Assembly (NCBI GenBank): GCA_016787065.1
Contig: JAEUVD010000003.1
Location: 34,582 to 98,581, forward strand
Source: Chitinophagaceae bacterium
GTDB lineage: Bacteria > Bacteroidota > Bacteroidia > Chitinophagales > Chitinophagaceae
DNA length: 64,000 nt
Direction of reading: 5' to 3'
The position numbers and the translations under genes were made by a program. This document shows positions 1-64,000 of the stretch, piece after piece; the first letter of the stretch is position 1; the number at the start of each line of letters is the position of its first letter. The notes under the pieces were generated by a model. That model did no database searches. It saw only the letters and a program-made list of their open reading frames with translations, and was not told the origin of the DNA.

Positions 1-95
1 CTTGTGCTTGAGCTATAGTAGTCGTTAAGCACAGCATTAAACAAAACCAATATTTTATTGTATTCATGGTTACTTGACTTTAATGATTTTTAAAA

Positions 96-2624
96 CTATT
101 TACTCAAATTGTTTAATTTTTCTTCCAAAGCATTCAATCGCTCTTTCAATTCTTTATTCTCCTTGTTTAATTGAAGAATATACAAGGTTGCTTCCTCCAC
201 TTTCTCCACTAACTTCAATTGAATACCACCAACATTCATACCCTCTGATTCCACTTCGGTAGCCGGCGGCATGTTAGGCAAACGATGATACGTATTGATA
301 TGAGCTTCTACTTCATCTAACGATTTTAAGGCATAAGAATCTTCAAATACATAGTCTGGAAAAGGAGTGGCTTGCACACGTAATTCAGTACAAATTGCTT
401 TTCCATTCACCGTTAGTTTATAGCCAGTAGCTGGTGTGGAAGAACCTATAGCCAGATCACCGTTGTTAGTTAGTACCATTTTATCGGTGAACGTACTTTC
501 ATCACCAAGTGTGTTGTTCGTTCTAAAATATAGATTACCACTATTACCCCAGTTTATGACCCCATTCGCTGAATTAAAAATGAGATGATCTTTAAAACGC
601 AGTCTTCCATTAACATCAAGCGATTTGCCAGGTGTACTTGTTCCTATTCCTACATTGCCGCTAGCGTCAATTCTAATGCGTTCGGTGATATTGTTAGCCG
701 GGGTATTATCAATTTCGCCAATAACGAAACCACCAGCGCCGAGCCCTTTTTGATTAAGAAGATAGGTCATTCCACCTGCACCGTTTTTATTCCATTCTAA
801 ATAGGAACCTTGAAGATGACTATTGCCTGTGCTACCTGAACAATACAAACCACCACCCACATTTAAACGTGCCGGTAAATTTGTGGTAGCGATACCTAAA
901 TCGCCATTATCGCTCAGTACCATGCGGTCAACATAATTGCTTTCATCACCTACGGTTGGATTTGATCGGAACCACAATGTTCCTCCAGCACCATAGTTTA
1001 TAATTCCGCCTGCGGTATTGAATACCAAATTGGATTTAATACGAGCCGAACCGTTTACATCCAGTTTCATCGTCGATGATGGTGGGTTCATACCAATACC
1101 TACATTTCCTCCATTGTTAAAAATATTACTGTTATTGGTAACCCAAGCTGTACCATTCCAATAGGGTGTATTTCCGGCAGCTGTTCCGTTCGTAATCCCT
1201 GAGCCAACCATTGATGTTCCACTGCCCCAGACGCCTGAAGTTTTTGGTCCGAAAATTTGATTCGTGGCAGTATTAATATAGAAATCGCCGTCGGTACCCG
1301 TACCGACTGTAGGGTTAGTTGTACCATTTAAAATAGTTTTACCATTCGTACCGGCGGCACCCGTAGCTCCGGTAGAACCTGTTGGTCCTATGAGCGATGT
1401 GCCGCTTCCCCAAGTTCCAGCGGTTTTTGGTCCGAAGAGTTGTTTGGTTGTAGTATTCAAATAAAAATCGCCGTCTACACCATTCCCAGCGATTGGATTT
1501 GCCGTGCCATTTAAAATAGTTTTACCATTCGTTCCGGCGGCACCCGTAGGGCCGGTGGCTCCTGTAGCACCGGTTGCCCCTGCTGGTCCTACTAACGATA
1601 CACCACTTCCCCAAGCTCCTGCAGCTTTCGGCCCGAACAAAAGATTGGTACTCGTGTTCAAATAAAAATCACCGTCGTTACCAATACCGCTTCCGGGATT
1701 GCTTGTGCCATTTAATATGGTTTTACCATCAGCTCCTGCAGGCCCGGTGAAAGAGGTTGCGGATTGCCAACTTCCTATTCCGTTCGCATCCGACATGAGT
1801 ATCTTTCCGTTACCTTGATTACCATCAGCCATCCGAATACTACCGGCAACATCTAACATGGCTTGTGGTGTTATTGTTCCGATACCAAAACGACCGTCTC
1901 CAAGAATTACTGCACGATAGCAACAACCTCCTTGATAGAAGTACAAATTATTTCCACCTGAATTATCTATGTCGGTACCAATAGTCCAGGCACTTCCCAA
2001 GGAACCATTCAGATTCATGGATACTCTATTCTGTTCTGTTCCTTCAATTTTGAATACGTTATCGTTACCTTTAACATGCAATCTGTTGAGTGGATTATTC
2101 GTTCCAATACCAACATGATCGTTGTTTAAATTATATATATTTGAACCATTGCTACCCCAAACATTATCGGCACTGCTACCGGCATGAAAGGCATAGGGTA
2201 CAGTTTGTAAATGCGTTGTACCCATATCGGTATAATTGGTTCCTCCGGAAGGATCCATTTCTACTTGTAAGTATTTATTACCGGAACTCCACGCAACTGC
2301 AGCTAAACTACCACTTACAGGAGTACCTTCGCCAATACCTAGGGTAAATAAACCGAGAGATGAAGTAGTTATGGTGTGGGTTTCCTGATAAACTACCGGG
2401 CCGGTTAATGAATTATCATGAATACTGATTCGAAGGGAAATAGCCTGACTTATAAGTGCGCTACCATTGGCATCACGGGCAATGGCTTGAAAAGGAATAC
2501 CTTGTGGAACCTGTGCCATGGCTTGGCTTTGCAATAGCACCATCGCCAGGAAAAGAACAACATGAAAAACATGTTTAAAGCGTATTCGGGTACTTCGATT
2601 TTTGAATTGTTGTAAAGGCATCAT
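96..2624 (-). CDS. Secreted collagen-like-repeat / tail-fibre-like protein
   Basis: ORF 96..2693. The probable start is the ATG at 2624 (MMPLQQ...), which is followed by a hydrophobic signal peptide ending AMAQ. It has three ~72-aa repeats (GKTILNGT.NP..G.G.DGDFY.NT.T..LFGPK..G.WGSG.SL.GP.G.TGATG..G), each with short G-X-Y collagen-like runs. The C-terminal module (PDYVFEDSYALKSLDEVEAHI...) is followed by a heptad coiled coil. Confidence 0.7.
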   Translation of the reverse strand: MMPLQQFKNRSTRIRFKHVFHVVLFLAMVLLQSQAMAQVPQGIPFQAIARDANGSALISQAISLRISIHDNSLTGPVVYQETHTITTSSLGLFTLGIGEGTPVSGSLAAVAWSSGNKYLQVEMDPSGGTNYTDMGTTHLQTVPYAFHAGSSADNVWGSNGSNIYNLNNDHVGIGTNNPLNRLHVKGNDNVFKIEGTEQNRVSMNLNGSLGSAWTIGTDIDNSGGNNLYFYQGGCCYRAVILGDGRFGIGTITPQAMLDVAGSIRMADGNQGNGKILMSDANGIGSWQSATSFTGPAGADGKTILNGTSNPGSGIGNDGDFYLNTSTNLLFGPKAAGAWGSGVSLVGPAGATGATGATGPTGAAGTNGKTILNGTANPIAGNGVDGDFYLNTTTKQLFGPKTAGTWGSGTSLIGPTGSTGATGAAGTNGKTILNGTTNPTVGTGTDGDFYINTATNQIFGPKTSGVWGSGTSMVGSGITNGTAAGNTPYWNGTAWVTNNSNIFNNGGNVGIGMNPPSSTMKLDVNGSARIKSNLVFNTAGGIINYGAGGTLWFRSNPTVGDESNYVDRMVLSDNGDLGIATTNLPARLNVGGGLYCSGSTGNSHLQGSYLEWNKNGAGGMTYLLNQKGLGAGGFVIGEIDNTPANNITERIRIDASGNVGIGTSTPGKSLDVNGRLRFKDHLIFNSANGVINWGNSGNLYFRTNNTLGDESTFTDKMVLTNNGDLAIGSSTPATGYKLTVNGKAICTELRVQATPFPDYVFEDSYALKSLDEVEAHINTYHRLPNMPPATEVESEGMNVGGIQLKLVEKVEEATLYILQLNKENKELKERLNALEEKLNNLSK

Positions 2625-2975
2625 AGTTTTATTTTTTTGGTTTGTGTTGAATGGTTTAAAAATTTCATAGGTTGATTCGATTGTTTGATTCATAGGATAA
2701 CTTCAATTTTTACGATACAAAATTGGAGGAATGCTTGTGTTGGAACAATCGTTAGTCCTAATGAATTCTTAGAAGAAAATGAATTTTTTTCTCATGGTTT
2801 TCTATGATTTCTATAAAGAGATCATAGTATTTATCCCTTTTACTTAAGTAAGATTTTTAAAAATTGAAACAGAGTGAATACCATTTCACTAACGCAATTG
2901 AAAAAATTACAAGGAAGAAGAGGTTCATTTTTTAGGGCAAATGAAGTAGGTTTGTTTCCATACCACTTGAACCTT

Positions 2976-5900
2976 ATGAGGAGGCGTAAACGAATTCTAC
3001 TCTTTATAATCTATTTCTGTGTGTTGCACGGTGCGGCACAAACAACTACATTCGATAGCCTTCGTATTCAACTCGGTCATTTAGGTATAAAGGAAGGGTT
3101 ATCGCAAGGTTTTGTTCGTTCTATTATACAGGATAGGGAAGGTTTCATGTGGTTCTCCTCGAAGGATGGTTTGAATCAATACGATGGTTATCGCTTCCGT
3201 GTAATACGCGGAAATTCGCTTGATTCCTTATCGCTTCCCGATAATCATGTTTCGGTGCTTCTGGAAGACAATAAAGGACGGTTTTGGATTGGTACGGAAT
3301 CGAAAGGACTTTATTTATTTGATAAGAAGCATGAAACGTTTCATCGTGTTTTTATACCAGGCTATGAGGATATTGGGAAGTACGATGGTGTGAAGGAAAT
3401 GAGATATCAAGATGAAAAATTACTCTTAGCGTATAATAACAATATCGTGATTTTAAATGTAGAAGATATTGTACCGGGAGATTTTAGTACAGCTAATTTA
3501 AAGCGAGGTAAGATTCATCTCAATTTGAATCAACAAGTGGTTGATGGTAAGTATCACTACAACGACATCAACTATGCGAGTTATTTATACCTTCGGAATG
3601 GAACGCTAATGATGGCGACTACAGATACCGTGCTTTTTTTAACGCCGGATAAGGTAACCTCAAGATGGAAAAAAACGTATGTACCACTTGCACGGTTTGG
3701 GTTGTTTGGGTTAAAAACGGAGGCAGCGCAAATGATGAATACGAATTGTAGTGATACGATTATTCTTACTTCCCTTCGCTATTTTAGTGTGTTTAGTTTA
3801 AGACAAAATAAGATACTATTTCATCAACATTTTCAACATCAAAAAAACTCTTTTGTGAGTTTGCAATCAGATGCAAAGGGAAATATTTACTATGGTAACG
3901 CGAACGGAGGGTACTACTTCAATATAAAGGAAATGAAGATGTATGCTGTTGATGCCCATCCGGCTCCGGTAAGAAATTGGTTATGTATATGTGCAGATAA
4001 AGATGGTATGTTATGGATTTCCAGTAACCAGAGTGATGGCTTGTATTTATACGATGAACGTAAACTTCGGTTTAAGAATACCCAACATCATGGTTACTAT
4101 CAATACTTGAATGGTAAGGTAAAAATCTTTGCGCAGAATTTTAACTCGTTGGCGGTAATACCAGAAGGCAAATTACTGCCACTTAAATTCAAAGCAGGGT
4201 ACAATTTGTTTATACCGAAACGTCTTTTAAAAGAGAGTGATTCCACCTTTTTAATAACCACCTTTCATGGCGATAATAATGGACTATGGTTATATCGATT
4301 CAATCATGAACAAGACATGTTGAGTGCCGTTAAGCTCGATAGTAGCTGGCATCATTTCACCGATGCTCAGGGTAACCTATGGGGACTGTATGCTTCACCT
4401 TTACCTACCATTGTATTAGTGCAAATAGATAAGAGTACCGGTAAAATTTTGCATCGATTTCCTTTTCCAAAATCGAATTTTATTCATGAATATCCGTTTA
4501 TCTCCGACATCATCGAAGAAGATGGTTTATTTTGGTTTGGAACTTTACAAGGTTTGTATCGGTTTGATACAAAAGCGAACGAAGATGGTAAACGATGGCA
4601 GTGGTGGAAGAAGGATACAAAACGCAACCAAACGTTGCGTGATGATTTAATTTTTTCTATTTGCAAAGACCCTCGGTATCCTAATACTCATATGTGGCTT
4701 GGCACCAATGGCCATGGGCTCTTTAACCTGAATCTACAAACCGGCATCTGCAAACATTATGATGTAACAAACGGACTACCCAATAATGTAGTGTATAGTA
4801 TGCTTTCCGATAACGATGGAAATATTTGGATGAGTACCAATTTCGGAATAAGTTGTTTTAACCCATCGAATGAATTATTCCGTAACTTTTCGGAAGACGA
4901 CGGTTTGTGCGGTAATGAATTTAACCGCTATGAAAAAATAAAAACGCCCAAGGGCGAATTAATATTCGGTGGTGTGAACGGGTCATCGGCGTTTTATCCG
5001 CATGAAATTTTAAAGAGCGGTAAGGCTAGTCCGATTGTATTTACCGAACTCCATGTGTACAATAAATTGATTACGCATCAGGAACATCCAAAAATAATAC
5101 AACAACCCTTAAACTATGCTGAAGTAATACATCTTGCGGCATCCCAAAATATGTTTACTATTTCGTTTGCACTTTTGGAAACGGTAGCTCCTGAAAAAAA
5201 GAAATATGCTTATTACCTTGAAGGCTTAGATGAAACGTGGATACCCAATGGAAATAAAACATCAGCAACCTATACCAACTTATCGCCCGGCACTTACACC
5301 TTACATGTGAAAGGATGTAACGCGGCAGGAATATGGACGATGCCTGAGCGAAGTTTGCGTATTGTAATTGCAGCGTTTTGGTATCAAACGTGGTGGTTCC
5401 GTTTAAGCGCTTTGGCCTTCGTATTCGTTGGTATTTATGGCTTGTATCGTTTTCGAATGAACCAACTTCTTAAACTACAACATTTGAGGAACAGCATCGC
5501 GCGCGATTTACACGATGAAATTGGTTCTACCTTAAGTAGTATTTCATTATATGGTGAGTCGGCCCGAATGATGATTGATGAAAAAAGTCCATTGCAGCAT
5601 GTTTTAAATAAAATCAACCAAAGCACCTTAAATATTATGGAGGCTATGAGCGATATTGTTTGGACGATTAATAGCAAGAATGATCATGTCGACAATCTCA
5701 TCAATCGCATGCATGTATTTGCGAATCAATTAATGGAAACAAAAAAAGTGAAGATTCATTTCACTACCGACGAAGAATCGGAAAAGTTAGTACTGGATAT
5801 GAATGTTCGAAAGAACTTCTATTTTTTATTTAAGGAAATTATTAATAATGTAGCTCGTCATTCCGACTGTAAAAACTTATGGATTGATATTCGTGTAAAA

Positions 5901-6095
5901 CATACTATGTTATCTATGGTTGTTAGAGATGATGGTAAGGGGTTCGATGTAGAACGCGACGCAAATAACCTAGGTAAGCTTGGAGGCAATGGGTTACACA
6001 ACATGCGAAAGCGAGCAGATGATATGAACGCGCAAGTAGAAATTCATTCGCAGCTCGGTAAAGGATGTACGATACATTTGGTTATGAAAATCTAA
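2976..6095 (+). CDS. Sensor histidine kinase with periplasmic beta-propeller / Y_Y_Y domains and a HisKA_3 + HATPase core
   Basis: ORF 2874..6095 opens with GTG. The ATG at 2976 (MRRRKRILLFIIYFCVL...) gives a signal or TM segment. There are many 'FW.GT..GL' two-component-regulator propeller repeats and a TM segment (WWFRLSALAFVFVGIYGLY). The H-box is RDLHDEIGSTLSSISLY, and the ATPase G-boxes are DDGKGF and GNGLHNMRKRA. Confidence 0.85.
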   Translation: MRRRKRILLFIIYFCVLHGAAQTTTFDSLRIQLGHLGIKEGLSQGFVRSIIQDREGFMWFSSKDGLNQYDGYRFRVIRGNSLDSLSLPDNHVSVLLEDNKGRFWIGTESKGLYLFDKKHETFHRVFIPGYEDIGKYDGVKEMRYQDEKLLLAYNNNIVILNVEDIVPGDFSTANLKRGKIHLNLNQQVVDGKYHYNDINYASYLYLRNGTLMMATTDTVLFLTPDKVTSRWKKTYVPLARFGLFGLKTEAAQMMNTNCSDTIILTSLRYFSVFSLRQNKILFHQHFQHQKNSFVSLQSDAKGNIYYGNANGGYYFNIKEMKMYAVDAHPAPVRNWLCICADKDGMLWISSNQSDGLYLYDERKLRFKNTQHHGYYQYLNGKVKIFAQNFNSLAVIPEGKLLPLKFKAGYNLFIPKRLLKESDSTFLITTFHGDNNGLWLYRFNHEQDMLSAVKLDSSWHHFTDAQGNLWGLYASPLPTIVLVQIDKSTGKILHRFPFPKSNFIHEYPFISDIIEEDGLFWFGTLQGLYRFDTKANEDGKRWQWWKKDTKRNQTLRDDLIFSICKDPRYPNTHMWLGTNGHGLFNLNLQTGICKHYDVTNGLPNNVVYSMLSDNDGNIWMSTNFGISCFNPSNELFRNFSEDDGLCGNEFNRYEKIKTPKGELIFGGVNGSSAFYPHEILKSGKASPIVFTELHVYNKLITHQEHPKIIQQPLNYAEVIHLAASQNMFTISFALLETVAPEKKKYAYYLEGLDETWIPNGNKTSATYTNLSPGTYTLHVKGCNAAGIWTMPERSLRIVIAAFWYQTWWFRLSALAFVFVGIYGLYRFRMNQLLKLQHLRNSIARDLHDEIGSTLSSISLYGESARMMIDEKSPLQHVLNKINQSTLNIMEAMSDIVWTINSKNDHVDNLINRMHVFANQLMETKKVKIHFTTDEESEKLVLDMNVRKNFYFLFKEIINNVARHSDCKNLWIDIRVKHTMLSMVVRDDGKGFDVERDANNLGKLGGNGLHNMRKRADDMNAQVEIHSQLGKGCTIHLVMKI

Positions 6096-6166
6096 AAAAT
6101 CATAGGAATTAATGATTTTCTGCTAAGGAATTAAGTCGACCTTTACACCTGCAGAATTTGAACATC

Positions 6167-6811
6167 ATGGCTAAAATCAACGTAGTAGTATTTGATGATA
6201 ACGATACCCGACGCGACGGCTTGGAAATGATGATTAACCTTACGGATACCTTGGCATGCGTTGGTACGTTCCCGGATTGCAGAGAAGTGGTTCAAATGGT
6301 TCATGAACTTAAACCCGATGTGGTGTTAATGGATATTGATATGCCCTATGTAAACGGATTGGAAGGGTTAAAGCAACTACGACAAGTTTACCCCGATTTG
6401 AGAATTTTAATGCAAACCGTTTTCGAGGATGATGAAAAAATATTTGAATGCATTCGTGCCGGCGCAGATGGTTACATTTTGAAGAAAACACCACCGCATG
6501 AATTAATTAAAGGAATAATCGATGTAATGGAAGGAGGCGCCCCCATGACCGCTTCCGTTGCTCGACAAGTGTTGCGAATGGTAAGTGAACCTCGAAAGCA
6601 AAAAGATCATAACCCCTTTAATTTAACGGCAAGGGAAAAGGAAATTTTAGGGTATTTAGTAAAAGGAATGAGTTATAAAATGATAGCTGATACTTGCTTT
6701 TTATCGATGGCTACGATCAATACGCACATCCGACATATCTATGAGAAACTGCAAGTGCATTCCGGAACGGAAGCTGTTGCCAAAGCGATATCCAATGGTT
6801 TGAATGTTTAA
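6167..6811 (+). CDS. Response regulator, NarL/LuxR family (REC + HTH)
   Basis: MAKINVVVFDDN...DVVLMDIDMP is a receiver domain. The C-terminal LTAREKEILGYLVKGMSYKMIAD...SMATINTHIRHIYEKLQV is a LuxR-type HTH. It lies immediately downstream of the kinase. The ORF track opens at TTG 6158; the ATG at 6167 is more likely. Confidence 0.9.
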   Translation: MAKINVVVFDDNDTRRDGLEMMINLTDTLACVGTFPDCREVVQMVHELKPDVVLMDIDMPYVNGLEGLKQLRQVYPDLRILMQTVFEDDEKIFECIRAGADGYILKKTPPHELIKGIIDVMEGGAPMTASVARQVLRMVSEPRKQKDHNPFNLTAREKEILGYLVKGMSYKMIADTCFLSMATINTHIRHIYEKLQVHSGTEAVAKAISNGLNV

Positions 6812-6824
6812 TTTGGTACCGGTA

Positions 6825-6858
6825 GACGCGATGCATCGCGTCCACAATGCATCGCGTC
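6825..6858. terminator. Perfect 18-nt palindrome (gacgcgatgcatcgcgtc) plus a second copy of atgcatcgcgtc, between convergent genes
   Basis: Read directly from the sequence. It sits between the stop of the response regulator (6811) and the stop of the GSCFA gene (6866). There is no T-tract, so terminator function is only inferred. Confidence 0.35.
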
Positions 6859-6865
6859 AATTAGT

Positions 6866-7834
6866 TTACCCTCCCTGCGAAAAATAAACCATTTCATCCT
6901 CCAGGTTTAACTCCGGATGTAGCATTTTTAGTTCGCTGCAAAGCGCAAGATGCTGTTGTAAAAACCGTTTGTGTGCTTCACTTCGAATGTCTTTTGGGCG
7001 GTGCTGTTTAGCTTTATAAATCTGTTCTAGCTGTTTCATTAAATCATATAAGGATGGATGTACACAAGACTGCACGAGTTGTTCCCAAACCACTTGCGTA
7101 GCCATGTAATTCGGATGAACTAAATCGGCATCATAAAACCGATAATCACGCAATACATCAACAACCAATTCATACGATGGAAAATAATAGATGGCATTCA
7201 AACTATGCACCGCTTCTAATAAACGTGCTTTACTGCGGTTATTTTCAATCACACCATCACGAACATGCCTTACCGGGCTGATCGTATATATGATAGTTAG
7301 ATTTGGATTGAATAGCAACAAAGCTTTATTCAAATTTTCAAGTTGTTCTTGTATCGTAGCAATCGGTAAAAGATCTTTTCGAAATACGTTTGCCGGCGCA
7401 CGATGATTATTACTAACATACTGTTGTTCCTCCAAATGCCAATACGCAAAGGCTGAACCCAAGGTTATGAAAATAAATTTACTTTCTTTCAGGAAGGCTT
7501 GATGCTTCCGTATGGCTGCGTTGATAGTTGTTAAACAAGTCTCTTTCTCAAGAAAAGAAAAATCAGAATGGTGGTTCCAACTGTTCCAATATTCATTTAA
7601 ATAAAAGAGATCCTTTTCTGTGTATTGTTTTCCTTCAATAACTTCTATGAGCGAATTACAAACACTCATCGGATTGAACATAATACCATGCGAATTGAAT
7701 TCAACATTGAACTTGTGGCGTTGAAAATAATTCACCATGTTGGCGCTAAAGCAAGAACCGCAGAGGTACACGGCATCATGATAGGTGATACTCGGTTCCA
7801 GCTTTGGAAATTGAAGAGGTAGCTGGAAATTCAT
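6866..7834 (-). CDS. GSCFA-family protein
   Basis: The N-terminal YLCGSCFSANM motif and overall length fit the GSCFA family. Confidence 0.7.
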   Translation of the reverse strand: MNFQLPLQFPKLEPSITYHDAVYLCGSCFSANMVNYFQRHKFNVEFNSHGIMFNPMSVCNSLIEVIEGKQYTEKDLFYLNEYWNSWNHHSDFSFLEKETCLTTINAAIRKHQAFLKESKFIFITLGSAFAYWHLEEQQYVSNNHRAPANVFRKDLLPIATIQEQLENLNKALLLFNPNLTIIYTISPVRHVRDGVIENNRSKARLLEAVHSLNAIYYFPSYELVVDVLRDYRFYDADLVHPNYMATQVVWEQLVQSCVHPSLYDLMKQLEQIYKAKQHRPKDIRSEAHKRFLQQHLALCSELKMLHPELNLEDEMVYFSQGG

Positions 7835-7851
7835 ACTAGATAAACTAACGA

Positions 7852-8970
7852 TTAGGCTCCAATCATTAATGGCATCAACAGCATCAATAAATCTTCATGC
7901 TCACGTGTTTCAACCGGTTTAATAAGTCCTGCACGCGTTGGAGTACTTAATTCAAACATGATTTCGTCGCCACTTAATGCATTAATCAACTCTAAAAGTA
8001 AACGTGCATTGAAGGCAATCTTCATGTCTTCACCATCAAACTGACAAGGCATTTGCTCGTTTCCTTCAAATGAGAAGTCAACATCTTGCGCATAGAGGTG
8101 AAGATTATTACCCACAATATCAAGCACCACTTGATTGGTAGTTTTATTAGCGAAAACACTTACACGGCGAATAGCACTCATGAACTCTGCCCGATTCACA
8201 ATAAGCTTGAACGGATTGTCGGCCGGAATTACGACTTTATAATCCGGGAACTTCGCATCAATTAATCGACAACTTAACTGCAACGTTTCCGATTCAACAA
8301 ATAAATGATTGGTGTTATAAGAAATCTTTATTTCGGTGGAATTATTTAAGTTGTTCTTCAATTGGTTGAGAGCCTTTTTAGGAACAATGAATTTATTATC
8401 TTCCTCTTTACAGTTTACGTCGGTTTTCACACAACGAACTAAACGATGGGCATCGGTGGCTACAAGGGTTAGGTTATTCGGACTGATTTCGAATAGAACA
8501 CCACTCATGGCCGGACGAAGATCGTCGTTGTTTACTGCAATTATAGCCTTGGCTATACCATCGGTAAACTCTGCTGCAGGCATATTAAAGGAAGTGGTAT
8601 CTACCGCCTTCGGTTCCGTAGGGAAACTCTTAGCGTCTTCACCCACAATTTTATATTTCCCTTGTTCGCTGGTAATATCAATTCCAAAATCGCTTGTACT
8701 GATATCGAAAGTTATAGGTTGTTCCGGAAGGTTTTTAAGGTATTCGAGCAACACTTTAGCTTGGATACAAAGCATGCCGCTATCGTTCGATTGAATATCA
8801 ATTTCTACCTTCATCATGGTTTCCAGATCGGTACTCACTACGAACAATTTGTCTTTTTGAATATCGAACAAGAAAGATTCCAGAATGGGTAATACATTGT
8901 TGGTACCGATGATGCCACTAATACTTTGTAAATTCTTTTGAAGCGTACCTGATGAAACTATGAATCGCAT
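7852..8970 (-). CDS. dnaN: DNA polymerase III beta sliding clamp
   Basis: 372 aa. MRFIVSSGTLQKNLQSISGII... at the N-terminus and ...LLMLLMPLMIGA at the C-terminus, with typical three-domain clamp length. Confidence 0.93.
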   Translation of the reverse strand: MRFIVSSGTLQKNLQSISGIIGTNNVLPILESFLFDIQKDKLFVVSTDLETMMKVEIDIQSNDSGMLCIQAKVLLEYLKNLPEQPITFDISTSDFGIDITSEQGKYKIVGEDAKSFPTEPKAVDTTSFNMPAAEFTDGIAKAIIAVNNDDLRPAMSGVLFEISPNNLTLVATDAHRLVRCVKTDVNCKEEDNKFIVPKKALNQLKNNLNNSTEIKISYNTNHLFVESETLQLSCRLIDAKFPDYKVVIPADNPFKLIVNRAEFMSAIRRVSVFANKTTNQVVLDIVGNNLHLYAQDVDFSFEGNEQMPCQFDGEDMKIAFNARLLLELINALSGDEIMFELSTPTRAGLIKPVETREHEDLLMLLMPLMIGA

Positions 8971-8990
8971 GTTTGGGTTTTGAATTCGGG

Positions 8991-8998
8991 CAAAGATA
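8991..8998 (-). promoter_or_regulatory. Bacteroidota -7 box TATCTTTG (TAnnTTTG) upstream of dnaN
   Basis: Plus strand reads caaagata, 21-28 nt upstream of the dnaN ATG (8970). Confidence 0.4.
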
Positions 8999-9430
8999 AC
9001 GGCTTTATGCTTAAATAAAAGGGCGTTAAGGAGGCTCTGAGGAAAGAGTGGAAAAGTTTAGAAAGTGACTTTAGCTTGCAATTCAGAAAACAGAAAAGGC
9101 TATAAACTATGCATGCGCCACGAGGGCGCATACACAGTACTAAAACATTTATTATGAAAACAGGGCAAATATATAGTAAGAAAGTATTACCCACCAAATT
9201 TTTTTTTGAGAATAAAATATGCTGGAGAAATAGTGACGGAAATCACAGCACTTCTGCGGTTTATCGTTAAAGCAGGTGCAAGCCCTAAGTGGTTATCAGC
9301 CTACAATAATCTGGGTTTGATGGAATAGGACTAGCTTCAAAATCGGATGATAATAGTCTTGGAATATTTTATTACTTGGTTGAAAAAATTAATCGCTCTG
9401 GATATACTTCGGGCTAGGTTTGTTTAGGTG

Positions 9431-10519
9431 TTACTTGCGATTTAAAAAATACTTCGGAAACTGTGCCCAAGGTTGTTGCAAATAGGTAGTGTCGCTGAGC
9501 GAGTTTAAAAATGCCAGCAAATTCTGTTTTTCGCTTTCGGAAAGAGTAAACCCGGTAAGGAATGGATGTTTGTTTTGATTCAATCTGCCATCTCCAGCCT
9601 GAGGCCCCGAGGCGATTAATCGCCCACCACGGGCATAAAGTTCGAGTACTTCTTCCAAGGTTTGTATCGAGCCATCGTGCATATATGGAGCCGTTAAAGC
9701 AACATTTCGCAACGAAGGAACTTTGAATTTTCCATCATCTTCTTTTCTTTTGGAATATTGAATGATACCGTTGTCGTATGCAGGATACAGGGAACGTTGT
9801 TGCACGTTATATAGTCCAATATTAAAGTACACCGAATCCGGATTTCGGGTGAAGCTAGCGTTGCTAAACATGCGACCACCATGACAACTGCTGCATTTCA
9901 ACGTAGTACTAAAAAATAATTGCATCCCTCGTTTAGCCGCATCGCTTAGGGCATGTTGATTACCGGCTATATAAGCGTCATATGGCGAATTTGTGCTGCG
10001 TAAATTTTTTTCAAAAGCGGCAATACTCTCTTGCAATCGTTTTCGATTCCAATGGGTTTCTTTCGGGTAGGCCGCTTTGAACCATACTTGATACATGGAA
10101 TCGTGTTCTAAGTATTCATAGCAGGAGGTTTCGTGTAAATGCAAACCAAGTTCTACCGGTGTAGTACCAACTAACGGACGAAGCATTTGATGCTCCAAGG
10201 TTGTTACATTCGGATGCGCCCAATCATACACTAACATCGAAGAGGCATTTAAAATAGAAGGAGCATTATGCAACAGATTTTCGCCTAACGTACTTACGCT
10301 ACTGCGGTAACCGTCGGTGAAAGCAAGCTTGGGATCATGACAACTTGCACACGAACGACTATGATTTACGGAAAGATTTTTATCGAAAAAAAGATAATAC
10401 CCGAGCGTTATTTTCGGGTCGGAAAAAATAGATGAATTTTTTTCTTTTCTAAAAAGGAAGAGAGCCGCTAACAACACGAATCCAAGCAACAACAATATCA
10501 ACATGAGCTTCTTCAACAT
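9431..10519 (-). CDS. Di-haem cytochrome c peroxidase / MauG-family enzyme, membrane-anchored
   Basis: N-terminal TM segment (LMLILLLLGFVLLAALFLF). Two CxxCH haem motifs (CASCH, CSSCH). Hallmark motif VPSLRNVALTAPYMHDGSIQTLEEV. Confidence 0.88.
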   Translation of the reverse strand: MLKKLMLILLLLGFVLLAALFLFRKEKNSSIFSDPKITLGYYLFFDKNLSVNHSRSCASCHDPKLAFTDGYRSSVSTLGENLLHNAPSILNASSMLVYDWAHPNVTTLEHQMLRPLVGTTPVELGLHLHETSCYEYLEHDSMYQVWFKAAYPKETHWNRKRLQESIAAFEKNLRSTNSPYDAYIAGNQHALSDAAKRGMQLFFSTTLKCSSCHGGRMFSNASFTRNPDSVYFNIGLYNVQQRSLYPAYDNGIIQYSKRKEDDGKFKVPSLRNVALTAPYMHDGSIQTLEEVLELYARGGRLIASGPQAGDGRLNQNKHPFLTGFTLSESEKQNLLAFLNSLSDTTYLQQPWAQFPKYFLNRK

Positions 10520-10525
10520 AGCCTC

Positions 10526-11458
10526 TTATTCGGTACTCATGAGAAGCCATTTCTTTTCTTCCCGATTATAACCAAACGCATATTTGGTTTCAGGTTTAAT
10601 ACTTTGTCCGGCAAGGTTGAAATTGAATTCAATACCATGTATTACCAATTCACTTTTTGTATTGAAGCGAATACGACGGGCTTTGTCGTCACCCCTTGGG
10701 CCTAACTGATCGAGTGAAATTGCAAATTCAGGTTTCCCATCAAACATCCCTTCTTTATCTAATTCAACTGTGTACACTTCCGGTGTTCTGGCTTTACCGA
10801 AGTACAATTTTTTTTCGCCGGTAACACCGCCAACACAAAGTCCCATGGCATCAACACCATCTAATCGATCGAGTACTTTTCCGGTACTTTGATCGAGTAC
10901 GAAAAGACTTCCATTTTCTTTATCTCTTGTACTACCATTTACCGAAGAAACATAGATTTTCTTCGCGTGACAATCAAAATATACGCCTAAGAGTCCGTAG
11001 GCTACCATATCCTTCACCGAATCGGTTTTAGGAAGTGTGGTAAATAAAGTCATTTCACCGCTGCTATGATCTATTTTAAAAATACTATTAAGTGTTTGGA
11101 TCGTTTGATTTTCGGTATTAATAAAAGGAACCGGAAAGGTGTAGGCATTACCCAAATCATCGGTGGTAATACTGGCCATATAACCAAACTTTGACCACGA
11201 TGGATGTTGGTATTTTCGGATAGTATCGGTTTCGGTTGCCGGTGCTTGAATTAAAATAACACCTTTATATCGGTCGGTTTCAGTTGAATACGCTGAACGG
11301 TTCGGATCGAAGCCAAGTGTTTGAATAAATGCAGCCGGTTTTCTGCAAGGCGCTATGCCTATCGTAAGAATTTCATCTTCCGTCATTTTTTCTTTACATG
11401 AAGAACATAAACTAAATACGCAGAGCAGTGCGATAAACATTTTGAGAGAAAGATTCAT
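10526..11458 (-). CDS. Secreted protein or probable lipoprotein of unknown function (possibly beta-propeller-like)
   Basis: ORF 10526..11494 opens with TTG. The ATG at 11458 gives MNLSLKMFIALLCVFSLCSSCKEK, a signal peptide with Cys. I recognised no family. It is in an operon with the two flanking genes. Confidence 0.6.
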   Translation of the reverse strand: MNLSLKMFIALLCVFSLCSSCKEKMTEDEILTIGIAPCRKPAAFIQTLGFDPNRSAYSTETDRYKGVILIQAPATETDTIRKYQHPSWSKFGYMASITTDDLGNAYTFPVPFINTENQTIQTLNSIFKIDHSSGEMTLFTTLPKTDSVKDMVAYGLLGVYFDCHAKKIYVSSVNGSTRDKENGSLFVLDQSTGKVLDRLDGVDAMGLCVGGVTGEKKLYFGKARTPEVYTVELDKEGMFDGKPEFAISLDQLGPRGDDKARRIRFNTKSELVIHGIEFNFNLAGQSIKPETKYAFGYNREEKKWLLMSTE

Positions 11459-11509
11459 AGCGAAGACAACTAATTTAAGAGAACAATAGTACAAATTATA
11501 TGGTTTGTA

Positions 11510-13285
11510 TTACGGTTTCTTCGGAATAAACATCGGGCCGGCTAAACAAGGATAAACACGTGTTTTGTAAACGCCATGTTCCAGATAGGATGCCGACCAA
11601 CAGTATTCTTTTCCGGGAGTATCATCATTTTTCATCTGACATACATACCATAACACTAAACTTCCATTTTCGATTTCTTCATCATTAATAAACTTCTCCG
11701 GACCTTGCTGATAGTCGGTATTGCAACAGGGTCCTATGGTAACCAAATCATTTTCACCTTCATCTAAATCGGGATGCATTTTGGTGATGTATACGTAAGG
11801 GTTATCACCTCGCCCGCCATCATGAAACTGTCCTTTCCCCGATTCGATATATAAGCCTTTTTGACTTTTAGATTGCAAAAGATATTGGTATTGGTTTGAA
11901 TAATTCGGTGATTGTGGAGTAAGCAATTTCCACTGTTCTTTCTTCCAAACGTCCCAGGCATTCCCGTTCCATTCATGAAACGAATAATCGGTATTCGGAA
12001 ACGAGAAGCGCATTACAGGCCGGTAGGTTCCGTTATTACCACAACCTCTACCAAGACTCGCTGCAGCAGAGCGAAAACGCCCATCGGTGTAAAATTCATA
12101 ACGTTGTAAATAATTGTAATTACAAGGTAAAGGCCATTGTTCAGAAGAGAAATTTTGTTCGAGCGCAAAGCCAATAGTTTGATTGTTTTCTTCAATCGAA
12201 CTGATACGTGGCTCGGTTACCGCAACAACGGCTGCTTGCGAAAACTCCGGACAACCCACCGCATCACTATACCCGAAACCTTCGGTATTCGAATAACTTA
12301 CATGCCAATCAACTACCTTGGCACTATTGATAACTGTTTCACCTTTATATTTCACTTCCGAAATTCGCAGTCCGTCGCTGGTTGTAATGATATAATTAAA
12401 ATCCCAATCGCCTTTTTGCACATGAGTCATTTGCTTACAATAGCATTCTGAAATTTTTTCAAATTTCAATCGCTTTTCCGTTACGGCTCGTGTGGGTTGC
12501 TCCGGCCCGGTGTTGGTCCATCGGATACCTACCAAGCGAAGATCAGTTAAATCAACTATGGCCCAGAGCGCCTTATCGCCTTTCGTAAAGGTAGGGGCCA
12601 CACAGAGATGCATGCTGCGTTCGCATTTCGTATGATTGAGGGCCGTTTTGGTATTAGCCATCAGGGCATCTTCCTGTCCGGGTTGAAATCCTAAAGCTTT
12701 TATTACATCGGGGTGATGGATAGCGAGTTGAATGGCTACATCTTTTAGGTAAAGAGGAATATCGGGTTGCGAACCTTTGAGCGTATTAACCTGAATAACC
12801 TGCTTCGACACTAAATCAACCAGAGCCGTTTGGGTGAGGTTGAGCGCGTAATTATAGAGTTCAACTTTATATACCTTTCCTTGTTGAAACGCTTGAGGTA
12901 TTTCTTGAGGGCGTGCCTGGTATACATTGAAGATTTCTCTTCGAAGTGGTTTGGGGGAAAGTGAATCAGAACCATTCGCCATGAACTCTGGATGTTGAAG
13001 TGCGATGGTTTGGGCTTCCATTTGATCCGGATTACAAGGCTGAAGCAACATCACATGATGGGAGGTGTTTAGCGCGGAATCTATTTTGTTCCATAGTTGT
13101 TTGGTAATTGGATTATCCAGCTGGAGGGAGTCGCTCTGCAAAATGGCTTCAGACCCGGGCGTTTGGCTAGGGGAAGTGCCGTTTTCGGATCCACAGGACA
13201 AAAAAAGGGTAATGCCTAAAAGCCAGGAAAGCCTGCCGAATAGTTTCAAGGAAAAATTCATAAAGAACAAATGTAAGTGCATCAT
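11510..13285 (-). CDS. Copper amine oxidase-like lipoprotein (divergent; predicted Cu ligands not evident)
   Basis: The signal peptide ends LFLSCGS, a lipobox-like sequence. Three stretches resemble the CuAO catalytic domain: DGLRISEVKYKGETVINSAKVVDWHVSY...FGYSDAVG, PLPCNYNYLQRYEFYTDG (CuAO TPQ motif is N-Y-D/E-Y) and SLVLWY. The alignment was made by eye. An alternative start is the ATG at 13261. Confidence 0.55.
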   Translation of the reverse strand: MMHLHLFFMNFSLKLFGRLSWLLGITLFLSCGSENGTSPSQTPGSEAILQSDSLQLDNPITKQLWNKIDSALNTSHHVMLLQPCNPDQMEAQTIALQHPEFMANGSDSLSPKPLRREIFNVYQARPQEIPQAFQQGKVYKVELYNYALNLTQTALVDLVSKQVIQVNTLKGSQPDIPLYLKDVAIQLAIHHPDVIKALGFQPGQEDALMANTKTALNHTKCERSMHLCVAPTFTKGDKALWAIVDLTDLRLVGIRWTNTGPEQPTRAVTEKRLKFEKISECYCKQMTHVQKGDWDFNYIITTSDGLRISEVKYKGETVINSAKVVDWHVSYSNTEGFGYSDAVGCPEFSQAAVVAVTEPRISSIEENNQTIGFALEQNFSSEQWPLPCNYNYLQRYEFYTDGRFRSAAASLGRGCGNNGTYRPVMRFSFPNTDYSFHEWNGNAWDVWKKEQWKLLTPQSPNYSNQYQYLLQSKSQKGLYIESGKGQFHDGGRGDNPYVYITKMHPDLDEGENDLVTIGPCCNTDYQQGPEKFINDEEIENGSLVLWYVCQMKNDDTPGKEYCWSASYLEHGVYKTRVYPCLAGPMFIPKKP

Positions 13286-13353
13286 GGCATGAGGTGGAAC
13301 ATTAGAAGTTAAAAAAAATCAATAAAAAAAGTGGATAAATTGTGAAATACCTA

Positions 13354-13361
13354 TACTTTTG
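13354..13361 (+). promoter_or_regulatory. TAnnTTTG box (TACTTTTG) upstream of the giant adhesin gene
   Basis: Motif read in the 195-nt intergenic region, about 120 nt upstream of the ATG at 13481. Confidence 0.3.
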
Positions 13362-13480
13362 ATCTTTGTAAAGCATTGAAATTTAATTAGTTACAAATTA
13401 TGATGATTTAGCCAACCTGTTATGATAAAATATGGTATTGAAATTGATATTCCTTAATAATTTTTAAAATTCATAATTAT

Positions 13481-16400
13481 ATGTTCTATCCCTACGTAAG
13501 AAAACTTTTTGTACTCCTGTTATTTCTGGGGTCAAGTTATGTGCTTCGGGCACAAACGATAAGCGGTACTGTTTATCGGGATTTTAATGGTAATGGTACC
13601 CGGCAAACGTCCGGTGTTACGATCGAACCTGGAACTGGCGGCGTTTTGGTGAATGCCTACGATGCGTCGAATTCGCTGGTAGCTTCTGCGGTTTCGAATC
13701 CGGATGGTAGTTATTCCATGCCCTACACGGTTCCTGTGCGTTTGGAATTTGTTATTCCAAGTGTTGGTTCAGGAAACTACTGTAGCGGTGCTCCGCTGGA
13801 TTTTACCGGATTTGGTGGTGATGGTAATAATATTCGTTTTATTACTGCATCTACATCAGGTATCGATTATGCGATACATTATCCGTTCGATTATGTTTCT
13901 AACACCAACCCTCCTTTTTATTTCCCTCAGTATTCTAATGGGAATCCTTTAGGTGGTGGTACTACAGGTACAGCCACAGGTTTTAAAGGGCATCTTTACA
14001 ATCACACCGGAACAACGGCTGCTGCTCAAACCTTAGCACTTTCGCAAATAGGAACTACTTGGGGTGTTGCCTATAGTAAACAAGCCAAAGTTCTCTTTTC
14101 TGCTGCCTTTGTTAAACGTCATGCTGGATTAGGCCCTTTAGGAAGTGGTGGTATTTATAAACTTACACCAACTGCTACTTCATTTACAACAAGCCAGTTT
14201 TACGACTTAGATGCTAACGGTCATAATTCAAGAGCCGGCGCAGGTGCTCCTGCTTTTGGTCCAGGATCTTCGTATAATTTATCAGGTGTAAACCTAGCTA
14301 CCTATTTAGGCGGCACAGATCCTTTGTCTAACGCACCAATTGGTTTAGGAGTAATTGGTTCAAACACAGACCGTAATTTACCAGCCAATTTTGCGACTGA
14401 TAATAATGACCCCGCAGCCATGGGACAAGTTGGTCGCGTTGGGTTAGGTGATATTGACATAAGTGATGATGGTAAATATCTTTTTGTAGTTAACCTGTAT
14501 CAACGTGTAATTCATCGTTTAGAATTAGATGATGCGTATAACCCCACTTCGGTTATTAGTGTAACTACCTTTTCTATACCGGCACAACCCGTAACAAATG
14601 GAGTACTTCGTCCTTTTGGACTTGGTTTTCATCGCGGTGATATTTATTTAGGAGCCGTTGCCAGTGGTGAAAATGGCGGTGTTAACAACGTAGGTGGCGT
14701 TACCGATTTATATGGTTTTGTATTTCGTTTGAAAGATGCCACAACCGGATCTGCTGCTTTTGAAAGCACGCCTTTAATTAATTTACCATTGAATTATGCT
14801 AAAGGACCTTCAGTTCTTAACGACGCGAATGCTAAAAAATGGTATCCTTGGAATAACTCAACCTCAGCATTACTTAACGTAAGTGGTGAGAGTACCTTGC
14901 CAACTCCAATTTTATCAGATATCGATTTCACCGATAATGGAGATATGATTTTAGATTTCATGGATCGATCAGGTCATCAGTTTGGTTATCAGAATTACCT
15001 TAATTTATCAGGAACAACAGCGTTATTTACGTATGATATTGGAGGAGATATTCTAATTGCTGGAAAAGATTGTGGAGGAAATGGATTTACTATTGAGAAT
15101 AATGGCTCGTTTACTTCTGCCGATGGTACTAGTTACACAAGTGGTGCCGCAAATGGTCAAGGGCCAGGAAATAGTGAATTCTTTGTGGGTGAGTTTTACC
15201 CAACTTGGCACAGTGAAACCAGTATGGGTAGTTGTGCCGTGCTTAAAGGTACTCGTCAGGTTTTAACAACGCTGATGGATCCAATTAACGATTTCTCTTC
15301 AGGAACAGGAAAACTTTCTACGGTAAATGGTACTCGATCTGGTGAACTTCAAGCAATTAGAACAGCGAACGATTTCGGTAAGGCGAACGGTTTGGGAGAT
15401 ATTGAAGTTGCTGGTGATGTTGCACCTTTAGAAATTGGTAATCGTGTATGGAATGATGCGAATGCCAATGGTGTGCAAGACCCTACAGAAGTAGGAATAG
15501 CTAATGTTTCAATAGAACTATTTTGTGATGCCGATAATAATCAGATTCCGGATGGAGCGGCTATTGCAACTACAAATACCGATGGAAATGGTTATTTCTA
15601 TTTCAATATATCGAATGTAACCGATGGTAATTGCACGGAACCTGGTAATCAAGCCGGTCCGCAACCTGGACTGAACTACTTAGTAAGCATAGGATCATCG
15701 GATTGGACAGGTGGTAGTGGTACGGGCGATTTGAATGCCTTATTTCTAGCCCCTTCTAACAGCGCCAGCAATGGTATTGTAGATGCGAGTGATAATGATG
15801 CCACGTTAGTATCGGGGGTGCCAACAATTTCGGTACTTACTTCTTCTAAATGGGGAGATAACAATCATACCTTCGACTTCGGATTTACGCCAGCCCCTCC
15901 TTGTACCGTAACGGCTTCGGTTGTTGCCGGAACCCAAAGTATTTGTTCTGGTGGCGACCCGGTTGCCTTTACAGAAACAACGGCAGCAACAGGTAGTGGT
16001 ACACTTACATATCAATGGCAAAGTAGCACAACCGATTGCGCTAGCGGCTTTAATAATATTCCAACAGCTACAGGTACAACCTACGATCCACCTGCTGGTT
16101 TAACGGTAACAACTTACTACCATGTGGTGGTTACTAATACTGACGGTGCCGATGTATGTACCGATATTAGTAACTGTATTACGGTTACAGTGAACCCGAA
16201 TCCTAGTGCCGATGCAGGTCCGGATAAATCACTTGATTGCGCTACTACATCTACAACAATTGGAACAGCTGCCGTAGGTGGTAATTCTTATAGCTGGAGT
16301 CCTGCTAGCGGTTTAAACGCAACGAATATTGCTGAACCAACAGCCAACCCATCTACCACAACAACATATACTGTAACCGTTACAACAGGTTTTGGTTGCA

Positions 16401-19400
16401 CTGCTACAGATGATGTTATGGTTTCTGTAAATACCACACCGCCATCAGCGGATGCCGGACAAGATAAATCTTTAGATTGTTCTACTACTTCAACAACCAT
16501 TGGAACGGCTGCTATTGGTGGTAATACCTATAGCTGGAGCCCTTCAACAGGTTTGAATGCAACCAATGTAGCTGAACCTACAGCTAATCCTTCTTCAACA
16601 ACAACATACACAGTAACTGTAACCGGAAGCAACGGATGTACCGCTTCGGATATGGTAACAGTAACTGTTAATACTACACCGCCAACAGCGGATGCCGGAC
16701 AAGATAAATCGCTTGATTGTTCTACCACATCTACAACCATTGGAACGGCTGCTATTGGTGGTAATACCTATAGTTGGAGTCCTTCAACCGGATTAAGTGC
16801 AACCAATGTAGCACAACCAACGGCTAATCCTTCTTCAACAACAACATACACAGTAACTGTAACCGGAAGCAATGGATGTACCGCATCGGATATGGTAACG
16901 GTAACTGTTACTACAGCGCCGCCAACAGCTGATGCCGGACAAGACAAATCTTTAGATTGTGCTACCACTTCAACAACCATTGGAACGGCTGCTATTGGTG
17001 GAAATACCTATAGTTGGAGTCCTTCAACAGGATTGAATGCAACGAATGTAGCACAACCAACGGCTAATCCTTCTTCAACCACAACCTATACAGTAATTGT
17101 AACCGGAAGCAACGGATGTACCGCTTCGGATATGGTAACAGTAACCGTTAATACAACACCGCCAACAGCGGATGCCGGACAAGATAAATCATTAGATTGT
17201 TCTACTACATCAACTACGATTGGAACAGCTGCTATTGGTGGTAATACTTATAGTTGGAGTCCTTCAACAGGTTTGAATGCAACCAATGTAGCACAACCAA
17301 CGGCTAATCCTTCTTCAACAACAACCTATACAGTAATTGTAACGGGAAGCAACGGATGTACCGCTTCGGATATGGTAACAGTAACCGTAAATACCACACC
17401 GCCAACAGCGGATGCAGGACAAGATAAATCTTTAGATTGTTCTACTACATCAACTACGATTGGAACGGCTGCTATTAGTGGTAATACCTATAGTTGGAGT
17501 CCTTCATCAGGTTTGAATGCAACGAATGTAGCTGAACCAACGGCTAATCCTTCTTCAACCACAACTTATACGGTAACTGTAACCGGAAGTAACGGATGTA
17601 CCGCTTCGGATATGGTAACCGTAACTGTAAATACAACACCTCCAACAGTAGATGCGGGATCAGATAAAACACTTGATTGTACAACCACATCAACAACAAT
17701 TGGTACAGCTGCTATTAGTGGTAATACCTATAGTTGGAGTCCTTCAACAGGATTGAATGCAACGAATGTAGCTGAACCAACAGCTAATCCTTCTTCAACA
17801 ACAACATATACAGTAACTGTAACCGGAAGCAACGGATGTACAGCTTCCGATATGGTAACGGTTACCGTTGACGTAACGCCTCCAACAGCAGATGCCGGAC
17901 AAGATGAAACCTTAACATGTTCTGTTACATCGGTTTTCATTGGAAGCCCTGCTATCTCAGGCAACACCTATTCTTGGAGCCCTAGCACTGGTTTAACCAA
18001 TGCTAACGTGGCACAGCCTACCGCTTATCCAACTGCTACAACAACCTTTACCGTTACGGTAACAGGTAGTAACGGATGTACAGCATCCGATATGGTAACG
18101 GTTACCGTTGATGTTACTCCTCCAACGGTGGATGCCGGTCCGGATAAATCTCTTGATTGTACTACCACATCAACTACTATTGGTACTGCCGCTATTAGTG
18201 GTAATACCTATAGTTGGAATCCTGCTTCAGGATTAAGTGCAACCAATGTGGCCGAACCAACTGCAAACCCTTCTACAACCACCACTTACACGGTAACAGT
18301 TACCGGAAGTAATGGATGTACCGAATCGGATGTTGTTACGGTTACCGTGAATACGACAACACCAACAGCTGATGCCGGTCAAGATAAAACTATTGATTGT
18401 GCTACATCTTCTGTAATGATAGGTACAGCAGCCATTGCAGGAAATACCTATAATTGGGATCCGGGTACAGGATTGAATGACGCTACCCTTGCGCAACCTA
18501 CAGCTAGTCCTTCAACAACTACTACATACACCGTTACAGCTACAGCTTCGAATGGTTGTACGGCAACCGATGTAATGACGGTTACCGTGAATGGTAATTT
18601 AGGAAGTGTTGGTAATTATGTTTGGATCGATTTGAACGCAAATGGAATGAATGATGAACCTACTACAGCCGGTGTTAACGGGGTAACTGTAGAACTTTGG
18701 AAAGAAACGTCATCAGGTAGTGGAACCTATGCTTTGTTAAATACAACGGTAACCGCTAATAATGCTGGTGATCCAGGATATTATTCGTTCAGTATTTGTG
18801 ACGCAGCGAATTACAAAATTAAATTCCCTCTGAATGTAGGTGCTGAAAAACTTACCAGTCAAACAGCAACACCGGCTACAGATGCCAACAGTGATGCAAA
18901 CGTGACTGATGGTTTCTCTCCTGTATTCATGATTGACCCTAACGGATCTGGAACAACAAAAGATAATCCAACAATTGATGCGGGTTATTATACAACCGCT
19001 TGTTTGGGTAACTATGTTTGGAATGATTTAGATAAAAATGGTATTCAAGATGCCAACGAGGTTGGTGTTGCAGGTATTACCGTTACCTTATATAACAGCA
19101 GTGATGTTGTAATTTCTACAACAGTAACAGATGCCTATGGTAAATATCATTTCTGCGAATTAATGCCTGGAGATTATAAAGTTGGCTTTACGTTACCGCA
19201 AGATTATAATTTCTCTGTAACGGATAGTGGAACCGATGATAATGTTGATAATGATGCTAGTGGAACTACCGGATTAACAGGTTTCTATACCTTGAAATCG
19301 GGCGATGATAACCTTACCGTAGATGCAGGTATCTTCTTCGAAGCAGAAACAACGGCAAGCGTTGGAAATTATGTTTGGTACGATACCAATCAAGATGGTA

Positions 19401-22400
19401 TTCAAGATCCTTCGGAAGTTGGCATTAGTGGTGTAACTGTTGTTCTTTACGATAATACAGGAAACCCTGTAGCTGCAACCATTACAGATGGTAATGGCTT
19501 CTATTTATTTACTGATGTACCTCCGGGTAATTATACTGTTGGCTTTACACCTCCAACTGGATTAGGCTTTAGTCCGAATAACGGTGGTGTGGGCAGTCCA
19601 AGTAATAGCGATGCAAATCCATTAACAGGCATTACAACATCTTTCACGGTAAATCCTGGTGATCAAATTACGTATGTAGATGCCGGATTATACCAATTAC
19701 CAAATAACATTGGTAGTCTTGGTGATCGTGTTTGGTACGATGTTAATGAAGATGGTAACCAAGATGCGGATGAAGTTGGCGTAGAAGGTGTAACCGTTAC
19801 GTTATACAGTGGCGATGGTACTACGGTATTAAATACTACAACCACCAATGTATATGGTAATTATATCTTCAACAATTTAGTAGAAGCTGATTATGTAGTT
19901 GGATTTAGTAACCTACCGGTAGATTATGTTCTAACCGTAAATACCGGAACCGACAGCACAACGAATAGTGATGCTGATCCGTTAAGCGGAAAAACCAATG
20001 TGATTCATCTTGGTTCAGGACAACATAATATGACCTATGATGCCGGTATTTATACGACCGATGTAGCCAATACTAATTCAATAGGTAATTACGTGTGGAA
20101 TGATATCAACAAAGACGGTATACAAGATGCAACAGAAAATGGTGTTCCAGGAATTACCGTTTCGTTATACAATAATACCAATCTCATTCTGAAAACAACA
20201 TCTACCGATGAGAATGGTTTCTATTTGTTCCCAGATTTACCAAATGGAATCTATTATGTAGGCTTCTCTAATTTACCTGTATCTTATCAGCTAACATCTC
20301 CAAACCAAGGTGCGGATGATGCCTTAGATAGTGATGCCGATCAAACGACACTCTTAACAGCTACTACAACGTTAACTGGTAATACAAACGACATGACGTT
20401 AGACGCCGGTATCTTCGCTAATAACGATCGTATTGGTAAAGGTTCATTAGGAGATAAAGTTTGGTACGATTTGAATAACGACGGATTACAAGATGCAAAT
20501 GAAGGTGGCGTGCCTGGCGTTTTAGCTACTTTGTACGAACAAGACGGTACAACAGTTTTAAAAACTACCACCACTGATGCCTTAGGTAACTATATCTTCA
20601 CAGGATTAGATGCCGGTTCTTACGTAGTAGGATTTACAAATCTTCCTTCAGGATTTACAATCACTACACAAAACAGTGATAACCAAGGTGTGAATGGTGA
20701 ATTAAATAGTGATGTAATTACAGCTACACAAAAAACACCAGTGGTTGCTCTCGGACAGGGAGAAAACAAACTGAGTGTTGACATGGGTATCGTTCCTCCG
20801 GTAGGGAGTGCAGGTCTCGGAAATTACGTTTGGATAGATTTGAATACCAATGGTCTTCAAGATGTAAACGAACCAGGCGTAACCGGTGTAACGGTAACTC
20901 TTTATAATAGTAGTAATAATCCTGTTGCGGTTACAACAACAAACTCAGACGGACAATATCAATTCGTAGGATTAACTCCGGGTACTTATGCTGTTGGCTT
21001 TAGTAATCTTCCTGATGGTTATGAATTAACCACACAGAATGCAGACGCCACAGGTATTAACGGTGCAGCGAATAGCGATGCCGATGTGCTTACCGGAATC
21101 ACGGCGAGTGTTACACTTGCTGCCGGCGATTTCAATCCTAATTTGGATGCCGGTATCTTCAGTACGTTGGTTGCAAGTTTAGGAGACTATGTGTGGTTAG
21201 ATATGAATGGCAATGGCGTTCAGGATCCAAGTGAACCAGGTGTTGGTGGTATTTTGGTAACTTTATACGACAACACAGGAACTCCATTAACTAGCATGAT
21301 TACAAATCCTAAGGGTGGTTATTTATTCAGTAACCTAAATCCGGGTACGTATTATGTTGGCTTTACGAACATTCCTTCCGGAATGATCTTTAGCGCTCAG
21401 GAAACAAACCCATCCGATGCAACAGGTAGCAACGCGAATCCATTAACCGGTACAACACCAACTGTAGTGCTTGCAGCCGGATCGCATAACCCTACTATAG
21501 ATGCTGGATTAATGTTACCAAATACCGCAGGTTTAGGTGATTATGTATGGCATGATGTAGATAAGAATGGTCAGCAAAATGCAGGTGAACCAGCAATTGC
21601 CGGTGTATTAGTTACGTTATACGACGGAACTGGTACTACAACCTTAGCTACGGCAATTACGGATGGTAGCGGTGCTTATAGCTTTACGAATTTAAGCGCA
21701 GGCGATTATCAAGTAGGATTTGCGGCACCAACCTTATTTACTCCTGATGGTGCGCGTGTTCCAATTCCAACACAATTGAATAATGGTACCGATGCTTCTG
21801 ATAACGATGCCGACCCGATTAGTGGACGAACAACTTCATACACTTTAGCGGTAGGAGAATTCAACCCAACCATCGACGCGGGCTTTATTTATCAGTTTGC
21901 AACACCAATTACCTTAAGTAGTTTCAATGTGAATAGTAATGAATGTAGTGCTTTCTTATCATGGACAACTTCGATGGAGAAAAATGCCGATTACTTTGCT
22001 ATTCTTCGTAAAGATGAAACCACAGGTTATACTGAAATCGGTCGTGTGAAAGCTGCCGGTAATAGTAATCTTACTAAGCAATATTCGTTTAACGATAAAG
22101 CCTTAGCTAATGGAACCTATTGGTATCAATTGAAATTGGTAGATATTGATGGCAACTTCAGCAATTCAAGCGAAGAACAAATTCAAGTGAATTGTGGCGG
22201 TGCCGGAAGTATTTCAGTTTATCCAAATCCTGTGGAAGATGTATTGCATATTCAGATTATTGCTGAATCGGCAGAATCAACAGAGTTAAGCTTGATGAAT
22301 ACGATTGGTCAGGTTGTTATTAAACAACAAGGCGAATTGGAAATCGGCGTGAACGAACTGAATATTCCAATGCAACGTTTAGCTGCAGGTACTTATTATC

Positions 22401-22453
22401 TGAAAGTAACGAACGGTGGTATCCCTTATACTATCAAGGTTACGAAGCAATAA
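13481..22453 (+). CDS. Giant (2990 aa) cell-surface adhesin-like protein with Ig-like tandem repeats, SdrD-B/Cna-B-like domains and a T9SS C-terminal sorting domain
   Basis: Signal peptide MFYPYVRKLFVLLLFLGSSYVLRAQ. Ten 80-aa repeats. Nine or ten G(N/D)(Y/R)VW.D.N.NG.QD...E.G..GV.V.LY domains with DxDxD-type Ca-binding loops. The tail YPNPVEDVLHIQI...YYLKVTNGGIPYTIKVTKQ is a type-A T9SS CTD. Confidence 0.92.
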   Translation: MFYPYVRKLFVLLLFLGSSYVLRAQTISGTVYRDFNGNGTRQTSGVTIEPGTGGVLVNAYDASNSLVASAVSNPDGSYSMPYTVPVRLEFVIPSVGSGNYCSGAPLDFTGFGGDGNNIRFITASTSGIDYAIHYPFDYVSNTNPPFYFPQYSNGNPLGGGTTGTATGFKGHLYNHTGTTAAAQTLALSQIGTTWGVAYSKQAKVLFSAAFVKRHAGLGPLGSGGIYKLTPTATSFTTSQFYDLDANGHNSRAGAGAPAFGPGSSYNLSGVNLATYLGGTDPLSNAPIGLGVIGSNTDRNLPANFATDNNDPAAMGQVGRVGLGDIDISDDGKYLFVVNLYQRVIHRLELDDAYNPTSVISVTTFSIPAQPVTNGVLRPFGLGFHRGDIYLGAVASGENGGVNNVGGVTDLYGFVFRLKDATTGSAAFESTPLINLPLNYAKGPSVLNDANAKKWYPWNNSTSALLNVSGESTLPTPILSDIDFTDNGDMILDFMDRSGHQFGYQNYLNLSGTTALFTYDIGGDILIAGKDCGGNGFTIENNGSFTSADGTSYTSGAANGQGPGNSEFFVGEFYPTWHSETSMGSCAVLKGTRQVLTTLMDPINDFSSGTGKLSTVNGTRSGELQAIRTANDFGKANGLGDIEVAGDVAPLEIGNRVWNDANANGVQDPTEVGIANVSIELFCDADNNQIPDGAAIATTNTDGNGYFYFNISNVTDGNCTEPGNQAGPQPGLNYLVSIGSSDWTGGSGTGDLNALFLAPSNSASNGIVDASDNDATLVSGVPTISVLTSSKWGDNNHTFDFGFTPAPPCTVTASVVAGTQSICSGGDPVAFTETTAATGSGTLTYQWQSSTTDCASGFNNIPTATGTTYDPPAGLTVTTYYHVVVTNTDGADVCTDISNCITVTVNPNPSADAGPDKSLDCATTSTTIGTAAVGGNSYSWSPASGLNATNIAEPTANPSTTTTYTVTVTTGFGCTATDDVMVSVNTTPPSADAGQDKSLDCSTTSTTIGTAAIGGNTYSWSPSTGLNATNVAEPTANPSSTTTYTVTVTGSNGCTASDMVTVTVNTTPPTADAGQDKSLDCSTTSTTIGTAAIGGNTYSWSPSTGLSATNVAQPTANPSSTTTYTVTVTGSNGCTASDMVTVTVTTAPPTADAGQDKSLDCATTSTTIGTAAIGGNTYSWSPSTGLNATNVAQPTANPSSTTTYTVIVTGSNGCTASDMVTVTVNTTPPTADAGQDKSLDCSTTSTTIGTAAIGGNTYSWSPSTGLNATNVAQPTANPSSTTTYTVIVTGSNGCTASDMVTVTVNTTPPTADAGQDKSLDCSTTSTTIGTAAISGNTYSWSPSSGLNATNVAEPTANPSSTTTYTVTVTGSNGCTASDMVTVTVNTTPPTVDAGSDKTLDCTTTSTTIGTAAISGNTYSWSPSTGLNATNVAEPTANPSSTTTYTVTVTGSNGCTASDMVTVTVDVTPPTADAGQDETLTCSVTSVFIGSPAISGNTYSWSPSTGLTNANVAQPTAYPTATTTFTVTVTGSNGCTASDMVTVTVDVTPPTVDAGPDKSLDCTTTSTTIGTAAISGNTYSWNPASGLSATNVAEPTANPSTTTTYTVTVTGSNGCTESDVVTVTVNTTTPTADAGQDKTIDCATSSVMIGTAAIAGNTYNWDPGTGLNDATLAQPTASPSTTTTYTVTATASNGCTATDVMTVTVNGNLGSVGNYVWIDLNANGMNDEPTTAGVNGVTVELWKETSSGSGTYALLNTTVTANNAGDPGYYSFSICDAANYKIKFPLNVGAEKLTSQTATPATDANSDANVTDGFSPVFMIDPNGSGTTKDNPTIDAGYYTTACLGNYVWNDLDKNGIQDANEVGVAGITVTLYNSSDVVISTTVTDAYGKYHFCELMPGDYKVGFTLPQDYNFSVTDSGTDDNVDNDASGTTGLTGFYTLKSGDDNLTVDAGIFFEAETTASVGNYVWYDTNQDGIQDPSEVGISGVTVVLYDNTGNPVAATITDGNGFYLFTDVPPGNYTVGFTPPTGLGFSPNNGGVGSPSNSDANPLTGITTSFTVNPGDQITYVDAGLYQLPNNIGSLGDRVWYDVNEDGNQDADEVGVEGVTVTLYSGDGTTVLNTTTTNVYGNYIFNNLVEADYVVGFSNLPVDYVLTVNTGTDSTTNSDADPLSGKTNVIHLGSGQHNMTYDAGIYTTDVANTNSIGNYVWNDINKDGIQDATENGVPGITVSLYNNTNLILKTTSTDENGFYLFPDLPNGIYYVGFSNLPVSYQLTSPNQGADDALDSDADQTTLLTATTTLTGNTNDMTLDAGIFANNDRIGKGSLGDKVWYDLNNDGLQDANEGGVPGVLATLYEQDGTTVLKTTTTDALGNYIFTGLDAGSYVVGFTNLPSGFTITTQNSDNQGVNGELNSDVITATQKTPVVALGQGENKLSVDMGIVPPVGSAGLGNYVWIDLNTNGLQDVNEPGVTGVTVTLYNSSNNPVAVTTTNSDGQYQFVGLTPGTYAVGFSNLPDGYELTTQNADATGINGAANSDADVLTGITASVTLAAGDFNPNLDAGIFSTLVASLGDYVWLDMNGNGVQDPSEPGVGGILVTLYDNTGTPLTSMITNPKGGYLFSNLNPGTYYVGFTNIPSGMIFSAQETNPSDATGSNANPLTGTTPTVVLAAGSHNPTIDAGLMLPNTAGLGDYVWHDVDKNGQQNAGEPAIAGVLVTLYDGTGTTTLATAITDGSGAYSFTNLSAGDYQVGFAAPTLFTPDGARVPIPTQLNNGTDASDNDADPISGRTTSYTLAVGEFNPTIDAGFIYQFATPITLSSFNVNSNECSAFLSWTTSMEKNADYFAILRKDETTGYTEIGRVKAAGNSNLTKQYSFNDKALANGTYWYQLKLVDIDGNFSNSSEEQIQVNCGGAGSISVYPNPVEDVLHIQIIAESAESTELSLMNTIGQVVIKQQGELEIGVNELNIPMQRLAAGTYYLKVTNGGIPYTIKVTKQ
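16208..18607 (+). repeat. Ten in-frame tandem copies of a 240-bp (80-aa) unit
   Basis: ADAG(Q/P)DK codons recur at 16208, 16448, 16688 and so on to 18368, an exact 240-nt period. The central copies differ by only a few substitutions. Unit: ADAGQDKSLDCSTTSTTIGTAAIGGNTYSWSPSTGLNATNVA.PTANPSSTTTYTVTVTGSNGCTASDMVTVTVNTTPPT. Confidence 0.95.
18608..21890 (+). repeat. Nine tandem SdrD-B/Cna-B-like domain repeats (~105-120 aa each, divergent)
   Basis: The seed G(N/D)YVW.D.N.(N/D)G.QD recurs nine times in the translation. One additional copy lies near 15430. Confidence 0.8.
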
Positions 22454-22470
22454 GGAATTTAATTTTTAAT

Positions 22471-22508
22471 AAAAAAATCCGATGCTGTTAAGGCATCGGA
22501 TTTTTTTT
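22471..22508 (+). terminator. Rho-independent terminator after the adhesin gene
   Basis: aaaaaaa-TCCGATGC-tgttaag-GCATCGGA-tttttttt, starting 18 nt after the stop codon. Confidence 0.85.
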
Positions 22509-22804
22509 GTTTTGAAAATTCCCGTCTCCTTGCCCTCCCGATAAAAGGAGGGTTAGGAGTTGGGGTACAAAAAGAAGAACTTAAATTACTTTGGAAGAAT
22601 TCATACCTGAAGCGGTATGCCCCCAAAGGTAATTTTGCAATGGGTGATTGACTATTGATAATACTCAAGGTTGTTTTTGATTTTTATTCAGATTGAAATG
22701 ATCATGTTAGAAACCCACCAAGTGCGTAAGCACAGAAATTTTAAGGTTTTGTAAGCACCTAGTATCTTTAGTGTAGGATTCAGGAACAAAGTATTCAAAC
22801 AGAA

Positions 22805-23872
22805 GTGGATGCCTCTTTTCTCTATGCCATTTTAGCGGAACATGAAAAGGATTCGCAAGTAGCTTCGGTGTTTCAACAAATGAGCGAAATAGAGAAGGAA
22901 CATGCAACTATTTTTCTTAAGAAGAATAATAAACCAATCACGCCATTTCCATCGCCTTCGCGTAGGGCCAAAATGTTGGCACGTATCGGTAGCGTTTTAG
23001 GATATGATTACGTGCTTGGCGTTTTATTGGATACCGAAAAAAGTTTATCCGGATCGATACAACAAGCGAGGCGAAAAACAGGAACTACACCTTCTATTTC
23101 CGACACTGCCCATGTTGCCATTCTGAAAAATATTCTGAATAACAATAAACAAATTGCAGGCCATCAGCTCAGTCGATTCGAAAAAAAACATCGTAACGTG
23201 GGTGGTAACGCGCTCCGTGCTGCGGTGTTAGGTGGTAACGACGGACTGGTTAGTAATTTCAGTTTAGTGATGGGTGTAGCGGGTGCGGCGGTAGGACAAA
23301 AAGAAGTACTGCTTACAGGTTTAGCCGGGTTGTTGGCCGGTGCTTTGTCGATGGCTATGGGCGAATGGATTAGTGTGAAAAGTGCCCAAGAGCTCTATGA
23401 AAATCAAATGCAAATTGAAATGGATGAACTCGAACATAACCCCGAAGGAGAAGAGAAGGAACTTGTACTTATTTATATCACCAAAGGAATTCCTGAAGAA
23501 CAAGCTAAACAAATGGCTGCTAACATCATGAAAAATAAAGAACAAGCGCATACACTTTTGGTACAAGAGGAATTAGGAATTAATCAAGAAGAATTAAAAG
23601 GAAGTGCCATGGAAGCAGCATTATCTTCCTTTGTTTTATTTGCATTGGGAGCCATCATTCCGGTTATTCCTTTTTTTATAAGCTCTGGTATAACGGCCAT
23701 ACTTTGGAGTGCCGCCATCAGTGCGCTTGGATTATTTATGATCGGTGCCGCCATCACCTTATTCACAGGAAGAAGTATTTGGTATAGCGGATTTCGACAA
23801 GTGTTATTTGGAATACTCGCAGCTTCGGTAACGTTTTTTATTGGTCGTTTAATTGGTGTGAGTTTGGCCTAG
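22805..23872 (+). CDS. Ferritin-like (rubrerythrin-type) domain fused to a VIT1/CCC1 iron/manganese transporter domain
   Basis: N-terminal LYAILAEHEKD...EIEKEHATIF is a ferritin-like helix pair. The C-terminal half (GGNDGLVSNFSLVMGVAGA... plus TM helices) is VIT family. The start is GTG, with an in-frame stop 33 nt upstream. Confidence 0.8.
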   Translation: MDASFLYAILAEHEKDSQVASVFQQMSEIEKEHATIFLKKNNKPITPFPSPSRRAKMLARIGSVLGYDYVLGVLLDTEKSLSGSIQQARRKTGTTPSISDTAHVAILKNILNNNKQIAGHQLSRFEKKHRNVGGNALRAAVLGGNDGLVSNFSLVMGVAGAAVGQKEVLLTGLAGLLAGALSMAMGEWISVKSAQELYENQMQIEMDELEHNPEGEEKELVLIYITKGIPEEQAKQMAANIMKNKEQAHTLLVQEELGINQEELKGSAMEAALSSFVLFALGAIIPVIPFFISSGITAILWSAAISALGLFMIGAAITLFTGRSIWYSGFRQVLFGILAASVTFFIGRLIGVSLA

Positions 23873-23882
23873 AACAAAAACA

Positions 23883-23924
23883 AAATGGCGCCTTTTACTA
23901 CCCGATGTGGCGCCATTTGTTTGG
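23883..23924 (+). terminator. Hairpin terminator candidate after the VIT gene
   Basis: AAATGGCGCC, a 16-nt loop, then GGCGCCATTT followed by gtttgg. Confidence 0.5.
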
Positions 23925-24210
23925 ATAACTACAAGGACTCTTAATTCATTTTTAAAACTGATACCGTGAATAAAAATACATGCGTTCCAAAGGAATTCAC
24001 GGTATCAGCTAAATTAGCTTGCGACTAATTTAGGGGAGGTTATAAAACGGGCATCCTTTGAAATGCCACCCGTTCTGCCTCTTTTCACTTGCGATACAAA
24101 GGTTAGTCTGTTTTGTTTTTTGGCACTTGTTATTACTCATACCCAAACATGATTCTTGTCAATATTTTTTTTCAAACCCACCTTGAAATTTGTAATTCAA
24201 AAAAAATATC

Positions 24211-24441
24211 ATGCACAAACACAATTTATTACAAGAGTTTCCACAACATGCCGATAAGATTCATGCCTTGAAAACCGAGAATCATCACTTCAGAAAATTG
24301 TATGATGAGTATATTGAAGTAGATCATGAAATACATAAAATTGAAGAAGGTTCCGAACCAACATCCGATGAGTATTTGCACAAGCAACGAGCCCATCGTG
24401 TTTTTTTAAAGGATGAACTTTATAAAATGTTTTCAAACTAA
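24211..24441 (+). CDS. DUF465 (YdcH-like) small protein
   Basis: 76 aa. The pattern ...ALKTENHHFRKLYDEYIEVDHEIHKIE...LKDELYKM matches the YdcH/DUF465 coiled-coil signature. Confidence 0.7.
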   Translation: MHKHNLLQEFPQHADKIHALKTENHHFRKLYDEYIEVDHEIHKIEEGSEPTSDEYLHKQRAHRVFLKDELYKMFSN

Positions 24442-24445
24442 AACG

Positions 24446-24718
24446 ATGCGCGAAGTATTTTTAGTGGAGAATATTAAATGTCATGGTTGCGCCGGAACAA
24501 TCAGTACGGAGTTGAAAAAACTGGGCACCGATTATCAAGTACATGTTATACCGGAAGATGGTTTAGTGGAGATAGATAGTAATCAGGAAATTGATCGCAA
24601 CATAGTTCTCGATAAGTTGAAACATCTTGGCTATCCGGAATCGGCAGATAACAATGTATTGCGTAAAGCCCAATCGTATGTTAGCTGCATGCTAGGCAGA
24701 ATACATACTGCGGAATAA
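24446..24718 (+). CDS. Heavy-metal-associated (HMA)-like domain protein
   Basis: MREVFLVENIKCHGCAGTISTELKKLG... is a ferredoxin-like HMA fold with a CxxC motif. The ATG at 24446 avoids overlap with the upstream gene; the ORF track opens at 24413. Confidence 0.6.
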   Translation: MREVFLVENIKCHGCAGTISTELKKLGTDYQVHVIPEDGLVEIDSNQEIDRNIVLDKLKHLGYPESADNNVLRKAQSYVSCMLGRIHTAE

Positions 24719-24750
24719 TGCTGATTTAATTTCTTACTATTGTACGTAAC

Positions 24751-25581
24751 ATGGTGCAAGCACTTACAGCCGATAAACTAAAAACGTTCTTTCATGCACG
24801 CATGCCTGAAAGTCATAAAGGAACTTTCGGGCATGTATGTTTATTGGCTGGTTCTATAGGAAAAATGGGTGCTGCCGTTATTGCTGCCACTTCTTGTTTA
24901 CGTGGCGGATGTGGTTTGTTAAGCGTGTCTATTCCGTTTACCGAACGAACAATTTTGCAAAGCTCGTTACCAGAGGCTATGGTACTCGATCGTAATCATA
25001 GTATGTCCTATTTGGATTATGATGTTTTTGCAGCAGGTCCCGCAATGGGATTGGATGCGGAAGCCATTGAATTAGTAGAAGCCTTATTGTTAGTAAAACA
25101 TCCGCAATTGGTATTGGATGCAGATGCGTTAACCATACTTTCTACCAAGCGTAGTTTGTTAGATACCCTTCCACCACAAACTATTATTACACCTCATGTA
25201 AAGGAGTTTGACCGACTAGCCGGGACTTCTCTTTCCATGGATGATAGAGAAGAACAAGCCATGAAGTTTGCGTCACGCTATCAGGTAATTGTTGTTCTCA
25301 AACACCACCGAACGTTTATTACCGATGGTGATAATTGTTTCCGTAATACAACAGGCAATACTGGTTTAGCTAAAGGAGGAAGTGGTGACGCCTTACTCGG
25401 ATTAATTGCTTCGTTTCGTGCACAAGGGTATCAGGCTATGCACGCGGCGATGATGGGTGTTTACCTTCACGGATTAGCAGCAGATATGGCAGTACAACAG
25501 TATAGTGAAGAGAGTTTATTAATTACCGATGTTATTCAACACTACGGAAAAGCATTTCGAGAAACATTTTATGCTAGTTAA
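24751..25581 (+). CDS. nnrD: ADP-dependent NAD(P)H-hydrate dehydratase (YjeF C-terminal type)
   Basis: HKGTFGHVCLLAGSIGKMGAAVIAATSCLRGGCGLLSV and KGGSGDALLGLI motifs. Confidence 0.85.
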   Translation: MVQALTADKLKTFFHARMPESHKGTFGHVCLLAGSIGKMGAAVIAATSCLRGGCGLLSVSIPFTERTILQSSLPEAMVLDRNHSMSYLDYDVFAAGPAMGLDAEAIELVEALLLVKHPQLVLDADALTILSTKRSLLDTLPPQTIITPHVKEFDRLAGTSLSMDDREEQAMKFASRYQVIVVLKHHRTFITDGDNCFRNTTGNTGLAKGGSGDALLGLIASFRAQGYQAMHAAMMGVYLHGLAADMAVQQYSEESLLITDVIQHYGKAFRETFYAS

Positions 25582-25584
25582 ACA

Positions 25585-27399
25585 TTACGCATGTTTGATT
25601 ACTACTTTATGAAACTCTTTGAAATATTCCTTATCCGTTAAAACCAAGGTGTACACACCTTCGGGTAAATCATATACCGGTATTAGCGTAGTATCATTCT
25701 GATTCATGCCATACCGAACTACCGCCCCTTCGATATTAAGTAAAGTAAGTGATAGTGCAGAAGAACTTCCACGAATGGTAATGCTTAACTGCGTATCCGC
25801 AGGATTTGGGTAAATTAGCACATCACGAGTATCGCAGAACATACGTAACGACAGAATTGCTGAATCTACATATGTTGAATCTTTTTGAACGATACGAATT
25901 TTATAATAGCAAAGGTCATGCGAAGGATTATGTTTGAACGTGTACATACCACCATTACTCCGGGCTTCCACAGCTCCAATTTTTTCAAACGCCAGGGCAT
26001 CAACTGAATACAAAATATCATAGCGTTCAACGAGTTCATCCGATGCGGTTTCCCAAGAAATAAGCGCTTCACAATGTTCTGCTTTAACAGAGGCATTAAA
26101 TAAAGAAATAGGTAAGGTTGTATTCGGAGAAAATATTGGTAACCAATTGTAATTATTTCCATTCATAATGGCTTGCGTATTCGCAGCACTTACACCAAAC
26201 CAGTCGGTAAGTATGGTTGAATAGATTTGCCTAAAATCATGTTGTAACGGTAAATCATCGTTCACGGTAGCATTTGCAGGCAGTACAGGATTTGCGCCAA
26301 TGATGGCAGGATTAACAGCCGAGCCAAAAACAAAAACAGGTTCTGAGGTACCATGATCGGTTCCGGCACTACCATTCGATTTAATACGCCTTCCAAATTC
26401 AGAGAAGGTCATTCCAACTACTTTATTATCTAAACTCTGGTTTTCAAGATCTTGCTGAAACGCGCCTATGGCCGATGAAAGTTTACCTAACAACGAGGCA
26501 TGTTCGCCTTGCGTATGATCTGCTGAATCAACCTGATCATTATGGGTATCAAAGCCATTGATGGTAACAATGTATACAGGTGTTTGCAATCCACCGGAAA
26601 TTAGTTTGGCCACTATTTTTAATTGATCTGCCAAATCATTATTGGAAGGATAGGTTACTGAATTTGTTCCGCCTTGCGTTGCTAATTGTATGCGTGATGT
26701 GTACGATTCTGTTTGTTGCGCTATTAAACGCACATAGGTTAGTTCATTTCCTCCTTTCGTATTTGGAGCAGGGTCAACAAAGTTGTTTTGAATATTGTAG
26801 AAATAATCAATATTAGAAACAGTCATTCCGTTTAACCCGTTATTGCCATAGATGAGTGAAGATGCCTGATAACCGATTTCAATACTTAACGGATCTAAAA
26901 AAGTTGGATTCGGATAAGCTAAAGGGGCTCCCGTAAATTGATTTTCTATAAATCGTCCTATCCAACCTGAATTAATATATAAGCTGGAATCGGATGCACT
27001 GGAGAAAATATCGGTAGCCCGAAAATGAGAATAATTCGGATCTGGGTAACTTACTCCTTGTATAATATTCAGCTTACCATTATTGTACAGATTTTGCATG
27101 GCGGTCATCGCGGGATGCAACCCGGTATCACTGGTACCATTTAATGATAATACCGAGCTCGAAGGCAATAAGATATTTGATCGTGCTGCACTTAAAGCAC
27201 TGTATTGATCGAGTGGCACTAAGGTATTTAATCCATCATTCCCTCCACTTAATCGGATGAGCACAAGAATTTTACCGTTACTGTTTCTTGTCTTTTTATT
27301 GATAGCTTGTTCTTGACCGAAAGCATGCACGGGTAATCCATTTACCGAGCAGGCCATCGTAGCCATAGATGCCATTTTTATAAAGTCTCTTCGTTTCAT
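25585..27399 (-). CDS. DUF1501 (sulfatase-fold) protein with a twin-arginine signal and a T9SS C-terminal sorting domain
   Basis: N-terminus MKRRDFIKMASMATMA is a Tat motif. The core includes GGNDGLNTLVP, FDTH and GTDHG. The tail is VLIYPNPADTQLSITI...VYTLVLTD...KVVIKHA. Confidence 0.8.
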   Translation of the reverse strand: MKRRDFIKMASMATMACSVNGLPVHAFGQEQAINKKTRNSNGKILVLIRLSGGNDGLNTLVPLDQYSALSAARSNILLPSSSVLSLNGTSDTGLHPAMTAMQNLYNNGKLNIIQGVSYPDPNYSHFRATDIFSSASDSSLYINSGWIGRFIENQFTGAPLAYPNPTFLDPLSIEIGYQASSLIYGNNGLNGMTVSNIDYFYNIQNNFVDPAPNTKGGNELTYVRLIAQQTESYTSRIQLATQGGTNSVTYPSNNDLADQLKIVAKLISGGLQTPVYIVTINGFDTHNDQVDSADHTQGEHASLLGKLSSAIGAFQQDLENQSLDNKVVGMTFSEFGRRIKSNGSAGTDHGTSEPVFVFGSAVNPAIIGANPVLPANATVNDDLPLQHDFRQIYSTILTDWFGVSAANTQAIMNGNNYNWLPIFSPNTTLPISLFNASVKAEHCEALISWETASDELVERYDILYSVDALAFEKIGAVEARSNGGMYTFKHNPSHDLCYYKIRIVQKDSTYVDSAILSLRMFCDTRDVLIYPNPADTQLSITIRGSSSALSLTLLNIEGAVVRYGMNQNDTTLIPVYDLPEGVYTLVLTDKEYFKEFHKVVIKHA

Positions 27400-27414
27400 G
27401 TTGTTCTTTTTGAA

Positions 27415-29151
27415 TTAGGCAATTTGATGTTCAGCAGTTCTGCAAATAAGGGTTAACAAGGCGCGTAAACGAGAGAGCACGATACCTTCTTTCGTTGGGT
27501 CACTTGGATCGTTTATATAATTTATCCATGCTTGCGTCCAATAGTAATTTGAAGTTTGCCCGGATAACAATACCGATTTCAACGTTGTTTTTGATGTAGT
27601 AGAAAGGGTGAAACTTAAAAGTCTGGATAGAAAAAAATCTAAGAGGATATCCGGATCTCCCGGACTGCTGCAATCTTGCGCAAACGCAATTACATTGGAG
27701 CGTACCGTAATAGTTGGCGTAGCCCACTGCCCCCATGCATTAGCCAAATTATCGATATAACTCATTCGTTTGGTTATCGAATCGGAGTTTATCCATAGCT
27801 GATGAAATTGGGGTGTTTGGTAATAGGCCGTCCAACCTGAAACACTCGGTGGGTCGCCAATACTCATGGCAAGTCCATCCATTAAATAACCCATCGTAGA
27901 TAAACTCCAATGGTAATCTTCATAACTTGTAGTAGCAGGAAACTCAACATGGGCGGTATTCATAAAACCGAGGTAAAAGTCCATCGGATTACGAATGACA
28001 CTATCCATCGATAAGGGGTCGAAGAAATGATAGCTTTTAAACAGTTGCTCCAGTACCGGTTTGATTTCCCAATTCGAAGAAATAAAGGTTTGAGCAAGCG
28101 GTGTAATAATATTCGTTTCAATATCCGAATCAATATCGTAGTGCATGAAAAAGCGATAGATTTTTCTACATATAAATTTTGCTACGATGTTGGTTTTTGC
28201 AAAAATCATTGTAAGCAGGGCATCTAATTCTGTTTCACCTGCTGCACCACTTTGACCAACAATGGTTGTACTATTATAAAACGAGGAAAACACTTTATTG
28301 GAAGTATCGTGCCAACTCGAGTCGTAAAAATAGTTATAGGATGTGTTGGTATCTAAACGAAATCCGGTTAGCACTTTGGCGGCGAGTTTTATATCGTTTT
28401 CAGTGTACATATTAGGCCCCTTACCGAGTGTAAAAAGCTCTTGAAGTTCACGTGCATAATTTTCATCCGGCGACCATTGGTTATTCCATGCCCCATTGAG
28501 GTAAATGAGCATCATGCCGTTTTTGGTTATGTCCTTTACAAAGGTTTTAAAATTACCCAAGGCATGTTGTCTTAACAGTAGAACATATTCATGAAAAAGT
28601 CGGGCATCACCTACCATAGCATATTGTGTAGCAAAATGATTATGCCAAAAGGCAATCATTTTTTCTTCAATACTCATGGGTTGATTCAAAATATTATGAA
28701 ACCATGCCGTTCGCACCGAAAGATAGCGGTAGTAGTTAACCGTACCATCGTTGTTATAAGGCGCTCCAACCCAAGTTTGTCCGTACGCAATGCTCTGATT
28801 ATCTGCTTGTAGATTTTGATAATAGTTGATAGGAAGCAGCGGAGAAGGGTTACTCGTGTTAAGCAACACATCGATGGCTTGTGATGGCGTTAAACTTGCC
28901 AGCGCATTATAATGTGTATTTTTTACACCTACCGTAAGACGGCGTAATACATGTACTTTTTGTTTTTCTCCCCAAGGACCTGCATACGGCGATAACGTAC
29001 TTCGTGATTTTTTTACCTGTAAGGGTAGTGATTTATTTCCGTATTTCTTTACCAATTCATCCTGACTGGCGTCGTAGGTTTTAATGATGACGGGCGTGTT
29101 CTTGGAAGGAATAAATTTATCAAAGAATTCCGCCCTGTTTAAATGTGGCAT
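27415..29151 (-). CDS. DUF1800 family protein (usual partner of DUF1501)
   Basis: Its size, all-helical character and position 15 nt upstream of a DUF1501 gene fit the family. Motifs include WHNHFAT and ARELQELFTLG. No N-terminal signal peptide is visible. Confidence 0.7.
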   Translation of the reverse strand: MPHLNRAEFFDKFIPSKNTPVIIKTYDASQDELVKKYGNKSLPLQVKKSRSTLSPYAGPWGEKQKVHVLRRLTVGVKNTHYNALASLTPSQAIDVLLNTSNPSPLLPINYYQNLQADNQSIAYGQTWVGAPYNNDGTVNYYRYLSVRTAWFHNILNQPMSIEEKMIAFWHNHFATQYAMVGDARLFHEYVLLLRQHALGNFKTFVKDITKNGMMLIYLNGAWNNQWSPDENYARELQELFTLGKGPNMYTENDIKLAAKVLTGFRLDTNTSYNYFYDSSWHDTSNKVFSSFYNSTTIVGQSGAAGETELDALLTMIFAKTNIVAKFICRKIYRFFMHYDIDSDIETNIITPLAQTFISSNWEIKPVLEQLFKSYHFFDPLSMDSVIRNPMDFYLGFMNTAHVEFPATTSYEDYHWSLSTMGYLMDGLAMSIGDPPSVSGWTAYYQTPQFHQLWINSDSITKRMSYIDNLANAWGQWATPTITVRSNVIAFAQDCSSPGDPDILLDFFLSRLLSFTLSTTSKTTLKSVLLSGQTSNYYWTQAWINYINDPSDPTKEGIVLSRLRALLTLICRTAEHQIA

Positions 29152-29312
29152 ACGTTTATTTTTTGAAGGTAGTGCTTCCCGAAGTTAATGGATGTTGCTT
29201 CGAATGGAAAGAAAAGTTCGGATAATTTAAGTTGATATAAATTAACCGAAATTACTTGTGCAACAATGCTGCTTAATAATTTCGAGAATCCTATTCGCCT
29301 ACGTTCAAGAAA

Positions 29313-30773
29313 CTACATAACCACATTAATATACCCCAACGGAGTTACATTGATCCATGGTGCTAAGTCGCGATAAGAATAAACACATAACCAAGGATGT
29401 ATTTTTTGAAGATAAGCTGCTAAGGAAGGGCGAATAAAATCCTGACAAACAACACCATGTAATTTTGTGTTGCGAGGGATTTCCGTAAGTTGTGTTTCAA
29501 TCGAATCTAAAACACCATTAAACAACTTTCTTTCTCCATCCATATCAAGTTGAAGCCAGGTTTCTTCTACCGTTACACCCATGATAAGTGCATTGAAATT
29601 ATTATCCTTGGAAATCGATACAGCGGTTTCTTCTTGCAAACCACGACGTAACGATTCCACAATCAAATCTTTGCCTTGAAGTTTTTTGTTTTCACTATAA
29701 ATAACAGTAAGTGCGGAAGTAGAACCAAAGGCTATCGTTCCGGCATCTCCGTACATCGCATCTTGCTCATACGTAAGCAAGTGAAGTAACTTTTTTAAAT
29801 TGCGAATGGGGATTCGTTCCTCCGACAAACGCTTCAGAAAATACACGATATCCTCCATTGTATATTGTTCTAAAGCCAAGGCTAATACATCGGCATGAAG
29901 TGGTTGTTCATCTAATTGAAATGCGATAAAGGTTTTGTTTATCCAACAGGAAGCATGTAATTGAACTACGGCGGAAGTCATTAAATTAAGCATACCCATC
30001 CATGCAAAACAAGTATCCGTTTCCGGTTGTAATTCGTTGCTGTTTTTTAAAACATGTATCGTAGCAAAATGAGGATGGTTTACGTCGTGCGGATTACCAA
30101 TAACTTCACCGGAAGTAACAGCCGGCATTTCCATAAAATAATTTTCCGGAAAACTATGTAGAACAGGATAAGGTAAATCGTTAATCCAAATTCTAAAACC
30201 AGTTTCAGGTAAAGTATCATCAATATGGAAGGTAGGTTTGGGAACCAGAACACCTTTATCATAATACAATTGTGAATGCCAAGCCGCTACATATTCTTCT
30301 CTTGAAAAGGAATCTATGTTATGTGGCGAAGTATAAACTTTTGAGGTAACATCAATACGCAAACGATGCATCTCCACCGTTGGCTGCACATTTTTTTGGG
30401 AAAAACATGGTTGAATTTGTATGCGCTCTGCTTCGAGCTTATCCGGATTAAAGGAACCTACTAATACCATTTCTCGATGATAAAAAAGAGCTTCTGAAAA
30501 ACGCAGCGTCCAGTAAGTACTATTTTCTTCATAGGAGTAACACGGACGATACACCTTTGCCACACGAAATTCCTGATTGTTTATTTGAATGGCATGATAA
30601 GATGAATACTGCATCGTGCAGCTTACCGCTACTTTTTCTGTATAGAAATTTTCCGCTAATAAAGAAAGATAAGCTTTTACATCGTCAACAATCTTTTGTT
30701 TTTCTTCTTCAGAAAAGGAATGAAACAACGATTGTTCTACACAAAGAGTAATTAAAAAATTTCGTGTTGTCAT
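29313..30773 (-). CDS. Soluble FlhA/FHIPEP cytoplasmic-domain-like protein (system component C)
   Basis: The ATG at 30773 overlaps the upstream stop as ATGA. By-eye matches to FlhA_C signatures are GVLVPKPTFHIDDTLPETGFRIWIND, IVYFLKRLSEERIPIRNLKKLLHLLT and the C-terminal FIRPSLAAYLQKIHPWLCVYSYRDLAPWINVTPLGYI. No TM segments. Confidence 0.6.
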   Translation of the reverse strand: MTTRNFLITLCVEQSLFHSFSEEEKQKIVDDVKAYLSLLAENFYTEKVAVSCTMQYSSYHAIQINNQEFRVAKVYRPCYSYEENSTYWTLRFSEALFYHREMVLVGSFNPDKLEAERIQIQPCFSQKNVQPTVEMHRLRIDVTSKVYTSPHNIDSFSREEYVAAWHSQLYYDKGVLVPKPTFHIDDTLPETGFRIWINDLPYPVLHSFPENYFMEMPAVTSGEVIGNPHDVNHPHFATIHVLKNSNELQPETDTCFAWMGMLNLMTSAVVQLHASCWINKTFIAFQLDEQPLHADVLALALEQYTMEDIVYFLKRLSEERIPIRNLKKLLHLLTYEQDAMYGDAGTIAFGSTSALTVIYSENKKLQGKDLIVESLRRGLQEETAVSISKDNNFNALIMGVTVEETWLQLDMDGERKLFNGVLDSIETQLTEIPRNTKLHGVVCQDFIRPSLAAYLQKIHPWLCVYSYRDLAPWINVTPLGYINVVM

Positions 30774-33427
30774 GACCACTGAAGCATTTGAGCGTTATTC
30801 AATTCATTTTCTGGTGTTTGAAACATCATGGATGTGCCAAACAAAACATTTGGAAACTCGATGGCGCAAATGAGTTGTAGCACAAAAGCAGTTTGCTCAT
30901 GTTGAACTATAACGCGTGCATTTTTATCAAGTGTATTTCTAAAATAGGTAAGCATGGTCTGACAAGAAGTAGCGTCCATATCAGCGGCCCACTGATGAAG
31001 TAAGGTTTGTTTAAAAACAGATGTCAATTGCGATTCGTTTTCTGCACTAAGCGTATACCATGTAAAAAGTATATCGTTATACGGGTTTTGCAAGGGAAAC
31101 TCTCGTAAACTCATTATATGATACGCTATTTCCTGAATAGCTTGATTGGCTTCCACCCCCCTAAGAAACAACGTGTACATTGAAGGGAGGTTTTGCATGG
31201 AAACTTTATATTGCAATAAGAGTTGAACACATTGCATAAAGGCCGTTTTCTGATGACGATCCGCTTGTTCTGTAACCGTTTTAAAGTTCGCTTGATCATA
31301 ATGCATAAACCGATGCAATTGATTCCAAAGCGTATATTGTAAATGCTCAAAGATTACATCTACCGGTTCAAGAATAACACAAGAGGAAGGTATTTGGGTT
31401 CGATATTCTTCCTTAACCCAGTGTAAGATAAAATATGGAGCGTAAGCATAACACGTTTCAATAACAGGTACTTCGTTGAGAGCCCCACGAACTAAAATAC
31501 AATCTGCATGAAATTTAATGCCATGATTGGTGTACACTTCTTGTAACGTGGAGTAGAAGTCATAGTGCTCGGAATGAAAGGTGTATTCTCTGAAAATTAT
31601 AGCCGGTAACGCCACACCAAATCGTTGATGAAAAGCTTCTTTAAACTGATTCAGTTTTTGCCAGAAGGCCGGCGTAAAATCATTGCGTTCGGGCGTTAGA
31701 AATAAATCACACAAACGTGAATCACATTCAACTGCAATTTCTGTAATGGTATGATTGTAAGGCGTTCCTCCATCGAAAACAGTGCGCAACACTTTTATGC
31801 GTTCCACCTGTTTGCGAAAGGTAGTATTGTTTGGAAAATCAAGTAAAGCATCTTCATAAACTGCTATCAGAAAATCCTCATCCTGTTTTTTATCGGCAAT
31901 AGATTTGGTAAAGAAAGTATAGAAGTCTTGTTTACGTTGTTCGGGTATTACCGCACAAAGCTGATGATAAAAATGTTTACTCGCCTCAAAGTTGATATTA
32001 CTTGTTGCATCATGTTGGGCTAAACGTTCAGAATAAAATTCGGCGTATTCAAATAATGCTTGTGAATCGGGAAAGGCTTTTATTCCTTCTAACAAATTTT
32101 CAGAAGCCTGTTGCCACTGTTGCAAACTTTCGTAGCAAGTGGTAATCTCCATGATGCACAATTCCTGAAACACTTCCGAAAATGGATAGGCTTGCTTCAA
32201 AACGGCAATAGCCGCTTCATAACACGATGCTTGCTTATATAAAATATACAAAGCCCAATACGGATCGAAACAAGTTGGTGCCGCTAGCATTGCTTCTTTA
32301 TATACCTTCTCCGTTTCGAGATAAGCCGCATCCGCAGTTAAGTTTGATAGATCAGCCGGTAAAGGATGCCGGATAATACTACCTGCTTGAAGGAGTACAT
32401 CAACACGCAACTTGTTTTCTTGTGCTGCCTTCGCATGCCATTGTTTCGCAGCTTCTATATCATTCACGGTTATGCAGGCATTGGCAGCATCTAAATAATA
32501 GTGAATGGCATAGTTGATTTCAATAAGAAGCTCCGTATCCACATAAGCGGAAATCTGGTCTTTTCGCACTTCATAGAGTTTGCTTTCTGCACCATACAAA
32601 CTGATTAAGTTCTGGTATGTTTCCAGATAACCGGGTTCACTTGCTTTGGCTTTGAAATACCATTCTTCTGCTGTGAAAAAATCTTCCTGTTTACGAGCAC
32701 AATTGCCCAAGCCGTTATAACCAATAACCAACATTTTTTGATCAAGCACCATCTGTTGATAGCGGCTCTTTGCATCCTCTATTAAATTTTGTTCCAGATA
32801 CCAAGTAGCATGTACACTTTGCACATAGGGTTCCGTTTCATGAAGTAGAATAGCTTCATCGAGGAATGTTTTACTTCGTTTATAATCACCTACATAAAAT
32901 ATATAGATTGCGGCTAAAACACTGAGAAAATGTGCTTTTCTAGGCGCGGTAATGTGAGGCGATGTTATCCAATGTTGTATCACCGGAATCATTTCTACCC
33001 AACGTCGCTCTTCAATAATGGTAACCCTATTCGTCCAAAACAATTCTTCTTCCGCGCTAATCTGTTGATTAGATTGAAGCACCTGTAGTACATCTTTAAA
33101 ATGTACAGTTCGCCACACATAGAGGTATTCAAAAAATACTTCTTCAAGCGTGTTCGTTGCTTCCGCTATTAATTGCGCATAACCTTTTGCAACGTGTAAA
33201 GCAAATTGCGTTCGTGTTTGTATTAAGGTATCTAACGCACGTGTAGGCTTACTTTGTATCACCGCATTATCCCAGTGTGTCCAATGCGACAATACATTCG
33301 ATTCATTTTGAACAGTTCGTTTTAAAGATTCAATGATGGAAGCAAATTCAACCATATCGGTGCCTGCAAGCGATGCATTGTAATACATCGCGGCCAATAA
33401 TTCTTGATATGAAATTGAAGGTGCCAT
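30770..33427 (-). CDS. TPR-repeat protein with a C-terminal FlhA/FHIPEP cytoplasmic-domain-like module (system component B)
   Basis: The N-terminal ~550 aa are helical, TPR-like repeats. The last 325 aa (30773..31747) read ITEIAVECDSRLCDLF...FKEAFHQRFGVALPAIIFREYTFHSEHYDFYS..., PVDVIFEHLQYTLW, FMQCVQLLLQYKVSMQNLPSMYTLFL and ARVIVQHEQTAFVLQLICAIEFPNVLF. No TM segments. Confidence 0.6.
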   Translation of the reverse strand: MAPSISYQELLAAMYYNASLAGTDMVEFASIIESLKRTVQNESNVLSHWTHWDNAVIQSKPTRALDTLIQTRTQFALHVAKGYAQLIAEATNTLEEVFFEYLYVWRTVHFKDVLQVLQSNQQISAEEELFWTNRVTIIEERRWVEMIPVIQHWITSPHITAPRKAHFLSVLAAIYIFYVGDYKRSKTFLDEAILLHETEPYVQSVHATWYLEQNLIEDAKSRYQQMVLDQKMLVIGYNGLGNCARKQEDFFTAEEWYFKAKASEPGYLETYQNLISLYGAESKLYEVRKDQISAYVDTELLIEINYAIHYYLDAANACITVNDIEAAKQWHAKAAQENKLRVDVLLQAGSIIRHPLPADLSNLTADAAYLETEKVYKEAMLAAPTCFDPYWALYILYKQASCYEAAIAVLKQAYPFSEVFQELCIMEITTCYESLQQWQQASENLLEGIKAFPDSQALFEYAEFYSERLAQHDATSNINFEASKHFYHQLCAVIPEQRKQDFYTFFTKSIADKKQDEDFLIAVYEDALLDFPNNTTFRKQVERIKVLRTVFDGGTPYNHTITEIAVECDSRLCDLFLTPERNDFTPAFWQKLNQFKEAFHQRFGVALPAIIFREYTFHSEHYDFYSTLQEVYTNHGIKFHADCILVRGALNEVPVIETCYAYAPYFILHWVKEEYRTQIPSSCVILEPVDVIFEHLQYTLWNQLHRFMHYDQANFKTVTEQADRHQKTAFMQCVQLLLQYKVSMQNLPSMYTLFLRGVEANQAIQEIAYHIMSLREFPLQNPYNDILFTWYTLSAENESQLTSVFKQTLLHQWAADMDATSCQTMLTYFRNTLDKNARVIVQHEQTAFVLQLICAIEFPNVLFGTSMMFQTPENELNNAQMLQWS

Positions 33428-33433
33428 GAAGGT

Positions 33434-35578
33434 TTATCGTGTGTTTTTAAATAACAAAGTTTCACTTCCTGTACGCTTGCTTCCATCAAACATGCCTTCT
33501 TGTTGTAATTCTTCTCTTCGGAAAACAGGGGTGGTGCAAGCACTACAAAAGTTATCTTCAGGAGATGGTATCAGGTAACCACAATGATGACAACGTTTCA
33601 AGATATTTCCGCAACGTCGACAACTTTTCATATCCGGCTCGAGGAGCAAGTAATTCACCTTCGTTGCCTCTTCAACTTTAACAAATTCAATTTCATTGTT
33701 ACAAACTTCTCCCTTCCTACTTGCAAAGTCGTTTTTGTTTTTGCATTTCACAGCGAACACCATTTGTTCTTTGATAGCCGGTGCTTCCTTTTCAAAAACA
33801 AACCGAAAGGATTTTCCTAAATAAGAAGAAACTTTTACACGGGGTTGTTTGCTTTTAAAAAAAGATATTTCGCCAAGCGAACGTTTAACAGCGGTATCCA
33901 TATCCGTTTCATCTTGAATGAGGGCTTTATAGAAATACCGTGAAAAATTGATTGCGTTTGTATTTCCCGCAGGTGCTTGTAATGCTAATACACCGGGTAC
34001 TTCTTTCAATAACTGAAAGGCAAAACCACTGAGAGCAAGGTAGGTTTCCTCCGGACTATCTACCGCAGCATGTAAAAAAATCAAAGCGGGTTTCTGTAAA
34101 AAACAATCGATAAATGATTGTCCGTTTTTCCAATTTAAATTATTGCTTTGGATACTGAAGGTATCGCCTAAGGCAAGTTCAAAAGTGGGCGTAGCTTCTT
34201 TATTGCTTCGCGCCATACCAAAAACATGAACCACTTGAAACGGTGTATTTTGTTTTACGATGAAATCAGCAAGCTGATTGAGCGATGAAAAATATTCGAG
34301 TTGACCGGAAACTTTTTTACCGGAGTAACCTTGTATATCCTGAATAGCTTCTAATAAAATTTGTTCATCTGCTTTGAGTTCGTCGTTTTTACGCAAATGA
34401 TCGGAAACAGCAATAAGAACACGCAATTCTTGTGTATTAATAAGCTGATCATTTCCTTTAACCGAGAGCCTGCGGGTAAGTATCAATTCATTACTTTCAC
34501 CTACGAAGAGTCCTTTATTATCGGCAAAAGGACAATACAAATATTCCCACGGCAAGCAAGCCAGCAACGAAGATTCTTCGTCGAAGCGTAAAATAATTTT
34601 TAAACGAATTTTATTTTTTACCGCTTGTTGTACATAAGTTGTAAAGGCAACTTGTGCTTCGCTTGAGCAAAGCAAACGCTGAAAAAGAGAGGTACCTAAA
34701 ATTTCAAATTCATCTTCACGCAAATTGTCTTCCACCAATAACCGTTGAAGTATACCTGTAACTTGTTCTGAAAAACGTTCGCCTGAAACGGTGTATTTAA
34801 CGCGAAAATCTACATCGTTTGGTGAACGGAAATAAACATACTTCCCTTGCTTAACCGAAATCACCACCGCGTCACTATCTACCCGAGAAATTTCAAAGAG
34901 TTCATTTTCATTAAATGCTTGTTGTAGAAGAACCTCCTTATTGGCAACTGCATGTTGCTGCAAACCTAGCTTGAGTTCTTCTTCTTGAATACGTTTTAGG
35001 ATGGTTGATTTAATGACTGCAAAGTTATTAGCACTCAGTAATTCTTTGGTGAGTGTATTGATGTCGGAAAATAACTCCAACATATCATCTAACTCATTCT
35101 TAATTTCTCGATAACGTTTAAGCCATTCGATTCGTTTTGGACCAATGCTATCTGGATTATTTTTTACAGAAGCTTCAGCCTCGTCTATTCGTTTATTCCA
35201 GTGGTCGATGTAAACTTGTTTTCCTTCCGGTGTTTTTAAACTTAGATTATCTTCTACCCGAAGTGGTATAATTCGTTTGGTAAAATCTTCTTCTTGACCT
35301 TTTGAGTTTCTAAAAATTTCCAATAGTTCATACATACAATACTCCGATTTCAAATATTTATCGGAAATACCTACAATAACTAAGTGACCTTCCCCGATGC
35401 GGTTCATGAATTTGGTAATCTGTCCGGTATATCCCAAATCATATTTGTCGCGAACAACATGATAACCGTCATTAAGCAAGGAATTATAAATTTCATGAAT
35501 CATCTTTTCCCGACTTTCGCCGGTTTCCTTTTCATCGCCATGGGCATAAGAAAAAAATATTTCAACAGATGAAGGCAT
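33434..35578 (-). CDS. TIR domain + coiled coil + CHAT-like domain + double zinc-ribbon protein (system component A)
   Basis: The ATG at 35578 (MPSSVEIFFSYAHGD...) is preferred over the TTG at 35599, which would overlap the -7 box. TIR: FFSYAHGD...LVIVGISDKYLKSEYCMYELLEI. CHAT-like: LRVLIAVSD...VVHVFGMA...ALIFLHAAVDS...GVLALQAP...YFYKALIQDETDMDTAVKRS. Zinc ribbons: CRRCGNILKRCHHCGYLIPSPEDNFCSAC. Confidence 0.75.
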   Translation of the reverse strand: MPSSVEIFFSYAHGDEKETGESREKMIHEIYNSLLNDGYHVVRDKYDLGYTGQITKFMNRIGEGHLVIVGISDKYLKSEYCMYELLEIFRNSKGQEEDFTKRIIPLRVEDNLSLKTPEGKQVYIDHWNKRIDEAEASVKNNPDSIGPKRIEWLKRYREIKNELDDMLELFSDINTLTKELLSANNFAVIKSTILKRIQEEELKLGLQQHAVANKEVLLQQAFNENELFEISRVDSDAVVISVKQGKYVYFRSPNDVDFRVKYTVSGERFSEQVTGILQRLLVEDNLREDEFEILGTSLFQRLLCSSEAQVAFTTYVQQAVKNKIRLKIILRFDEESSLLACLPWEYLYCPFADNKGLFVGESNELILTRRLSVKGNDQLINTQELRVLIAVSDHLRKNDELKADEQILLEAIQDIQGYSGKKVSGQLEYFSSLNQLADFIVKQNTPFQVVHVFGMARSNKEATPTFELALGDTFSIQSNNLNWKNGQSFIDCFLQKPALIFLHAAVDSPEETYLALSGFAFQLLKEVPGVLALQAPAGNTNAINFSRYFYKALIQDETDMDTAVKRSLGEISFFKSKQPRVKVSSYLGKSFRFVFEKEAPAIKEQMVFAVKCKNKNDFASRKGEVCNNEIEFVKVEEATKVNYLLLEPDMKSCRRCGNILKRCHHCGYLIPSPEDNFCSACTTPVFRREELQQEGMFDGSKRTGSETLLFKNTR
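33524..33622 (-). other. Double zinc-ribbon-coding segment (CxxC-x6-CxxC-x12-CxxC)
   Basis: tgtcgacgttgcgg (CRRCG) was read at 33609-33622 on the minus strand. There are six Cys in three CxxC pairs. Confidence 0.7.
35150..35578 (-). other. TIR domain-coding segment
   Basis: FFSYAHGD is a betaA-type motif. The SxxYLxSxxCxxEL motif is present with its Glu conserved (SEYCMYELLE). Confidence 0.75.
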
Positions 35579-35596
35579 GCAACGAATTGATAAGGC

Positions 35597-35604
35597 CAAA
35601 TATA
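35597..35604 (-). promoter_or_regulatory. TAnnTTTG box (TATATTTG) upstream of the TIR operon
   Basis: Plus strand reads caaatata, 19-26 nt upstream of the ATG at 35578. Confidence 0.4.
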
Positions 35605-35682
35605 GTTTTTTAACACGAACTGTTTTTAATAAATTCGAAGAGGGAGGTTAAGCTCAACATGAACTATAGAAAAACAAACCGT

Positions 35683-35690
35683 TATATTTG
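35683..35690 (+). promoter_or_regulatory. TAnnTTTG box (TATATTTG) upstream of the kpsF-like gene
   Basis: It lies only ~7 nt before the ATG at 35697, which implies a leaderless or very short leader transcript. It is divergent from the TIR operon promoter. Confidence 0.3.
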
Positions 35691-35696
35691 CCTCGT

Positions 35697-36662
35697 ATGA
35701 ATTCGGAGCAAATTAAATCGTTGGCCTTACAAACTATTTCTCTGGAAGCCGAAGCCGTTCGGCACTTGGCTCAGTATGTGAATGAAAATTTTCTTCAAGC
35801 CGTTCAATGGATTCATGAAAGTAAGGGCAGACTCATTATTTGCGGCATTGGTAAAAGCGCCATCATAGCACAGAAGATTGTGGCTACCATGAATAGCACC
35901 GGAACGCCTGCGCTATTCTTACATGCTGCTGATGCCATTCATGGTGATTTAGGGATGATGCAAGCCGACGATATCGCATTACTAATTTCTAAAAGTGGTG
36001 AGAGCGCAGAAATTAAAGTGTTGATTCCACTTATTAAAAATTTCGGCAATCGCATCCTCGCTCTTTGCGGTAACGCACAATCGAGTTTAGCCTTGCAAGC
36101 GGATGTCTTCATAAATACTACGGTAAGCCAGGAAGCTTGTCCGAATAACCTCGCACCAACCAGCAGCACTACTGCGCAATTGGTTATGGGCGATGCCTTA
36201 GCGGTTTGCTTGCTTGAATTAAAGGGATTTACTCCGTCGGATTTTGCAAAGTTTCATCCGGGAGGTGCTTTAGGAAAACAACTCTATACCCGCGTGTCGG
36301 ATTTAAGTAAGTTAAATGCCAAGCCAAGCGTTTTAGCTAATGCAGGTATGAAGGAAACCATAGTAGCCATTAGTACCCATCGTTTGGGAGCTGTTGCGGT
36401 GTTGAATGAATCCAATAAGCTGTTAGGTATTATAACCGACGGCGACATCCGACGGATGCTTGAAGTGCATAGCGACCTCAGTACGTTGTGTGCATCCGAC
36501 ATTATGAACGATCAACCAAAAACAATTGATGCCCAAGCATTGGCCGTAGATGCCTTAAGTATGATGCGTAAATTTAATATTGGTCAACTAGTAGTTTTAG
36601 AAGAGAATCTTTACGCAGGCATGCTGCATATCCAAGATTTGGTTAGAGAGGGAATTATTTAA
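35697..36662 (+). CDS. kpsF: Arabinose-5-phosphate isomerase (SIS + tandem CBS domains), KpsF/GutQ family
   Basis: GRLIICGIGKSAIIAQKIVATMNSTGTPALFLHAADAIHGDLG is an SIS domain. The C-terminal CBS pair includes LLGIITDGDIRR. Confidence 0.88.
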   Translation: MNSEQIKSLALQTISLEAEAVRHLAQYVNENFLQAVQWIHESKGRLIICGIGKSAIIAQKIVATMNSTGTPALFLHAADAIHGDLGMMQADDIALLISKSGESAEIKVLIPLIKNFGNRILALCGNAQSSLALQADVFINTTVSQEACPNNLAPTSSTTAQLVMGDALAVCLLELKGFTPSDFAKFHPGGALGKQLYTRVSDLSKLNAKPSVLANAGMKETIVAISTHRLGAVAVLNESNKLLGIITDGDIRRMLEVHSDLSTLCASDIMNDQPKTIDAQALAVDALSMMRKFNIGQLVVLEENLYAGMLHIQDLVREGII

Positions 36663-36669
36663 TGTCTTA

Positions 36670-37188
36670 TTATTGGAAGTGTTTCACCATAATATCATAC
36701 GTGAAGTATTTTTCACCTATTCCATAACCATATGTACTTTCTTTATGGTAACCGTAACGCGTATAAAATTTGCGTGCTTTATGATTCTCTTCCCAAACAG
36801 CTAACCACAAGATAGATTTATTATTTTTTTCTGCTTCACGAAAAACAGTCTCTTGTAATTTTTCACCAATGCCATTCCCAATAAATTCTTTCAAAACATA
36901 TATTTTTTGTAATTGTGCGGGTGAATGATAAGGCAAACTTTCATACGGACTATGAAGTTTTAATTTTGCATAAGCTACCGGAAGTTCATCCACTATAGCC
37001 AGGAAAAAGCGATTATTTGATTTTGCTACGGATTCGCGTAACTTGGCTACTGTAAACGTTTTATCTAAATAATCTTTTAGTTCCTCAGGAGTAAATAAAT
37101 AACCGAAAGCCTCGGTAAAAGTAATGCGTGCAAGTAATGTAAGTATGATTACATCATGTTGTTCAACTTGTTTAATTTGAATAGACAC
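36670..37188 (-). CDS. GNAT family N-acetyltransferase
   Basis: LQKIYVLKEFIGNGIGEKL is an acetyl-CoA binding motif A (Q/RxxGxG/A type). 172 aa. GTG start. Confidence 0.8.
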   Translation of the reverse strand: MSIQIKQVEQHDVIILTLLARITFTEAFGYLFTPEELKDYLDKTFTVAKLRESVAKSNNRFFLAIVDELPVAYAKLKLHSPYESLPYHSPAQLQKIYVLKEFIGNGIGEKLQETVFREAEKNNKSILWLAVWEENHKARKFYTRYGYHKESTYGYGIGEKYFTYDIMVKHFQ

Positions 37189-37306
37189 CTTTAATTCTTT
37201 ACTAGCAAAACTAAATCAGCATGCATTCATTTAGATGTCATACTTTAAACTTATCCGGCCAAACCAGCTAGAAATGTAATCAACGACTATTACATTCGTA
37301 AAATCT

Positions 37307-38686
37307 ATGTTTAAAAAAATCACGCAACTTGTCAGGCAGGCGCTAAACGGAGAAGATTACGACTATACAACTGGCAGTATTAGGAAGGCGGTATTATTAC
37401 TAGCCATCCCGATGATCATGGAACTTGGCTTAGAGTCGGTGTTTGCGGTGGTAGATATTTTCTTTGTTGGGAAGCTTGGGAAGAAGGCCATCGCAACAGT
37501 GGGTTTAACAGAAAGTGTAGTTACCATTTTGTATTCGCTAGCGATAGGTGTTTCTACAGCCGCTACCGCGTTAGTTGCTCGTAGGGTGGGAGAAAAAAAT
37601 TATCATGAAGCGTCAAGAGCAGGTGCACAAAGTATTCTACTCGGAATAATTTGTTCTATTGTTTGCAGTGTGTTAGGCGTTTGGTTTGCACCGGATATTT
37701 TACACCTGATGGGAGCTAGCAACGAAGTGGTAGCAGAAGGTAGCATTTTTACACGAATCATGCTAGGAGGAAGTTTTGTTATCGTTATGCTCTTTCTCAT
37801 CAACGGAATTTTTCGCGGTGCCGGAAATGCTGCTGTGGCAATGTGGAGTTTATGGATTGCCAGCGGATTGAATATAGTGTTATGCCCACTGTTTATTTAC
37901 GGTTTCGGGTTGGGGTTGAAAGGAGCGGCTATTGCAACCACCGTCGGACGAGGAGCCGGAGTAGCCTATCAGCTTTACCATTTATGGAAAGGCGGTAATC
38001 AATTAAAATTGAACCTTACGCTGTTCAAACCACATTATGATACAATGAAATCCTTGATAGGTATAGCATGGCCTGCTACATTTCAATTCATTATAGCTTC
38101 AGCGAGTTGGATTGTTCTTACCCGATTTATCGCAGATGTTGGCGGTACAAGCGCCTCGGCCGGTTATCAATTAGCCATTCGGAATGTGATATTCTTTATT
38201 TTACCTGCTTGGGGACTCAGCAATGCAGCAGCAGCGTTAGTAGGTCAAAACCTGGGTGCCAAACAACCCGAACGAGCAGAACAGTCGGTATGGTTATGTA
38301 CGAAATACAATGTGCTTTTTATGTTGTTTGTTACCTTACTTTTTGTTGGTATTCCGGAACAAATAATTTCTTTTTATTCTTCCGATCAAGAGGTTGTGGC
38401 CATTGGGGCTAAGGCATTGCGCATCATTGGTTGTGGTTATATTTTTTATGGTATCGGAATGGTAATGATTCAATCGTTGAATGGTGCCGGTGATAGTAAA
38501 ACGCCTACGCTCATTAACTTCATTTGTTTTTGGTTGCTTCAGATTCCAATAGCCTATTATGTAACCTATCATACGTCGTTGAAAACAACCGGAGCCATGA
38601 TAGCCATACCGGTTGCAGAAACGCTAATCGCACTCCTTGGATTCTGGTATTTCAAAAAAGGGAAATGGAAGGAGATACAGGTGTAA
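37307..38686 (+). CDS. MATE family efflux transporter
   Basis: 459 aa with about 12 TM segments. The N-terminal KAVLLLAIPMIMELGLESVFAVVDIFFVGKLG is a typical MATE signature. Confidence 0.88.
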   Translation: MFKKITQLVRQALNGEDYDYTTGSIRKAVLLLAIPMIMELGLESVFAVVDIFFVGKLGKKAIATVGLTESVVTILYSLAIGVSTAATALVARRVGEKNYHEASRAGAQSILLGIICSIVCSVLGVWFAPDILHLMGASNEVVAEGSIFTRIMLGGSFVIVMLFLINGIFRGAGNAAVAMWSLWIASGLNIVLCPLFIYGFGLGLKGAAIATTVGRGAGVAYQLYHLWKGGNQLKLNLTLFKPHYDTMKSLIGIAWPATFQFIIASASWIVLTRFIADVGGTSASAGYQLAIRNVIFFILPAWGLSNAAAALVGQNLGAKQPERAEQSVWLCTKYNVLFMLFVTLLFVGIPEQIISFYSSDQEVVAIGAKALRIIGCGYIFYGIGMVMIQSLNGAGDSKTPTLINFICFWLLQIPIAYYVTYHTSLKTTGAMIAIPVAETLIALLGFWYFKKGKWKEIQV

Positions 38687-38726
38687 ATGAAGCATAATCC
38701 GTTACTTTGGCTTCAAATAGTGAAAA

Positions 38727-40334
38727 ATGAAAAATAGAATTACAATCCTTGCGATGTGCTTTTTAAGTTATCAGGGTTATACACAAGACATCGTAATGAA
38801 ACAATCCAACGAATTTGATTCACCCGCTAGACATGATATTCTAGCTCCTATTCAACTTGGAGAACAGGGAATATTTCAATTTAATGTCAAATCAGGACGA
38901 GGCAAATCGGAATCGGTTCATGTAGTTCATTTCAATAATAAATTGGAAAAACTACAGGAGAAGACCATTACCTTGGACGATGAATGGATGATGATTTCTG
39001 AAATTCCGCATGTGGTTCGAGTTAAGAATAAAATTTATTTTCTTACGAGAGAAGACAGCAAAAAAACGGAAGGCATGAGTGCGATAGAATTTGACCCACA
39101 AACCTTAACATTTTCCAAAAATAAAATCCCTTTGTTTCAATCGTCAGACAAAGTGTATAATTGGAGTTTTTTTCGTTTCGGTCAAGAAGAAGCGGATGAG
39201 TGCTTAGTTTCCGAAAATAATACTCGTATTGGCTTAATCTATCGCTTGAAACCTGAAAGCAGACGCGAAAAGGTAAATTATGATATCATTGGTATGAATG
39301 TATTTGATGAGAATATGCAAAAAGTATGGACCAGGGAATACAAAATGCCTTACACGGAAGCAGTGATGGATAATGAGAGTTATGCTGTTACGAACGACGG
39401 TAAAATTTATTTATTAGCTAAGGTAAACCTCGATAAGGAGGATCGGGTAAAGGGTGAAGCGAAATATAATTACGAATTATTAGTGTACGATGGACAGCAT
39501 GAACAACCCGATGTAATAAAAATAGATTTAGATAAAATCATTCCGAGTTCATTTAATTTGTTTGAAACGAAAACGGGTGAGATGATGTTGTCTGGCTTTT
39601 ATTCACGCTTGAATCAGACGGGTATCGATGGTGCTTATGTTTTACAAATCGATGAGCAAGGTAAAACGTTGAAATTTAAGAATGGAGGTATGTTTGAAAT
39701 TCCTACCGAAATAATTAAAGCCAATGCCACGGCAAGAGAGTTAAGAAAAATGAAACGTGCAGAACGCAAAGATGATGAAAATGATTTAGGCGTAAAAAAT
39801 CTCGTAATACGTTACTTCACCCAGTTAGATAATGGTGATATGATTTTGATGGGAGAAGAATATGAAGTGCAAATGAGAACCTACACGACAGGCGTTGGTG
39901 CCAATGCCACTACACGCACAGAGTATAAAACATTTGCCAATGATATTTATGTTATTCGAGCAAACAAAGATGGTACCTCTTGGGTACGTAAAATTCCAAA
40001 ATATCAACGAAGTAACGATGCCTATGGTAGACAATTATCGTTTAATGCTATTGTATCGGGTAATGATGTTTACGTTTTGTACACGGATAATAAAAAGAAC
40101 AAAAGCTTGAGCGAAAAGGAAGTGCCGGAAGTTCATATTCAAGGATACGGAGGTTATCTTGCCTGTGTGAAACTCGATCAGCATGGAACTATAAGCAAAA
40201 AGTATCTCACTGAAATTGAAGATTTTGAAACGAACTTTTATATACGTCGTTTTGTGCAAGGCGATCATGGTAATATCATTTACACCGCCAGAAAACTAAG
40301 AAGAAATTCAATAATTTCTCTTGAGGTGCAGTAG
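38727..40334 (+). CDS. Hypothetical secreted protein
   Basis: 535-aa ORF with signal peptide MKNRITILAMCFLSYQGYTQ. I recognised no family. Confidence 0.6.
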   Translation: MKNRITILAMCFLSYQGYTQDIVMKQSNEFDSPARHDILAPIQLGEQGIFQFNVKSGRGKSESVHVVHFNNKLEKLQEKTITLDDEWMMISEIPHVVRVKNKIYFLTREDSKKTEGMSAIEFDPQTLTFSKNKIPLFQSSDKVYNWSFFRFGQEEADECLVSENNTRIGLIYRLKPESRREKVNYDIIGMNVFDENMQKVWTREYKMPYTEAVMDNESYAVTNDGKIYLLAKVNLDKEDRVKGEAKYNYELLVYDGQHEQPDVIKIDLDKIIPSSFNLFETKTGEMMLSGFYSRLNQTGIDGAYVLQIDEQGKTLKFKNGGMFEIPTEIIKANATARELRKMKRAERKDDENDLGVKNLVIRYFTQLDNGDMILMGEEYEVQMRTYTTGVGANATTRTEYKTFANDIYVIRANKDGTSWVRKIPKYQRSNDAYGRQLSFNAIVSGNDVYVLYTDNKKNKSLSEKEVPEVHIQGYGGYLACVKLDQHGTISKKYLTEIEDFETNFYIRRFVQGDHGNIIYTARKLRRNSIISLEVQ

Positions 40335-40503
40335 GAGTTTCACAACGAAAGCGCTTTGAATGTTCCCATTAAAAACAAATAATTCCATTGAGTTTTTCTA
40401 GGTACGTTTTTAGTACTGAGAGAGGGTTCATGAAGTAACGATAGTGTAGTATTAATATCATCACCGAGTATAATAAAAAATACAAAGCAGGTAGATGATT
40501 CAT

Positions 40504-40547
40504 AAAAAAAGAGGACGTTATCTTTCGACAACGTCCTCTCTTTTTTA
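40504..40547. terminator. Bidirectional rho-independent terminator between convergent genes
   Basis: aaaaaaa-GAGGACGTT-loop-AACGTCCTC-tctttttt. The flanking A-run and T-run allow function on both strands. Confidence 0.8.
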
Positions 40548-40563
40548 TTGAGATTTAATTCTA

Positions 40564-43500
40564 TTATGGAGTAGCTGCGCTTACACCATTTACGATGTTA
40601 GGATCTATCGCGAGATAGTCGAAAACATCGACAGAACCATCACCATTTACATCGGTATTTAAGTAACCGCTTGAACCATTTACTACGTCTGGATCAAGTA
40701 CTAAGTAATCAAATACATCGATCGTCATGTCGTTATTCAAATCACCACTGAATAAACCGAATACACCGGCACCTAAAGGCGACATATTACTTCCGTAGGC
40801 CTTGGTAATTGCATTCGAGAAATTGTAATTGTACGATGCGGCAGCAACAACCGGAGCACTGCTCCATGTTTCTAAAGCGTTACGATGCTTTAAAACAATG
40901 TAGTAGGAATTTCCAACGATCGAAGGAGGGAAGTTACACACGGCGTTACCATTCGTTTGCAGAACGGCTTTCACTGAATGAACAAGCGCATAAGGAGCAA
41001 TACCACTATGTAGCTCAACAGTTACCGTATCAGTATGCGTTAACGGATTTGGCTCTCCTTGATTATTTAAAACCGGTTGCATAAGTGATGCGCCTAAGTA
41101 ATAACCTTCAATAAATGCTTTCACGGTTAATACTGCAGAGGCACAAGGAACGTAAGTTATAGTTCGCGTGGCAGTTGCAGTACAGCCTGCACCATTGGTA
41201 CCTGTTACAGTATAGGTTGTTGTTGATGTTGGCGATACCGTAATACTACTACCAGAGGCACCTCCCGGTTGCCAAGTATAGGATGTGGCACCTGAAGCGG
41301 TTATCGTTGTAGAACCTGAACAGTTTATCGTTGTAAGGGTAGCACTCGTTGAAACCGTAGGTAAATTATTTACGGTAATTAAACGGGTTGCGGTTGCTGT
41401 ACAACCAGATGCATTCGTTCCTGTTACAGTATAGGTTGTAGTTGTGGCAGGTGTTACATTAATAGAAGCGCCACTTAAATTACCTGGCTGCCATGTATAA
41501 GTGGAAGCGCCGGTTCCATTAATAGTTGTTGATTGCCCTACACACAGTGTGGCTGCAGAAGTAGTTGTTCCAACACTTGGTAAGGTATTAACTGTTACCA
41601 AACGAGTTACCGAAGCAACACATCCATTGGCAGCAGTACCTGTTACCGTATACGTGGTAGTTGATGCTGGTGAAACAATTACAGGAGTTCCGGATAAGGC
41701 TCCCGGCTGCCAGCTATACGTACTTGCACCACTTGCAGAAATGGTTGTTGATTGTCCTACACAAATTGTTGCGTTGGTAATCGATGTAGTAATCGTTGGT
41801 AAGGTATTCACGGTAATAAGTCGGGTTGCCGTTGCGGTACAACCAGAAGCAGATGTTCCGGTAACTGTATAGGTAGTAGTAGAGGTAGGTGAAACAACAA
41901 CCGAGGTTCCAGATAAATTACCTGGTTGCCAAGTGTAAGTTGAAGCACCTGTTCCAGTTAAGGTTGTTGAACCTCCATTACAAATAGTGGTTAAGGTGGC
42001 TGTAGTGGAAACCGATGGTAATGGGTTAACGGTTATTGAAGCTGTTGACGTTGCCGTACAACCGCTGGCGTTCGTAACAGTTACCGTATAAACACCGGTT
42101 GTATTCACATTAATCGCTGCTGATGTAGCACCTCCTGGAGCCCAAACGTAGGTACCACCACCGGAAGCGGTTAATGTTACCGTAGTTCCGCTACATACCG
42201 TTGCGGCTGGGGAGATAGCGATAGTAGGATTAGGAACAGGATTCATGAGAATAACAAAAGAGGCTGTATTCGTACAACCAAGTGAACTGGTTGCTGTAGC
42301 CGTATAGGTTGTTTGAACCAATGGATTCACAACTACCGGAGATCCAATTAAGTTACCCGGCTGCCAATTCCAAATTACACCTGCACCGCTTCCTGTGAAA
42401 GTAACAGCTCCACCCGGACAAACAATACCTGGTGTGGCATTGCCGGTCATGGCAGGTTTAGGATTAACCGTGATGGTTCGAATAGCCGTAGCAATACAAC
42501 CGTTAGCGTTCGTTCCTGTTACTGTGTACGTTGTTGTTGTTGTTGGCGAAACAGTAATCGATGATCCTGTTGCTCCTCCCGGTTGCCAACTATAGGTCGT
42601 TGCACCTGAGGCAGTAATCGTAGTTGATTGTCCTTCACAAATAGTAGTGGCTGTTGCCGAAGTTGAAACTGAAGGTAAGCTATTGATAGTTACATTATTC
42701 GTTGCAACTCGTGTTGCATTAGTACAACCCGTTGCTGTATTAGTTACTTGTGCATAGTAAGTGTAATTACCTGCAACAGGAACATAGGAATAAGGATTTG
42801 CTGCACTTAAAGAAGCACCTCCCGTTGGTGTTGTGTACCAGGCCACACTCTGTGTTGTTGTAGATTGATAAGGTGCACGGAAGTTCGTAATGTTTAAGCT
42901 ACCAGCCCCACCAAAATTATCACTAGTGTACATTTGAATTTGTACCAGATCACCGGCATTAACAGGTAAGCTAAAGCTACCCGATTGAGCTACATCGTTT
43001 CCGAAGGCATTTTTGAAGCCCGGCAAAACTTGAGCAGCACCGCCATTTACAGAATAACGAGGATAATCATAAATAGGGGATCCGTCGGTAGTAGTGTAAC
43101 TCCAACTAAATTTCAGGTAACCAGAACAAATCATACTATGCTGATAGGCTGTTACCCCAGTGGAAGACAAACCATCACTCGAAGTAATTACTATCGAATT
43201 AGGAGCACCTGCTATATTAACTGTACCATTAGAATTAGTAAGTAAGGTTGACCAAGTAGCCGGCAAATAACTTCCGGCAAATCCTGATTGAACTACACCA
43301 TTACATTGATTTCCCGCAAGAGCTGCATAACTTAACGTTACAGCAGATCCAACACATGCTGAGCTTGGAGAAGCGGAAGCAATACCTGTTGGTGAATCCA
43401 TCACTTGAATACCAATGCTTGCTGTACCGGTACAACCATTCGCATCGGTCACCGTTACACTATAACTTGTATTTGCTGTTGGTGAAACTGTTGGGTTTGC

Positions 43501-46500
43501 TACAACAACACTGGAAATCGTTGAATTGGGTGTCCATGCATACGAACTAAATGAAACTGTTTCATTATACACTAAAGAGCCGCTAAATACACGAGGGTCG
43601 TTAATGAAGTTAAAAGTTCCTCCAAAACCGGCACCACCGTGTCCTTGCTTAATGCTTATACCAGGTTGTGCGGCATACACTGCCCCCACACTGGTTCCGT
43701 TAATATAGTTTACACTTCCGTTACACACAATGGCAAGGCCATAAGTTGTGTTAGCCGGAATGGAAAGATTAACGCTTATCGGAATGGTTGTGAATTTATC
43801 CAAACCTTGTGAGGTAACAGCTACTGTTGCACCTAGTTTGGTCCAACCAACACTAGAGAGTAAATCAGCACCGCCGTAACCTCCCGATTTATACCAAACT
43901 TCAGCTTGCGTAGCGTCATCATCCATATTCATTTTAACACTAGTTATGGTAATAGCGCGTGTGGTAGTAACGTCAAAAACAACACCGCCATTTGGTCCAT
44001 AGCCGTTATTGCTTTCTGTTCTGGTAAGTATTTCATCACTTTGGGCGGAGTTTGCATTCGATGTTGAAATGATTTGTGAAGCGCCAGGACAAGTTGACGA
44101 TAAAGAAGATGTAAGTTGAATTTGTGCTGGTTCACCAACATAAACTCGTTGTATTTCGGTATTTGTACATCCATCACCATCAGTTACGGTAACCGTATAA
44201 GTGGTTGAACTAACCGGAGTGGCTGTGGCGTTAGCTGTGTTGGCGTTAGTTACGTTGCTTGATGGCGACCAAGAATAATTGGCAATATTGTTATCAACGG
44301 TATAATAGAAACGTCCATTAAAATTTCGTGGAGAAAAGAGGAAACTAAAGGTTCCGCCAATACCCGTACCACCATGACCTTGAAAAATATTCATATCCGG
44401 ATTAGCTTCTAATAAAGCACCAACCGTTGTACCATTAGTATAATGCACGGTACCATCTGTTACGATTGCAATACCGTAGGTTTGGCCGGCCGGAATACTT
44501 AACGAGGCGGTAAGAGGAACACTCGTTAAGGCATTTATGCCTTGCGGAGTAATACTAACCGTAGTTCCCAATTTGGTCCAACCAGTACTACTTGTAACAG
44601 TTGTTCCACCATAACCTCCTGCTTTATACCATAATTCAGCTTGCGTTCCAGTACTGGCATTGATGTAAACACTCGAAATATTAATATCTTTAATGGCAGT
44701 AATATCAAAAACATTACCGCTCGAAGAATTATTTGCATTTAATTCGGTAGAAATAAAATCAAATTCAGTGCTTGTTGCGGATACGGATAAGGCACTGCTA
44801 CTACCCTGACATACCGATTGTGGTGTTACCGATATGCTACTAATATCTGGTCCCGGATTTACGTATACTTTAACCGAACCAGTTCCGGTACAACCGTTTC
44901 CATCCGTAGCGGTTACGGAATAAGTAGTAGTTGTTGTTGGGGTTGCAACAGGGTTAGCCGCAGTGGCGCTAGATAAGGTGGTTATTGGCGTCCAAGAATA
45001 CGCCGTATAATTTGTGCGATAAATAACTTCACCATTAAAATTACGTGGTGCGAAACTTAAATTTACACTTCCACCAAAGGCGTTTCCACCATGTCCTTGT
45101 GTAATACGTAAATCAGAATTGCTTTCTAAGGTTGAACCAACAAGTGTTCCATTTGAATAATTATTAGATCCGTTACACGCAATTATGATACCATAGGTTG
45201 AACCCGCAGGTATGGTTAAATTCGATGTGGTAGGAATCAGTGTTAAGTTACCGGCTCCTGCTGCAGTAATCGGAACGGTTTGTCCGAGTTTAAACCAACC
45301 TGTTGTTGAAGTTACCGGAGCATTTCCGTAGCCACCAATTTTATAAAATACCTCAGCCGAATCACCTGTTGTAATATTCATTTGGAAATCGGTAATGGTA
45401 ATGCTATTGTATGCTTGTATGTCAAAAACATTCGCAGAAGAACCATTTCCTCCTGCCATGGAAGTAAGTAAAGTTTGCAAGGTTCCGTTTACACCGGCAC
45501 GCACTGTTGTACTTTGGCCAATACACAAATCGTAATCATCTGCCGTTGGTGTAACCGTTGGGGCAGGTGTAACATTCAGTGTAAATGATTTTGTTCCAGT
45601 ACAGGCTTCGGCATCAGTTCCTGTTACAGTATAGGTTGTTGTTGAAGAAGGTGTAATCACCTTTGGATTACCGCTACCCAAACCGGATGCCCATGTATAG
45701 GTACTTGCACCAAAGGCAGTAATGGTTGCAGAACTTCCCGGACATAGATACGTAGCTGTTGTAGAAACAGAAATAGTTAAAGGAGTTGGTGTTATCCAAT
45801 TGCTTCCAACACCAACAGCATACCACGCGCGGGTTGTTGCTTCGGCTTCTTCACTACAATCTCCATATAAATCTTTCGCTGCTTGAATAGAAAGCGTACG
45901 AGCATTCGCAAAGGTGCCATTCACGGTTAAATTGATCATGGATTGATACGCAATTAAACGGGCTTTATTAATTCCGATTCCCGTTACCGAAAAGGCGTTG
46001 CTATTATCATTTGTTCCTGAACCTCCTTGGGCTAATAAATAGTACCAATAGTTTTGTACACCACTATTACGATGTACGCCACAATAATCGGTGCTTGACG
46101 ATGGAACACAACCACCCTGAGCATACCAGAAGGTACCTCCATAAGTATCAGGATCACTATATAGATTAGGATTAGAAAAAGAACGCAACGGACCTAAAGC
46201 AATATTGTTTGCAATAATCCAATCATTTGTACCTAAGGAATATTCTTCACAAGACTCTCCAAAAATATCGGCAAAAGATTCATTCAAAGCTCCCGATTCA
46301 TATTGATACGCTAAGCCGGATGAAAAATCAATTACACCATGGGTTGATTCATGGGCAGCTACATCCATTTCAATAACCGGATTTCCTCCAGTTGAAGTTC
46401 CTCCGAAGGAAAAGGTTTCTGTTGAACTACTGTAGTATGCATTATTTGAAAATCCTGGGTTTAAGTAACTAATGAAATCGTGGCCTGCTCCATCAATACC

Positions 46501-47475
46501 ATTTAGATTATGAACATTAAAGTAATAATTACGTGTTTGTCGAAGGTCATAATGCGTTTCCACAATATATTTTCCAAGCGCGGTGTTAGGCCAGTTATTA
46601 TCGGCATCGGTATAATCTGTAGCACCTACACCTGTGTTCGCACCATTTCCATTATAGGTTCTAATTTGTGCGGTAATACAGTCATCTATGGTTCTGTATG
46701 TACCGGCATTTAATTGGGTATTAATACTTTTTACACCATTCCAAAGGGTGGTACCGGAACCGGCACTACAAACAAAGGTCAACGGTAATTTGTTATGCGT
46801 TAAACCGGTATTGGCGTTAATATAAACGGCATACGACTCAGAAACCGGATTTACATTAATGTTGTACTTCCAACATAAGGTATATGTTCTTGTTTCCGGT
46901 GTTAATCCGTTATTAGCAGCAAAAACTAATTCACCATGAGGTTGATAGGTTGCATGCTCATCTTTTTTCAATTCCTTTAAAGCTTTCTCTGCTTCCGGAT
47001 TATTCCATAAATAGTCTTTTGAATTCACCTGATTTAAAGCCAACTGTAACCCTGCTTCTTCAAGAACCAAGGTGGTACTTAAATCGGGCATTACTTGGGT
47101 GTTCTGAAAGTATTGTCCGTTGATATATTTCACACGGCCACGTTGTTCGTGTACAATCATTTCACCACCTTCCACAGGTATATTTCCAATGTATTGTTGG
47201 TAACGGTGGTGAATCATATCCTTTATTTCATTATCCGGTGTCGACTTCACTAACTTCATCGTACTAGAAGGAGCCAGATTTAATAAGGATAAATGTTTTT
47301 GAATAAACTCTTGAGTAGTAAAACTCAGTTCAGGTTTTATTCGAAAGAATTCTATGTTTTCATAAGGTTCTGCAATTTGCAGTAAAGGTTCTTCTGCTCG
47401 CTCTTGAGCAACGCTGCTTAAAACAGCAAGGTTTAGAAACAAACACAAGAGGAATAAAATCCGCTTTAAAGTCAT
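40564..47475 (-). CDS. Giant secreted M4 (thermolysin-like) metalloprotease with Ig-like repeat arrays and a dockerin-like C-terminal module
   Basis: The ATG at 47475 gives signal peptide MTLKRILFLLCLFLNLAVLSSVAQ; the ORF opens at TTG 47526. AHESTH is encoded at 46339-46353 (HExxH), followed by GALNESFADIFG, the third-ligand Glu motif of the M4 family. Downstream are three ~190-aa modules, seven ~73-aa Ig-like units and a 192-aa tail with two DxNxDxxxDxxD loops. Confidence 0.9.
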   Translation of the reverse strand: MTLKRILFLLCLFLNLAVLSSVAQERAEEPLLQIAEPYENIEFFRIKPELSFTTQEFIQKHLSLLNLAPSSTMKLVKSTPDNEIKDMIHHRYQQYIGNIPVEGGEMIVHEQRGRVKYINGQYFQNTQVMPDLSTTLVLEEAGLQLALNQVNSKDYLWNNPEAEKALKELKKDEHATYQPHGELVFAANNGLTPETRTYTLCWKYNINVNPVSESYAVYINANTGLTHNKLPLTFVCSAGSGTTLWNGVKSINTQLNAGTYRTIDDCITAQIRTYNGNGANTGVGATDYTDADNNWPNTALGKYIVETHYDLRQTRNYYFNVHNLNGIDGAGHDFISYLNPGFSNNAYYSSSTETFSFGGTSTGGNPVIEMDVAAHESTHGVIDFSSGLAYQYESGALNESFADIFGESCEEYSLGTNDWIIANNIALGPLRSFSNPNLYSDPDTYGGTFWYAQGGCVPSSSTDYCGVHRNSGVQNYWYYLLAQGGSGTNDNSNAFSVTGIGINKARLIAYQSMINLTVNGTFANARTLSIQAAKDLYGDCSEEAEATTRAWYAVGVGSNWITPTPLTISVSTTATYLCPGSSATITAFGASTYTWASGLGSGNPKVITPSSTTTYTVTGTDAEACTGTKSFTLNVTPAPTVTPTADDYDLCIGQSTTVRAGVNGTLQTLLTSMAGGNGSSANVFDIQAYNSITITDFQMNITTGDSAEVFYKIGGYGNAPVTSTTGWFKLGQTVPITAAGAGNLTLIPTTSNLTIPAGSTYGIIIACNGSNNYSNGTLVGSTLESNSDLRITQGHGGNAFGGSVNLSFAPRNFNGEVIYRTNYTAYSWTPITTLSSATAANPVATPTTTTTYSVTATDGNGCTGTGSVKVYVNPGPDISSISVTPQSVCQGSSSALSVSATSTEFDFISTELNANNSSSGNVFDITAIKDINISSVYINASTGTQAELWYKAGGYGGTTVTSSTGWTKLGTTVSITPQGINALTSVPLTASLSIPAGQTYGIAIVTDGTVHYTNGTTVGALLEANPDMNIFQGHGGTGIGGTFSFLFSPRNFNGRFYYTVDNNIANYSWSPSSNVTNANTANATATPVSSTTYTVTVTDGDGCTNTEIQRVYVGEPAQIQLTSSLSSTCPGASQIISTSNANSAQSDEILTRTESNNGYGPNGGVVFDVTTTRAITITSVKMNMDDDATQAEVWYKSGGYGGADLLSSVGWTKLGATVAVTSQGLDKFTTIPISVNLSIPANTTYGLAIVCNGSVNYINGTSVGAVYAAQPGISIKQGHGGAGFGGTFNFINDPRVFSGSLVYNETVSFSSYAWTPNSTISSVVVANPTVSPTANTSYSVTVTDANGCTGTASIGIQVMDSPTGIASASPSSACVGSAVTLSYAALAGNQCNGVVQSGFAGSYLPATWSTLLTNSNGTVNIAGAPNSIVITSSDGLSSTGVTAYQHSMICSGYLKFSWSYTTTDGSPIYDYPRYSVNGGAAQVLPGFKNAFGNDVAQSGSFSLPVNAGDLVQIQMYTSDNFGGAGSLNITNFRAPYQSTTTQSVAWYTTPTGGASLSAANPYSYVPVAGNYTYYAQVTNTATGCTNATRVATNNVTINSLPSVSTSATATTICEGQSTTITASGATTYSWQPGGATGSSITVSPTTTTTYTVTGTNANGCIATAIRTITVNPKPAMTGNATPGIVCPGGAVTFTGSGAGVIWNWQPGNLIGSPVVVNPLVQTTYTATATSSLGCTNTASFVILMNPVPNPTIAISPAATVCSGTTVTLTASGGGTYVWAPGGATSAAINVNTTGVYTVTVTNASGCTATSTASITVNPLPSVSTTATLTTICNGGSTTLTGTGASTYTWQPGNLSGTSVVVSPTSTTTYTVTGTSASGCTATATRLITVNTLPTITTSITNATICVGQSTTISASGASTYSWQPGALSGTPVIVSPASTTTYTVTGTAANGCVASVTRLVTVNTLPSVGTTTSAATLCVGQSTTINGTGASTYTWQPGNLSGASINVTPATTTTYTVTGTNASGCTATATRLITVNNLPTVSTSATLTTINCSGSTTITASGATSYTWQPGGASGSSITVSPTSTTTYTVTGTNGAGCTATATRTITYVPCASAVLTVKAFIEGYYLGASLMQPVLNNQGEPNPLTHTDTVTVELHSGIAPYALVHSVKAVLQTNGNAVCNFPPSIVGNSYYIVLKHRNALETWSSAPVVAAASYNYNFSNAITKAYGSNMSPLGAGVFGLFSGDLNNDMTIDVFDYLVLDPDVVNGSSGYLNTDVNGDGSVDVFDYLAIDPNIVNGVSAATP
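41143..42690 (-). repeat. Seven tandem ~73-aa Ig-like units (..C.GQSTTI.ASGA.TYSWQPG...G..I.V.P..TTTYTVTGT...GC.ATA.R.ITVN.LP)
   Basis: Counted in the translation. The boundaries are approximate. Confidence 0.8.
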
Positions 47476-47801
47476 AGGCTTGTTTCGCCTTTGTTGATGT
47501 TGGTAATGTAGTTGCATGGTGTACAATTTAGGTTTGGGCGAAGTTCCCTTTTAATTAGAGGCTTCTGGGCATTCGTTTAGAAAGTGGTATGTTTTTCGTG
47601 GTATTCATACAACCTCATGAAGGATTTGGTAATTCCGTACTTGCTCAATGGATGTAATAGGCGTAATAGTTCTAAAACACCTTTACTGAATTAACAAGTT
47701 CCAAGACTACATTCTTATTGAAACCTTTGCTACCTAATGTTTTGTTATTACATTTTTTGGAATATACCTCAGCGTAATTTTACACCCTAAATTTTTTTCC
47801 T

Positions 47802-49691
47802 ATGGAATTTCTAATTCATTATTGGTGGGTAGCCTTGCTACTCCTAAGCATCATTTTCTACAAATTTGTTCTACGCGTTTTTTTCGGAATGGTTATTGTT
47901 CCGGAAGACCGTCTCGGACTGGTCACGAAAAAATTTGTGCTCTTCGGTGCTAATCGAGAACTACCCGATGGTCGTATTGTTGCAACAAAAGGCGAAGCGG
48001 GTTTTCAAGCCCATACCCTTGCACCGGGTTTGTATTGGTGGATGTGGCCTTGGCAATATAGTGTACAATTCACGCCGTTTACTATTATACCTGAAGGTAA
48101 AATTGGTTTGGTTCTTTCAAAAGATGGTAAAGAAATACCAACCGGACGCATACTTGCACGTTTTGTGGAGAGCGATAACTTTCAAGATGCTACGAAGTTT
48201 TTAGAAGGAGGCGGACAACGTGGTCGTCAAACATCTTACATAACTGCCGGGAGCTACCGTATTAATCTCTTCTTGTTTGAAATTACCATTGTAGATCAAC
48301 TAATCATTAAAGAAAACATGGTTGGTATTGTAACAACACTTGATGGTGAACCTTTACCTATGAATAGTATCGCAGGGAAACAAGTAGAAGGTCATAATAA
48401 TTTTCAAGACATCGATTATTTCCTTGAACAAGGTGGTAACCGAGGATTACAACCTCAACCTATTTTAGCAGGTAGTTATTACATCAATCCTTGGGCTGTG
48501 CAGGTAGAAGAAACATTCATGACCGATGTTCCGATTGGTAATGTAGGTGTTGTAATAAGTTATATTGGTGAAGATGGTGTTGATGTAACAGGCGAAACAT
48601 TCAAGCACGGTAATATTGTAAAGAAAGGCTTTAAGGGTGTTTGGTTAGAACCGCTAGGTCCTGGTAAATACCCTATTAACCGATACACCATGAAGGTGGA
48701 ATTAGTGCCTACTACAAATCTGGTTCTGAACTGGGCTAATGCTCGTAGCGAAGCACATTCACTCGATAAAAATTTAAGTACCATTACGGTTCGAAGTAAA
48801 GATGGTTTCCCGTTCAATTTAGATGTTGCACAAATTATTCATGTACCCGCCAATGAAGCACCAAAAGTGATAGCGCGTTTTGGTAGTATGAATAATCTTG
48901 TATCGCAAGTGTTAGAACCTACTATTGGTAACTACTTCCGTAACTCCGCCCAAGATAGTGATGTGATTTCTTTCTTGAGCACCCGTAAAGAACGTCAGGA
49001 AGCCGCTAAAAACCATATTCGAGAAGTACTCGATGAGTATAACGTAAATGCCGTGGATACCTTAATTGGTGATATTGTTCCTCCGGATGCCTTAATGAAA
49101 ACCTTAACCGATCGTAAGATTGCGCAGGAGGAAGAAAAGACTTATGAAACGCAACGTATGGCTCAAGAGAAACGACAAGGTATGGAGAAGGAAACAGCCA
49201 TTGCAGATATGCAAAAGGAAATTGTAAAGGCGCAACAAAGCGTTGAAATTGCACAACGTACGGCCGATGCAACGGTTAAAAAAGCGGAAGGTGATGCCAC
49301 CTCTTTAAAACTTAATGTAAATGCTGAGGCAGAAGCTACGAAACTGCGTGCGAACGCCGAAGCAGAAGCCACCAAACTTCGAGCCGGTGCGCAAGCAGAA
49401 GCTACGAAATTGAATGCCACTGCCGATGCAGAGAAAATTTCTAAAACAGGTTTAGCGGAAGCAGAGAAAATTATGGCCATCGGTAAGAGTACCGCTGAAG
49501 CGTATGAACTTCAGGTGAAAGCTATGGGTGGAGATAATTTCGCACGATTGAAAGTAACCGAGGAAATTGCAAAAGGTAATATTAAAATTATACCAGACGT
49601 TTTAATTGGTGGCGGCAATAATGCCGAAGGTGGCATTAGTGGTTTGTTAGGATTGAAATTAATGGAAATGATGGATGATAAGAAGAAGTAA
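47802..49691 (+). CDS. SPFH/band-7 (flotillin-like) membrane protein
   Basis: N-terminal TM segment, an SPFH-like core and a C-terminal Ala/Glu-rich coiled coil with the reiterated AEAEATKLRA motif typical of flotillin/YqiK-type proteins. Confidence 0.75.
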   Translation: MEFLIHYWWVALLLLSIIFYKFVLRVFFGMVIVPEDRLGLVTKKFVLFGANRELPDGRIVATKGEAGFQAHTLAPGLYWWMWPWQYSVQFTPFTIIPEGKIGLVLSKDGKEIPTGRILARFVESDNFQDATKFLEGGGQRGRQTSYITAGSYRINLFLFEITIVDQLIIKENMVGIVTTLDGEPLPMNSIAGKQVEGHNNFQDIDYFLEQGGNRGLQPQPILAGSYYINPWAVQVEETFMTDVPIGNVGVVISYIGEDGVDVTGETFKHGNIVKKGFKGVWLEPLGPGKYPINRYTMKVELVPTTNLVLNWANARSEAHSLDKNLSTITVRSKDGFPFNLDVAQIIHVPANEAPKVIARFGSMNNLVSQVLEPTIGNYFRNSAQDSDVISFLSTRKERQEAAKNHIREVLDEYNVNAVDTLIGDIVPPDALMKTLTDRKIAQEEEKTYETQRMAQEKRQGMEKETAIADMQKEIVKAQQSVEIAQRTADATVKKAEGDATSLKLNVNAEAEATKLRANAEAEATKLRAGAQAEATKLNATADAEKISKTGLAEAEKIMAIGKSTAEAYELQVKAMGGDNFARLKVTEEIAKGNIKIIPDVLIGGGNNAEGGISGLLGLKLMEMMDDKKK

Positions 49692-49726
49692 GTCATGCAT
49701 CGGTTTACAGATGTGCTATAAATAAC

Positions 49727-49762
49727 AAAACGGATCGAGTTGCTCGATCCGTTTTTGTTTTT
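49727..49762. terminator. Bidirectional rho-independent terminator
   Basis: AAAACGGATCGAG-ttg-CTCGATCCGTTTT followed by tgtttttc, between convergent stops at 49691 (+) and 49771 (-). Confidence 0.85.
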
Positions 49763-49770
49763 CTGATTGA

Positions 49771-52700
49771 TTAATGGTTTAAGGTCATTCGTTTGCTATC
49801 AATGGTTTTGCCATCAACAACTAACGTATACGTATAAGTTCCGTTTGATAAGCCACCCGCATAAACAACCAATTCTCCACGACCTTTTTGAGATAAGAGT
49901 GATTTCTGAATCAACTTACCATCGCTGGTATAAAAGTGAATATATGCTGTTTGCGCATGTTCTGGAATGGTATAGGTAATAACTGTTTTATCAGAGAAAG
50001 GGTTTGGAACATTTTGATCAAGAATAATCACATTGCCATCTCCTAACGTAGTTTGTTGTGATGGTATTGTTTTGCTTGAAGCGATGGTTTGAATTTTTTC
50101 TGTTAAGCTTTGAATCAATTCATTTTGCTTTTCATTTTGTTCTTGTAATTCTTGAACTGCTTTCACTAATACCGGCACTAATCCATCATAGTTTACAGCT
50201 TTGTAATCAACAGCCTCTGTTATTGTTTTATGGTTCTTATCAACCATGGCAGGTTTGTGTTGTTCTTTTACTAACTCCGGAATAACCTCTTCCACTTCTT
50301 GAGCAATAAAACCATATTGCTTTCCTTTATCAAATTGCATTCCCCAATTATTGTCGGTTTGGTAATCATACGTAACCGGTTTCAACTTCATAATCAAATC
50401 CAAACTATTCGATATACCGCTAATGTTTTTCTTGAATTTTCGATCAGAAGAAATAAGATAACCTAAGGAAGATACAGGACCATTTACAAATACATCACCA
50501 TCAAAATAACCTGCGAAATCGCCAACAGCAAATTGAGTTTGTCCGTATACACCGATACGACTTCCAAAGGGATAGCTAGGTATGGCCGATGATCCGAAGT
50601 TAAAGCCACGACCTGTTACTCCAATACAATTAAAGGTATTCGAAAATGAGATCGCATCGAATATTCCACCAAACGTATACAACGCAGGATTCGACAATCC
50701 TTGAACGCCAACATTCATCATCGAAGAGTTACTTGCTTCAGCATAAACACCGGTATTCAAATTGTTCACATTCATCATAGATTCAAAATAACCGCCGAAA
50801 GTATTTCCGGCTATGTTACTTCCACCTTGCCCGAATACACCAATATTTCGTCGTGAAGAATTTAACGCTTTACCCCAAACACCATACGCATCGGTAGACA
50901 AACCTAAGTTATCTGATTCGCCATAAACACCCGTATTGGTAGACAACATGGTAGTATTATTATTTATGCCATGAATAGTATAGGAGAAAGGTGTAGCGTT
51001 TGTAGGGAAGGCGGTTATAACACTTAATTTTCCTGGAAGAATACTACTACAATTATAACCGATTCCAACATGATCGGTATTCGTAGCATCATCTCTAAAT
51101 AAATAATCATTGTTATTGAGTGGTACTTCGTATGGTCCGGTTAATGGGTTCGGAACTGTTCCGCAATAATTACCAACTCCAGAGCCACCACCGGTTGGCG
51201 AAGGAACATAAATGACATCACCGGATGCATCTACGGCTAACAATCCAGGACCCGGATTAGGAACCGTTGTTGCATTCGATTTTAAATCACGAAAACGTAA
51301 TCCACTCGCACCAGGGCCTGCTGTTGATGGTGAGGTTCCATTAATACCGGCATCAATTTCGAGTTTCGTTTGTGGCCCAGGAATATCTCCATTTAAACCG
51401 ATACCAACACGCATCACATTATCACCTAACAACATCTGATCGCTGTTACGTGTGTTTACACCATTACCAATGGAAACAGAATTACTAATCGTATTATTAA
51501 ACGGTCCGGAGCCACCGCCGATAGAAACATTAAAAGCACCACCGCCATTAAATCCGCTTCCGATACCTACGAAGGTGTTTTGAAAACCATTGTTGTTATG
51601 TCCGCTTAAATTACCAATAAATACATTATGCAAACCGGAATTATTATATCCGGCGCGCCAACCAACTACGGTATTCTCATCGGCACCTACCGCATTATTC
51701 GCACCGGCATCACAACCGATATAAGTTGAATTATTTAAGAAACCTGTATTTTGTCCGGCTGCAAAACCAACAAACGTGCTGTTTTGTCCCATCGAGGTAA
51801 ATGTACTATGCGCATCAGCACCCAATACAGTATTATTAATTCCAACATTCGGTCCGGGGGTTATCGCCGCACCGGCATTCACACCTAAAAAGATAGCATC
51901 GGTACTAGCCTTGTGATGCAACATCGTTTTATCATTGATTTGAAGAGCACCGGTTGCGCTAGTAATGTCGATGTCTTCTGTTGAATTAAAACCAGGACTC
52001 ACATCTAAGGCATCGTTCGGTGTTGTAATATTAATTCCCACGCTACCATTTGGATAGAGATCATAAATGTTCGTTTGACAAATAACATTCGGTGCAGACG
52101 TAGCCTTTACTACATTATTCGGTGGCGGGGGAGTAGTTGTACACATACTTACGTTTCCGGTGCTACTTCCACCGGGAACATAAATAACATCACCATTTGT
52201 ATTCACAGATAACACACCGGGTCCTGGATTAGGTACAGTTGTAGCATTGGATTTTAAATCTCTGAAACGTAAACCACTGGCACCGGGCCCTGCAGGCGAA
52301 GGGAGCATACCATTGATACCGGCATCAATTTCTAATTTATTAGATGGCCCAACAGGAGCTCCACTTAATCCGATACCAACAAACACGGAATTATTTCCCA
52401 AAATCATTTGATTGTTATTTGGAACAACGGCACCAGAACCAATGGCCGTTGCGTTTGTTAGCGAAGGACCACCTACATCAGCAAAATCACCTAAGAGGGT
52501 ATTTTGATTTCCTGAAATATTAGATAGTCCGGTATTGAAGCCAACAAAGGAATTGCTATTCCCCATAATATTGGCAGCACCACTGGAATTACCCACAAAG
52601 GTGTTGTGTAGACTGTAGCCGCCACCGGGGTTCTGACCAGCTTTCCAACCAACAAACACATTCTCAGCTCCGGTTTCCGATTCACCGGCATAAGCACCTA

Positions 52701-54357
52701 CAAAGGTATTGGTTACCCCTTGACCGGGATGAGCAGCCCCGGCACGATAACCTACAAAGGTGAAATCGGTAGCCACGTTCGCATTCATTCCGGCTTCTGC
52801 GCCAAGGTAGGTATTGTTTCCACCTAAACCTATGGCATTGCCACCGGCATCATGACCAAGCATGGTATTGTTATTCCCAAATAATGAATTAAAACCTGCA
52901 CCAACACCAACAAAAACATCATTCACATTACCCTTGTGCCAAAGCACCGGTTTATCATTTATTTCATAGCGGTTGGTAGCACTGGTAACATCGATATCAC
53001 CGGTTCCGGGAGAACCGGCTGCGGGCGGGCTCACATCTAAACCATCATTGGGTGCGGTTTGATTGATACCTACGGTACCAAAACCGGGTGCGAGATCAGT
53101 AATATTGGTGGCGCAAATAACATTTCCTCCAATATGTTTCACCACATTATCAATAGGTACAAAACCACAAATGTTTACACTTCCCGTACTAGCTGGCGCA
53201 TTCACCAGAATGACATCGCCATTGGCATCTACACTCAAGGCCTTTCCATTAGCGGGTTGTATGGCTGCTCCGGCGCGTAAATCGCCAAGCCGTAAACCGC
53301 TTAATCCTAAAGGACTTCCGGCGCTAGCTGTTTTTGTAATTTCAACTAAGTTGCCAGGAATTGTGCAGTTGATGATATCACCTATGCCTATTCTTCCATT
53401 GGCTAAGAAACCAAGTCCGGAAGGTTGACGGAAGAACAAACTGCGCTTCGCTAAATCAATGAGTCGATCCGATTGTAAACGTGCATTGAATATTTCCGTG
53501 TTGTTACCACATAAACCACCAAGTTGTACAATTCCACCTGTTGTTACTTGCAAGCCGTTATCGGCAGCGATGCTTGGAGATGCAGGTGCTGTTAGTACCA
53601 CATCACCATTGTTATCAACCGTAAGCACTTTATTGCTATTAACACCATTGGTACCATTGGGTACAATCGGACTGGTAGGAAGCAGATTGCGCAATCGCAG
53701 ACCGCTCGCATTTGGGAAGTACGGGTCACCTACTGCTGAGAATATTTCAACCCGATTACCGGCATCTTGATTCAACGGATTTGGTCCAAAGCGCCATCTT
53801 CCAGGATTGCCACTTGCAATACTCAAACGGCCGTATTCGGTTTGATTAATATTCCATACATAACGCGGAGTGAATCCAGGATACACATTGGTAACATTAT
53901 ACCAGAAGCCATTGTAGTTACCAATTTGTTCGGTTCTACTATTCGCCGTTTGAAGTAAAAAGGCGCGCCCCATGCGTAACGCGGTAGAGTTGGAATTCGC
54001 CGTGAATAAATCAATACTGGCAAAGGCTGCGGAATTACTTCCGTTATTACGAATACTGATGCCATCGCCGGTTAAGGTGGGTGTAGCATTGAAATTACTA
54101 TTGTTTAAACCGAAATTTGTGGTAGTACTAAAACGCCAAATTCCATTGGTATAATGATGCACTTCAGAATTCCAGAAGGTACCAAAAATATTATTGGTAG
54201 TTGGTGAATTGGTATTACCGCCACGGTACCATGCATGAATAGCATTGGCAGCAGTTCCGGGAAGTGATACACCGGTAGGATTTTGAGTGACTGTCATTTG
54301 TGCCTGGATTACCGTAGGTAGCATAGCGACAAGCAGAAGGAAGTATAGCTTTTTCAT
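49771..54357 (-). CDS. 1528-aa secreted fibre / beta-helix-like protein with a peptidase-S74 intramolecular-chaperone domain and a T9SS C-terminal sorting domain
   Basis: Signal peptide MKKLYFLLLVAMLPTVIQAQ. Many N(T/V)F(V/I)G..AG repeats. YLISSDRKFKKNISG...YGFIAQEVEEVIPELV is an S74 chaperone domain. The tail is NVPNPFSDKTVITYTIP...GTYTYTLVVDGKTIDSKRMTLNH. Confidence 0.88.
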   Translation of the reverse strand: MKKLYFLLLVAMLPTVIQAQMTVTQNPTGVSLPGTAANAIHAWYRGGNTNSPTTNNIFGTFWNSEVHHYTNGIWRFSTTTNFGLNNSNFNATPTLTGDGISIRNNGSNSAAFASIDLFTANSNSTALRMGRAFLLQTANSRTEQIGNYNGFWYNVTNVYPGFTPRYVWNINQTEYGRLSIASGNPGRWRFGPNPLNQDAGNRVEIFSAVGDPYFPNASGLRLRNLLPTSPIVPNGTNGVNSNKVLTVDNNGDVVLTAPASPSIAADNGLQVTTGGIVQLGGLCGNNTEIFNARLQSDRLIDLAKRSLFFRQPSGLGFLANGRIGIGDIINCTIPGNLVEITKTASAGSPLGLSGLRLGDLRAGAAIQPANGKALSVDANGDVILVNAPASTGSVNICGFVPIDNVVKHIGGNVICATNITDLAPGFGTVGINQTAPNDGLDVSPPAAGSPGTGDIDVTSATNRYEINDKPVLWHKGNVNDVFVGVGAGFNSLFGNNNTMLGHDAGGNAIGLGGNNTYLGAEAGMNANVATDFTFVGYRAGAAHPGQGVTNTFVGAYAGESETGAENVFVGWKAGQNPGGGYSLHNTFVGNSSGAANIMGNSNSFVGFNTGLSNISGNQNTLLGDFADVGGPSLTNATAIGSGAVVPNNNQMILGNNSVFVGIGLSGAPVGPSNKLEIDAGINGMLPSPAGPGASGLRFRDLKSNATTVPNPGPGVLSVNTNGDVIYVPGGSSTGNVSMCTTTPPPPNNVVKATSAPNVICQTNIYDLYPNGSVGINITTPNDALDVSPGFNSTEDIDITSATGALQINDKTMLHHKASTDAIFLGVNAGAAITPGPNVGINNTVLGADAHSTFTSMGQNSTFVGFAAGQNTGFLNNSTYIGCDAGANNAVGADENTVVGWRAGYNNSGLHNVFIGNLSGHNNNGFQNTFVGIGSGFNGGGAFNVSIGGGSGPFNNTISNSVSIGNGVNTRNSDQMLLGDNVMRVGIGLNGDIPGPQTKLEIDAGINGTSPSTAGPGASGLRFRDLKSNATTVPNPGPGLLAVDASGDVIYVPSPTGGGSGVGNYCGTVPNPLTGPYEVPLNNNDYLFRDDATNTDHVGIGYNCSSILPGKLSVITAFPTNATPFSYTIHGINNNTTMLSTNTGVYGESDNLGLSTDAYGVWGKALNSSRRNIGVFGQGGSNIAGNTFGGYFESMMNVNNLNTGVYAEASNSSMMNVGVQGLSNPALYTFGGIFDAISFSNTFNCIGVTGRGFNFGSSAIPSYPFGSRIGVYGQTQFAVGDFAGYFDGDVFVNGPVSSLGYLISSDRKFKKNISGISNSLDLIMKLKPVTYDYQTDNNWGMQFDKGKQYGFIAQEVEEVIPELVKEQHKPAMVDKNHKTITEAVDYKAVNYDGLVPVLVKAVQELQEQNEKQNELIQSLTEKIQTIASSKTIPSQQTTLGDGNVIILDQNVPNPFSDKTVITYTIPEHAQTAYIHFYTSDGKLIQKSLLSQKGRGELVVYAGGLSNGTYTYTLVVDGKTIDSKRMTLNH
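50086..50457 (-). other. Peptidase S74 (endosialidase-type intramolecular chaperone) domain-coding segment
   Basis: tct tct gat cga aaa ttc aag (S-S-D-R-K-F-K) was read on the minus strand at about 50440-50457. The Ser...Lys spacing (S, then K five residues later) matches the autoproteolytic dyad of this family. Confidence 0.7.
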
Positions 54358-54377
54358 GACCTTGTTATTTATTCTAT

Positions 54378-54385
54378 CAAATTTA
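54378..54385 (-). promoter_or_regulatory. TAnnTTTG box (TAAATTTG) upstream of the 1528-aa fibre gene
   Basis: Plus strand reads caaattta, 21-28 nt upstream of the ATG at 54357. Confidence 0.4.
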
Positions 54386-54546
54386 TTGGAAACAGCAAGA
54401 GAACTACGAAGTAATTAATAGTTGGCTCTTTTCAGTGTATGAAATGGAGTAATCAATGAATACTCTGTAATAATCACTGATTACTACCTAGAGTTATTTC
54501 CGAACTATGACGAGAAAGCATGAACAACAAGAGGTTATGTTCAACC

Positions 54547-55281
54547 TTACAAGTTCTTCAATCGCTCCAGAAAAAGGTCTTTGTTTTTGCGCGAAATATC
54601 CACCTGACTACCATCGGTCATTTTTGCAAAGAAGCCATCATGACTTACAAATCGCTCCACTTTGGATAAATTAATGATATGCGAATGATGACAACGAAAA
54701 AACAACTTAGGATCTAACTGACTTTCATATTCTTTGATGCTTTTTGAAACTAAGTGCTTAGCCCCATTTTCTAAACAGAACTCGCTGTAGTTTCCGGAGG
54801 CATGAACACTTACGATTTCTTTCTGTCGTAAAAAAATAATACCATCCTTTACCTGTAGTTCTAAAATTTCCGAACGATCTTTTTTTGAAGCATCCTGTGT
54901 GTCGTTTTCAGCTTCCAATGTTTGAACGAAGTTTTTAAAATCTTCGATCGAAATGGGTTTCAATAAATAATCGTACGCTTTCAGTTTAAGCGCTTTCAAC
55001 GCATGTTCTTCATGGGCTGTGGTGAAGATTAATTTGAATTGTTTGTAATGAAGTTTTTCAATTAATTCAAAACCATTCATCCCTGGCATATTAATATCTA
55101 AAAAAACAAGTTCGGGTTGATAGTCTTCAATCAACGCAACACCTTGGTTTGGTTTGGTTGAGAAACCAACCACTTTAATAAACGGGGCATAACGAAGAAT
55201 AAGTTCCTGTAGATTTTTAATTCCAGCAGGTTCATCGTCGATAATTACAGCGCGTTTCACCGCTCTAATATACGTGTTCAA
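54547..55281 (-). CDS. LytTR-family response regulator (REC + LytTR DNA-binding domain)
   Basis: VIIDDEP...ELVFLDINMPGMNGFEL is a receiver domain. The C-terminal GNYSEFCLENGAKHLVSKSIKEYESQL...FFRCHHSHIINL is a LytTR domain. The start is TTG 55281, or alternatively GTG 55260. Confidence 0.88.
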   Translation of the reverse strand: MNTYIRAVKRAVIIDDEPAGIKNLQELILRYAPFIKVVGFSTKPNQGVALIEDYQPELVFLDINMPGMNGFELIEKLHYKQFKLIFTTAHEEHALKALKLKAYDYLLKPISIEDFKNFVQTLEAENDTQDASKKDRSEILELQVKDGIIFLRQKEIVSVHASGNYSEFCLENGAKHLVSKSIKEYESQLDPKLFFRCHHSHIINLSKVERFVSHDGFFAKMTDGSQVDISRKNKDLFLERLKNL

Positions 55282-55290
55282 CGCCTGATT

Positions 55291-55323
55291 TTTTCAAAAA
55301 AGAAACCGCCCAATTTAGGCGGT
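55291..55323 (-). terminator. Rho-independent terminator after the OM beta-barrel gene
   Basis: Minus strand reads ACCGCC-taaattg-GGCGGT followed by ttcttttttg. Confidence 0.55.
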
Positions 55324-55358
55324 CACTTTGATGAAAAGGAGAACACAAAATAAATTAC

Positions 55359-56240
55359 TTATTGTCCTAATAACCGAATGCCAAAACAGTAAGGATATTG
55401 TTCTGTACCGTATTCCGTTAGTGGCGTTAAGTTACGTTTGAAATAGAGGCTCACACCACTATAACCGATTTCTGCCTGCAAACCCATTTGGAATTTATTC
55501 AAATTGAAATCTTCAAATTCTTTCTCTTTTTGATCGGAACCGGAACGTATTTGCTTCGTATGCGCACGAACCAGATAACCCGCAAAACCTCCAAGCGAAA
55601 TGCAAACGTTTCGGTCATCATCGCGCGGACTCGTTTCAAAACGAAGGAGCACAGGTACTTGAAGATAATTGGTTACCAGTTTGTTCTTTTTATAGCTGAA
55701 ACTATCCTTAAAAATAGCCGGACCATCGTAGGTATCCATACCGGTTGAATCAATCGGAGAAGTCATTTCCCAACGTATCGATTCTTTATAACGCCAGTTA
55801 TTAATGTCGTAGGTAATACCATACATCAAGCTTACATAATGTTTGTACAAACTGAGTTGTTGTTTTACGATCGTAAAATTGAAGTGCATCGATTTACCGG
55901 AACGGAGATCAAAATCATCGTCGGTACGTTGGTTGATAAAATCACGATCGCGGTTTGGCATGCGAATTACGGATGCCGGATCGTAGTTCGTTTCGTCGGT
56001 GTATTGATTGAAACCCATATCGAAACCGAACCAATACGTTTCAAGCGTATGCCGACTGCTATCCTTCGACTTTGATCCGAGGTGTACACCCATCGCTTTT
56101 TTCTTGCCATCTTTTTCGGTGAAAATTATTTTTCCTCGTCCGCCAAGAAAGGTGGTGCTGTCTTTTTTTTCTTCCTGAGCTTTCAGTAATAACGGCGTTA
56201 GAAAGAATAGGCTTGTAATTAATAATGCTAAATATTTCAT
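55359..56240 (-). CDS. Outer-membrane beta-barrel (porin-like) protein
   Basis: Signal peptide MKYLALLITSLFFLTPLLLKAQ and alternating amphipathic beta-strand pattern through to the C-terminus. Confidence 0.5.
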   Translation of the reverse strand: MKYLALLITSLFFLTPLLLKAQEEKKDSTTFLGGRGKIIFTEKDGKKKAMGVHLGSKSKDSSRHTLETYWFGFDMGFNQYTDETNYDPASVIRMPNRDRDFINQRTDDDFDLRSGKSMHFNFTIVKQQLSLYKHYVSLMYGITYDINNWRYKESIRWEMTSPIDSTGMDTYDGPAIFKDSFSYKKNKLVTNYLQVPVLLRFETSPRDDDRNVCISLGGFAGYLVRAHTKQIRSGSDQKEKEFEDFNLNKFQMGLQAEIGYSGVSLYFKRNLTPLTEYGTEQYPYCFGIRLLGQ

Positions 56241-56251
56241 GGTGAATTTTT

Positions 56252-57127
56252 TTAATGATTAATGTTGAATAAAACTTTGTTTCCAACCATAACAGTTACT
56301 TCAGTTTGTTCGAGCGTTTTTTTCGTTTCTTTAAGGCTATGTTTTAATGCGAGCAGTTTGTTGATAGCTTTAAACAAAACCGGCTGTTTTTTCTGATTCA
56401 ATTCAATGGCGTGTACTGCTTTACTATTGTTTGCAACCAATGGTTCTTCAGCATGCGTTGGATCGGAATTCGTGGCAGGCAATGGTTCTTGAGCTATCAC
56501 AATTGGGGTCTCTCTGAGTTGATTGATTGAAGGCTGATTAGCTTCTTGATTTTTAGGAGCTTCTATCACTTGATGTTTTGGGGTTTCCACGGTGTTTACT
56601 ACAACCGGAACTTCTTGTTTAGGTTCATGGCTTGAAGGTGTTTTTCTTTTTACATCCGAACCTTGTTTGTAGCGGTTAGTTTCTTTTTTTGTTTCTACCG
56701 AAGCTAGTTGTTGAACAGGGGTTTGTTGTAAGCGCTGTTGTTTTTCTTCTACTCGAATATCGGGCTTAGAAAGGGGTTCAGCATCGTTGGTTTGAGTATG
56801 CTGCGCAACGTTTATTTCAGGTTCAGATTTCGGAAGTAGAAAAAATAAAGCCAGCACAACACCCGAAAACATGGCTGCAATGGCCAAATATTTCTTTATT
56901 GGAAATACAGCCTTTAATGCTGGTTTTTCTTCTTTATAGAGTGTTTCTTTATAATCGAAGGTTATAGTTTCATCGGGCGTTAATAAGGTTTGTTGAAGTA
57001 ATAAGAACTCTTCCTCCACCTCAGGATTTTCCTGTAAAAATTGCAACACCGCGTTTGTTTCCTCTGCAGATAATTCGTTGTGCAGATAATCAATTAGAAA
57101 AGCCTCGTAGTTCGATTTGTTAATCAT
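56252..57127 (-). CDS. Putative anti-sigma factor (single-pass membrane protein)
   Basis: It lies 10 nt downstream of the ECF sigma gene. The N-terminus YEAFLIDYLHNELSAEETNAVLQFLQENPE is anti-sigma-like, there is a central TM segment (YLAIAAMFSGVVLALFFLL), and the C-terminus is low-complexity. Confidence 0.5.
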   Translation of the reverse strand: MINKSNYEAFLIDYLHNELSAEETNAVLQFLQENPEVEEEFLLLQQTLLTPDETITFDYKETLYKEEKPALKAVFPIKKYLAIAAMFSGVVLALFFLLPKSEPEINVAQHTQTNDAEPLSKPDIRVEEKQQRLQQTPVQQLASVETKKETNRYKQGSDVKRKTPSSHEPKQEVPVVVNTVETPKHQVIEAPKNQEANQPSINQLRETPIVIAQEPLPATNSDPTHAEEPLVANNSKAVHAIELNQKKQPVLFKAINKLLALKHSLKETKKTLEQTEVTVMVGNKVLFNINH

Positions 57128-57137
57128 GATTTTCTTT

Positions 57138-57623
57138 TTATACTTGTTCTTCTAATTTAGTAATAGCTTGTTTTAATCCTATCCGAGCGCGATGTAAATA
57201 CACCTTTACTTGGGTACTATCGATACCGGTTATTTGTTGCATTTCATCGTAACTGTATCCTTCATAATCACGTAATAAAACCAATTGTCGTTGTATAGCG
57301 GGAAGTGCTTGTAAGGCCTTGTTTAATAAATCTCGGAGGTCTTTTCGATGCCCCGTATCACCCAAAGCCTGTTCGTGAATTTCTTCTTTCAAGGTTTCAC
57401 GTTTACGTTTTCTAATATGATCAATCATTTTACGATAGGCTACAGTAAAAAGAAAGCTCTTGCATTTAGTTACTTCCACTTCTTCTCGCTTATCCCAAAC
57501 GGTTAAGAATGAACTTTGTACAATATCTCGAGCATCTTCTGAATGACCAAGATTTTTTACAATGAAACGATACACATCATCGGAGTAATTTGTTACACTT
57601 TGATTGTATTCTTGAACCGTCAT
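57138..57623 (-). CDS. ECF-type RNA polymerase sigma-70 factor
   Basis: 161 aa. Region 2 is DARDIVQSSFLTVW...FLFTVAYRKMIDHIRKRK. Region 4 is LPAIQRQLVLLRDYEGYSYDEMQQITGIDSTQVKVYLHRAR. Confidence 0.9.
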   Translation of the reverse strand: MTVQEYNQSVTNYSDDVYRFIVKNLGHSEDARDIVQSSFLTVWDKREEVEVTKCKSFLFTVAYRKMIDHIRKRKRETLKEEIHEQALGDTGHRKDLRDLLNKALQALPAIQRQLVLLRDYEGYSYDEMQQITGIDSTQVKVYLHRARIGLKQAITKLEEQV

Positions 57624-57785
57624 CAGCTATAAATCGTTTTGCTAGGGCAAAATGTTACAGAAGCACTAAAAAAATTTTGAATTTGGGTTAAAAATAGGGG
57701 CAATTTTCTTCTAAACCCTTTGATATTGCTGGGTTTTTAACAATTGAACTCGTTAAAAAAAATTTTAGGAATCGTTTTTCGAAAC

Positions 57786-58337
57786 TTAATGGCTAGCATT
57801 CGTTTCAACCCGTTCAACCGCACGATCGAGGGTGCTGTTGATTTGCTCGAATAAATTTTTGCAGAGCGGAAGGTATTCCGAACTTAGTTCAATTACTTTA
57901 GGCGCGAGCGGCGAGAGCAACGCATAAGTTTTAGAACTTTGTTTTATCTCTTTATTCAGAATGGCTGTTTTTGTAAACAACCAAATGCCTAAACTAAACA
58001 CAAAGGCCACAAAAAAAACATACAACAAGCCTCCGCCTAAATGATTGGCCCATCCTAGAAAGAGTTTGTCTAAGGCCGATTCAACGAGTTTGGCAACCTG
58101 TCGGAAACAGAAGAGGGTTAAAATAAAAAGAAGTAAAAATGAAATTGGAAGGGTGTATTCATTTTTCAGGATATTATTTTCGAACAAAAAATCGGATACG
58201 TAATGACCTAACTTCAAGGCTACTAAAACGGCTATGAAAACCGCAACAAAGGAGCCTAAGCCCCAAAGCAATCCTTTTTTCCAACCTCGATAAAAGGCTA
58301 CTACGGACAGCAAAAGGAAAACAACATCCAATAGCAT
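57786..58337 (-). CDS. cvpA: CvpA family membrane protein
   Basis: MLLDVVFLLLSVVAFYRGWKKGLL... with four TM helices. Confidence 0.75.
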   Translation of the reverse strand: MLLDVVFLLLSVVAFYRGWKKGLLWGLGSFVAVFIAVLVALKLGHYVSDFLFENNILKNEYTLPISFLLLFILTLFCFRQVAKLVESALDKLFLGWANHLGGGLLYVFFVAFVFSLGIWLFTKTAILNKEIKQSSKTYALLSPLAPKVIELSSEYLPLCKNLFEQINSTLDRAVERVETNASH

Positions 58338-58786
58338 TATGCGAGCATTTCCTTCACCATGGCAGAAATCATTTTGCCTTCCGCTTTACCTGCAAGTTGT
58401 TTGGTTGCGGCGCCCATTACCTTACCCATATCGGCCGCGCTACTAGCTCCAGTTTCAGTAATGATTGCTTTTAATGCTTCCCGAAGTTCATCTTCACTCA
58501 TTTGCTGAGGCAAAAATTTCTCGATAATGGCTAATTCTTCACGTTCTTTTTGTGCTAGGTCTTCTCGGTTTTGCTGTACAAACACATCCAAACTATCCTT
58601 ACGTTGTTTCGCTAATTTCTGTAGGATTTTCATTTCCTCTTCTTCCGAAATTTCCGTGTTTTTACCTTCGGCCGTTTTAGCAAGAAGTATTGCCGCTTTA
58701 ATAGCACGTAAACCGCGTAAAGCAGCTTCGTTTTTTTCTATCATCGCAGCTTTGAGTTCGGTCATGATTTGTTGTTCGAGCGACAT
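58337..58786 (-). CDS. GatB/YqeY domain protein
   Basis: 149 aa. LKAAMIEKNEAALRGLRAIKAAI...GKVMGAATKQLAGKAEGKMISAMVKEML. Confidence 0.88.
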   Translation of the reverse strand: MSLEQQIMTELKAAMIEKNEAALRGLRAIKAAILLAKTAEGKNTEISEEEEMKILQKLAKQRKDSLDVFVQQNREDLAQKEREELAIIEKFLPQQMSEDELREALKAIITETGASSAADMGKVMGAATKQLAGKAEGKMISAMVKEMLA

Positions 58787-58923
58787 TGTTTCTTCATTTT
58801 TAGATCGACAAAGTAAAATAAGTTTTTTGGAATTCCGAACAGAAGATTTAGCCCTTCACGAATCAGTCAATACCACGATATGGTTAAGTTGTTTCCGTAA
58901 TAGCGATAAATTCGTATACGCTA

Positions 58924-60306
58924 TTAGTGATGATGGTGGTGGGCTGACGGAAGCTTCACGAATTCTTCTAAGGAAACATTTTTTTCTTCCAACTTTAATT
59001 CTTGTTCTAAAACATAGAACAACTTATCAGTCATGATTTTGTTATACAATTCATCGCGGAATTTTTCATCGGCCAATTGCTTCTTCACAAGTGGTTCCAT
59101 CCATTCGTCGTCGAAGCTAGGCATTTGTCCGTACGAACTAAAGTAACTCATAATCTGACGACGCGCAGCCACTTCCATTTCTTCTTGTTCAACCTCTAGA
59201 CTAAATTGTTTAACCAATTGCTCGGTTATTAACTGCCAACGCATTTGATGATCGAACGAACCGAAATTTTTCTCTACTTCTTCTGGGGCTACGTATTTTT
59301 CGCCACCAACGCTCATCCAACGTTTTAAAAAGTCAACTGGCATGTTGATAGGCGTTTCGTGTACTAGCGTTTCAAAGATTTCGTTATGTAACCGAATCTG
59401 AGCTTGTCCATCCCAATAGCGTTGTATTTCTTCCGTAAGCACATCTTTAAATTCTGTTTCTGTTTCTAGATTACGACCAGGGTAAATTTTATCAAATGTT
59501 TCTTTTGTGAGTGGCGCTGGGTCAACATGTTCTAATTTAGTGATCGTTATTTTGAACAACTTATGTTTTGAACCTTCGTCGTTGGGTAAGCCAAGATCCT
59601 GCAAAATAGCAGGTACTAATTTTTCTTCAAATGCTTCCCCTATTACAACATCCACAGAATCGTTTACTTTCTTACCAAAGAGTTTACTTTGAGTAGCTGG
59701 TGTGAAATATTTAAACAAAAATGAATTATCTTTCTTAACTCCACCTTCTAACACCGTACCATCATTTTGTAATTCTTCAAAGGTTACACCGAGAACATTA
59801 TTATCGTTTGTTATTTCCTCTACTTCTTTCATGTCGCCGGCTTTGTATTGAAGTTTTTCAATTTCTTCTTGAAGCATATCGTGCGATACAATTACCTTAT
59901 AATAAGGCATCGGTTGTTTCTTTTCTAAAACCGGGATCGAAAAATCAGGACGGGTTCCAATTTCAAATTCAAACACGTATTCCAAAGGCTCATTGATGTC
60001 GAAATTATGTGGAGCCTGATTAGCAGCCGGTAACGGACGTGCAAATATTTCAGCTTTATTATCAATTAAATGTTGTTCCAAAGCTCGTCCGGCAACACCT
60101 AAAACTTCATCTGCAAAAACGGATTGTCCGTACATTTTACGGATAATGCCTACCGGTACCATTCCTTTACGAAACCCGGGAATGTTAGCATCTTTACTGT
60201 ACTTCTTCAGGGCTTTATCTACCGATGGCATATAATCTTCCTTCGAAAGTTTTACTGTGATTTTTTCATGATGAATTCCGATATTCTCCTGACTTACTGA
60301 TGGCAT
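58924..60306 (-). CDS. tig: Trigger factor (ribosome-associated chaperone)
   Basis: IPGFRKGMVPVGIIRKMYG is the ribosome-binding N-domain signature. 460 aa. It ends in five native His codons. Confidence 0.9.
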   Translation of the reverse strand: MPSVSQENIGIHHEKITVKLSKEDYMPSVDKALKKYSKDANIPGFRKGMVPVGIIRKMYGQSVFADEVLGVAGRALEQHLIDNKAEIFARPLPAANQAPHNFDINEPLEYVFEFEIGTRPDFSIPVLEKKQPMPYYKVIVSHDMLQEEIEKLQYKAGDMKEVEEITNDNNVLGVTFEELQNDGTVLEGGVKKDNSFLFKYFTPATQSKLFGKKVNDSVDVVIGEAFEEKLVPAILQDLGLPNDEGSKHKLFKITITKLEHVDPAPLTKETFDKIYPGRNLETETEFKDVLTEEIQRYWDGQAQIRLHNEIFETLVHETPINMPVDFLKRWMSVGGEKYVAPEEVEKNFGSFDHQMRWQLITEQLVKQFSLEVEQEEMEVAARRQIMSYFSSYGQMPSFDDEWMEPLVKKQLADEKFRDELYNKIMTDKLFYVLEQELKLEEKNVSLEEFVKLPSAHHHHH

Positions 60307-60326
60307 AGCTTTTTTTTAAAGGGGGG

Positions 60327-60334
60327 CAAAGGTA
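60327..60334 (-). promoter_or_regulatory. TAnnTTTG box (TACCTTTG) upstream of tig
   Basis: Plus strand reads caaaggta, 21-28 nt upstream of the ATG at 60306. Confidence 0.4.
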
Positions 60335-60442
60335 AGGATTGCGATGGAAAAAATGTGAATGATTTCTAAAACAAGAGAAGGTGAGGATATAACCTAAATA
60401 CATCGGGCTGCAAAAGAAAGATAAGCATGACTGTTCGCTATT

Positions 60443-62242
60443 TTACGGATAACTACCCGTAACCCCGGCAACAATAAAATCTTGTACTACCAAGTAATCA
60501 AAAATATCTGCCGTTCCATCACCGTTAAGATCACTCAGAAGGTAACCTGTATTCCCGGCAATAACTTCAGGTTCTAACATAATATAATCGAATACATCAA
60601 TCGATTTGTCCTGATTTAAATCACCGGCATACATACCATATAAACCGGGTATTATTTCAACCTGATTGCTACTATAGGCTTGTGATGCCGCTGTGCTAAA
60701 ACTGTATGAAGTAGTAGTAGCCATCGTGATTGGGTTGGCCGACCATATCTCTAAATGATTACGTTGTTTTACTACCACATAGTAGGTGTTTCCTAAGGCT
60801 CCGGGTGGAAAGGTACAAGTCATTTGTCCATCTACCTTCAACGTGCCGGTATAGCTATAGGCTAAGGTATATGGGAAAACAGATTGATGTAATTCAACTG
60901 TAACGTCATCACAATCGGATAATGAATTGGATAAACCCTGATTGTAGAGTAGCGCTTGCATGAAACCAGCTCCCAAATAAAATCCTTGTAAATAAACGGA
61001 TAGGTTCAAATTCACGGTACACGGATTCACGGTTAGATTTTAAGTTTCGGTATGGTTACAACCCGCAGCATTGATAGTTGAACAAGTATAGGTGCCCGAT
61101 TGCGTTAGGGTGGTGTTTGTACAACTCCAAAAATAGGGTACGCAACTGGAAACAGTTGACGATGAATTGGTGCTTTGATTAACGGTAAGGTTAAGTTCGT
61201 TCAACATAGTACAGCCGGAACTGTTTGTGTATGTGTGATAGTATTGCCCGGATGAAGTATAGGTATTCATTGTCATGGGCCAATAGTAATTATCGCATGC
61301 GGTAATACTGTTGCTACTTCCTATTGCAGGAGGTAATTCAACTATTTCAGGATAACCAAACCCCGAAAGCCCAGCACCAATACCATAAGTAACAACTTCA
61401 AAAAAATGAATTCCCGGAGGAATATTAGAAACCGTAAAGCTACTTATTGGTTGTGTGAAATTTACCACGGGGTTTTGATCTAAATAATACATAACCGGAG
61501 TTGGATAGGCTAAATGTACAGTTATACTACCCAGGCCTCCATTACAAACAGTATCATTGATGGTTGTAGTCCAGTTTGCAGGTGGATAACCACTTGTTTC
61601 AATATAATGTTGTGGTCCTTGTTGAATAGCATAGTAACCCAAACAAGATGGTGGTGATGGTGGTGTATTTGTAGCACACCCTCCTGTTGTTTGTGAAGTA
61701 ATACCTGTAGCGGATGTGGCACCGTTAACCCAGCATGACAATTGCGTTTTTGTTTTATTACTTGCGGTTACAAATGACCACAGAAAAAAGGGTGGATATG
61801 ATGGCGTGAATGGAACCGTATTTGTTAATCGAAACGTACCAAATTTTAGAGGAACGGAGGTAATGGATGCGGCTATAGTTTGGGAAGGTACTAAAGCAGC
61901 TGTTATTCTAATTTGTTTTGAAACAGCATTTAATGAAACATTAGAGCTTAAATTATTTTGAGGAGCCGGTAAGGAATTTGAACCCGAAACAAAAGAAGCT
62001 GTAATAGTTCCTCCATTGGCTAAACCCACATAGTCAAAATCGATACCTGCCTGAAACCCCATCATTTTGTAAACATTGCTACCGGTATTTTGTAACCAAA
62101 TATCGAATTCAATAATGTTTGGAGCTATGTTGTAATTAATGTTCTTGATATCGCAACGATAGGTTTGTGCTGAAACAAGGTGTGTCATTAGTAAAAGTGA
62201 ACAGCATACCCAGCATACGAAATACGGAAATTTCATTTTCAT
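60443..62242 (-). pseudogene. Surface-protein gene interrupted by one in-frame TAA (N-terminal 400-aa part plus C-terminal dockerin-like module)
   Basis: ORFs 61040..62242 and 60443..61030 are in the same frame (61040-60443 = 597). They are separated only by TAA (61040-61042) and three sense codons (N-L-T). The downstream ORF is a paralogue of the 192-aa C-terminal module of the M4 protease and has no plausible independent signal peptide. Confidence 0.65.
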
Positions 62243-62347
62243 AAGTAAAAATTTATACCTAAAAATAACTAGTTTCTTAACAGGAAGGAAATTATGTTCA
62301 AAAAAATCGGTGCGCTAGGTTGGATGCAAATACAAGTAGATAATCAC

Positions 62348-62355
62348 TACATTTG
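62348..62355 (+). promoter_or_regulatory. TAnnTTTG box (TACATTTG) upstream of gcvT
   Basis: 24-31 nt upstream of the ATG at 62379. Confidence 0.4.
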
Positions 62356-62378
62356 CCACGCTCAAAAAAATAAATCCA

Positions 62379-63467
62379 ATGAAGAATACTCCGTTTACCC
62401 GTATCCATGAACAACTTGGCGCCAAGATGGCCGAATTTGCTGGTTATAATATGCCTATTTCCTATACCGGAATTAATGATGAACATGCTGCGGTTCGTAA
62501 TCATATTGGCGTTTTTGATGTGAGTCATATGGGGGAGTTCATTTTAAAAGGAGATGGCGCGCTCGATTTAATTCAACGAGTTACATCCAACGATGCGTCA
62601 AAACTAACTGATGGCAAAGCGCAGTATTCTTGTTTACCCAATGAAACCGGCGGTATTGTTGATGATTTATTAGTGTATTGTATTGAAGCAAATAAGGTGT
62701 ACATGTTAGTGGTGAATGCTTCGAATATGGAGAAAGATTGGAACTGGATTATGAAGCACAACACGGCCAATGTAGAGATGCATAATATTTCGGATAAAAC
62801 GGCCCTCCTTGCGGTTCAAGGACCGGAAGCGGTGAAGGCCATGCAGAAATTAACCGATATGGATTTAATCAATCTGGCCTATTACACCTTTGTAAAAGGA
62901 ACTTTTGCCGGTGTAGAGAATGTGGTAGTAAGCGCAACGGGATATACCGGTGCCGGCGGTGTTGAAATTTATTTTGAAGATCATGGACAAGCCGAAGAGG
63001 TTTGGCATAAGATAATGGAAGCAGGTGCCGAATATGGCATCAAACCTTGTGGTTTAGGTTGCAGAGATACGCTTCGTTTAGAAATGGGGTTCTGTTTATA
63101 TGGGAATGATATTGATGATACAACCAGTCCGATTGAAGCAGGTTTGGGTTGGATTACGAAATTCACCAAAGACTTTACTAATCGGGCAACCATAGAATCG
63201 CACAAAAAGGATGGAGTGAGTCGTAAACTCGTTGGTTTTGAAATGATCGACAAAGGAATTCCTCGTCATCATTATAAACTTAAAAATGAAGCCGGAGAGG
63301 AGTTAGGTTATGTAACCAGCGGAACTCAAAGTCCGAGTTTACAAAAAGCAATCGGTATGGGTTATGTAAAAACCGATCAGGCTGTAATTGGGAATGAAAT
63401 TTATGTTGAAGTACGCGACAAATTGTTGAAAGCTAAAGTTGTGAAGCTTCCATTTTATCAGGCTTAG
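62379..63467 (+). CDS. gcvT: Glycine cleavage system T protein (aminomethyltransferase)
   Basis: 362 aa. [26 protein letters not shown]...[10 protein letters not shown]...[11 protein letters not shown]. Confidence 0.93.
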
Positions 63468-63513
63468 TGAAATTTATTTCTGTCGAAAAATTTCCGGTTG
63501 AAAACACGTTATT

Positions 63514-64000
63514 CTAATGTGCTTCCAACCAATTTTCACCCATTCCTACTTCTGCTACAACCGGCACATCATTCGGTAAAGGCATAGCGCTTTGCATACA
63601 ATCTAGAATTAAGGCCTTCATCCGATCTACTTCTTCTTTCACTACATCAAACACTAATTCATCATGCACTTGTAAAATCATTTTGGATTGCACACCTTCT
63701 TTCTTCATCGTTTCATGCACTTTTATCATGGCCAGCTTAATCATATCGGCGGCACTCCCCTGAATTGGAGAGTTAATAGCATTACGTTCAGCAAAACCAC
63801 GAACAGTAAAATTAGCGGAGGTAATATCACGTAACCAACGTTTTCGTCCGCGTAAAGTTTGAACGAAACCGTTTTCACGGGCAAAGTTGATGGTATCATC
63901 CATATAGCGTTGAATGCCTCCAAACTCCTTTTTATAATTATCAATAATTTCTTTTGCTTCTGTTCTGCTGATAGCCAGATTTTCTGCTAAGCCAAACGCG
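63514..64000 (-). CDS. polA: DNA polymerase I, C-terminal (polymerase domain) end; the 5' part lies outside the window
   Basis: ...AFGLAENLAISRTEAKEIIDNYKKEFGGIQRYMDD...SPIQGSAADMIK...QVHDELVFDV...GENWLEAH. The reading frame is open to the window edge. Confidence 0.92.
   Translation of the reverse strand, partial: AFGLAENLAISRTEAKEIIDNYKKEFGGIQRYMDDTINFARENGFVQTLRGRKRWLRDITSANFTVRGFAERNAINSPIQGSAADMIKLAMIKVHETMKKEGVQSKMILQVHDELVFDVVKEEVDRMKALILDCMQSAMPLPNDVPVVAEVGMGENWLEAH

Follow-up and report, generated by a model that had tools for sequence, protein, structure and literature searches.

An operon joining a TIR/CHAT-like protein to two soluble FlhA/SctV cytoplasmic-domain paralogues: a candidate conflict system in Chitinophagaceae

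Principal finding

Three genes, here called A, B and C, occupy part of a chromosomal stretch of 64,000 nucleotides from a Chitinophagaceae bacterium (the whole of which we term the window). They encode a TIR protein with a CHAT-like core and two proteins carrying the cytoplasmic domain of the FlhA/SctV export gate. To our knowledge, this ring-forming FlhA_C-type domain has so far been met only in the export gate of flagella and of type III secretion. With moderate confidence, we read the operon as belonging to a hitherto undescribed family of conflict systems, of the immune or abortive-infection type, in which assembly of B and C would trigger the TIR NADase of A. What stays constant in the family, judged by sequence comparison, is a core made up of one caspase-fold protein and two soluble FlhA/SctV cytoplasmic-domain paralogues, while domain content, module swapping and evolutionary rate point to a role in defence.

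Organization of the operon

The genes are head-to-tail ORFs on the minus strand (Table 1), with 6 nt separating A from B and an ATGA overlap joining B to C. Within the 109-bp divergent intergenic region common to kpsF, TATATTTG lies 19 nt upstream of the A start codon and is a putative promoter by its agreement with TAnnTTTG, the known Bacteroidota -7 consensus. Gene A starts at the ATG at 35578; its orthologues begin MPSSVEI, matching the ATG form, and an alternative TTG at 35599 falls inside the promoter box. The operon is bordered by a kpsF-like SIS/CBS gene and, at its opposite end, by a DUF1800/DUF1501-type pair. As orthologues are 40-63% identical and dN/dS values range from 0.07 to 0.37, A, B and C are real genes and not chance ORFs. 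The arrangement proposed in the initial annotation, including the coordinates, the gap and overlap, the TAnnTTTG box and the unrelated flanks, was reproduced in full.

Table 1. Positions of the operon's genes, their domains and the putative promoter within the window.
Feature	Position	Strand	Basis
TATATTTG box, putative promoter (TAnnTTTG -7 element, Bacteroidota-type)	35597..35604	-	sequence read directly
Gene A, 714 aa: TIR, helical tail, inactivated CHAT (predicted), double zinc ribbon	33434..35578	-	ORF
A aa 1-135, TIR domain, candidate catalytic Glu84 (YCMYEL)	35174..35578	-	Pfam TIR_2, 1.3e-12
A aa 136-215, helical extension ending ...INTLTKELLSANNF	34934..35173	-	travels with TIR
A aa 221-575, divergent CHAT (caspase-fold) domain	33854..34918	-	Pfam CHAT matches of homologues
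A aa 611-685, Cys-rich double zinc ribbon, three CxxC and two more Cys	33524..33748	-	Pfam, conserved Cys columns
Gene B, 885 aa: N-terminal conserved region, TPR array, FHIPEP_C-like domain	30770..33427	-	ORF
B aa ~171-480, TPR array	31988..32917	-	weak Pfam TPR, PDB matches
B aa ~561-885, highly divergent FHIPEP cytoplasmic domain, FlhA_C/SctV_C-like	30773..31747	-	hhalign, PDB profile
Gene C, 486 aa: N-terminal alpha/beta domain, complete FHIPEP cytoplasmic domain	29313..30773	-	ORF
C aa 1-135, extra N-terminal alpha/beta domain	30369..30773	-	AF2 model
C aa 136-486, FHIPEP_C domain	29316..30368	-	full-length SctV_C/FlhA_C structure matches

Gene A: TIR domain, inactivated CHAT core and zinc ribbon

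The TIR_2 match at the N-terminus of A exceeds the Pfam cutoff, and the corresponding profile matches the plant TIR NADases L6, ROQ1, RPV1 and RUN1 (1e-9 to 4e-7), with the invariant Glu aligned to their WCLMEL/WCLEEL motif. Together with its helical tail, the domain forms a mobile module of ~200 aa, which recurs at 40-53% identity in NB-ARC/TPR STAND and LRR-Roc-COR (ROCO) proteins. Orthologues of A in loci L003-5 and L008 (62.5% identity) hold the same position ahead of B and C.

The CHAT-like module that the initial annotation placed in A stands as a fold, although its catalytic dyad is gone. The window protein gives no direct match to Pfam CHAT. Two homologues of its core, L012:1820-3214 and L015:1498-3243, match that family at 4e-18 and 1.1e-17, and the A-core HMM at 6.7e-49 and 2e-22, respectively; the top fold matches of a predicted model of the core, itself of low confidence (pLDDT 51), are to the SAVED-CHAT filament 8tl0. 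The core is assigned to CHAT through this transitive homology and low-confidence model. In alignment, HVFG-MA and FLHAAV stand where canonical relatives have HFIG-HG and FLHAC, a loss that is a feature of the window's clade. With both His and Cys missing, the domain is a predicted pseudoprotease, a scaffold rather than a protease, and since nothing else in A is kept as well (75% identity to the L004 orthologue) a retained non-catalytic role is implied. The C-terminal zinc ribbon is weak in the window (DZR 5.8e-4, Zn_Ribbon_1 8e-4; 20 bits, both under the Pfam cutoff) and passes the cutoff in the L012 homologue (Zn_Ribbon_1, 3.7e-8).

Genes B and C: export-gate domains without an export gate

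C matches Pfam FHIPEP (2.3e-11; 43 bits, cutoff 29) over profile positions 321-654 of 657, and the profile of its family finds CdsV/LcrD at 1.3e-65 and FlhA at 1.9e-38, as well as InvA, EscV and MxiA. The best 50 PDB matches returned by Foldseek for the AF2 model (pLDDT 87.1, pTM 0.88) are all SctV_C/FlhA_C (E 1e-16), with target-normalised TM-scores to such structures of 0.70-0.80. The N-terminal domain, modelled at a pLDDT of about 80-98, is covered by none of the SctV/FlhA structure matches and diverges fastest, at 30% identity to the L004 orthologue.

Orthologues of B share 49% identity in L003-5 and L008 and 24% in L009 (E 6e-70), and more distant relatives occur in L006, L007, L012, L014 and L015. 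Its TPR array, weak against Pfam in the window, matches designed and natural TPR structures at 8e-7, and TPR matches are strong in B orthologues and in fusion proteins. A window-clade profile of the C-terminal module aligns with the C-family profile (hhalign 91.8%, E 7.5e-7, 267 co-linear columns) and with CdsV (PDB 6wa6; 9.3e-13). The L009 orthologue reaches 39.9 bits against Pfam FHIPEP (cutoff 29.1), and the module also aligns to the first FHIPEP copy (Pfam 8e-86) of the fusion protein P0093. Profile and structure searches have accordingly returned all the domains first read in the operon: the TIR and zinc ribbon at the two ends of A, CHAT by way of relatives, the TPR array and FlhA/InvA-like module of B, and the stand-alone FlhA_C-like protein C.

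Homology to SctV_C/FlhA_C is unambiguous by sequence and by fold, and public annotation applies the names 'FHIPEP family type III secretion protein', 'EscV' and 'FlhA'; B and C could on these grounds be taken for remnants or accessories of a type III secretion or flagellar export apparatus. For practical purposes that explanation is refuted. Neither A, B nor C has a membrane domain (a check for membrane segments in C was negative), and the C family, rare and soluble, comprises 108 clusters at 50% identity, in 0 of whose 108 representatives was the N-terminal membrane domain of FlhA/SctV found. All scores are far too low for the NCBIfam equivalogs (40 bits where the cutoff is 692), no other type III secretion or flagellar gene is present in the 64-kb window or in related loci, and the proteins that act as partners are of the TIR, CHAT, caspase and TPR kinds. 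Decay into pseudogenes is ruled out by purifying selection.

Related loci and exchange of the module at the A end

Across different lineages, at least 11 distinct loci show the order caspase-fold protein, TPR-FHIPEP_C, FHIPEP_C (the window, L003-5, L008, L006, L007, L009, L012, L015, L016, L019 and L022), within a small context sample of about 18 independent loci, part of it drawn from pattern-based scans that can miss most relatives. The trio's homologues are thus co-located elsewhere, and in some relatives B and C are fused (P0093, P0099, P0116 and P0147, each TPR plus two FHIPEP_C). Relatives differ in what stands at the A end: a TIR, Peptidase_C14, a patatin of the CBASS type, or an intact CHAT together with gene X. 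A TIR is joined to the core in the window, L003-5, L007 and L008; L009 has Peptidase_C14 joined to the core and a patatin (3.6e-67 against PADLOC phospholipase effector models), and L006 carries patatin and caspase as separate genes. L012, L015 and L022 combine an intact-dyad CHAT with gene X, which is conserved and in which no likeness to gasdermin, or to entries of Pfam, NCBIfam, PADLOC or the PDB, was detected. In further subfamilies, FHIPEP_C proteins either neighbour STAND-like NTPases, NACHT, TIR_2 and EAD1/EAD11 adaptor proteins or are fused to them. The CHAT of L022 weakly resembles HetF (4e-4).

These exchanges bear on what the TIR of A does. It may be a Thoeris-like signal generator, making a cADPR isomer or related nucleotide for an effector encoded elsewhere, and not a depleter of NAD+. 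TIRs of Thoeris and of plant TNLs produce signalling nucleotides, plant TIRs are the closest solved relatives by profile, and the patatins that accompany the system in L006 and L009 are of a type that responds to nucleotide signals in CBASS. However, those patatin-bearing loci are without TIR or cyclase, Pfam and PADLOC show no SLOG, Macro, SAVED or CARF sensor in the window operon, and directly destructive enzymes take the TIR position in relatives. We consider signal generation decidedly improbable.

Evolution and genomic context

Against the sister genome, kpsF and MatE are 81-82% identical, whereas A, B and C reach only 62.5%, 48.6% and 39.5%; at close range the three rank alike (95%, 89% and 82%). 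The dN/dS values of 0.07 for A, 0.11 for B and 0.37 for C (the last from its N-terminal 122 codons) mark the genes as functional but fast-evolving. The trio is under purifying selection and evolves far faster than its syntenic neighbours; gene-wide positive selection was not detected, dN/dS being below 1 throughout.

Distribution is patchy even among relatives, with Bacteroidota-type hosts, Chitinophagaceae-like among others. The clade motif was matched in only 2 of 185,579 species genomes, and none turned up among 72,556 plasmids or among viral contigs. The cluster is rare and no universal part of the core genome; this, the co-location elsewhere and the TIR and FHIPEP similarities agree with the initial annotation. 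Its claim that no defence or signalling system recruiting FHIPEP cytoplasmic domains has been described fits what was searched: no PADLOC 2023 model matches B, C or their relatives, and no such system is described in NCBIfam or the searchable literature.

The window is otherwise ordinary chromosome (dnaN, trigger factor, kpsF, MatE, T9SS adhesins). Neighbouring defence and mobile-element genes are absent from it and the locus is syntenic in the sister species, so that the usual signature of a defence island is missing. This chromosomal, syntenic setting is what we would expect if the same assembly logic served regulated cell death, dormancy or developmental signalling in response to an endogenous stress or population signal, and not anti-phage defence. 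The closest analogy is HetF, a cyanobacterial CHAT protein of cell division and differentiation, to which the weak likeness of the L022 CHAT adds some weight. Bacteria with a multicellular or social life are over-represented among carriers of the conflict systems that Kaur, Burroughs, Iyer & Aravind described (2020, PMC7159879), and the present hosts include Chitinophagaceae-like bacteria. Yet the swapping of TIR, caspase and CBASS-type patatin modules, the rarity and the fast divergence are typical of antagonistic coevolution, and patchiness among relatives likewise argues against an endogenous role, which we regard as unlikely but worth retaining.

Proposed mechanism and comparison with known systems

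If the operon is a conflict system, as we favour, contacts between FHIPEP_C domains would bring B and C together in a hetero-oligomer, probably a ring. In FlhA/SctV the homologous domains form nonameric rings that undergo cooperative switching and bind complexes of chaperone and substrate. Sensing of a protein derived from an invader or from stress may fall to the TPR array of B and to those surfaces that evolve fast (SD3-4 of B, the N-domain of C), and the dead CHAT and zinc-ribbon core of A may be an adaptor docking A onto the assembly; in ancestral-type systems the CHAT domain would be an active protease. Ligand binding would cause remodelling or higher-order assembly, clustering the TIRs of several A molecules into active NADases, with NAD+ depletion and growth stop or death of the infected cell to follow. 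As the trio has no NTPase, cooperative FHIPEP_C assembly would supply the threshold, replacing that of the STAND or MoxR NTPases in related systems.

C, and more divergently the C-terminus of B, share the complete cytoplasmic-domain fold of FlhA and of the SctV proteins CdsV, YscV/LcrD, InvA, MxiA and EscV (a canonical C-family member is 29.5% identical to LcrD_C). Unlike the export proteins, the trio has neither the transmembrane export-engine domain nor secretion or flagellar partner genes; the hosts are Bacteroidota-type. The domain is invariably duplicated, its two paralogous copies being either separate or fused; TPRs or a novel N-domain lie ahead of it, and its partners are caspase-fold or TIR proteins.

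Ancestral-type relatives, in which gene X (~355 aa) sits directly upstream of an intact caspase-fold protease, recall bacterial gasdermin/caspase-like protease operons and the arrangement of a protease-activated pro-toxin; the window lacks gene X. The ternary NTP-dependent systems (PMC7159879), in whose description FlhA/FHIPEP goes unmentioned, are built in a similar way from several genes, of which the core stays constant while effectors (TIR, caspase, patatin) can be exchanged, and they too use inactive enzyme domains and repeats that form super-structures. Among the FHIPEP_C subfamilies, one is fused to a STAND-like NTPase and has an EAD1/EAD11 adaptor protein as its neighbour, whereas the window system is without vWA-MoxR, GTPase, STAND or EAD components.

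Bacterial TIR-STAND proteins (TIR-NB-ARC-TPR/Avs-like, TIR-ROCO) have the TIR and tail of A in common, and the TIR aligns with those of the plant TNLs ROQ1 and L6, catalytic Glu included. The shared logic is a repeat sensor, an oligomerisation module and a TIR that needs clustering; in the trio, which has no NTPase, CHAT and FHIPEP_C proteins replace the NB-ARC/NACHT module. Csx29 (Craspase, CRISPR type III) and SAVED-CHAT (8tl0; CBASS-like) also bring CHAT and TPR together in an immune-type operon. Here, in contrast, TPR and CHAT lie on different proteins, there is no Cas7-11, Cas10, SAVED or cyclase, and, with the CHAT dyad lost, the catalytic role would pass to the fused TIR. The L012 homologue of A matches the PADLOC SAVED_CHAT model at 1e-13.

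Operon structure and flanks

Three head-to-tail minus-strand reading frames had been proposed in the initial annotation, and all three were recovered just as it described them, including the 6-nt spacing between A and B and the ATGA overlap of B and C. An alternative TTG start of A (35599) falls within the promoter-like box, and the orthologues start with MPSSVEI, as does the ATG form. The base composition of the operon is unremarkable. The genes are real: orthologues of A, B and C (40-63% identity) occur in the same gene order in other assemblies, and dN/dS between two close relatives is 0.07 (A), 0.11 (B) and 0.37 (first 122 codons of C).

Synteny with a sister organism (L003-5, grouped as one locus) extends to both sides of the operon, through kpsF-GNAT-MatE on one and Carb_kinase/VIT1 on the other. 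An extra DUF1800/DUF1501-type pair separates the operon from Carb_kinase/VIT1 in the window. In the sister genome (L005) the gene right after C is Carb_kinase, so that the pair was either inserted in one of the two lineages or deleted from the other.

Coordinates of the operon, of other features of the window and of features in related loci (L012 to L022)
Sequence	Positions	Strand	Feature	Length or note
Window	33434-35578	minus	Gene A	714 aa from the ATG at 35578
Window	30770-33427	minus	Gene B	885 aa
Window	29313-30773	minus	Gene C	486 aa
Window	35604-35597		Promoter-like box TATATTTG	19 nt upstream of A's ATG
Window	25585-29151		DUF1800/DUF1501-type pair	
Window	49771-54357	minus	Protein with Peptidase_S74 domain	1,528 aa
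Window	13481-22453	plus	Giant surface protein	2,990 aa
Window	40564-47526	minus	Giant surface protein	2,320 aa
Window	38727-40334	plus	ORF	535 aa
Window	96-2693	minus	ORF	865 aa
Window	10526-11494	minus	ORF	322 aa
Window	61040-62242	minus	ORF	400 aa
L012	698-1762		Gene X	
L015	348-1454		Gene X	
L022	3562-4629		Gene X	
L014	5459-5938		Small TPR protein	
L022	10629-11114		Small TPR protein	
L013	657-1196		Small TPR protein	
L018	216-11911		Cluster of a different FHIPEP_C subfamily	
L021	1-10488		TIR_2, STAND-like NTPase and FHIPEP_C cluster	
L016	14297-15145		Lactamase_B protein	

Proteins B and C and the soluble FHIPEP_C family

Protein C matches the Pfam FHIPEP family (PF00771) at 43.3 bits (cutoff 29.1). 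The match takes in profile positions 321-654 of 657, the cytoplasmic domain (FHIPEP_C, SD1-SD4) alone; an extra α/β domain (aa 1-135) lies ahead of it. A 30-sequence profile of the C family matched CdsV/LcrD (1.3e-65) and FlhA (1.9e-38), as well as InvA, EscV and MxiA. The best 50 PDB matches of an AF2 model built from the same alignment (pLDDT 87.1, pTM 0.88) were all SctV_C or FlhA_C (E ~1e-16, TM 0.70-0.80 normalised to target). Single-sequence PDB searches with A, B and C were weak or uninformative.

The assignment of B is less direct. Its TPR matches are weak in the window protein and strong in orthologues, and its C-terminal ~325 aa have neither a direct Pfam match nor BLASTP similarity to C. 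This module aligns, however, with one FHIPEP copy (the first of two, Pfam 8e-86) of the 1,412-aa fusion protein P0093, and the orthologue of B in the related locus L009 exceeds the Pfam FHIPEP cutoff (39.9 vs 29.1 bits). A window-clade profile of the module further matched the C family (hhalign, 91.8% probability, E 7.5e-7, 267 co-linear columns) and CdsV in the PDB (9.3e-13). These four lines identify the C-terminus of B as FHIPEP_C; with BLASTP of B against C empty, the relationship of the two proteins is visible only via fusion proteins, orthologues and profiles. The initial annotation, which had read C as a stand-alone FlhA_C-like protein and B as a TPR-like array with an FlhA/InvA-type module, was thus correct on both, the former by agreement of Pfam, profile and Foldseek comparisons and the latter through the TPRs of orthologues and the four lines just described.

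A word-indexed homologue search with C returned only C itself; relatives came with HMMER, run exhaustively over 1.84 billion cluster representatives, which gave 108 at E<=1e-3. They are mostly 480-660 aa long, and several of 1,400-2,100 aa have the arrangement TPR + FHIPEP_C + FHIPEP_C, that is, B and C fused. Neither C nor any of the 108 carries the N-terminal polytopic membrane (export engine) domain or a hydrophobic N-terminal segment, and the NCBIfam equivalogs (TIGR01398/TIGR01399) score 40 bits (cutoff 692) and 23 bits (cutoff 772). No T3SS or flagellar export genes were present among the ORFs scanned across the 64-kb window or in the related loci. B and C are homologues of FlhA/SctV which lack both the membrane domain and the secretion-gene context of that family. 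That such homologues might be the remnant of a secretion system was considered and rejected: the absence of a TM domain and of partner genes, together with purifying selection, effectively refutes it.

Among 72,556 plasmids no member of the soluble family was found, the only matches being true SctV genes (29.5% identity over the cytoplasmic domain), and no relatives were found in viral contigs or a viral structure library. Narrower scans returned 2 genomes and 5 metagenome contigs, counts which say little on true abundance.

Five soluble FHIPEP_C proteins in public collections (NCBI, IMG; P0077, P0076, P0101, P0106 and P0183) bear the names "FHIPEP family type III secretion protein", "type III secretory pathway component EscV", "type III secretion protein V" or "flagellar biosynthesis protein FlhA". 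Such labels are likely to represent systematic mislabelling. In metagenome-assembled genomes, this can lead to secretion systems or motility being inferred wrongly.

Protein A: a TIR module on a CHAT-like core

Residues 7-133 of A match Pfam TIR_2 (PF13676) at 48.7 bits against a curated cutoff of 28 (E 1.3e-12). A profile of A and eight homologous TIR modules matched the plant TIR NADase structures L6 (1.7e-9) and ROQ1 (2.4e-9), with RPV1 and RUN1 also matching. Glu84 (YCMYEL), invariant in 9 homologues and aligned with the Glu of WCLMEL (L6) and WCLEEL (ROQ1), is the residue which, by analogy with plant TIRs, we take to be catalytic. That the TIR generates a signal, without depleting NAD, seems to us quite improbable. 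The first ~200 aa of A (TIR plus helical tail) recur at 40-53% identity in NB-ARC/TPR STAND and LRR-Roc-COR proteins, so that this segment behaves as a plug-in module of immune-type proteins.

The region of A at aa 221-681 has no Pfam CHAT (PF12770) match at E<=1 in the window protein. It is clearly homologous to the C-terminal 520 aa of an 878-aa Chitinophagaceae MAG protein, whose N-terminus is a Peptidase_C14 caspase (E 3e-45), to a core-only 591-aa protein of a Ferruginibacter MAG, and to proteins in L012 and L015 which match Pfam CHAT over the aligned region (4e-18 and 1.1e-17); the L012 homologue also has zinc-ribbon matches above cutoff. The link of A to CHAT is therefore one of transitive homology. 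An AF2 model of the core, of low confidence (4 sequences, pLDDT 51), has the SAVED-CHAT filament 8tl0 as its top five Foldseek matches (E 2e-4, prob 1.0) and caspase-9 lower in the list. A profile of the core had no match in the PDB. Of the modules first proposed for A, the N-terminal TIR is borne out by a match above cutoff and the conserved Glu motif; the CHAT-like module stands through homologues which match Pfam CHAT, and not through a direct match of the window protein.

In the alignment, the L012 and L015 proteins carry the canonical dyad motifs HFIG-HG and LIFL(H/Q)AC. At these positions A has HVFG-MA and LIFLHAAV, and its clade HVFG-MA/LA and FLHA(A/S)/FLHTV; the catalytic His is absent from the whole window clade and the Cys from all but L009. 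An active CHAT protease in A was consequently rejected, the loss of the dyad marking this region as a putative CHAT-derived pseudoprotease. No other part of A is as well conserved, however (75% identity vs 55% for TIR), which argues that a structural role has been retained.

Gene contexts and exchangeable modules

Gene context was obtained for ~18 independent loci, and in 11 of them (the window, L003-5, L006, L007, L008, L009, L012, L015, L016, L019 and L022) a caspase-fold protein precedes TPR-FHIPEP_C and then FHIPEP_C. The module at the A end varies. A TIR is fused to dead CHAT in the window, L003-5, L007 and L008; L009 has a Peptidase_C14 caspase fused to dead CHAT together with a patatin, which matches PADLOC phospholipase effector models at 3.6e-67; L006 encodes patatin and caspase as separate genes; and L016 has the caspase alone, with B and C fused. 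In L012, L015 and L022 the CHAT is intact and preceded by a conserved ~355-aa protein, X. TIR, Peptidase_C14, patatin, and X with active CHAT are thus interchangeable at one position before the FHIPEP_C pair, and loss of the CHAT dyad is seen in the clade carrying TIR or caspase/patatin modules.

Gene X, directly upstream of every intact-dyad CHAT gene in canonical systems, may encode a protease-activated effector or substrate. Its copies share 37-38% identity (E 8e-74) and have no match in Pfam, NCBIfam, PADLOC or the PDB; a weak match (1e-5) was seen to the N-terminus of a 651-aa FHIPEP protein in L018. Several canonical systems also encode a small stand-alone TPR protein (~160-180 aa), whose gene either follows the FHIPEP_C gene closely or precedes the B-like gene. 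It is absent from the window and may be a fifth component.

The soluble family always occurs as two paralogous copies, tied to TIR, caspase, CHAT, patatin, STAND or EAD proteins. Its other subfamilies are joined to, or lie beside, STAND-like NTPases, TIR_2, NACHT or an EAD1/EAD11 adaptor protein. The L018 cluster comprises three FHIPEP_C proteins and an 873-aa protein of no known type, and adjoins an EAD1+EAD11 "effector-associated domain" protein and an AAA_11/AAA_12 helicase; one of the three (1,481 aa) has a weak STAND-like NTPase region (nSTAND1 1.8e-4, below cutoff). At L021, a TIR_2 protein is followed by a 1,284-aa STAND-like NTPase, several short FHIPEP fragments and a 495-aa FHIPEP_C protein. 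These fragments resemble genes broken by frameshifts, which may stem from decay or from an artefact of assembly.

Rate of evolution and genomic setting

Between the window and L003-5, identity is 81.5% for kpsF and 82.4% for MatE, and falls to 62.5% for A, 48.6% for B and 39.5% for C; between L004 and L008 it is 95.4%, 89.4% and 82.4%, the last over the first 125 aa of C. The fastest-diverging parts are the N-domain of C and subdomains SD3-4 of the FHIPEP_C of B (~30% identity). A, B and C are constrained, yet quickly evolving relative to the flanking kpsF and MatE. Positive selection was sought at gene and 100-codon scale and not found, every dN/dS being below 1.

The window itself, with dnaN, trigger factor, T9SS adhesins, kpsF and MatE, is plain housekeeping chromosome. 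Neither defence genes nor mobile-element genes lie near the operon, a setting which counts against a defence role. Suggestive neighbours occur in some relatives only: NACHT and an antitoxin at L020, a SNF2/DEAD helicase upstream of the L016 system, and the AAA_11/12 helicase of L018. Of the points to be checked, conservation of the trio is borne out in gene order, across 11 loci, and a place near defence genes is not, the window being no defence island. A death or dormancy switch with no antiviral role would suit a plain chromosome, but the swapping of modules and the fast divergence of the trio count against it; we judge it unlikely. Immediately downstream of the caspase and TPR-2xFHIPEP system of L016 lies a Lactamase_B protein with a weak match to Anti-Pycsar Apyc1.

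Comparison with known systems

As the initial annotation had anticipated, PADLOC detected no known-system signature: B and C are without match, and the N-terminus of A has only a weak bSEFIR (4e-6) and a marginal DruC (5e-3) match. PADLOC 2.0 likewise matched neither the FHIPEP proteins of relatives nor gene X, and neither it nor NCBIfam has models for the core. The trio contains no SIR2/Macro ThsA, cyclase, NTPase or Cas gene. The operon appears to work in a manner akin to TIR-STAND and TPR-CHAT immune proteins and to the ternary conflict systems (PMC7159879), yet is a member of none of these, differing in having no NTPase, cyclase, Cas, SAVED or EAD component. The 2020 eLife paper on conflict systems (PMC7159879) mentions neither FlhA nor FHIPEP.

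The 24 open-access papers naming FHIPEP concern flagella, injectisomes or passing citations, with a soluble homologue described in none, and the open-access literature, including a 2026 domain-centric defence screen, does not describe the system. The earlier assertion that no described system recruits FHIPEP cytoplasmic domains agrees with PADLOC 2.0, NCBIfam and this literature. We rate the operon as a candidate conflict system, in which exchangeable effectors are combined with a core domain for which the open-access literature reports no such role.

Proposed mechanism and implications

FlhA_C and SctV_C form nonameric, cooperatively switching, chaperone-binding rings. By analogy, B and C may form a hetero-oligomeric, probably ring-like platform via their FHIPEP_C domains, with the TPRs and fast-evolving surfaces as putative sensors of the trigger. 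The dead CHAT and zinc ribbon would dock A onto this platform, and clustering would activate the TIR NADase, leading to NAD+ depletion. We incline, with modest confidence, towards these steps as one mechanism.

A broader reading, which we hold tentatively, is that FHIPEP_C paralogue pairs could constitute a cooperative, NTPase-independent ring or hub which, on sensing invader proteins, licenses effectors of the caspase-fold, TIR or phospholipase kind. If true, the type III export-gate domain would for the first time have a function outside secretion, and prokaryotic immunity a new class of oligomerisation platform. The origin of the FlhA/SctV substrate-sorting ring would be touched as well: a membrane engine may have captured a ligand-binding ring that once stood free, or the reverse may have happened. 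The cytoplasmic ring of FlhA/SctV is seen as a dedicated part of the export gate, and a sizeable family of soluble forms in bacteria that have neither flagella nor a T3SS would come as a surprise. Soluble FHIPEP_C proteins may offer simple models for ring cooperativity and ligand recognition, as well as new evidence on how the domain arose in evolution. To the study of bacterial immunity, the operon adds a candidate system that relies on neither a STAND/AAA+ NTPase nor a nucleotide second messenger as its oligomerisation or threshold module, and would provide a clear case of a protease (CHAT) demoted to a scaffold, with a plug-in TIR becoming the effector.

Other features of the window

Four further sizeable ORFs of the window (535, 865, 322 and 400 aa) match nothing in Pfam at 1e-5. 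The Peptidase_S74 (endosialidase intramolecular chaperone) domain of the 1,528-aa protein lies near its C-terminus; such domains are common in phage tail fibres and spikes, and no other phage genes were seen nearby. Of the two giant surface proteins, the larger has ten SdrD_B repeats and a T9SS Por_Secre_tail sorting domain, and the smaller a thermolysin M4 protease with Ig_7 domains. Both proteins, like the TAnnTTTG promoter box, indicate that the host belongs to the Bacteroidota.

Follow-up and report, generated by a model that had tools for sequence, protein, structure and literature searches.

Soluble FHIPEP cytoplasmic-domain proteins encoded with a TIR protein in a Chitinophagaceae operon: a possible defence system

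In a 64,000-nucleotide stretch of Chitinophagaceae DNA (the window), two adjacent genes, B and C, encode soluble proteins carrying the cytoplasmic domain of the FHIPEP family (FHIPEP_C), which is the docking part of the flagellar and type III secretion export gate, directly downstream of a gene, A, for a TIR protein. We give an even chance to the reading that A-B-C is a cytosolic conflict or defence system: a heteromeric FlhA_C-like assembly would scaffold the activation of an effector, here the TIR protein. The most likely type of defence would be anti-phage, by abortive infection. A defence role is probable through guilt by association with the partner genes. No such FHIPEP_C-pair defence system was described in the literature we searched.

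Domain composition of the three proteins

Gene C (29313..30773, minus strand) encodes 486 aa from ATG 30773, where the database cluster of this protein (P0001) also begins; read from GTG, its ORF is 29313..30779 and 488 aa long. An N-terminal alpha/beta domain (30411..30779, minus; residues 1-123), delimited by alignment and an AF2 model, precedes the FHIPEP_C domain (29328..30410, minus; residues 124-484), a d2-type paralogue with subdomains SD1-SD4. Residues 124-474 aligned to positions 321-654 of the 657 in Pfam FHIPEP PF00771 (E 2.3e-11, 43.4 bits; gathering cut-off 29.1), which is the cytoplasmic domain only, and the protein matched TIGR01399 SctV over profile positions 339-677 (E 1.4e-10). 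The family profile found CdsV_C at E 4.9e-62. The AF2 model, built from a 30-sequence alignment, had a pLDDT of 87.5 and a pTM of 0.88. When it was compared with the PDB by Foldseek, all 50 matches listed (by E-value) were SctV_C or FlhA_C structures (CdsV, YscV, InvA, MxiA, EscV and FlhA), with E-values of 4e-16 to 2e-13 over about 350-400 alignment columns; among these matches, target-normalised TM scores were 0.67-0.80 and identities 13-18%. Profile and structure thus confirm that C carries a genuine FHIPEP cytoplasmic domain. The N-domain of C was modelled confidently as a beta-alpha-beta3-alpha2 unit; it is common to soluble FHIPEP_C proteins of about 550 aa and has no family assignment.

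Gene B (30770..33427, minus; 885 aa) encodes a family-specific N-domain (32870..33427, minus; residues 1-186, by BLASTP and our 'BN' profile), a TPR array (31808..32869, minus; residues ~187-540) and a strongly diverged, d1-type FHIPEP_C domain (30833..31813, minus; residues ~539-865). A Pfam scan of full-length B returned weak TPRs only. When the C-terminal 331 aa were scanned alone, FHIPEP was detected at E 2.8e-7 and 29.9 bits (cut-off 29.1) over profile positions 331-624, and the d1 profile scored this domain at 127.5 bits (E 2.8e-35). On this profile evidence, the C-terminal third of B is confirmed as an FHIPEP_C domain, more diverged than that of C. TPR proteins in the PDB matched B at up to E 8e-7, and TPR matches were strong in its relatives; the TPRs of B did not match TIGR02552. 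Every TPR-FHIPEP_C protein or fusion in the wider family carries the N-domain: B matched the fusion P0010 in this region (BLASTP, E 2e-21), and BN matched B-like proteins in many loci (E 1e-11 to 1e-76). We infer that the CHAT or caspase partner may dock on this domain.

An earlier note, which covered C and residues ~561-885 of B (29313-31747), had proposed B and C as FHIPEP cytoplasmic-domain homologues from landmarks recognized by eye. Both proteins indeed scored above the Pfam cut-off (B when the region was scanned alone), the structural superposition that it suggested, carried out for C, led exclusively to SctV_C/FlhA_C among the 50 matches listed, and the suggested profile search of C found FHIPEP over the cytoplasmic part only (43.4 bits against 29.1). 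The three landmarks fell in homologous alignment columns: 'GV.P' in SD1, the 'IRNL' helix in SD3 and 'P.L.V.SY.EL' at the C terminus. It was also right that both proteins lack the 8-TM gate, as no transmembrane segment emerged from a Kyte-Doolittle scan of A, B and C, and that TPRs stand at the N-terminal position of B, where we found a conserved N-domain together with them. The upstream TIR gene, the three-gene operon and the wider caspase-linked family described below were absent from that note.

Gene A (33434..35578, minus) encodes 714 aa from ATG 35578. Its mechanical ORF begins at TTG 35599, 7 codons 5' of this ATG, and MPSSVEI is the N terminus in all three orthologues. The protein consists of a TIR domain (35180..35560, minus; ORF residues 14-140), a linker, a catalytically dead CHAT-like domain of caspase fold (33797..34744, minus; ORF residues ~286-601) and, near the C terminus, a double zinc ribbon (DZR; 33536..33643, minus; residues 653-688; Pfam DZR, E 6e-4). 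The TIR domain matched Pfam TIR_2 (E 1.3e-12, 48.7 bits; cut-off 28) and keeps the catalytic Glu in the motif SEYCMYELLEI; phmmer placed its CMYEL opposite CLEEL in two plant TIRs, Roq1 and L6, and E91 is invariant among the orthologues. CHAT stands for 'Caspase HetF Associated with Tprs'. Pfam CHAT did not match A itself, and the domain was assigned by BLASTP to proteins of related loci: a CHAT-DZR protein of locus L014 (E 1e-22), which matches Pfam CHAT at E 9e-23, and a 591-aa protein of locus L012 (E 5e-107). Both dyad positions are replaced in A (GHG by GMA, HAC by HAA). Related operons also have the DZR in their CHAT and pseudo-CHAT proteins, and it has the same position in L012 and L014.

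A, B and C form a single operon. Only 6 nt separate the stop codon of A from the start of B, and B and C share an ATGA, in which the ATG of C overlaps the TGA of B, a sign that the two genes are translationally coupled. The same three genes occur in the same order in three lineages. The 109 bp between A and a divergent kpsF-like gene (35579..35687) are the presumed promoter region, judged by position; a scan of 29000-35800 with a sigma-70-type consensus, which omits Bacteroidota promoter types, found no site within 35579-35687.

The wider family of soluble FHIPEP_C proteins

An exhaustive search recovered about 340 relatives from many environments, almost all of them soluble; none was found in viral contigs, which is neutral for a defence role. 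In metagenomic loci, the pair of an N-domain-TPR-FHIPEP_C and an N-domain-FHIPEP_C protein recurs, sometimes as one fusion of about 1400 aa that matches Pfam FHIPEP with two domains (E 1e-74 to 1e-86). The d1 and d2 domains formed two deep clades with mirrored subclades in a neighbour-joining tree without support values. They seem to be ancient paralogues evolving in parallel, so that the B/C pair almost certainly works as a heteromer.

We fetched 98 loci, of which 61 were scored soluble (some are duplicates or contig-end fragments). Among these 61, CHAT or Peptidase_C14 recurs directly upstream of the pair or fusion; these enzymes keep an intact dyad and adjoin small proteins, which are possible substrates. 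Other neighbours are a patatin (E 7e-65 to a PADLOC phospholipase effector), an HsdR-like helicase and a STAND-like ATPase, and some relatives are fused to an HsdR-like nuclease/helicase beside HsdS, to AAA_16 or to a tyrosine recombinase. In several loci, a SycD/LcrH-type chaperone gene lies directly downstream. These small three-TPR proteins, encoded 3' of the C-like gene, resemble class II T3SS chaperones (SycD/LcrH/IpgC) and reach E 5e-27 to 3e-30 against TIGR02552, about the curated cut-off; their presence suggests that SctV_C has kept its role in chaperone docking. The window clade has neither the SycD-like gene nor the ~355-aa gene found upstream in relatives. In the survey of FHIPEP_C-only proteins and their neighbours, as proposed in the earlier note, about 45 related soluble loci were covered and none had T3SS or flagellar genes alongside the pair. 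On these comparisons, the window operon is one diverged member of a far larger family of soluble FHIPEP_C proteins with ties to caspase-like proteases.

Genomic context and alternative readings

The operon lies between the kpsF-like gene and housekeeping and T9SS-cargo genes, with no recognisable defence island, and PADLOC detected no known defence system in the window. A-B-C has kept its chromosomal position across three lineages, which looks like vertical inheritance rather than mobility. The kpsF-like neighbour in the window is 81-82% identical to its counterparts in the other two lineages, compared with 62-63% (A), 49% (B) and 38-39% (C). For the two closer lineages, dN/dS was 0.07 for A, 0.11 for B and 0.19 for C, against 0.065-0.07 for the neighbours. 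By these ratios, A, B and C are functional, C being the fastest-evolving, and they are under purifying selection with no obvious arms race.

A syntenic, apparently vertical locus outside any defence island and under purifying selection would also suit a cytosolic module for regulated proteolysis, programmed cell death, development or kin conflict rather than against phages, for example in multicellular or filamentous bacteria. Its FHIPEP_C/TPR platform would detect a signal or client protein from within the cell. CHAT and caspase-TPR architectures are also associated with the development of multicellular bacteria. Such systems are discussed in PMC10907252 and PMC8195603. We regard this reading as unlikely but serious, since the partners found in relatives (a type I R-M fusion, a CBASS-effector-type patatin and AAA_16/STAND-like ATPases) are those that anti-invader systems typically have, and most bacterial TIRs with an intact Glu serve as immune effectors.

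It is less probable still that the TIR of A is a signal maker of the Thoeris or plant type rather than the killer, with the effector elsewhere and B and C merely regulating it. TIR domains can make ADPR-derived signals (bioRxiv 10.64898/2025.12.03.692087), and the closest solved TIRs by sequence are plant signalling TIRs. However, in none of the three lineages does the operon include a candidate for a signal-binding effector (such as SLOG, Macro, SAVED or STING), and in sister systems the equivalent position is held by proteases and lipases, which act directly.

The retention of a SycD/LcrH-like chaperone gene in some relatives could mean that B and C are accessory parts, such as extra sorting rings, of a flagellar or injectisome T3SS or another secretion system encoded outside the 64-kb window. 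This is improbable. The earlier note reported no flagellar or T3SS genes in the window, and we likewise found no such homologue by BLASTP of its other ORFs against those of 27 canonical FlhA/SctV loci or by a Pfam scan of ten neighbouring genes; across about 0.5 Mb of related soluble loci, the chaperone-like TPR protein was the sole exception. The conserved partners are instead CHAT, caspase and TIR proteins, and the neighbouring genes carry a T9SS sorting domain and a CHU_C Ig domain, which fit Bacteroidota. Bacteroidota classically lack T3SS.

That B and C are functionless decaying remnants of an ancestral export-gate gene is scarcely credible despite their extreme divergence (13-18% identity to solved SctV_C/FlhA_C, with B barely at the Pfam threshold), given long, intact ORFs in an order conserved in three lineages, dN/dS of 0.11-0.19, a confident AF2 fold and a large family with the same architecture.

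Likeness to known systems and a proposed mechanism

The B/C family shares the four-subdomain fold and sequence landmarks of FlhA_C/SctV_C (InvA, MxiA, YscV, CdsV, EscV) and matches the same Pfam FHIPEP positions, 321-657. Unlike FlhA/SctV, B and C have no 8-TM domain, FHIPEP loop, or SctRSTU or FliPQR partners; their two paralogous domain types always come paired or fused, lie C-terminal to TPRs and novel N-domains, and share their loci with genes for TIR, CHAT or caspase proteins. NCBIfam equivalog scores fall well short of the cut-off (40 bits against 692). TPR-CHAT proteases likewise join a caspase-fold protein to a TPR array, as FHIPEP_C-pair operons do; Csx29 of the type III-E CRISPR 'Craspase' is one (bioRxiv 10.1101/2022.08.22.504715). 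The window CHAT differs in lacking His and Cys, with a fused TIR as effector instead, and the TPRs are on a separate protein ending in FHIPEP_C. Unlike caspase-like defence modules, the window has no CRISPR effector, STAND ATPase or gasdermin.

A catalytic-Glu TIR beside a TPR protein is also found in BcTir/BcTpr, a two-gene TIR abortive-infection system with a TPR partner (bioRxiv 10.1101/2023.05.26.542521). As for BcTir/BcTpr and TIR-NLR resistosomes (Roq1), the window TIR would be activated through induced oligomerisation, but the proposed platform is an FHIPEP_C heteropair, in place of a NOD/STAND ATPase or a lone TPR protein, and a pseudo-CHAT adaptor provides the link to the TIR. The window operon, unlike some relatives, has no separate SycD/LcrH-type gene; by analogy with class II chaperones, the TPRs that B carries ahead of FHIPEP_C may have a docking role.

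FlhA_C and SctV_C assemble into rings of nine subunits, to which chaperone-substrate complexes bind (PMC8213127; PDB 7QIJ, 6CH2). In the proposed defence mechanism, the FHIPEP_C domains of B and C would similarly oligomerise into a ring or stacked-ring platform, on which the dead CHAT-zinc-ribbon module would dock A as an adaptor, and the TPR array of B would be a sensor or ligand-binding arm. A trigger, such as a phage protein on the TPRs or the chaperone-docking surface, would alter the assembly and gather the TIR domains. The clustered domains would become active NADases, depleting NAD+ or making a signal, and the infected cell would stop. The platform of sister systems would switch on an active CHAT or caspase C14 protease instead, and a patatin or the ~275/355-aa proteins would be the downstream effectors. 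A part of a secretion machine seems to have been co-opted to form the heart of what is probably a cell-defence system not described before.

An operon with two cytoplasmic export-gate domains

The minus strand of the window carries three long open reading frames, A, B and C, in head-to-tail order. Gene A (33434..35599) encodes 721 aa from a TTG codon or 714 aa from the ATG at 35578 (MPSSVEI...). This ATG, 7 codons downstream of the TTG of the mechanical ORF, is the start in all A orthologues and is probably the one to annotate. Gene B (30770..33427, 885 aa) begins with an ATG 6 nt after the TAA of A, and its TGA overlaps the ATG of gene C as ATGA, a classical translational-coupling junction. 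Gene C (29313..30779) encodes 488 aa from a GTG codon or 486 aa from the ATG at 30773. Scans for sigma-70 promoters and intrinsic terminators gave counts no higher than shuffle expectation, with models that are not informative for Bacteroidota.

An earlier note had pointed to the interval 29313-31747, which corresponds to C and the final ~325 residues of B, and had proposed that both proteins are soluble homologues of the cytoplasmic domain of the FlhA/SctV export gate (FHIPEP_C). In a Pfam search, C matched FHIPEP (PF00771) with E 2.3e-11 and 43.4 bits, above the curated cut-off of 29.1. The match joins residues 124-474 of C to positions 321-654 of the 657-position profile; it spans the cytoplasmic domain exactly and includes none of the membrane domain. 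The NCBIfam equivalogs were matched in their C-terminal halves only, at 40.3 bits for TIGR01399 (SctV, cut-off 692) and 23.5 bits for TIGR01398 (FlhA, cut-off 772). An AlphaFold2 monomer model of C, which had a pLDDT of 37.5 on 3 sequences, reached a pLDDT of 87.5 and a pTM of 0.88 once 30 aligned sequences from the wider family were used. Foldseek superposed this model on PDB chains of SctV_C or FlhA_C in 50 of the 50 matches listed by E-value (CdsV, YscV, InvA, MxiA, EscV and FlhA of several species), with E-values of 4e-16 to 2e-13 and target-normalised TM-scores of 0.67-0.80 over ~350-400 alignment columns. A family profile with C as its first row also matched the PDB sequences of CdsV_C (E 4.9e-62), YscV_C (E 3e-54) and B. 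subtilis FlhA_C (E 8e-36). Salmonella FlhA_C was matched by the soluble-family profile at about E 1e-19, more weakly than chlamydial and Yersinia SctV_C.

The domain in B is more diverged. A Pfam scan of full-length B returned weak TPRs and nothing else, but the last 331 residues scanned alone matched FHIPEP at profile positions 331-624 with E 2.8e-7 and 29.9 bits (cut-off 29.1), and a transitive profile identified the same domain with E 2.8e-35. Proteins of ~1400 aa similar to P0010, in which TPRs are followed by two FHIPEP_C domains (Pfam E 1e-74 to 1e-86), align with B across its whole length. Direct comparison of B with C gave no significant domain alignment by BLASTP and a probability of 0.1 by hhalign of two 3-sequence alignments, because the paralogues are too diverged for their homology to be visible except through the wider family. 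A profile of the B C-terminus had no match among PDB sequences.

The three landmarks that had been recognized by eye in these proteins fell in homologous columns of the wider-family alignments. The N-terminal ~330-aa, eight-TM domain with the FHIPEP loop is missing, as had been claimed: profile matches begin at position 321 in C and 331 in B, and a Kyte-Doolittle scan detected 0 hydrophobic segments in A, B and C, compared with 6-9 in fetched canonical FlhA/SctV controls. Homologues of the export apparatus (SctRSTU/FliPQR-FlhB and the ATPase complex) were not found in the window by BLASTP against the ORFs of 27 canonical FlhA/SctV loci or by a Pfam scan of ten neighbouring genes, in agreement with the earlier view that it holds no flagellar or T3SS genes. 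B and C are thus like the export gate in their cytoplasmic domain but unlike it in membrane domain, equivalog scores and apparatus context, indicating that they are FHIPEP_C-domain proteins and not FlhA or SctV. These results confirm the earlier observation and support and extend its interpretation, and the domain assignments of the operon are secure.

Protein A and the divergence of the operon

Gene A had escaped the earlier note. Its product begins with a TIR domain (Pfam TIR_2, E 1.3e-12, 48.7 bits, cut-off 28). Here the segment SEYCMYELLEI lines up with the plant TIR motif WC-L-E-EL, CMYEL corresponding to CLEEL in Roq1 and CLMEL in L6. The glutamate of this motif (E91, or E84 when counted from the ATG) is invariant across three orthologues, and we take it to be the catalytic position known from plant TIRs. 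Judged from the alignment, the TIR domain of A keeps the predicted catalytic glutamate of TIR-domain NADases.

Residues ~286-601 of A are homologous to CHAT proteases. By BLASTP, they matched a 463-aa protein from locus L014 (E 1e-22, ~380 residues), which is a bona fide CHAT protein (Pfam PF12770, E 9e-23) ending in a double zinc ribbon, and a 591-aa protein from locus L012 (E 5e-107); no Pfam profile, CHAT included, matched this stretch of A directly. The His-Cys dyad presumably lies at the positions assigned from knowledge of the caspase/CHAT motif and fold. At these positions, HFIGHGKYD and LHACEG of the active L014 homologue are replaced by HVFGMARSN and LHAAVD in A, and the substitutions are kept in A orthologues; the L012 paralogue has HFIGLA (GLA) and LHASKD (HAS). 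Since both dyad residues are replaced, the CHAT domain of A is a pseudo-protease. A double zinc ribbon forms the C-terminal end of all three proteins. In PADLOC-DB v2, A gave solely a TIR-like bSEFIR match (E 2e-6, 75 residues), B and C gave none, and no described anti-phage system was recognized.

A word-indexed search of 5.8 billion proteins with C retrieved the window protein and two clusters, which are 40% and 37% identical to C. Such searches gave 3-4 clusters at most, and an alignment of the B C-terminus retrieved nothing, not even itself, showing that the method is insensitive here. All contigs with close relatives of C had the order A-B-C at one chromosomal site, beside a divergent SIS/CBS (kpsF-like) gene. 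Compared with the other two lineages, the window showed 81-82% identity in this neighbour, and identity dropped steeply along the operon, from 62-63% in A to 49% in B and 38-39% in C. Between the two closer lineages, dN/dS rose from 0.07 in A through 0.11 in B to 0.19 in C, with 0.065-0.07 for neighbouring genes, indicating that A, B and C are all under purifying selection and that C evolves fastest. We give little weight to B and C being decaying remnants.

Downstream of C, a DUF1800/DUF1501 pair, the DUF1501 member of which bears a T9SS C-terminal sorting domain, occupies 25585-29151 and separates C from a Carb_kinase gene. In the orthologous loci L002 and L003, C is directly followed by Carb_kinase-HMA-DUF465-VIT1, so the pair was either inserted in the window or lost in the others. 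The window also contains three very large ORFs, at 13481-22453 (2990 aa), 40564-47526 (2320 aa, an M4 thermolysin-like peptidase with a CHU_C-associated Ig domain) and 49771-54357 (1528 aa). The 2320-aa protein and the T9SS sorting domain are in keeping with a Bacteroidota (Cytophaga-like) host.

A wider family of soluble FHIPEP_C proteins

A survey for proteins with FHIPEP_C only revealed a large soluble family with recurrent gene neighbours. HMMER with a C-clade profile against 1.84 billion representative proteins gave 341 matches at E <= 1e-3, 89 of them at E <= 1e-10, and essentially none of the 150 matches listed of the 341 had a polytopic membrane domain. The family falls into proteins of 480-670 aa with an N-domain and FHIPEP_C, proteins of ~1400 aa with TPRs and two FHIPEP_C domains, and a few of ~2000 aa. 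A metagenome scan yielded 219 relatives, and 80 loci were fetched; 27 of the 80 encode canonical eight-TM FlhA/SctV and served as controls. These loci, together with those from context look-ups, were analyzed with locally built profiles. No relatives were found on viral contigs.

Five types of locus were distinguished. In the first (L014, L021, L023 and L033, and L029 with the last two genes fused), a ~355-aa protein is followed by a CHAT protein of ~500 aa, an N-domain-TPR-FHIPEP_C protein of 900-1100 aa and an N-domain-FHIPEP_C protein of ~550 aa. The conserved ~355-aa gene always precedes CHAT (L014:521-1597, L021:3097-4152, L023:4005-5066, L029:4522-5601 and L033:811-1884). Searches of Pfam, PADLOC, NCBIfam and PDB sequences found nothing similar to its product, which may be an effector or a substrate of the protease. 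The second type (L017, L032, L036, L041 and L047) comprises a ~275-aa protein, a Peptidase_C14 caspase and a fusion of TPRs with two FHIPEP_C domains. The conserved ~275-aa gene before Peptidase_C14 (L017:1111-1962 and L041:5472-6287) is similar to bacterial gasdermins in size and position, although PADLOC, Pfam, NCBIfam and PDB-sequence searches gave no support for this identity. The third type consists of giant proteins with other modules N-terminal to TPR-FHIPEP_C, and a FHIPEP_C gene of ~550 aa comes after each of them; one giant protein carries HSDR_N and a ResIII helicase and adjoins an HsdS gene, and another carries AAA_16. The fourth, L012 from an NCBI assembly, is the nearest outgroup to the window clade and encodes a patatin (E 7e-65 to a PADLOC phospholipase effector), a C14 caspase, a pseudo-CHAT-zinc ribbon protein, TPR-FHIPEP_C and FHIPEP_C. 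The fifth is a single case of a tyrosine recombinase, the last of three in tandem, fused to FHIPEP_C. Fusion or variant loci were L020:3157-9042, L044:4263-9929, L055:2501-5002 and L028:1720-3294, one of which has a phage-tail-sheath-like gene upstream.

In a neighbour-joining tree without support values, the FHIPEP_C domains of B-type (d1) and C-type (d2) formed two deep clades, with the membrane-anchored sequences beside d2. The window, L001, L006, L010 and L012 formed a long-branch subclade mirrored in d1 and d2, as expected for an ancient, co-evolving hetero-pair. Profile scores contain hints that the soluble family may be of injectisome-type rather than flagellar origin.

Directly 3' of the C-like gene, several loci of the first type encode a ~155-aa protein with three TPRs (SycD-like genes at L021:10032-10499, L022:5459-5938, L033:8170-8640 and L039:11615-12082). 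These proteins matched TIGR02552, the SycD/LcrH class II T3SS chaperone, with E 5e-27 to 3e-30 and 94-105 bits (cut-off 104.8); no SycD/LcrH-like gene is present in the window operon. FlhA_C and SctV_C form nonameric rings on which complexes of chaperone and substrate dock (PMC8213127; PDB 7QIJ, 6CH2). The adjacent SycD-like gene of the relatives is no more than suggestive of a ring with chaperone docking in B and C. This gene could also speak for an accessory of a genuine T3SS, but when ~400 ORFs of the soluble loci were compared by BLASTP with canonical-locus ORFs, no secretion-apparatus homologue besides the SycD-like chaperone was found, and we give that explanation little weight.

Proposed role in defence

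In every system of the family, the paralogous soluble FHIPEP_C pair is coupled or fused. The caspase-fold partner is live in most relatives; in the window it is dead and joined to a TIR domain whose catalytic glutamate is intact. Both TIR NADases and caspases become active through induced proximity. We propose that B and C would form a ring-like heteromeric platform, that the TPRs, and in relatives also the SycD-like protein, would act as the ligand-sensing arm, and that the pseudo-CHAT-zinc-ribbon module would tether A. A trigger would then cluster the TIR domains and lead to destruction of NAD+. The assembly state, trigger and biological role in this scheme are our inferences, and we rate the chance that A-B-C works as such a defence scaffold as roughly even.

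The exchangeable effectors of the family (TIR, CHAT, C14, patatin, HsdR-like helicase and STAND-like ATPase), together with gene coupling and accelerated divergence, are typical of systems for conflict or defence. By contrast, the window locus is no defence island and appears to be vertically inherited, PADLOC recognizes no system and selection is purifying. These features would also suit a non-immune role in proteolysis or cell death, which, given the effector set, we consider unlikely.

The defence scaffold has partial parallels. TPR-CHAT proteases (such as the type III-E CRISPR Craspase) share the association of a caspase fold with TPRs, and BcTir/BcTpr, described in a preprint, shares the pairing of TIR with TPR; in neither is the scaffold an FHIPEP_C pair. 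TIR-NLR resistosomes resemble the TIR and TPR pairing and likewise have a scaffold other than an FHIPEP_C pair. Searches of a full-text library found no link of FHIPEP, FlhA or SctV to TIR, CHAT, caspases or anti-phage defence, although absence there is no proof, and a look-up of terms in a 2020 eLife survey of conflict systems gave no such link either. To our knowledge, FlhA/SctV is regarded as an exclusive core component of flagella and injectisomes.

More broadly, a part of the T3SS sorting machine may have been freed from the membrane to become an NTPase-free, apoptosome-like cytosolic immune hub, a tentative idea that we regard as possible but somewhat improbable. Such a hub would consist of the SctV/FlhA cytoplasmic ring, duplicated to an obligate hetero-pair, and TPR/SycD-type chaperone modules. 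Once the TPR/chaperone arm captured a ligand, the ring would serve as a template on which interchangeable death effectors cluster and become active, TIR in the window and CHAT/caspase, patatin or a restriction-type nuclease-helicase elsewhere.

In A-B-C, the window harbours a divergent representative, armed with a TIR domain, of a large and apparently undescribed group of cytosolic systems whose core is a duplicated T3SS export-gate cytoplasmic domain. If the proposed role is correct, this family would define a new type of immune scaffold in prokaryotes and show that T3SS components can meet a new evolutionary fate, and bacterial immunity and cell death would have an oligomerization scaffold besides STAND/NLR ATPases, SAVED/CARF sensors and filaments. 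With a widespread family of paired soluble FlhA_C domains tied to effectors of TIR, caspase-like and lipase type, the secretion ring would have a second life outside secretion. This would also bear on T3SS evolution, namely which came first and whether parts passed between secretion and immunity. The family would also offer a tractable handle on how an FlhA_C-type ring reads chaperone-like TPR ligands, and its about 340 representative clusters, now labelled just 'FHIPEP family' or 'hypothetical', are candidates for experimental defence screens.
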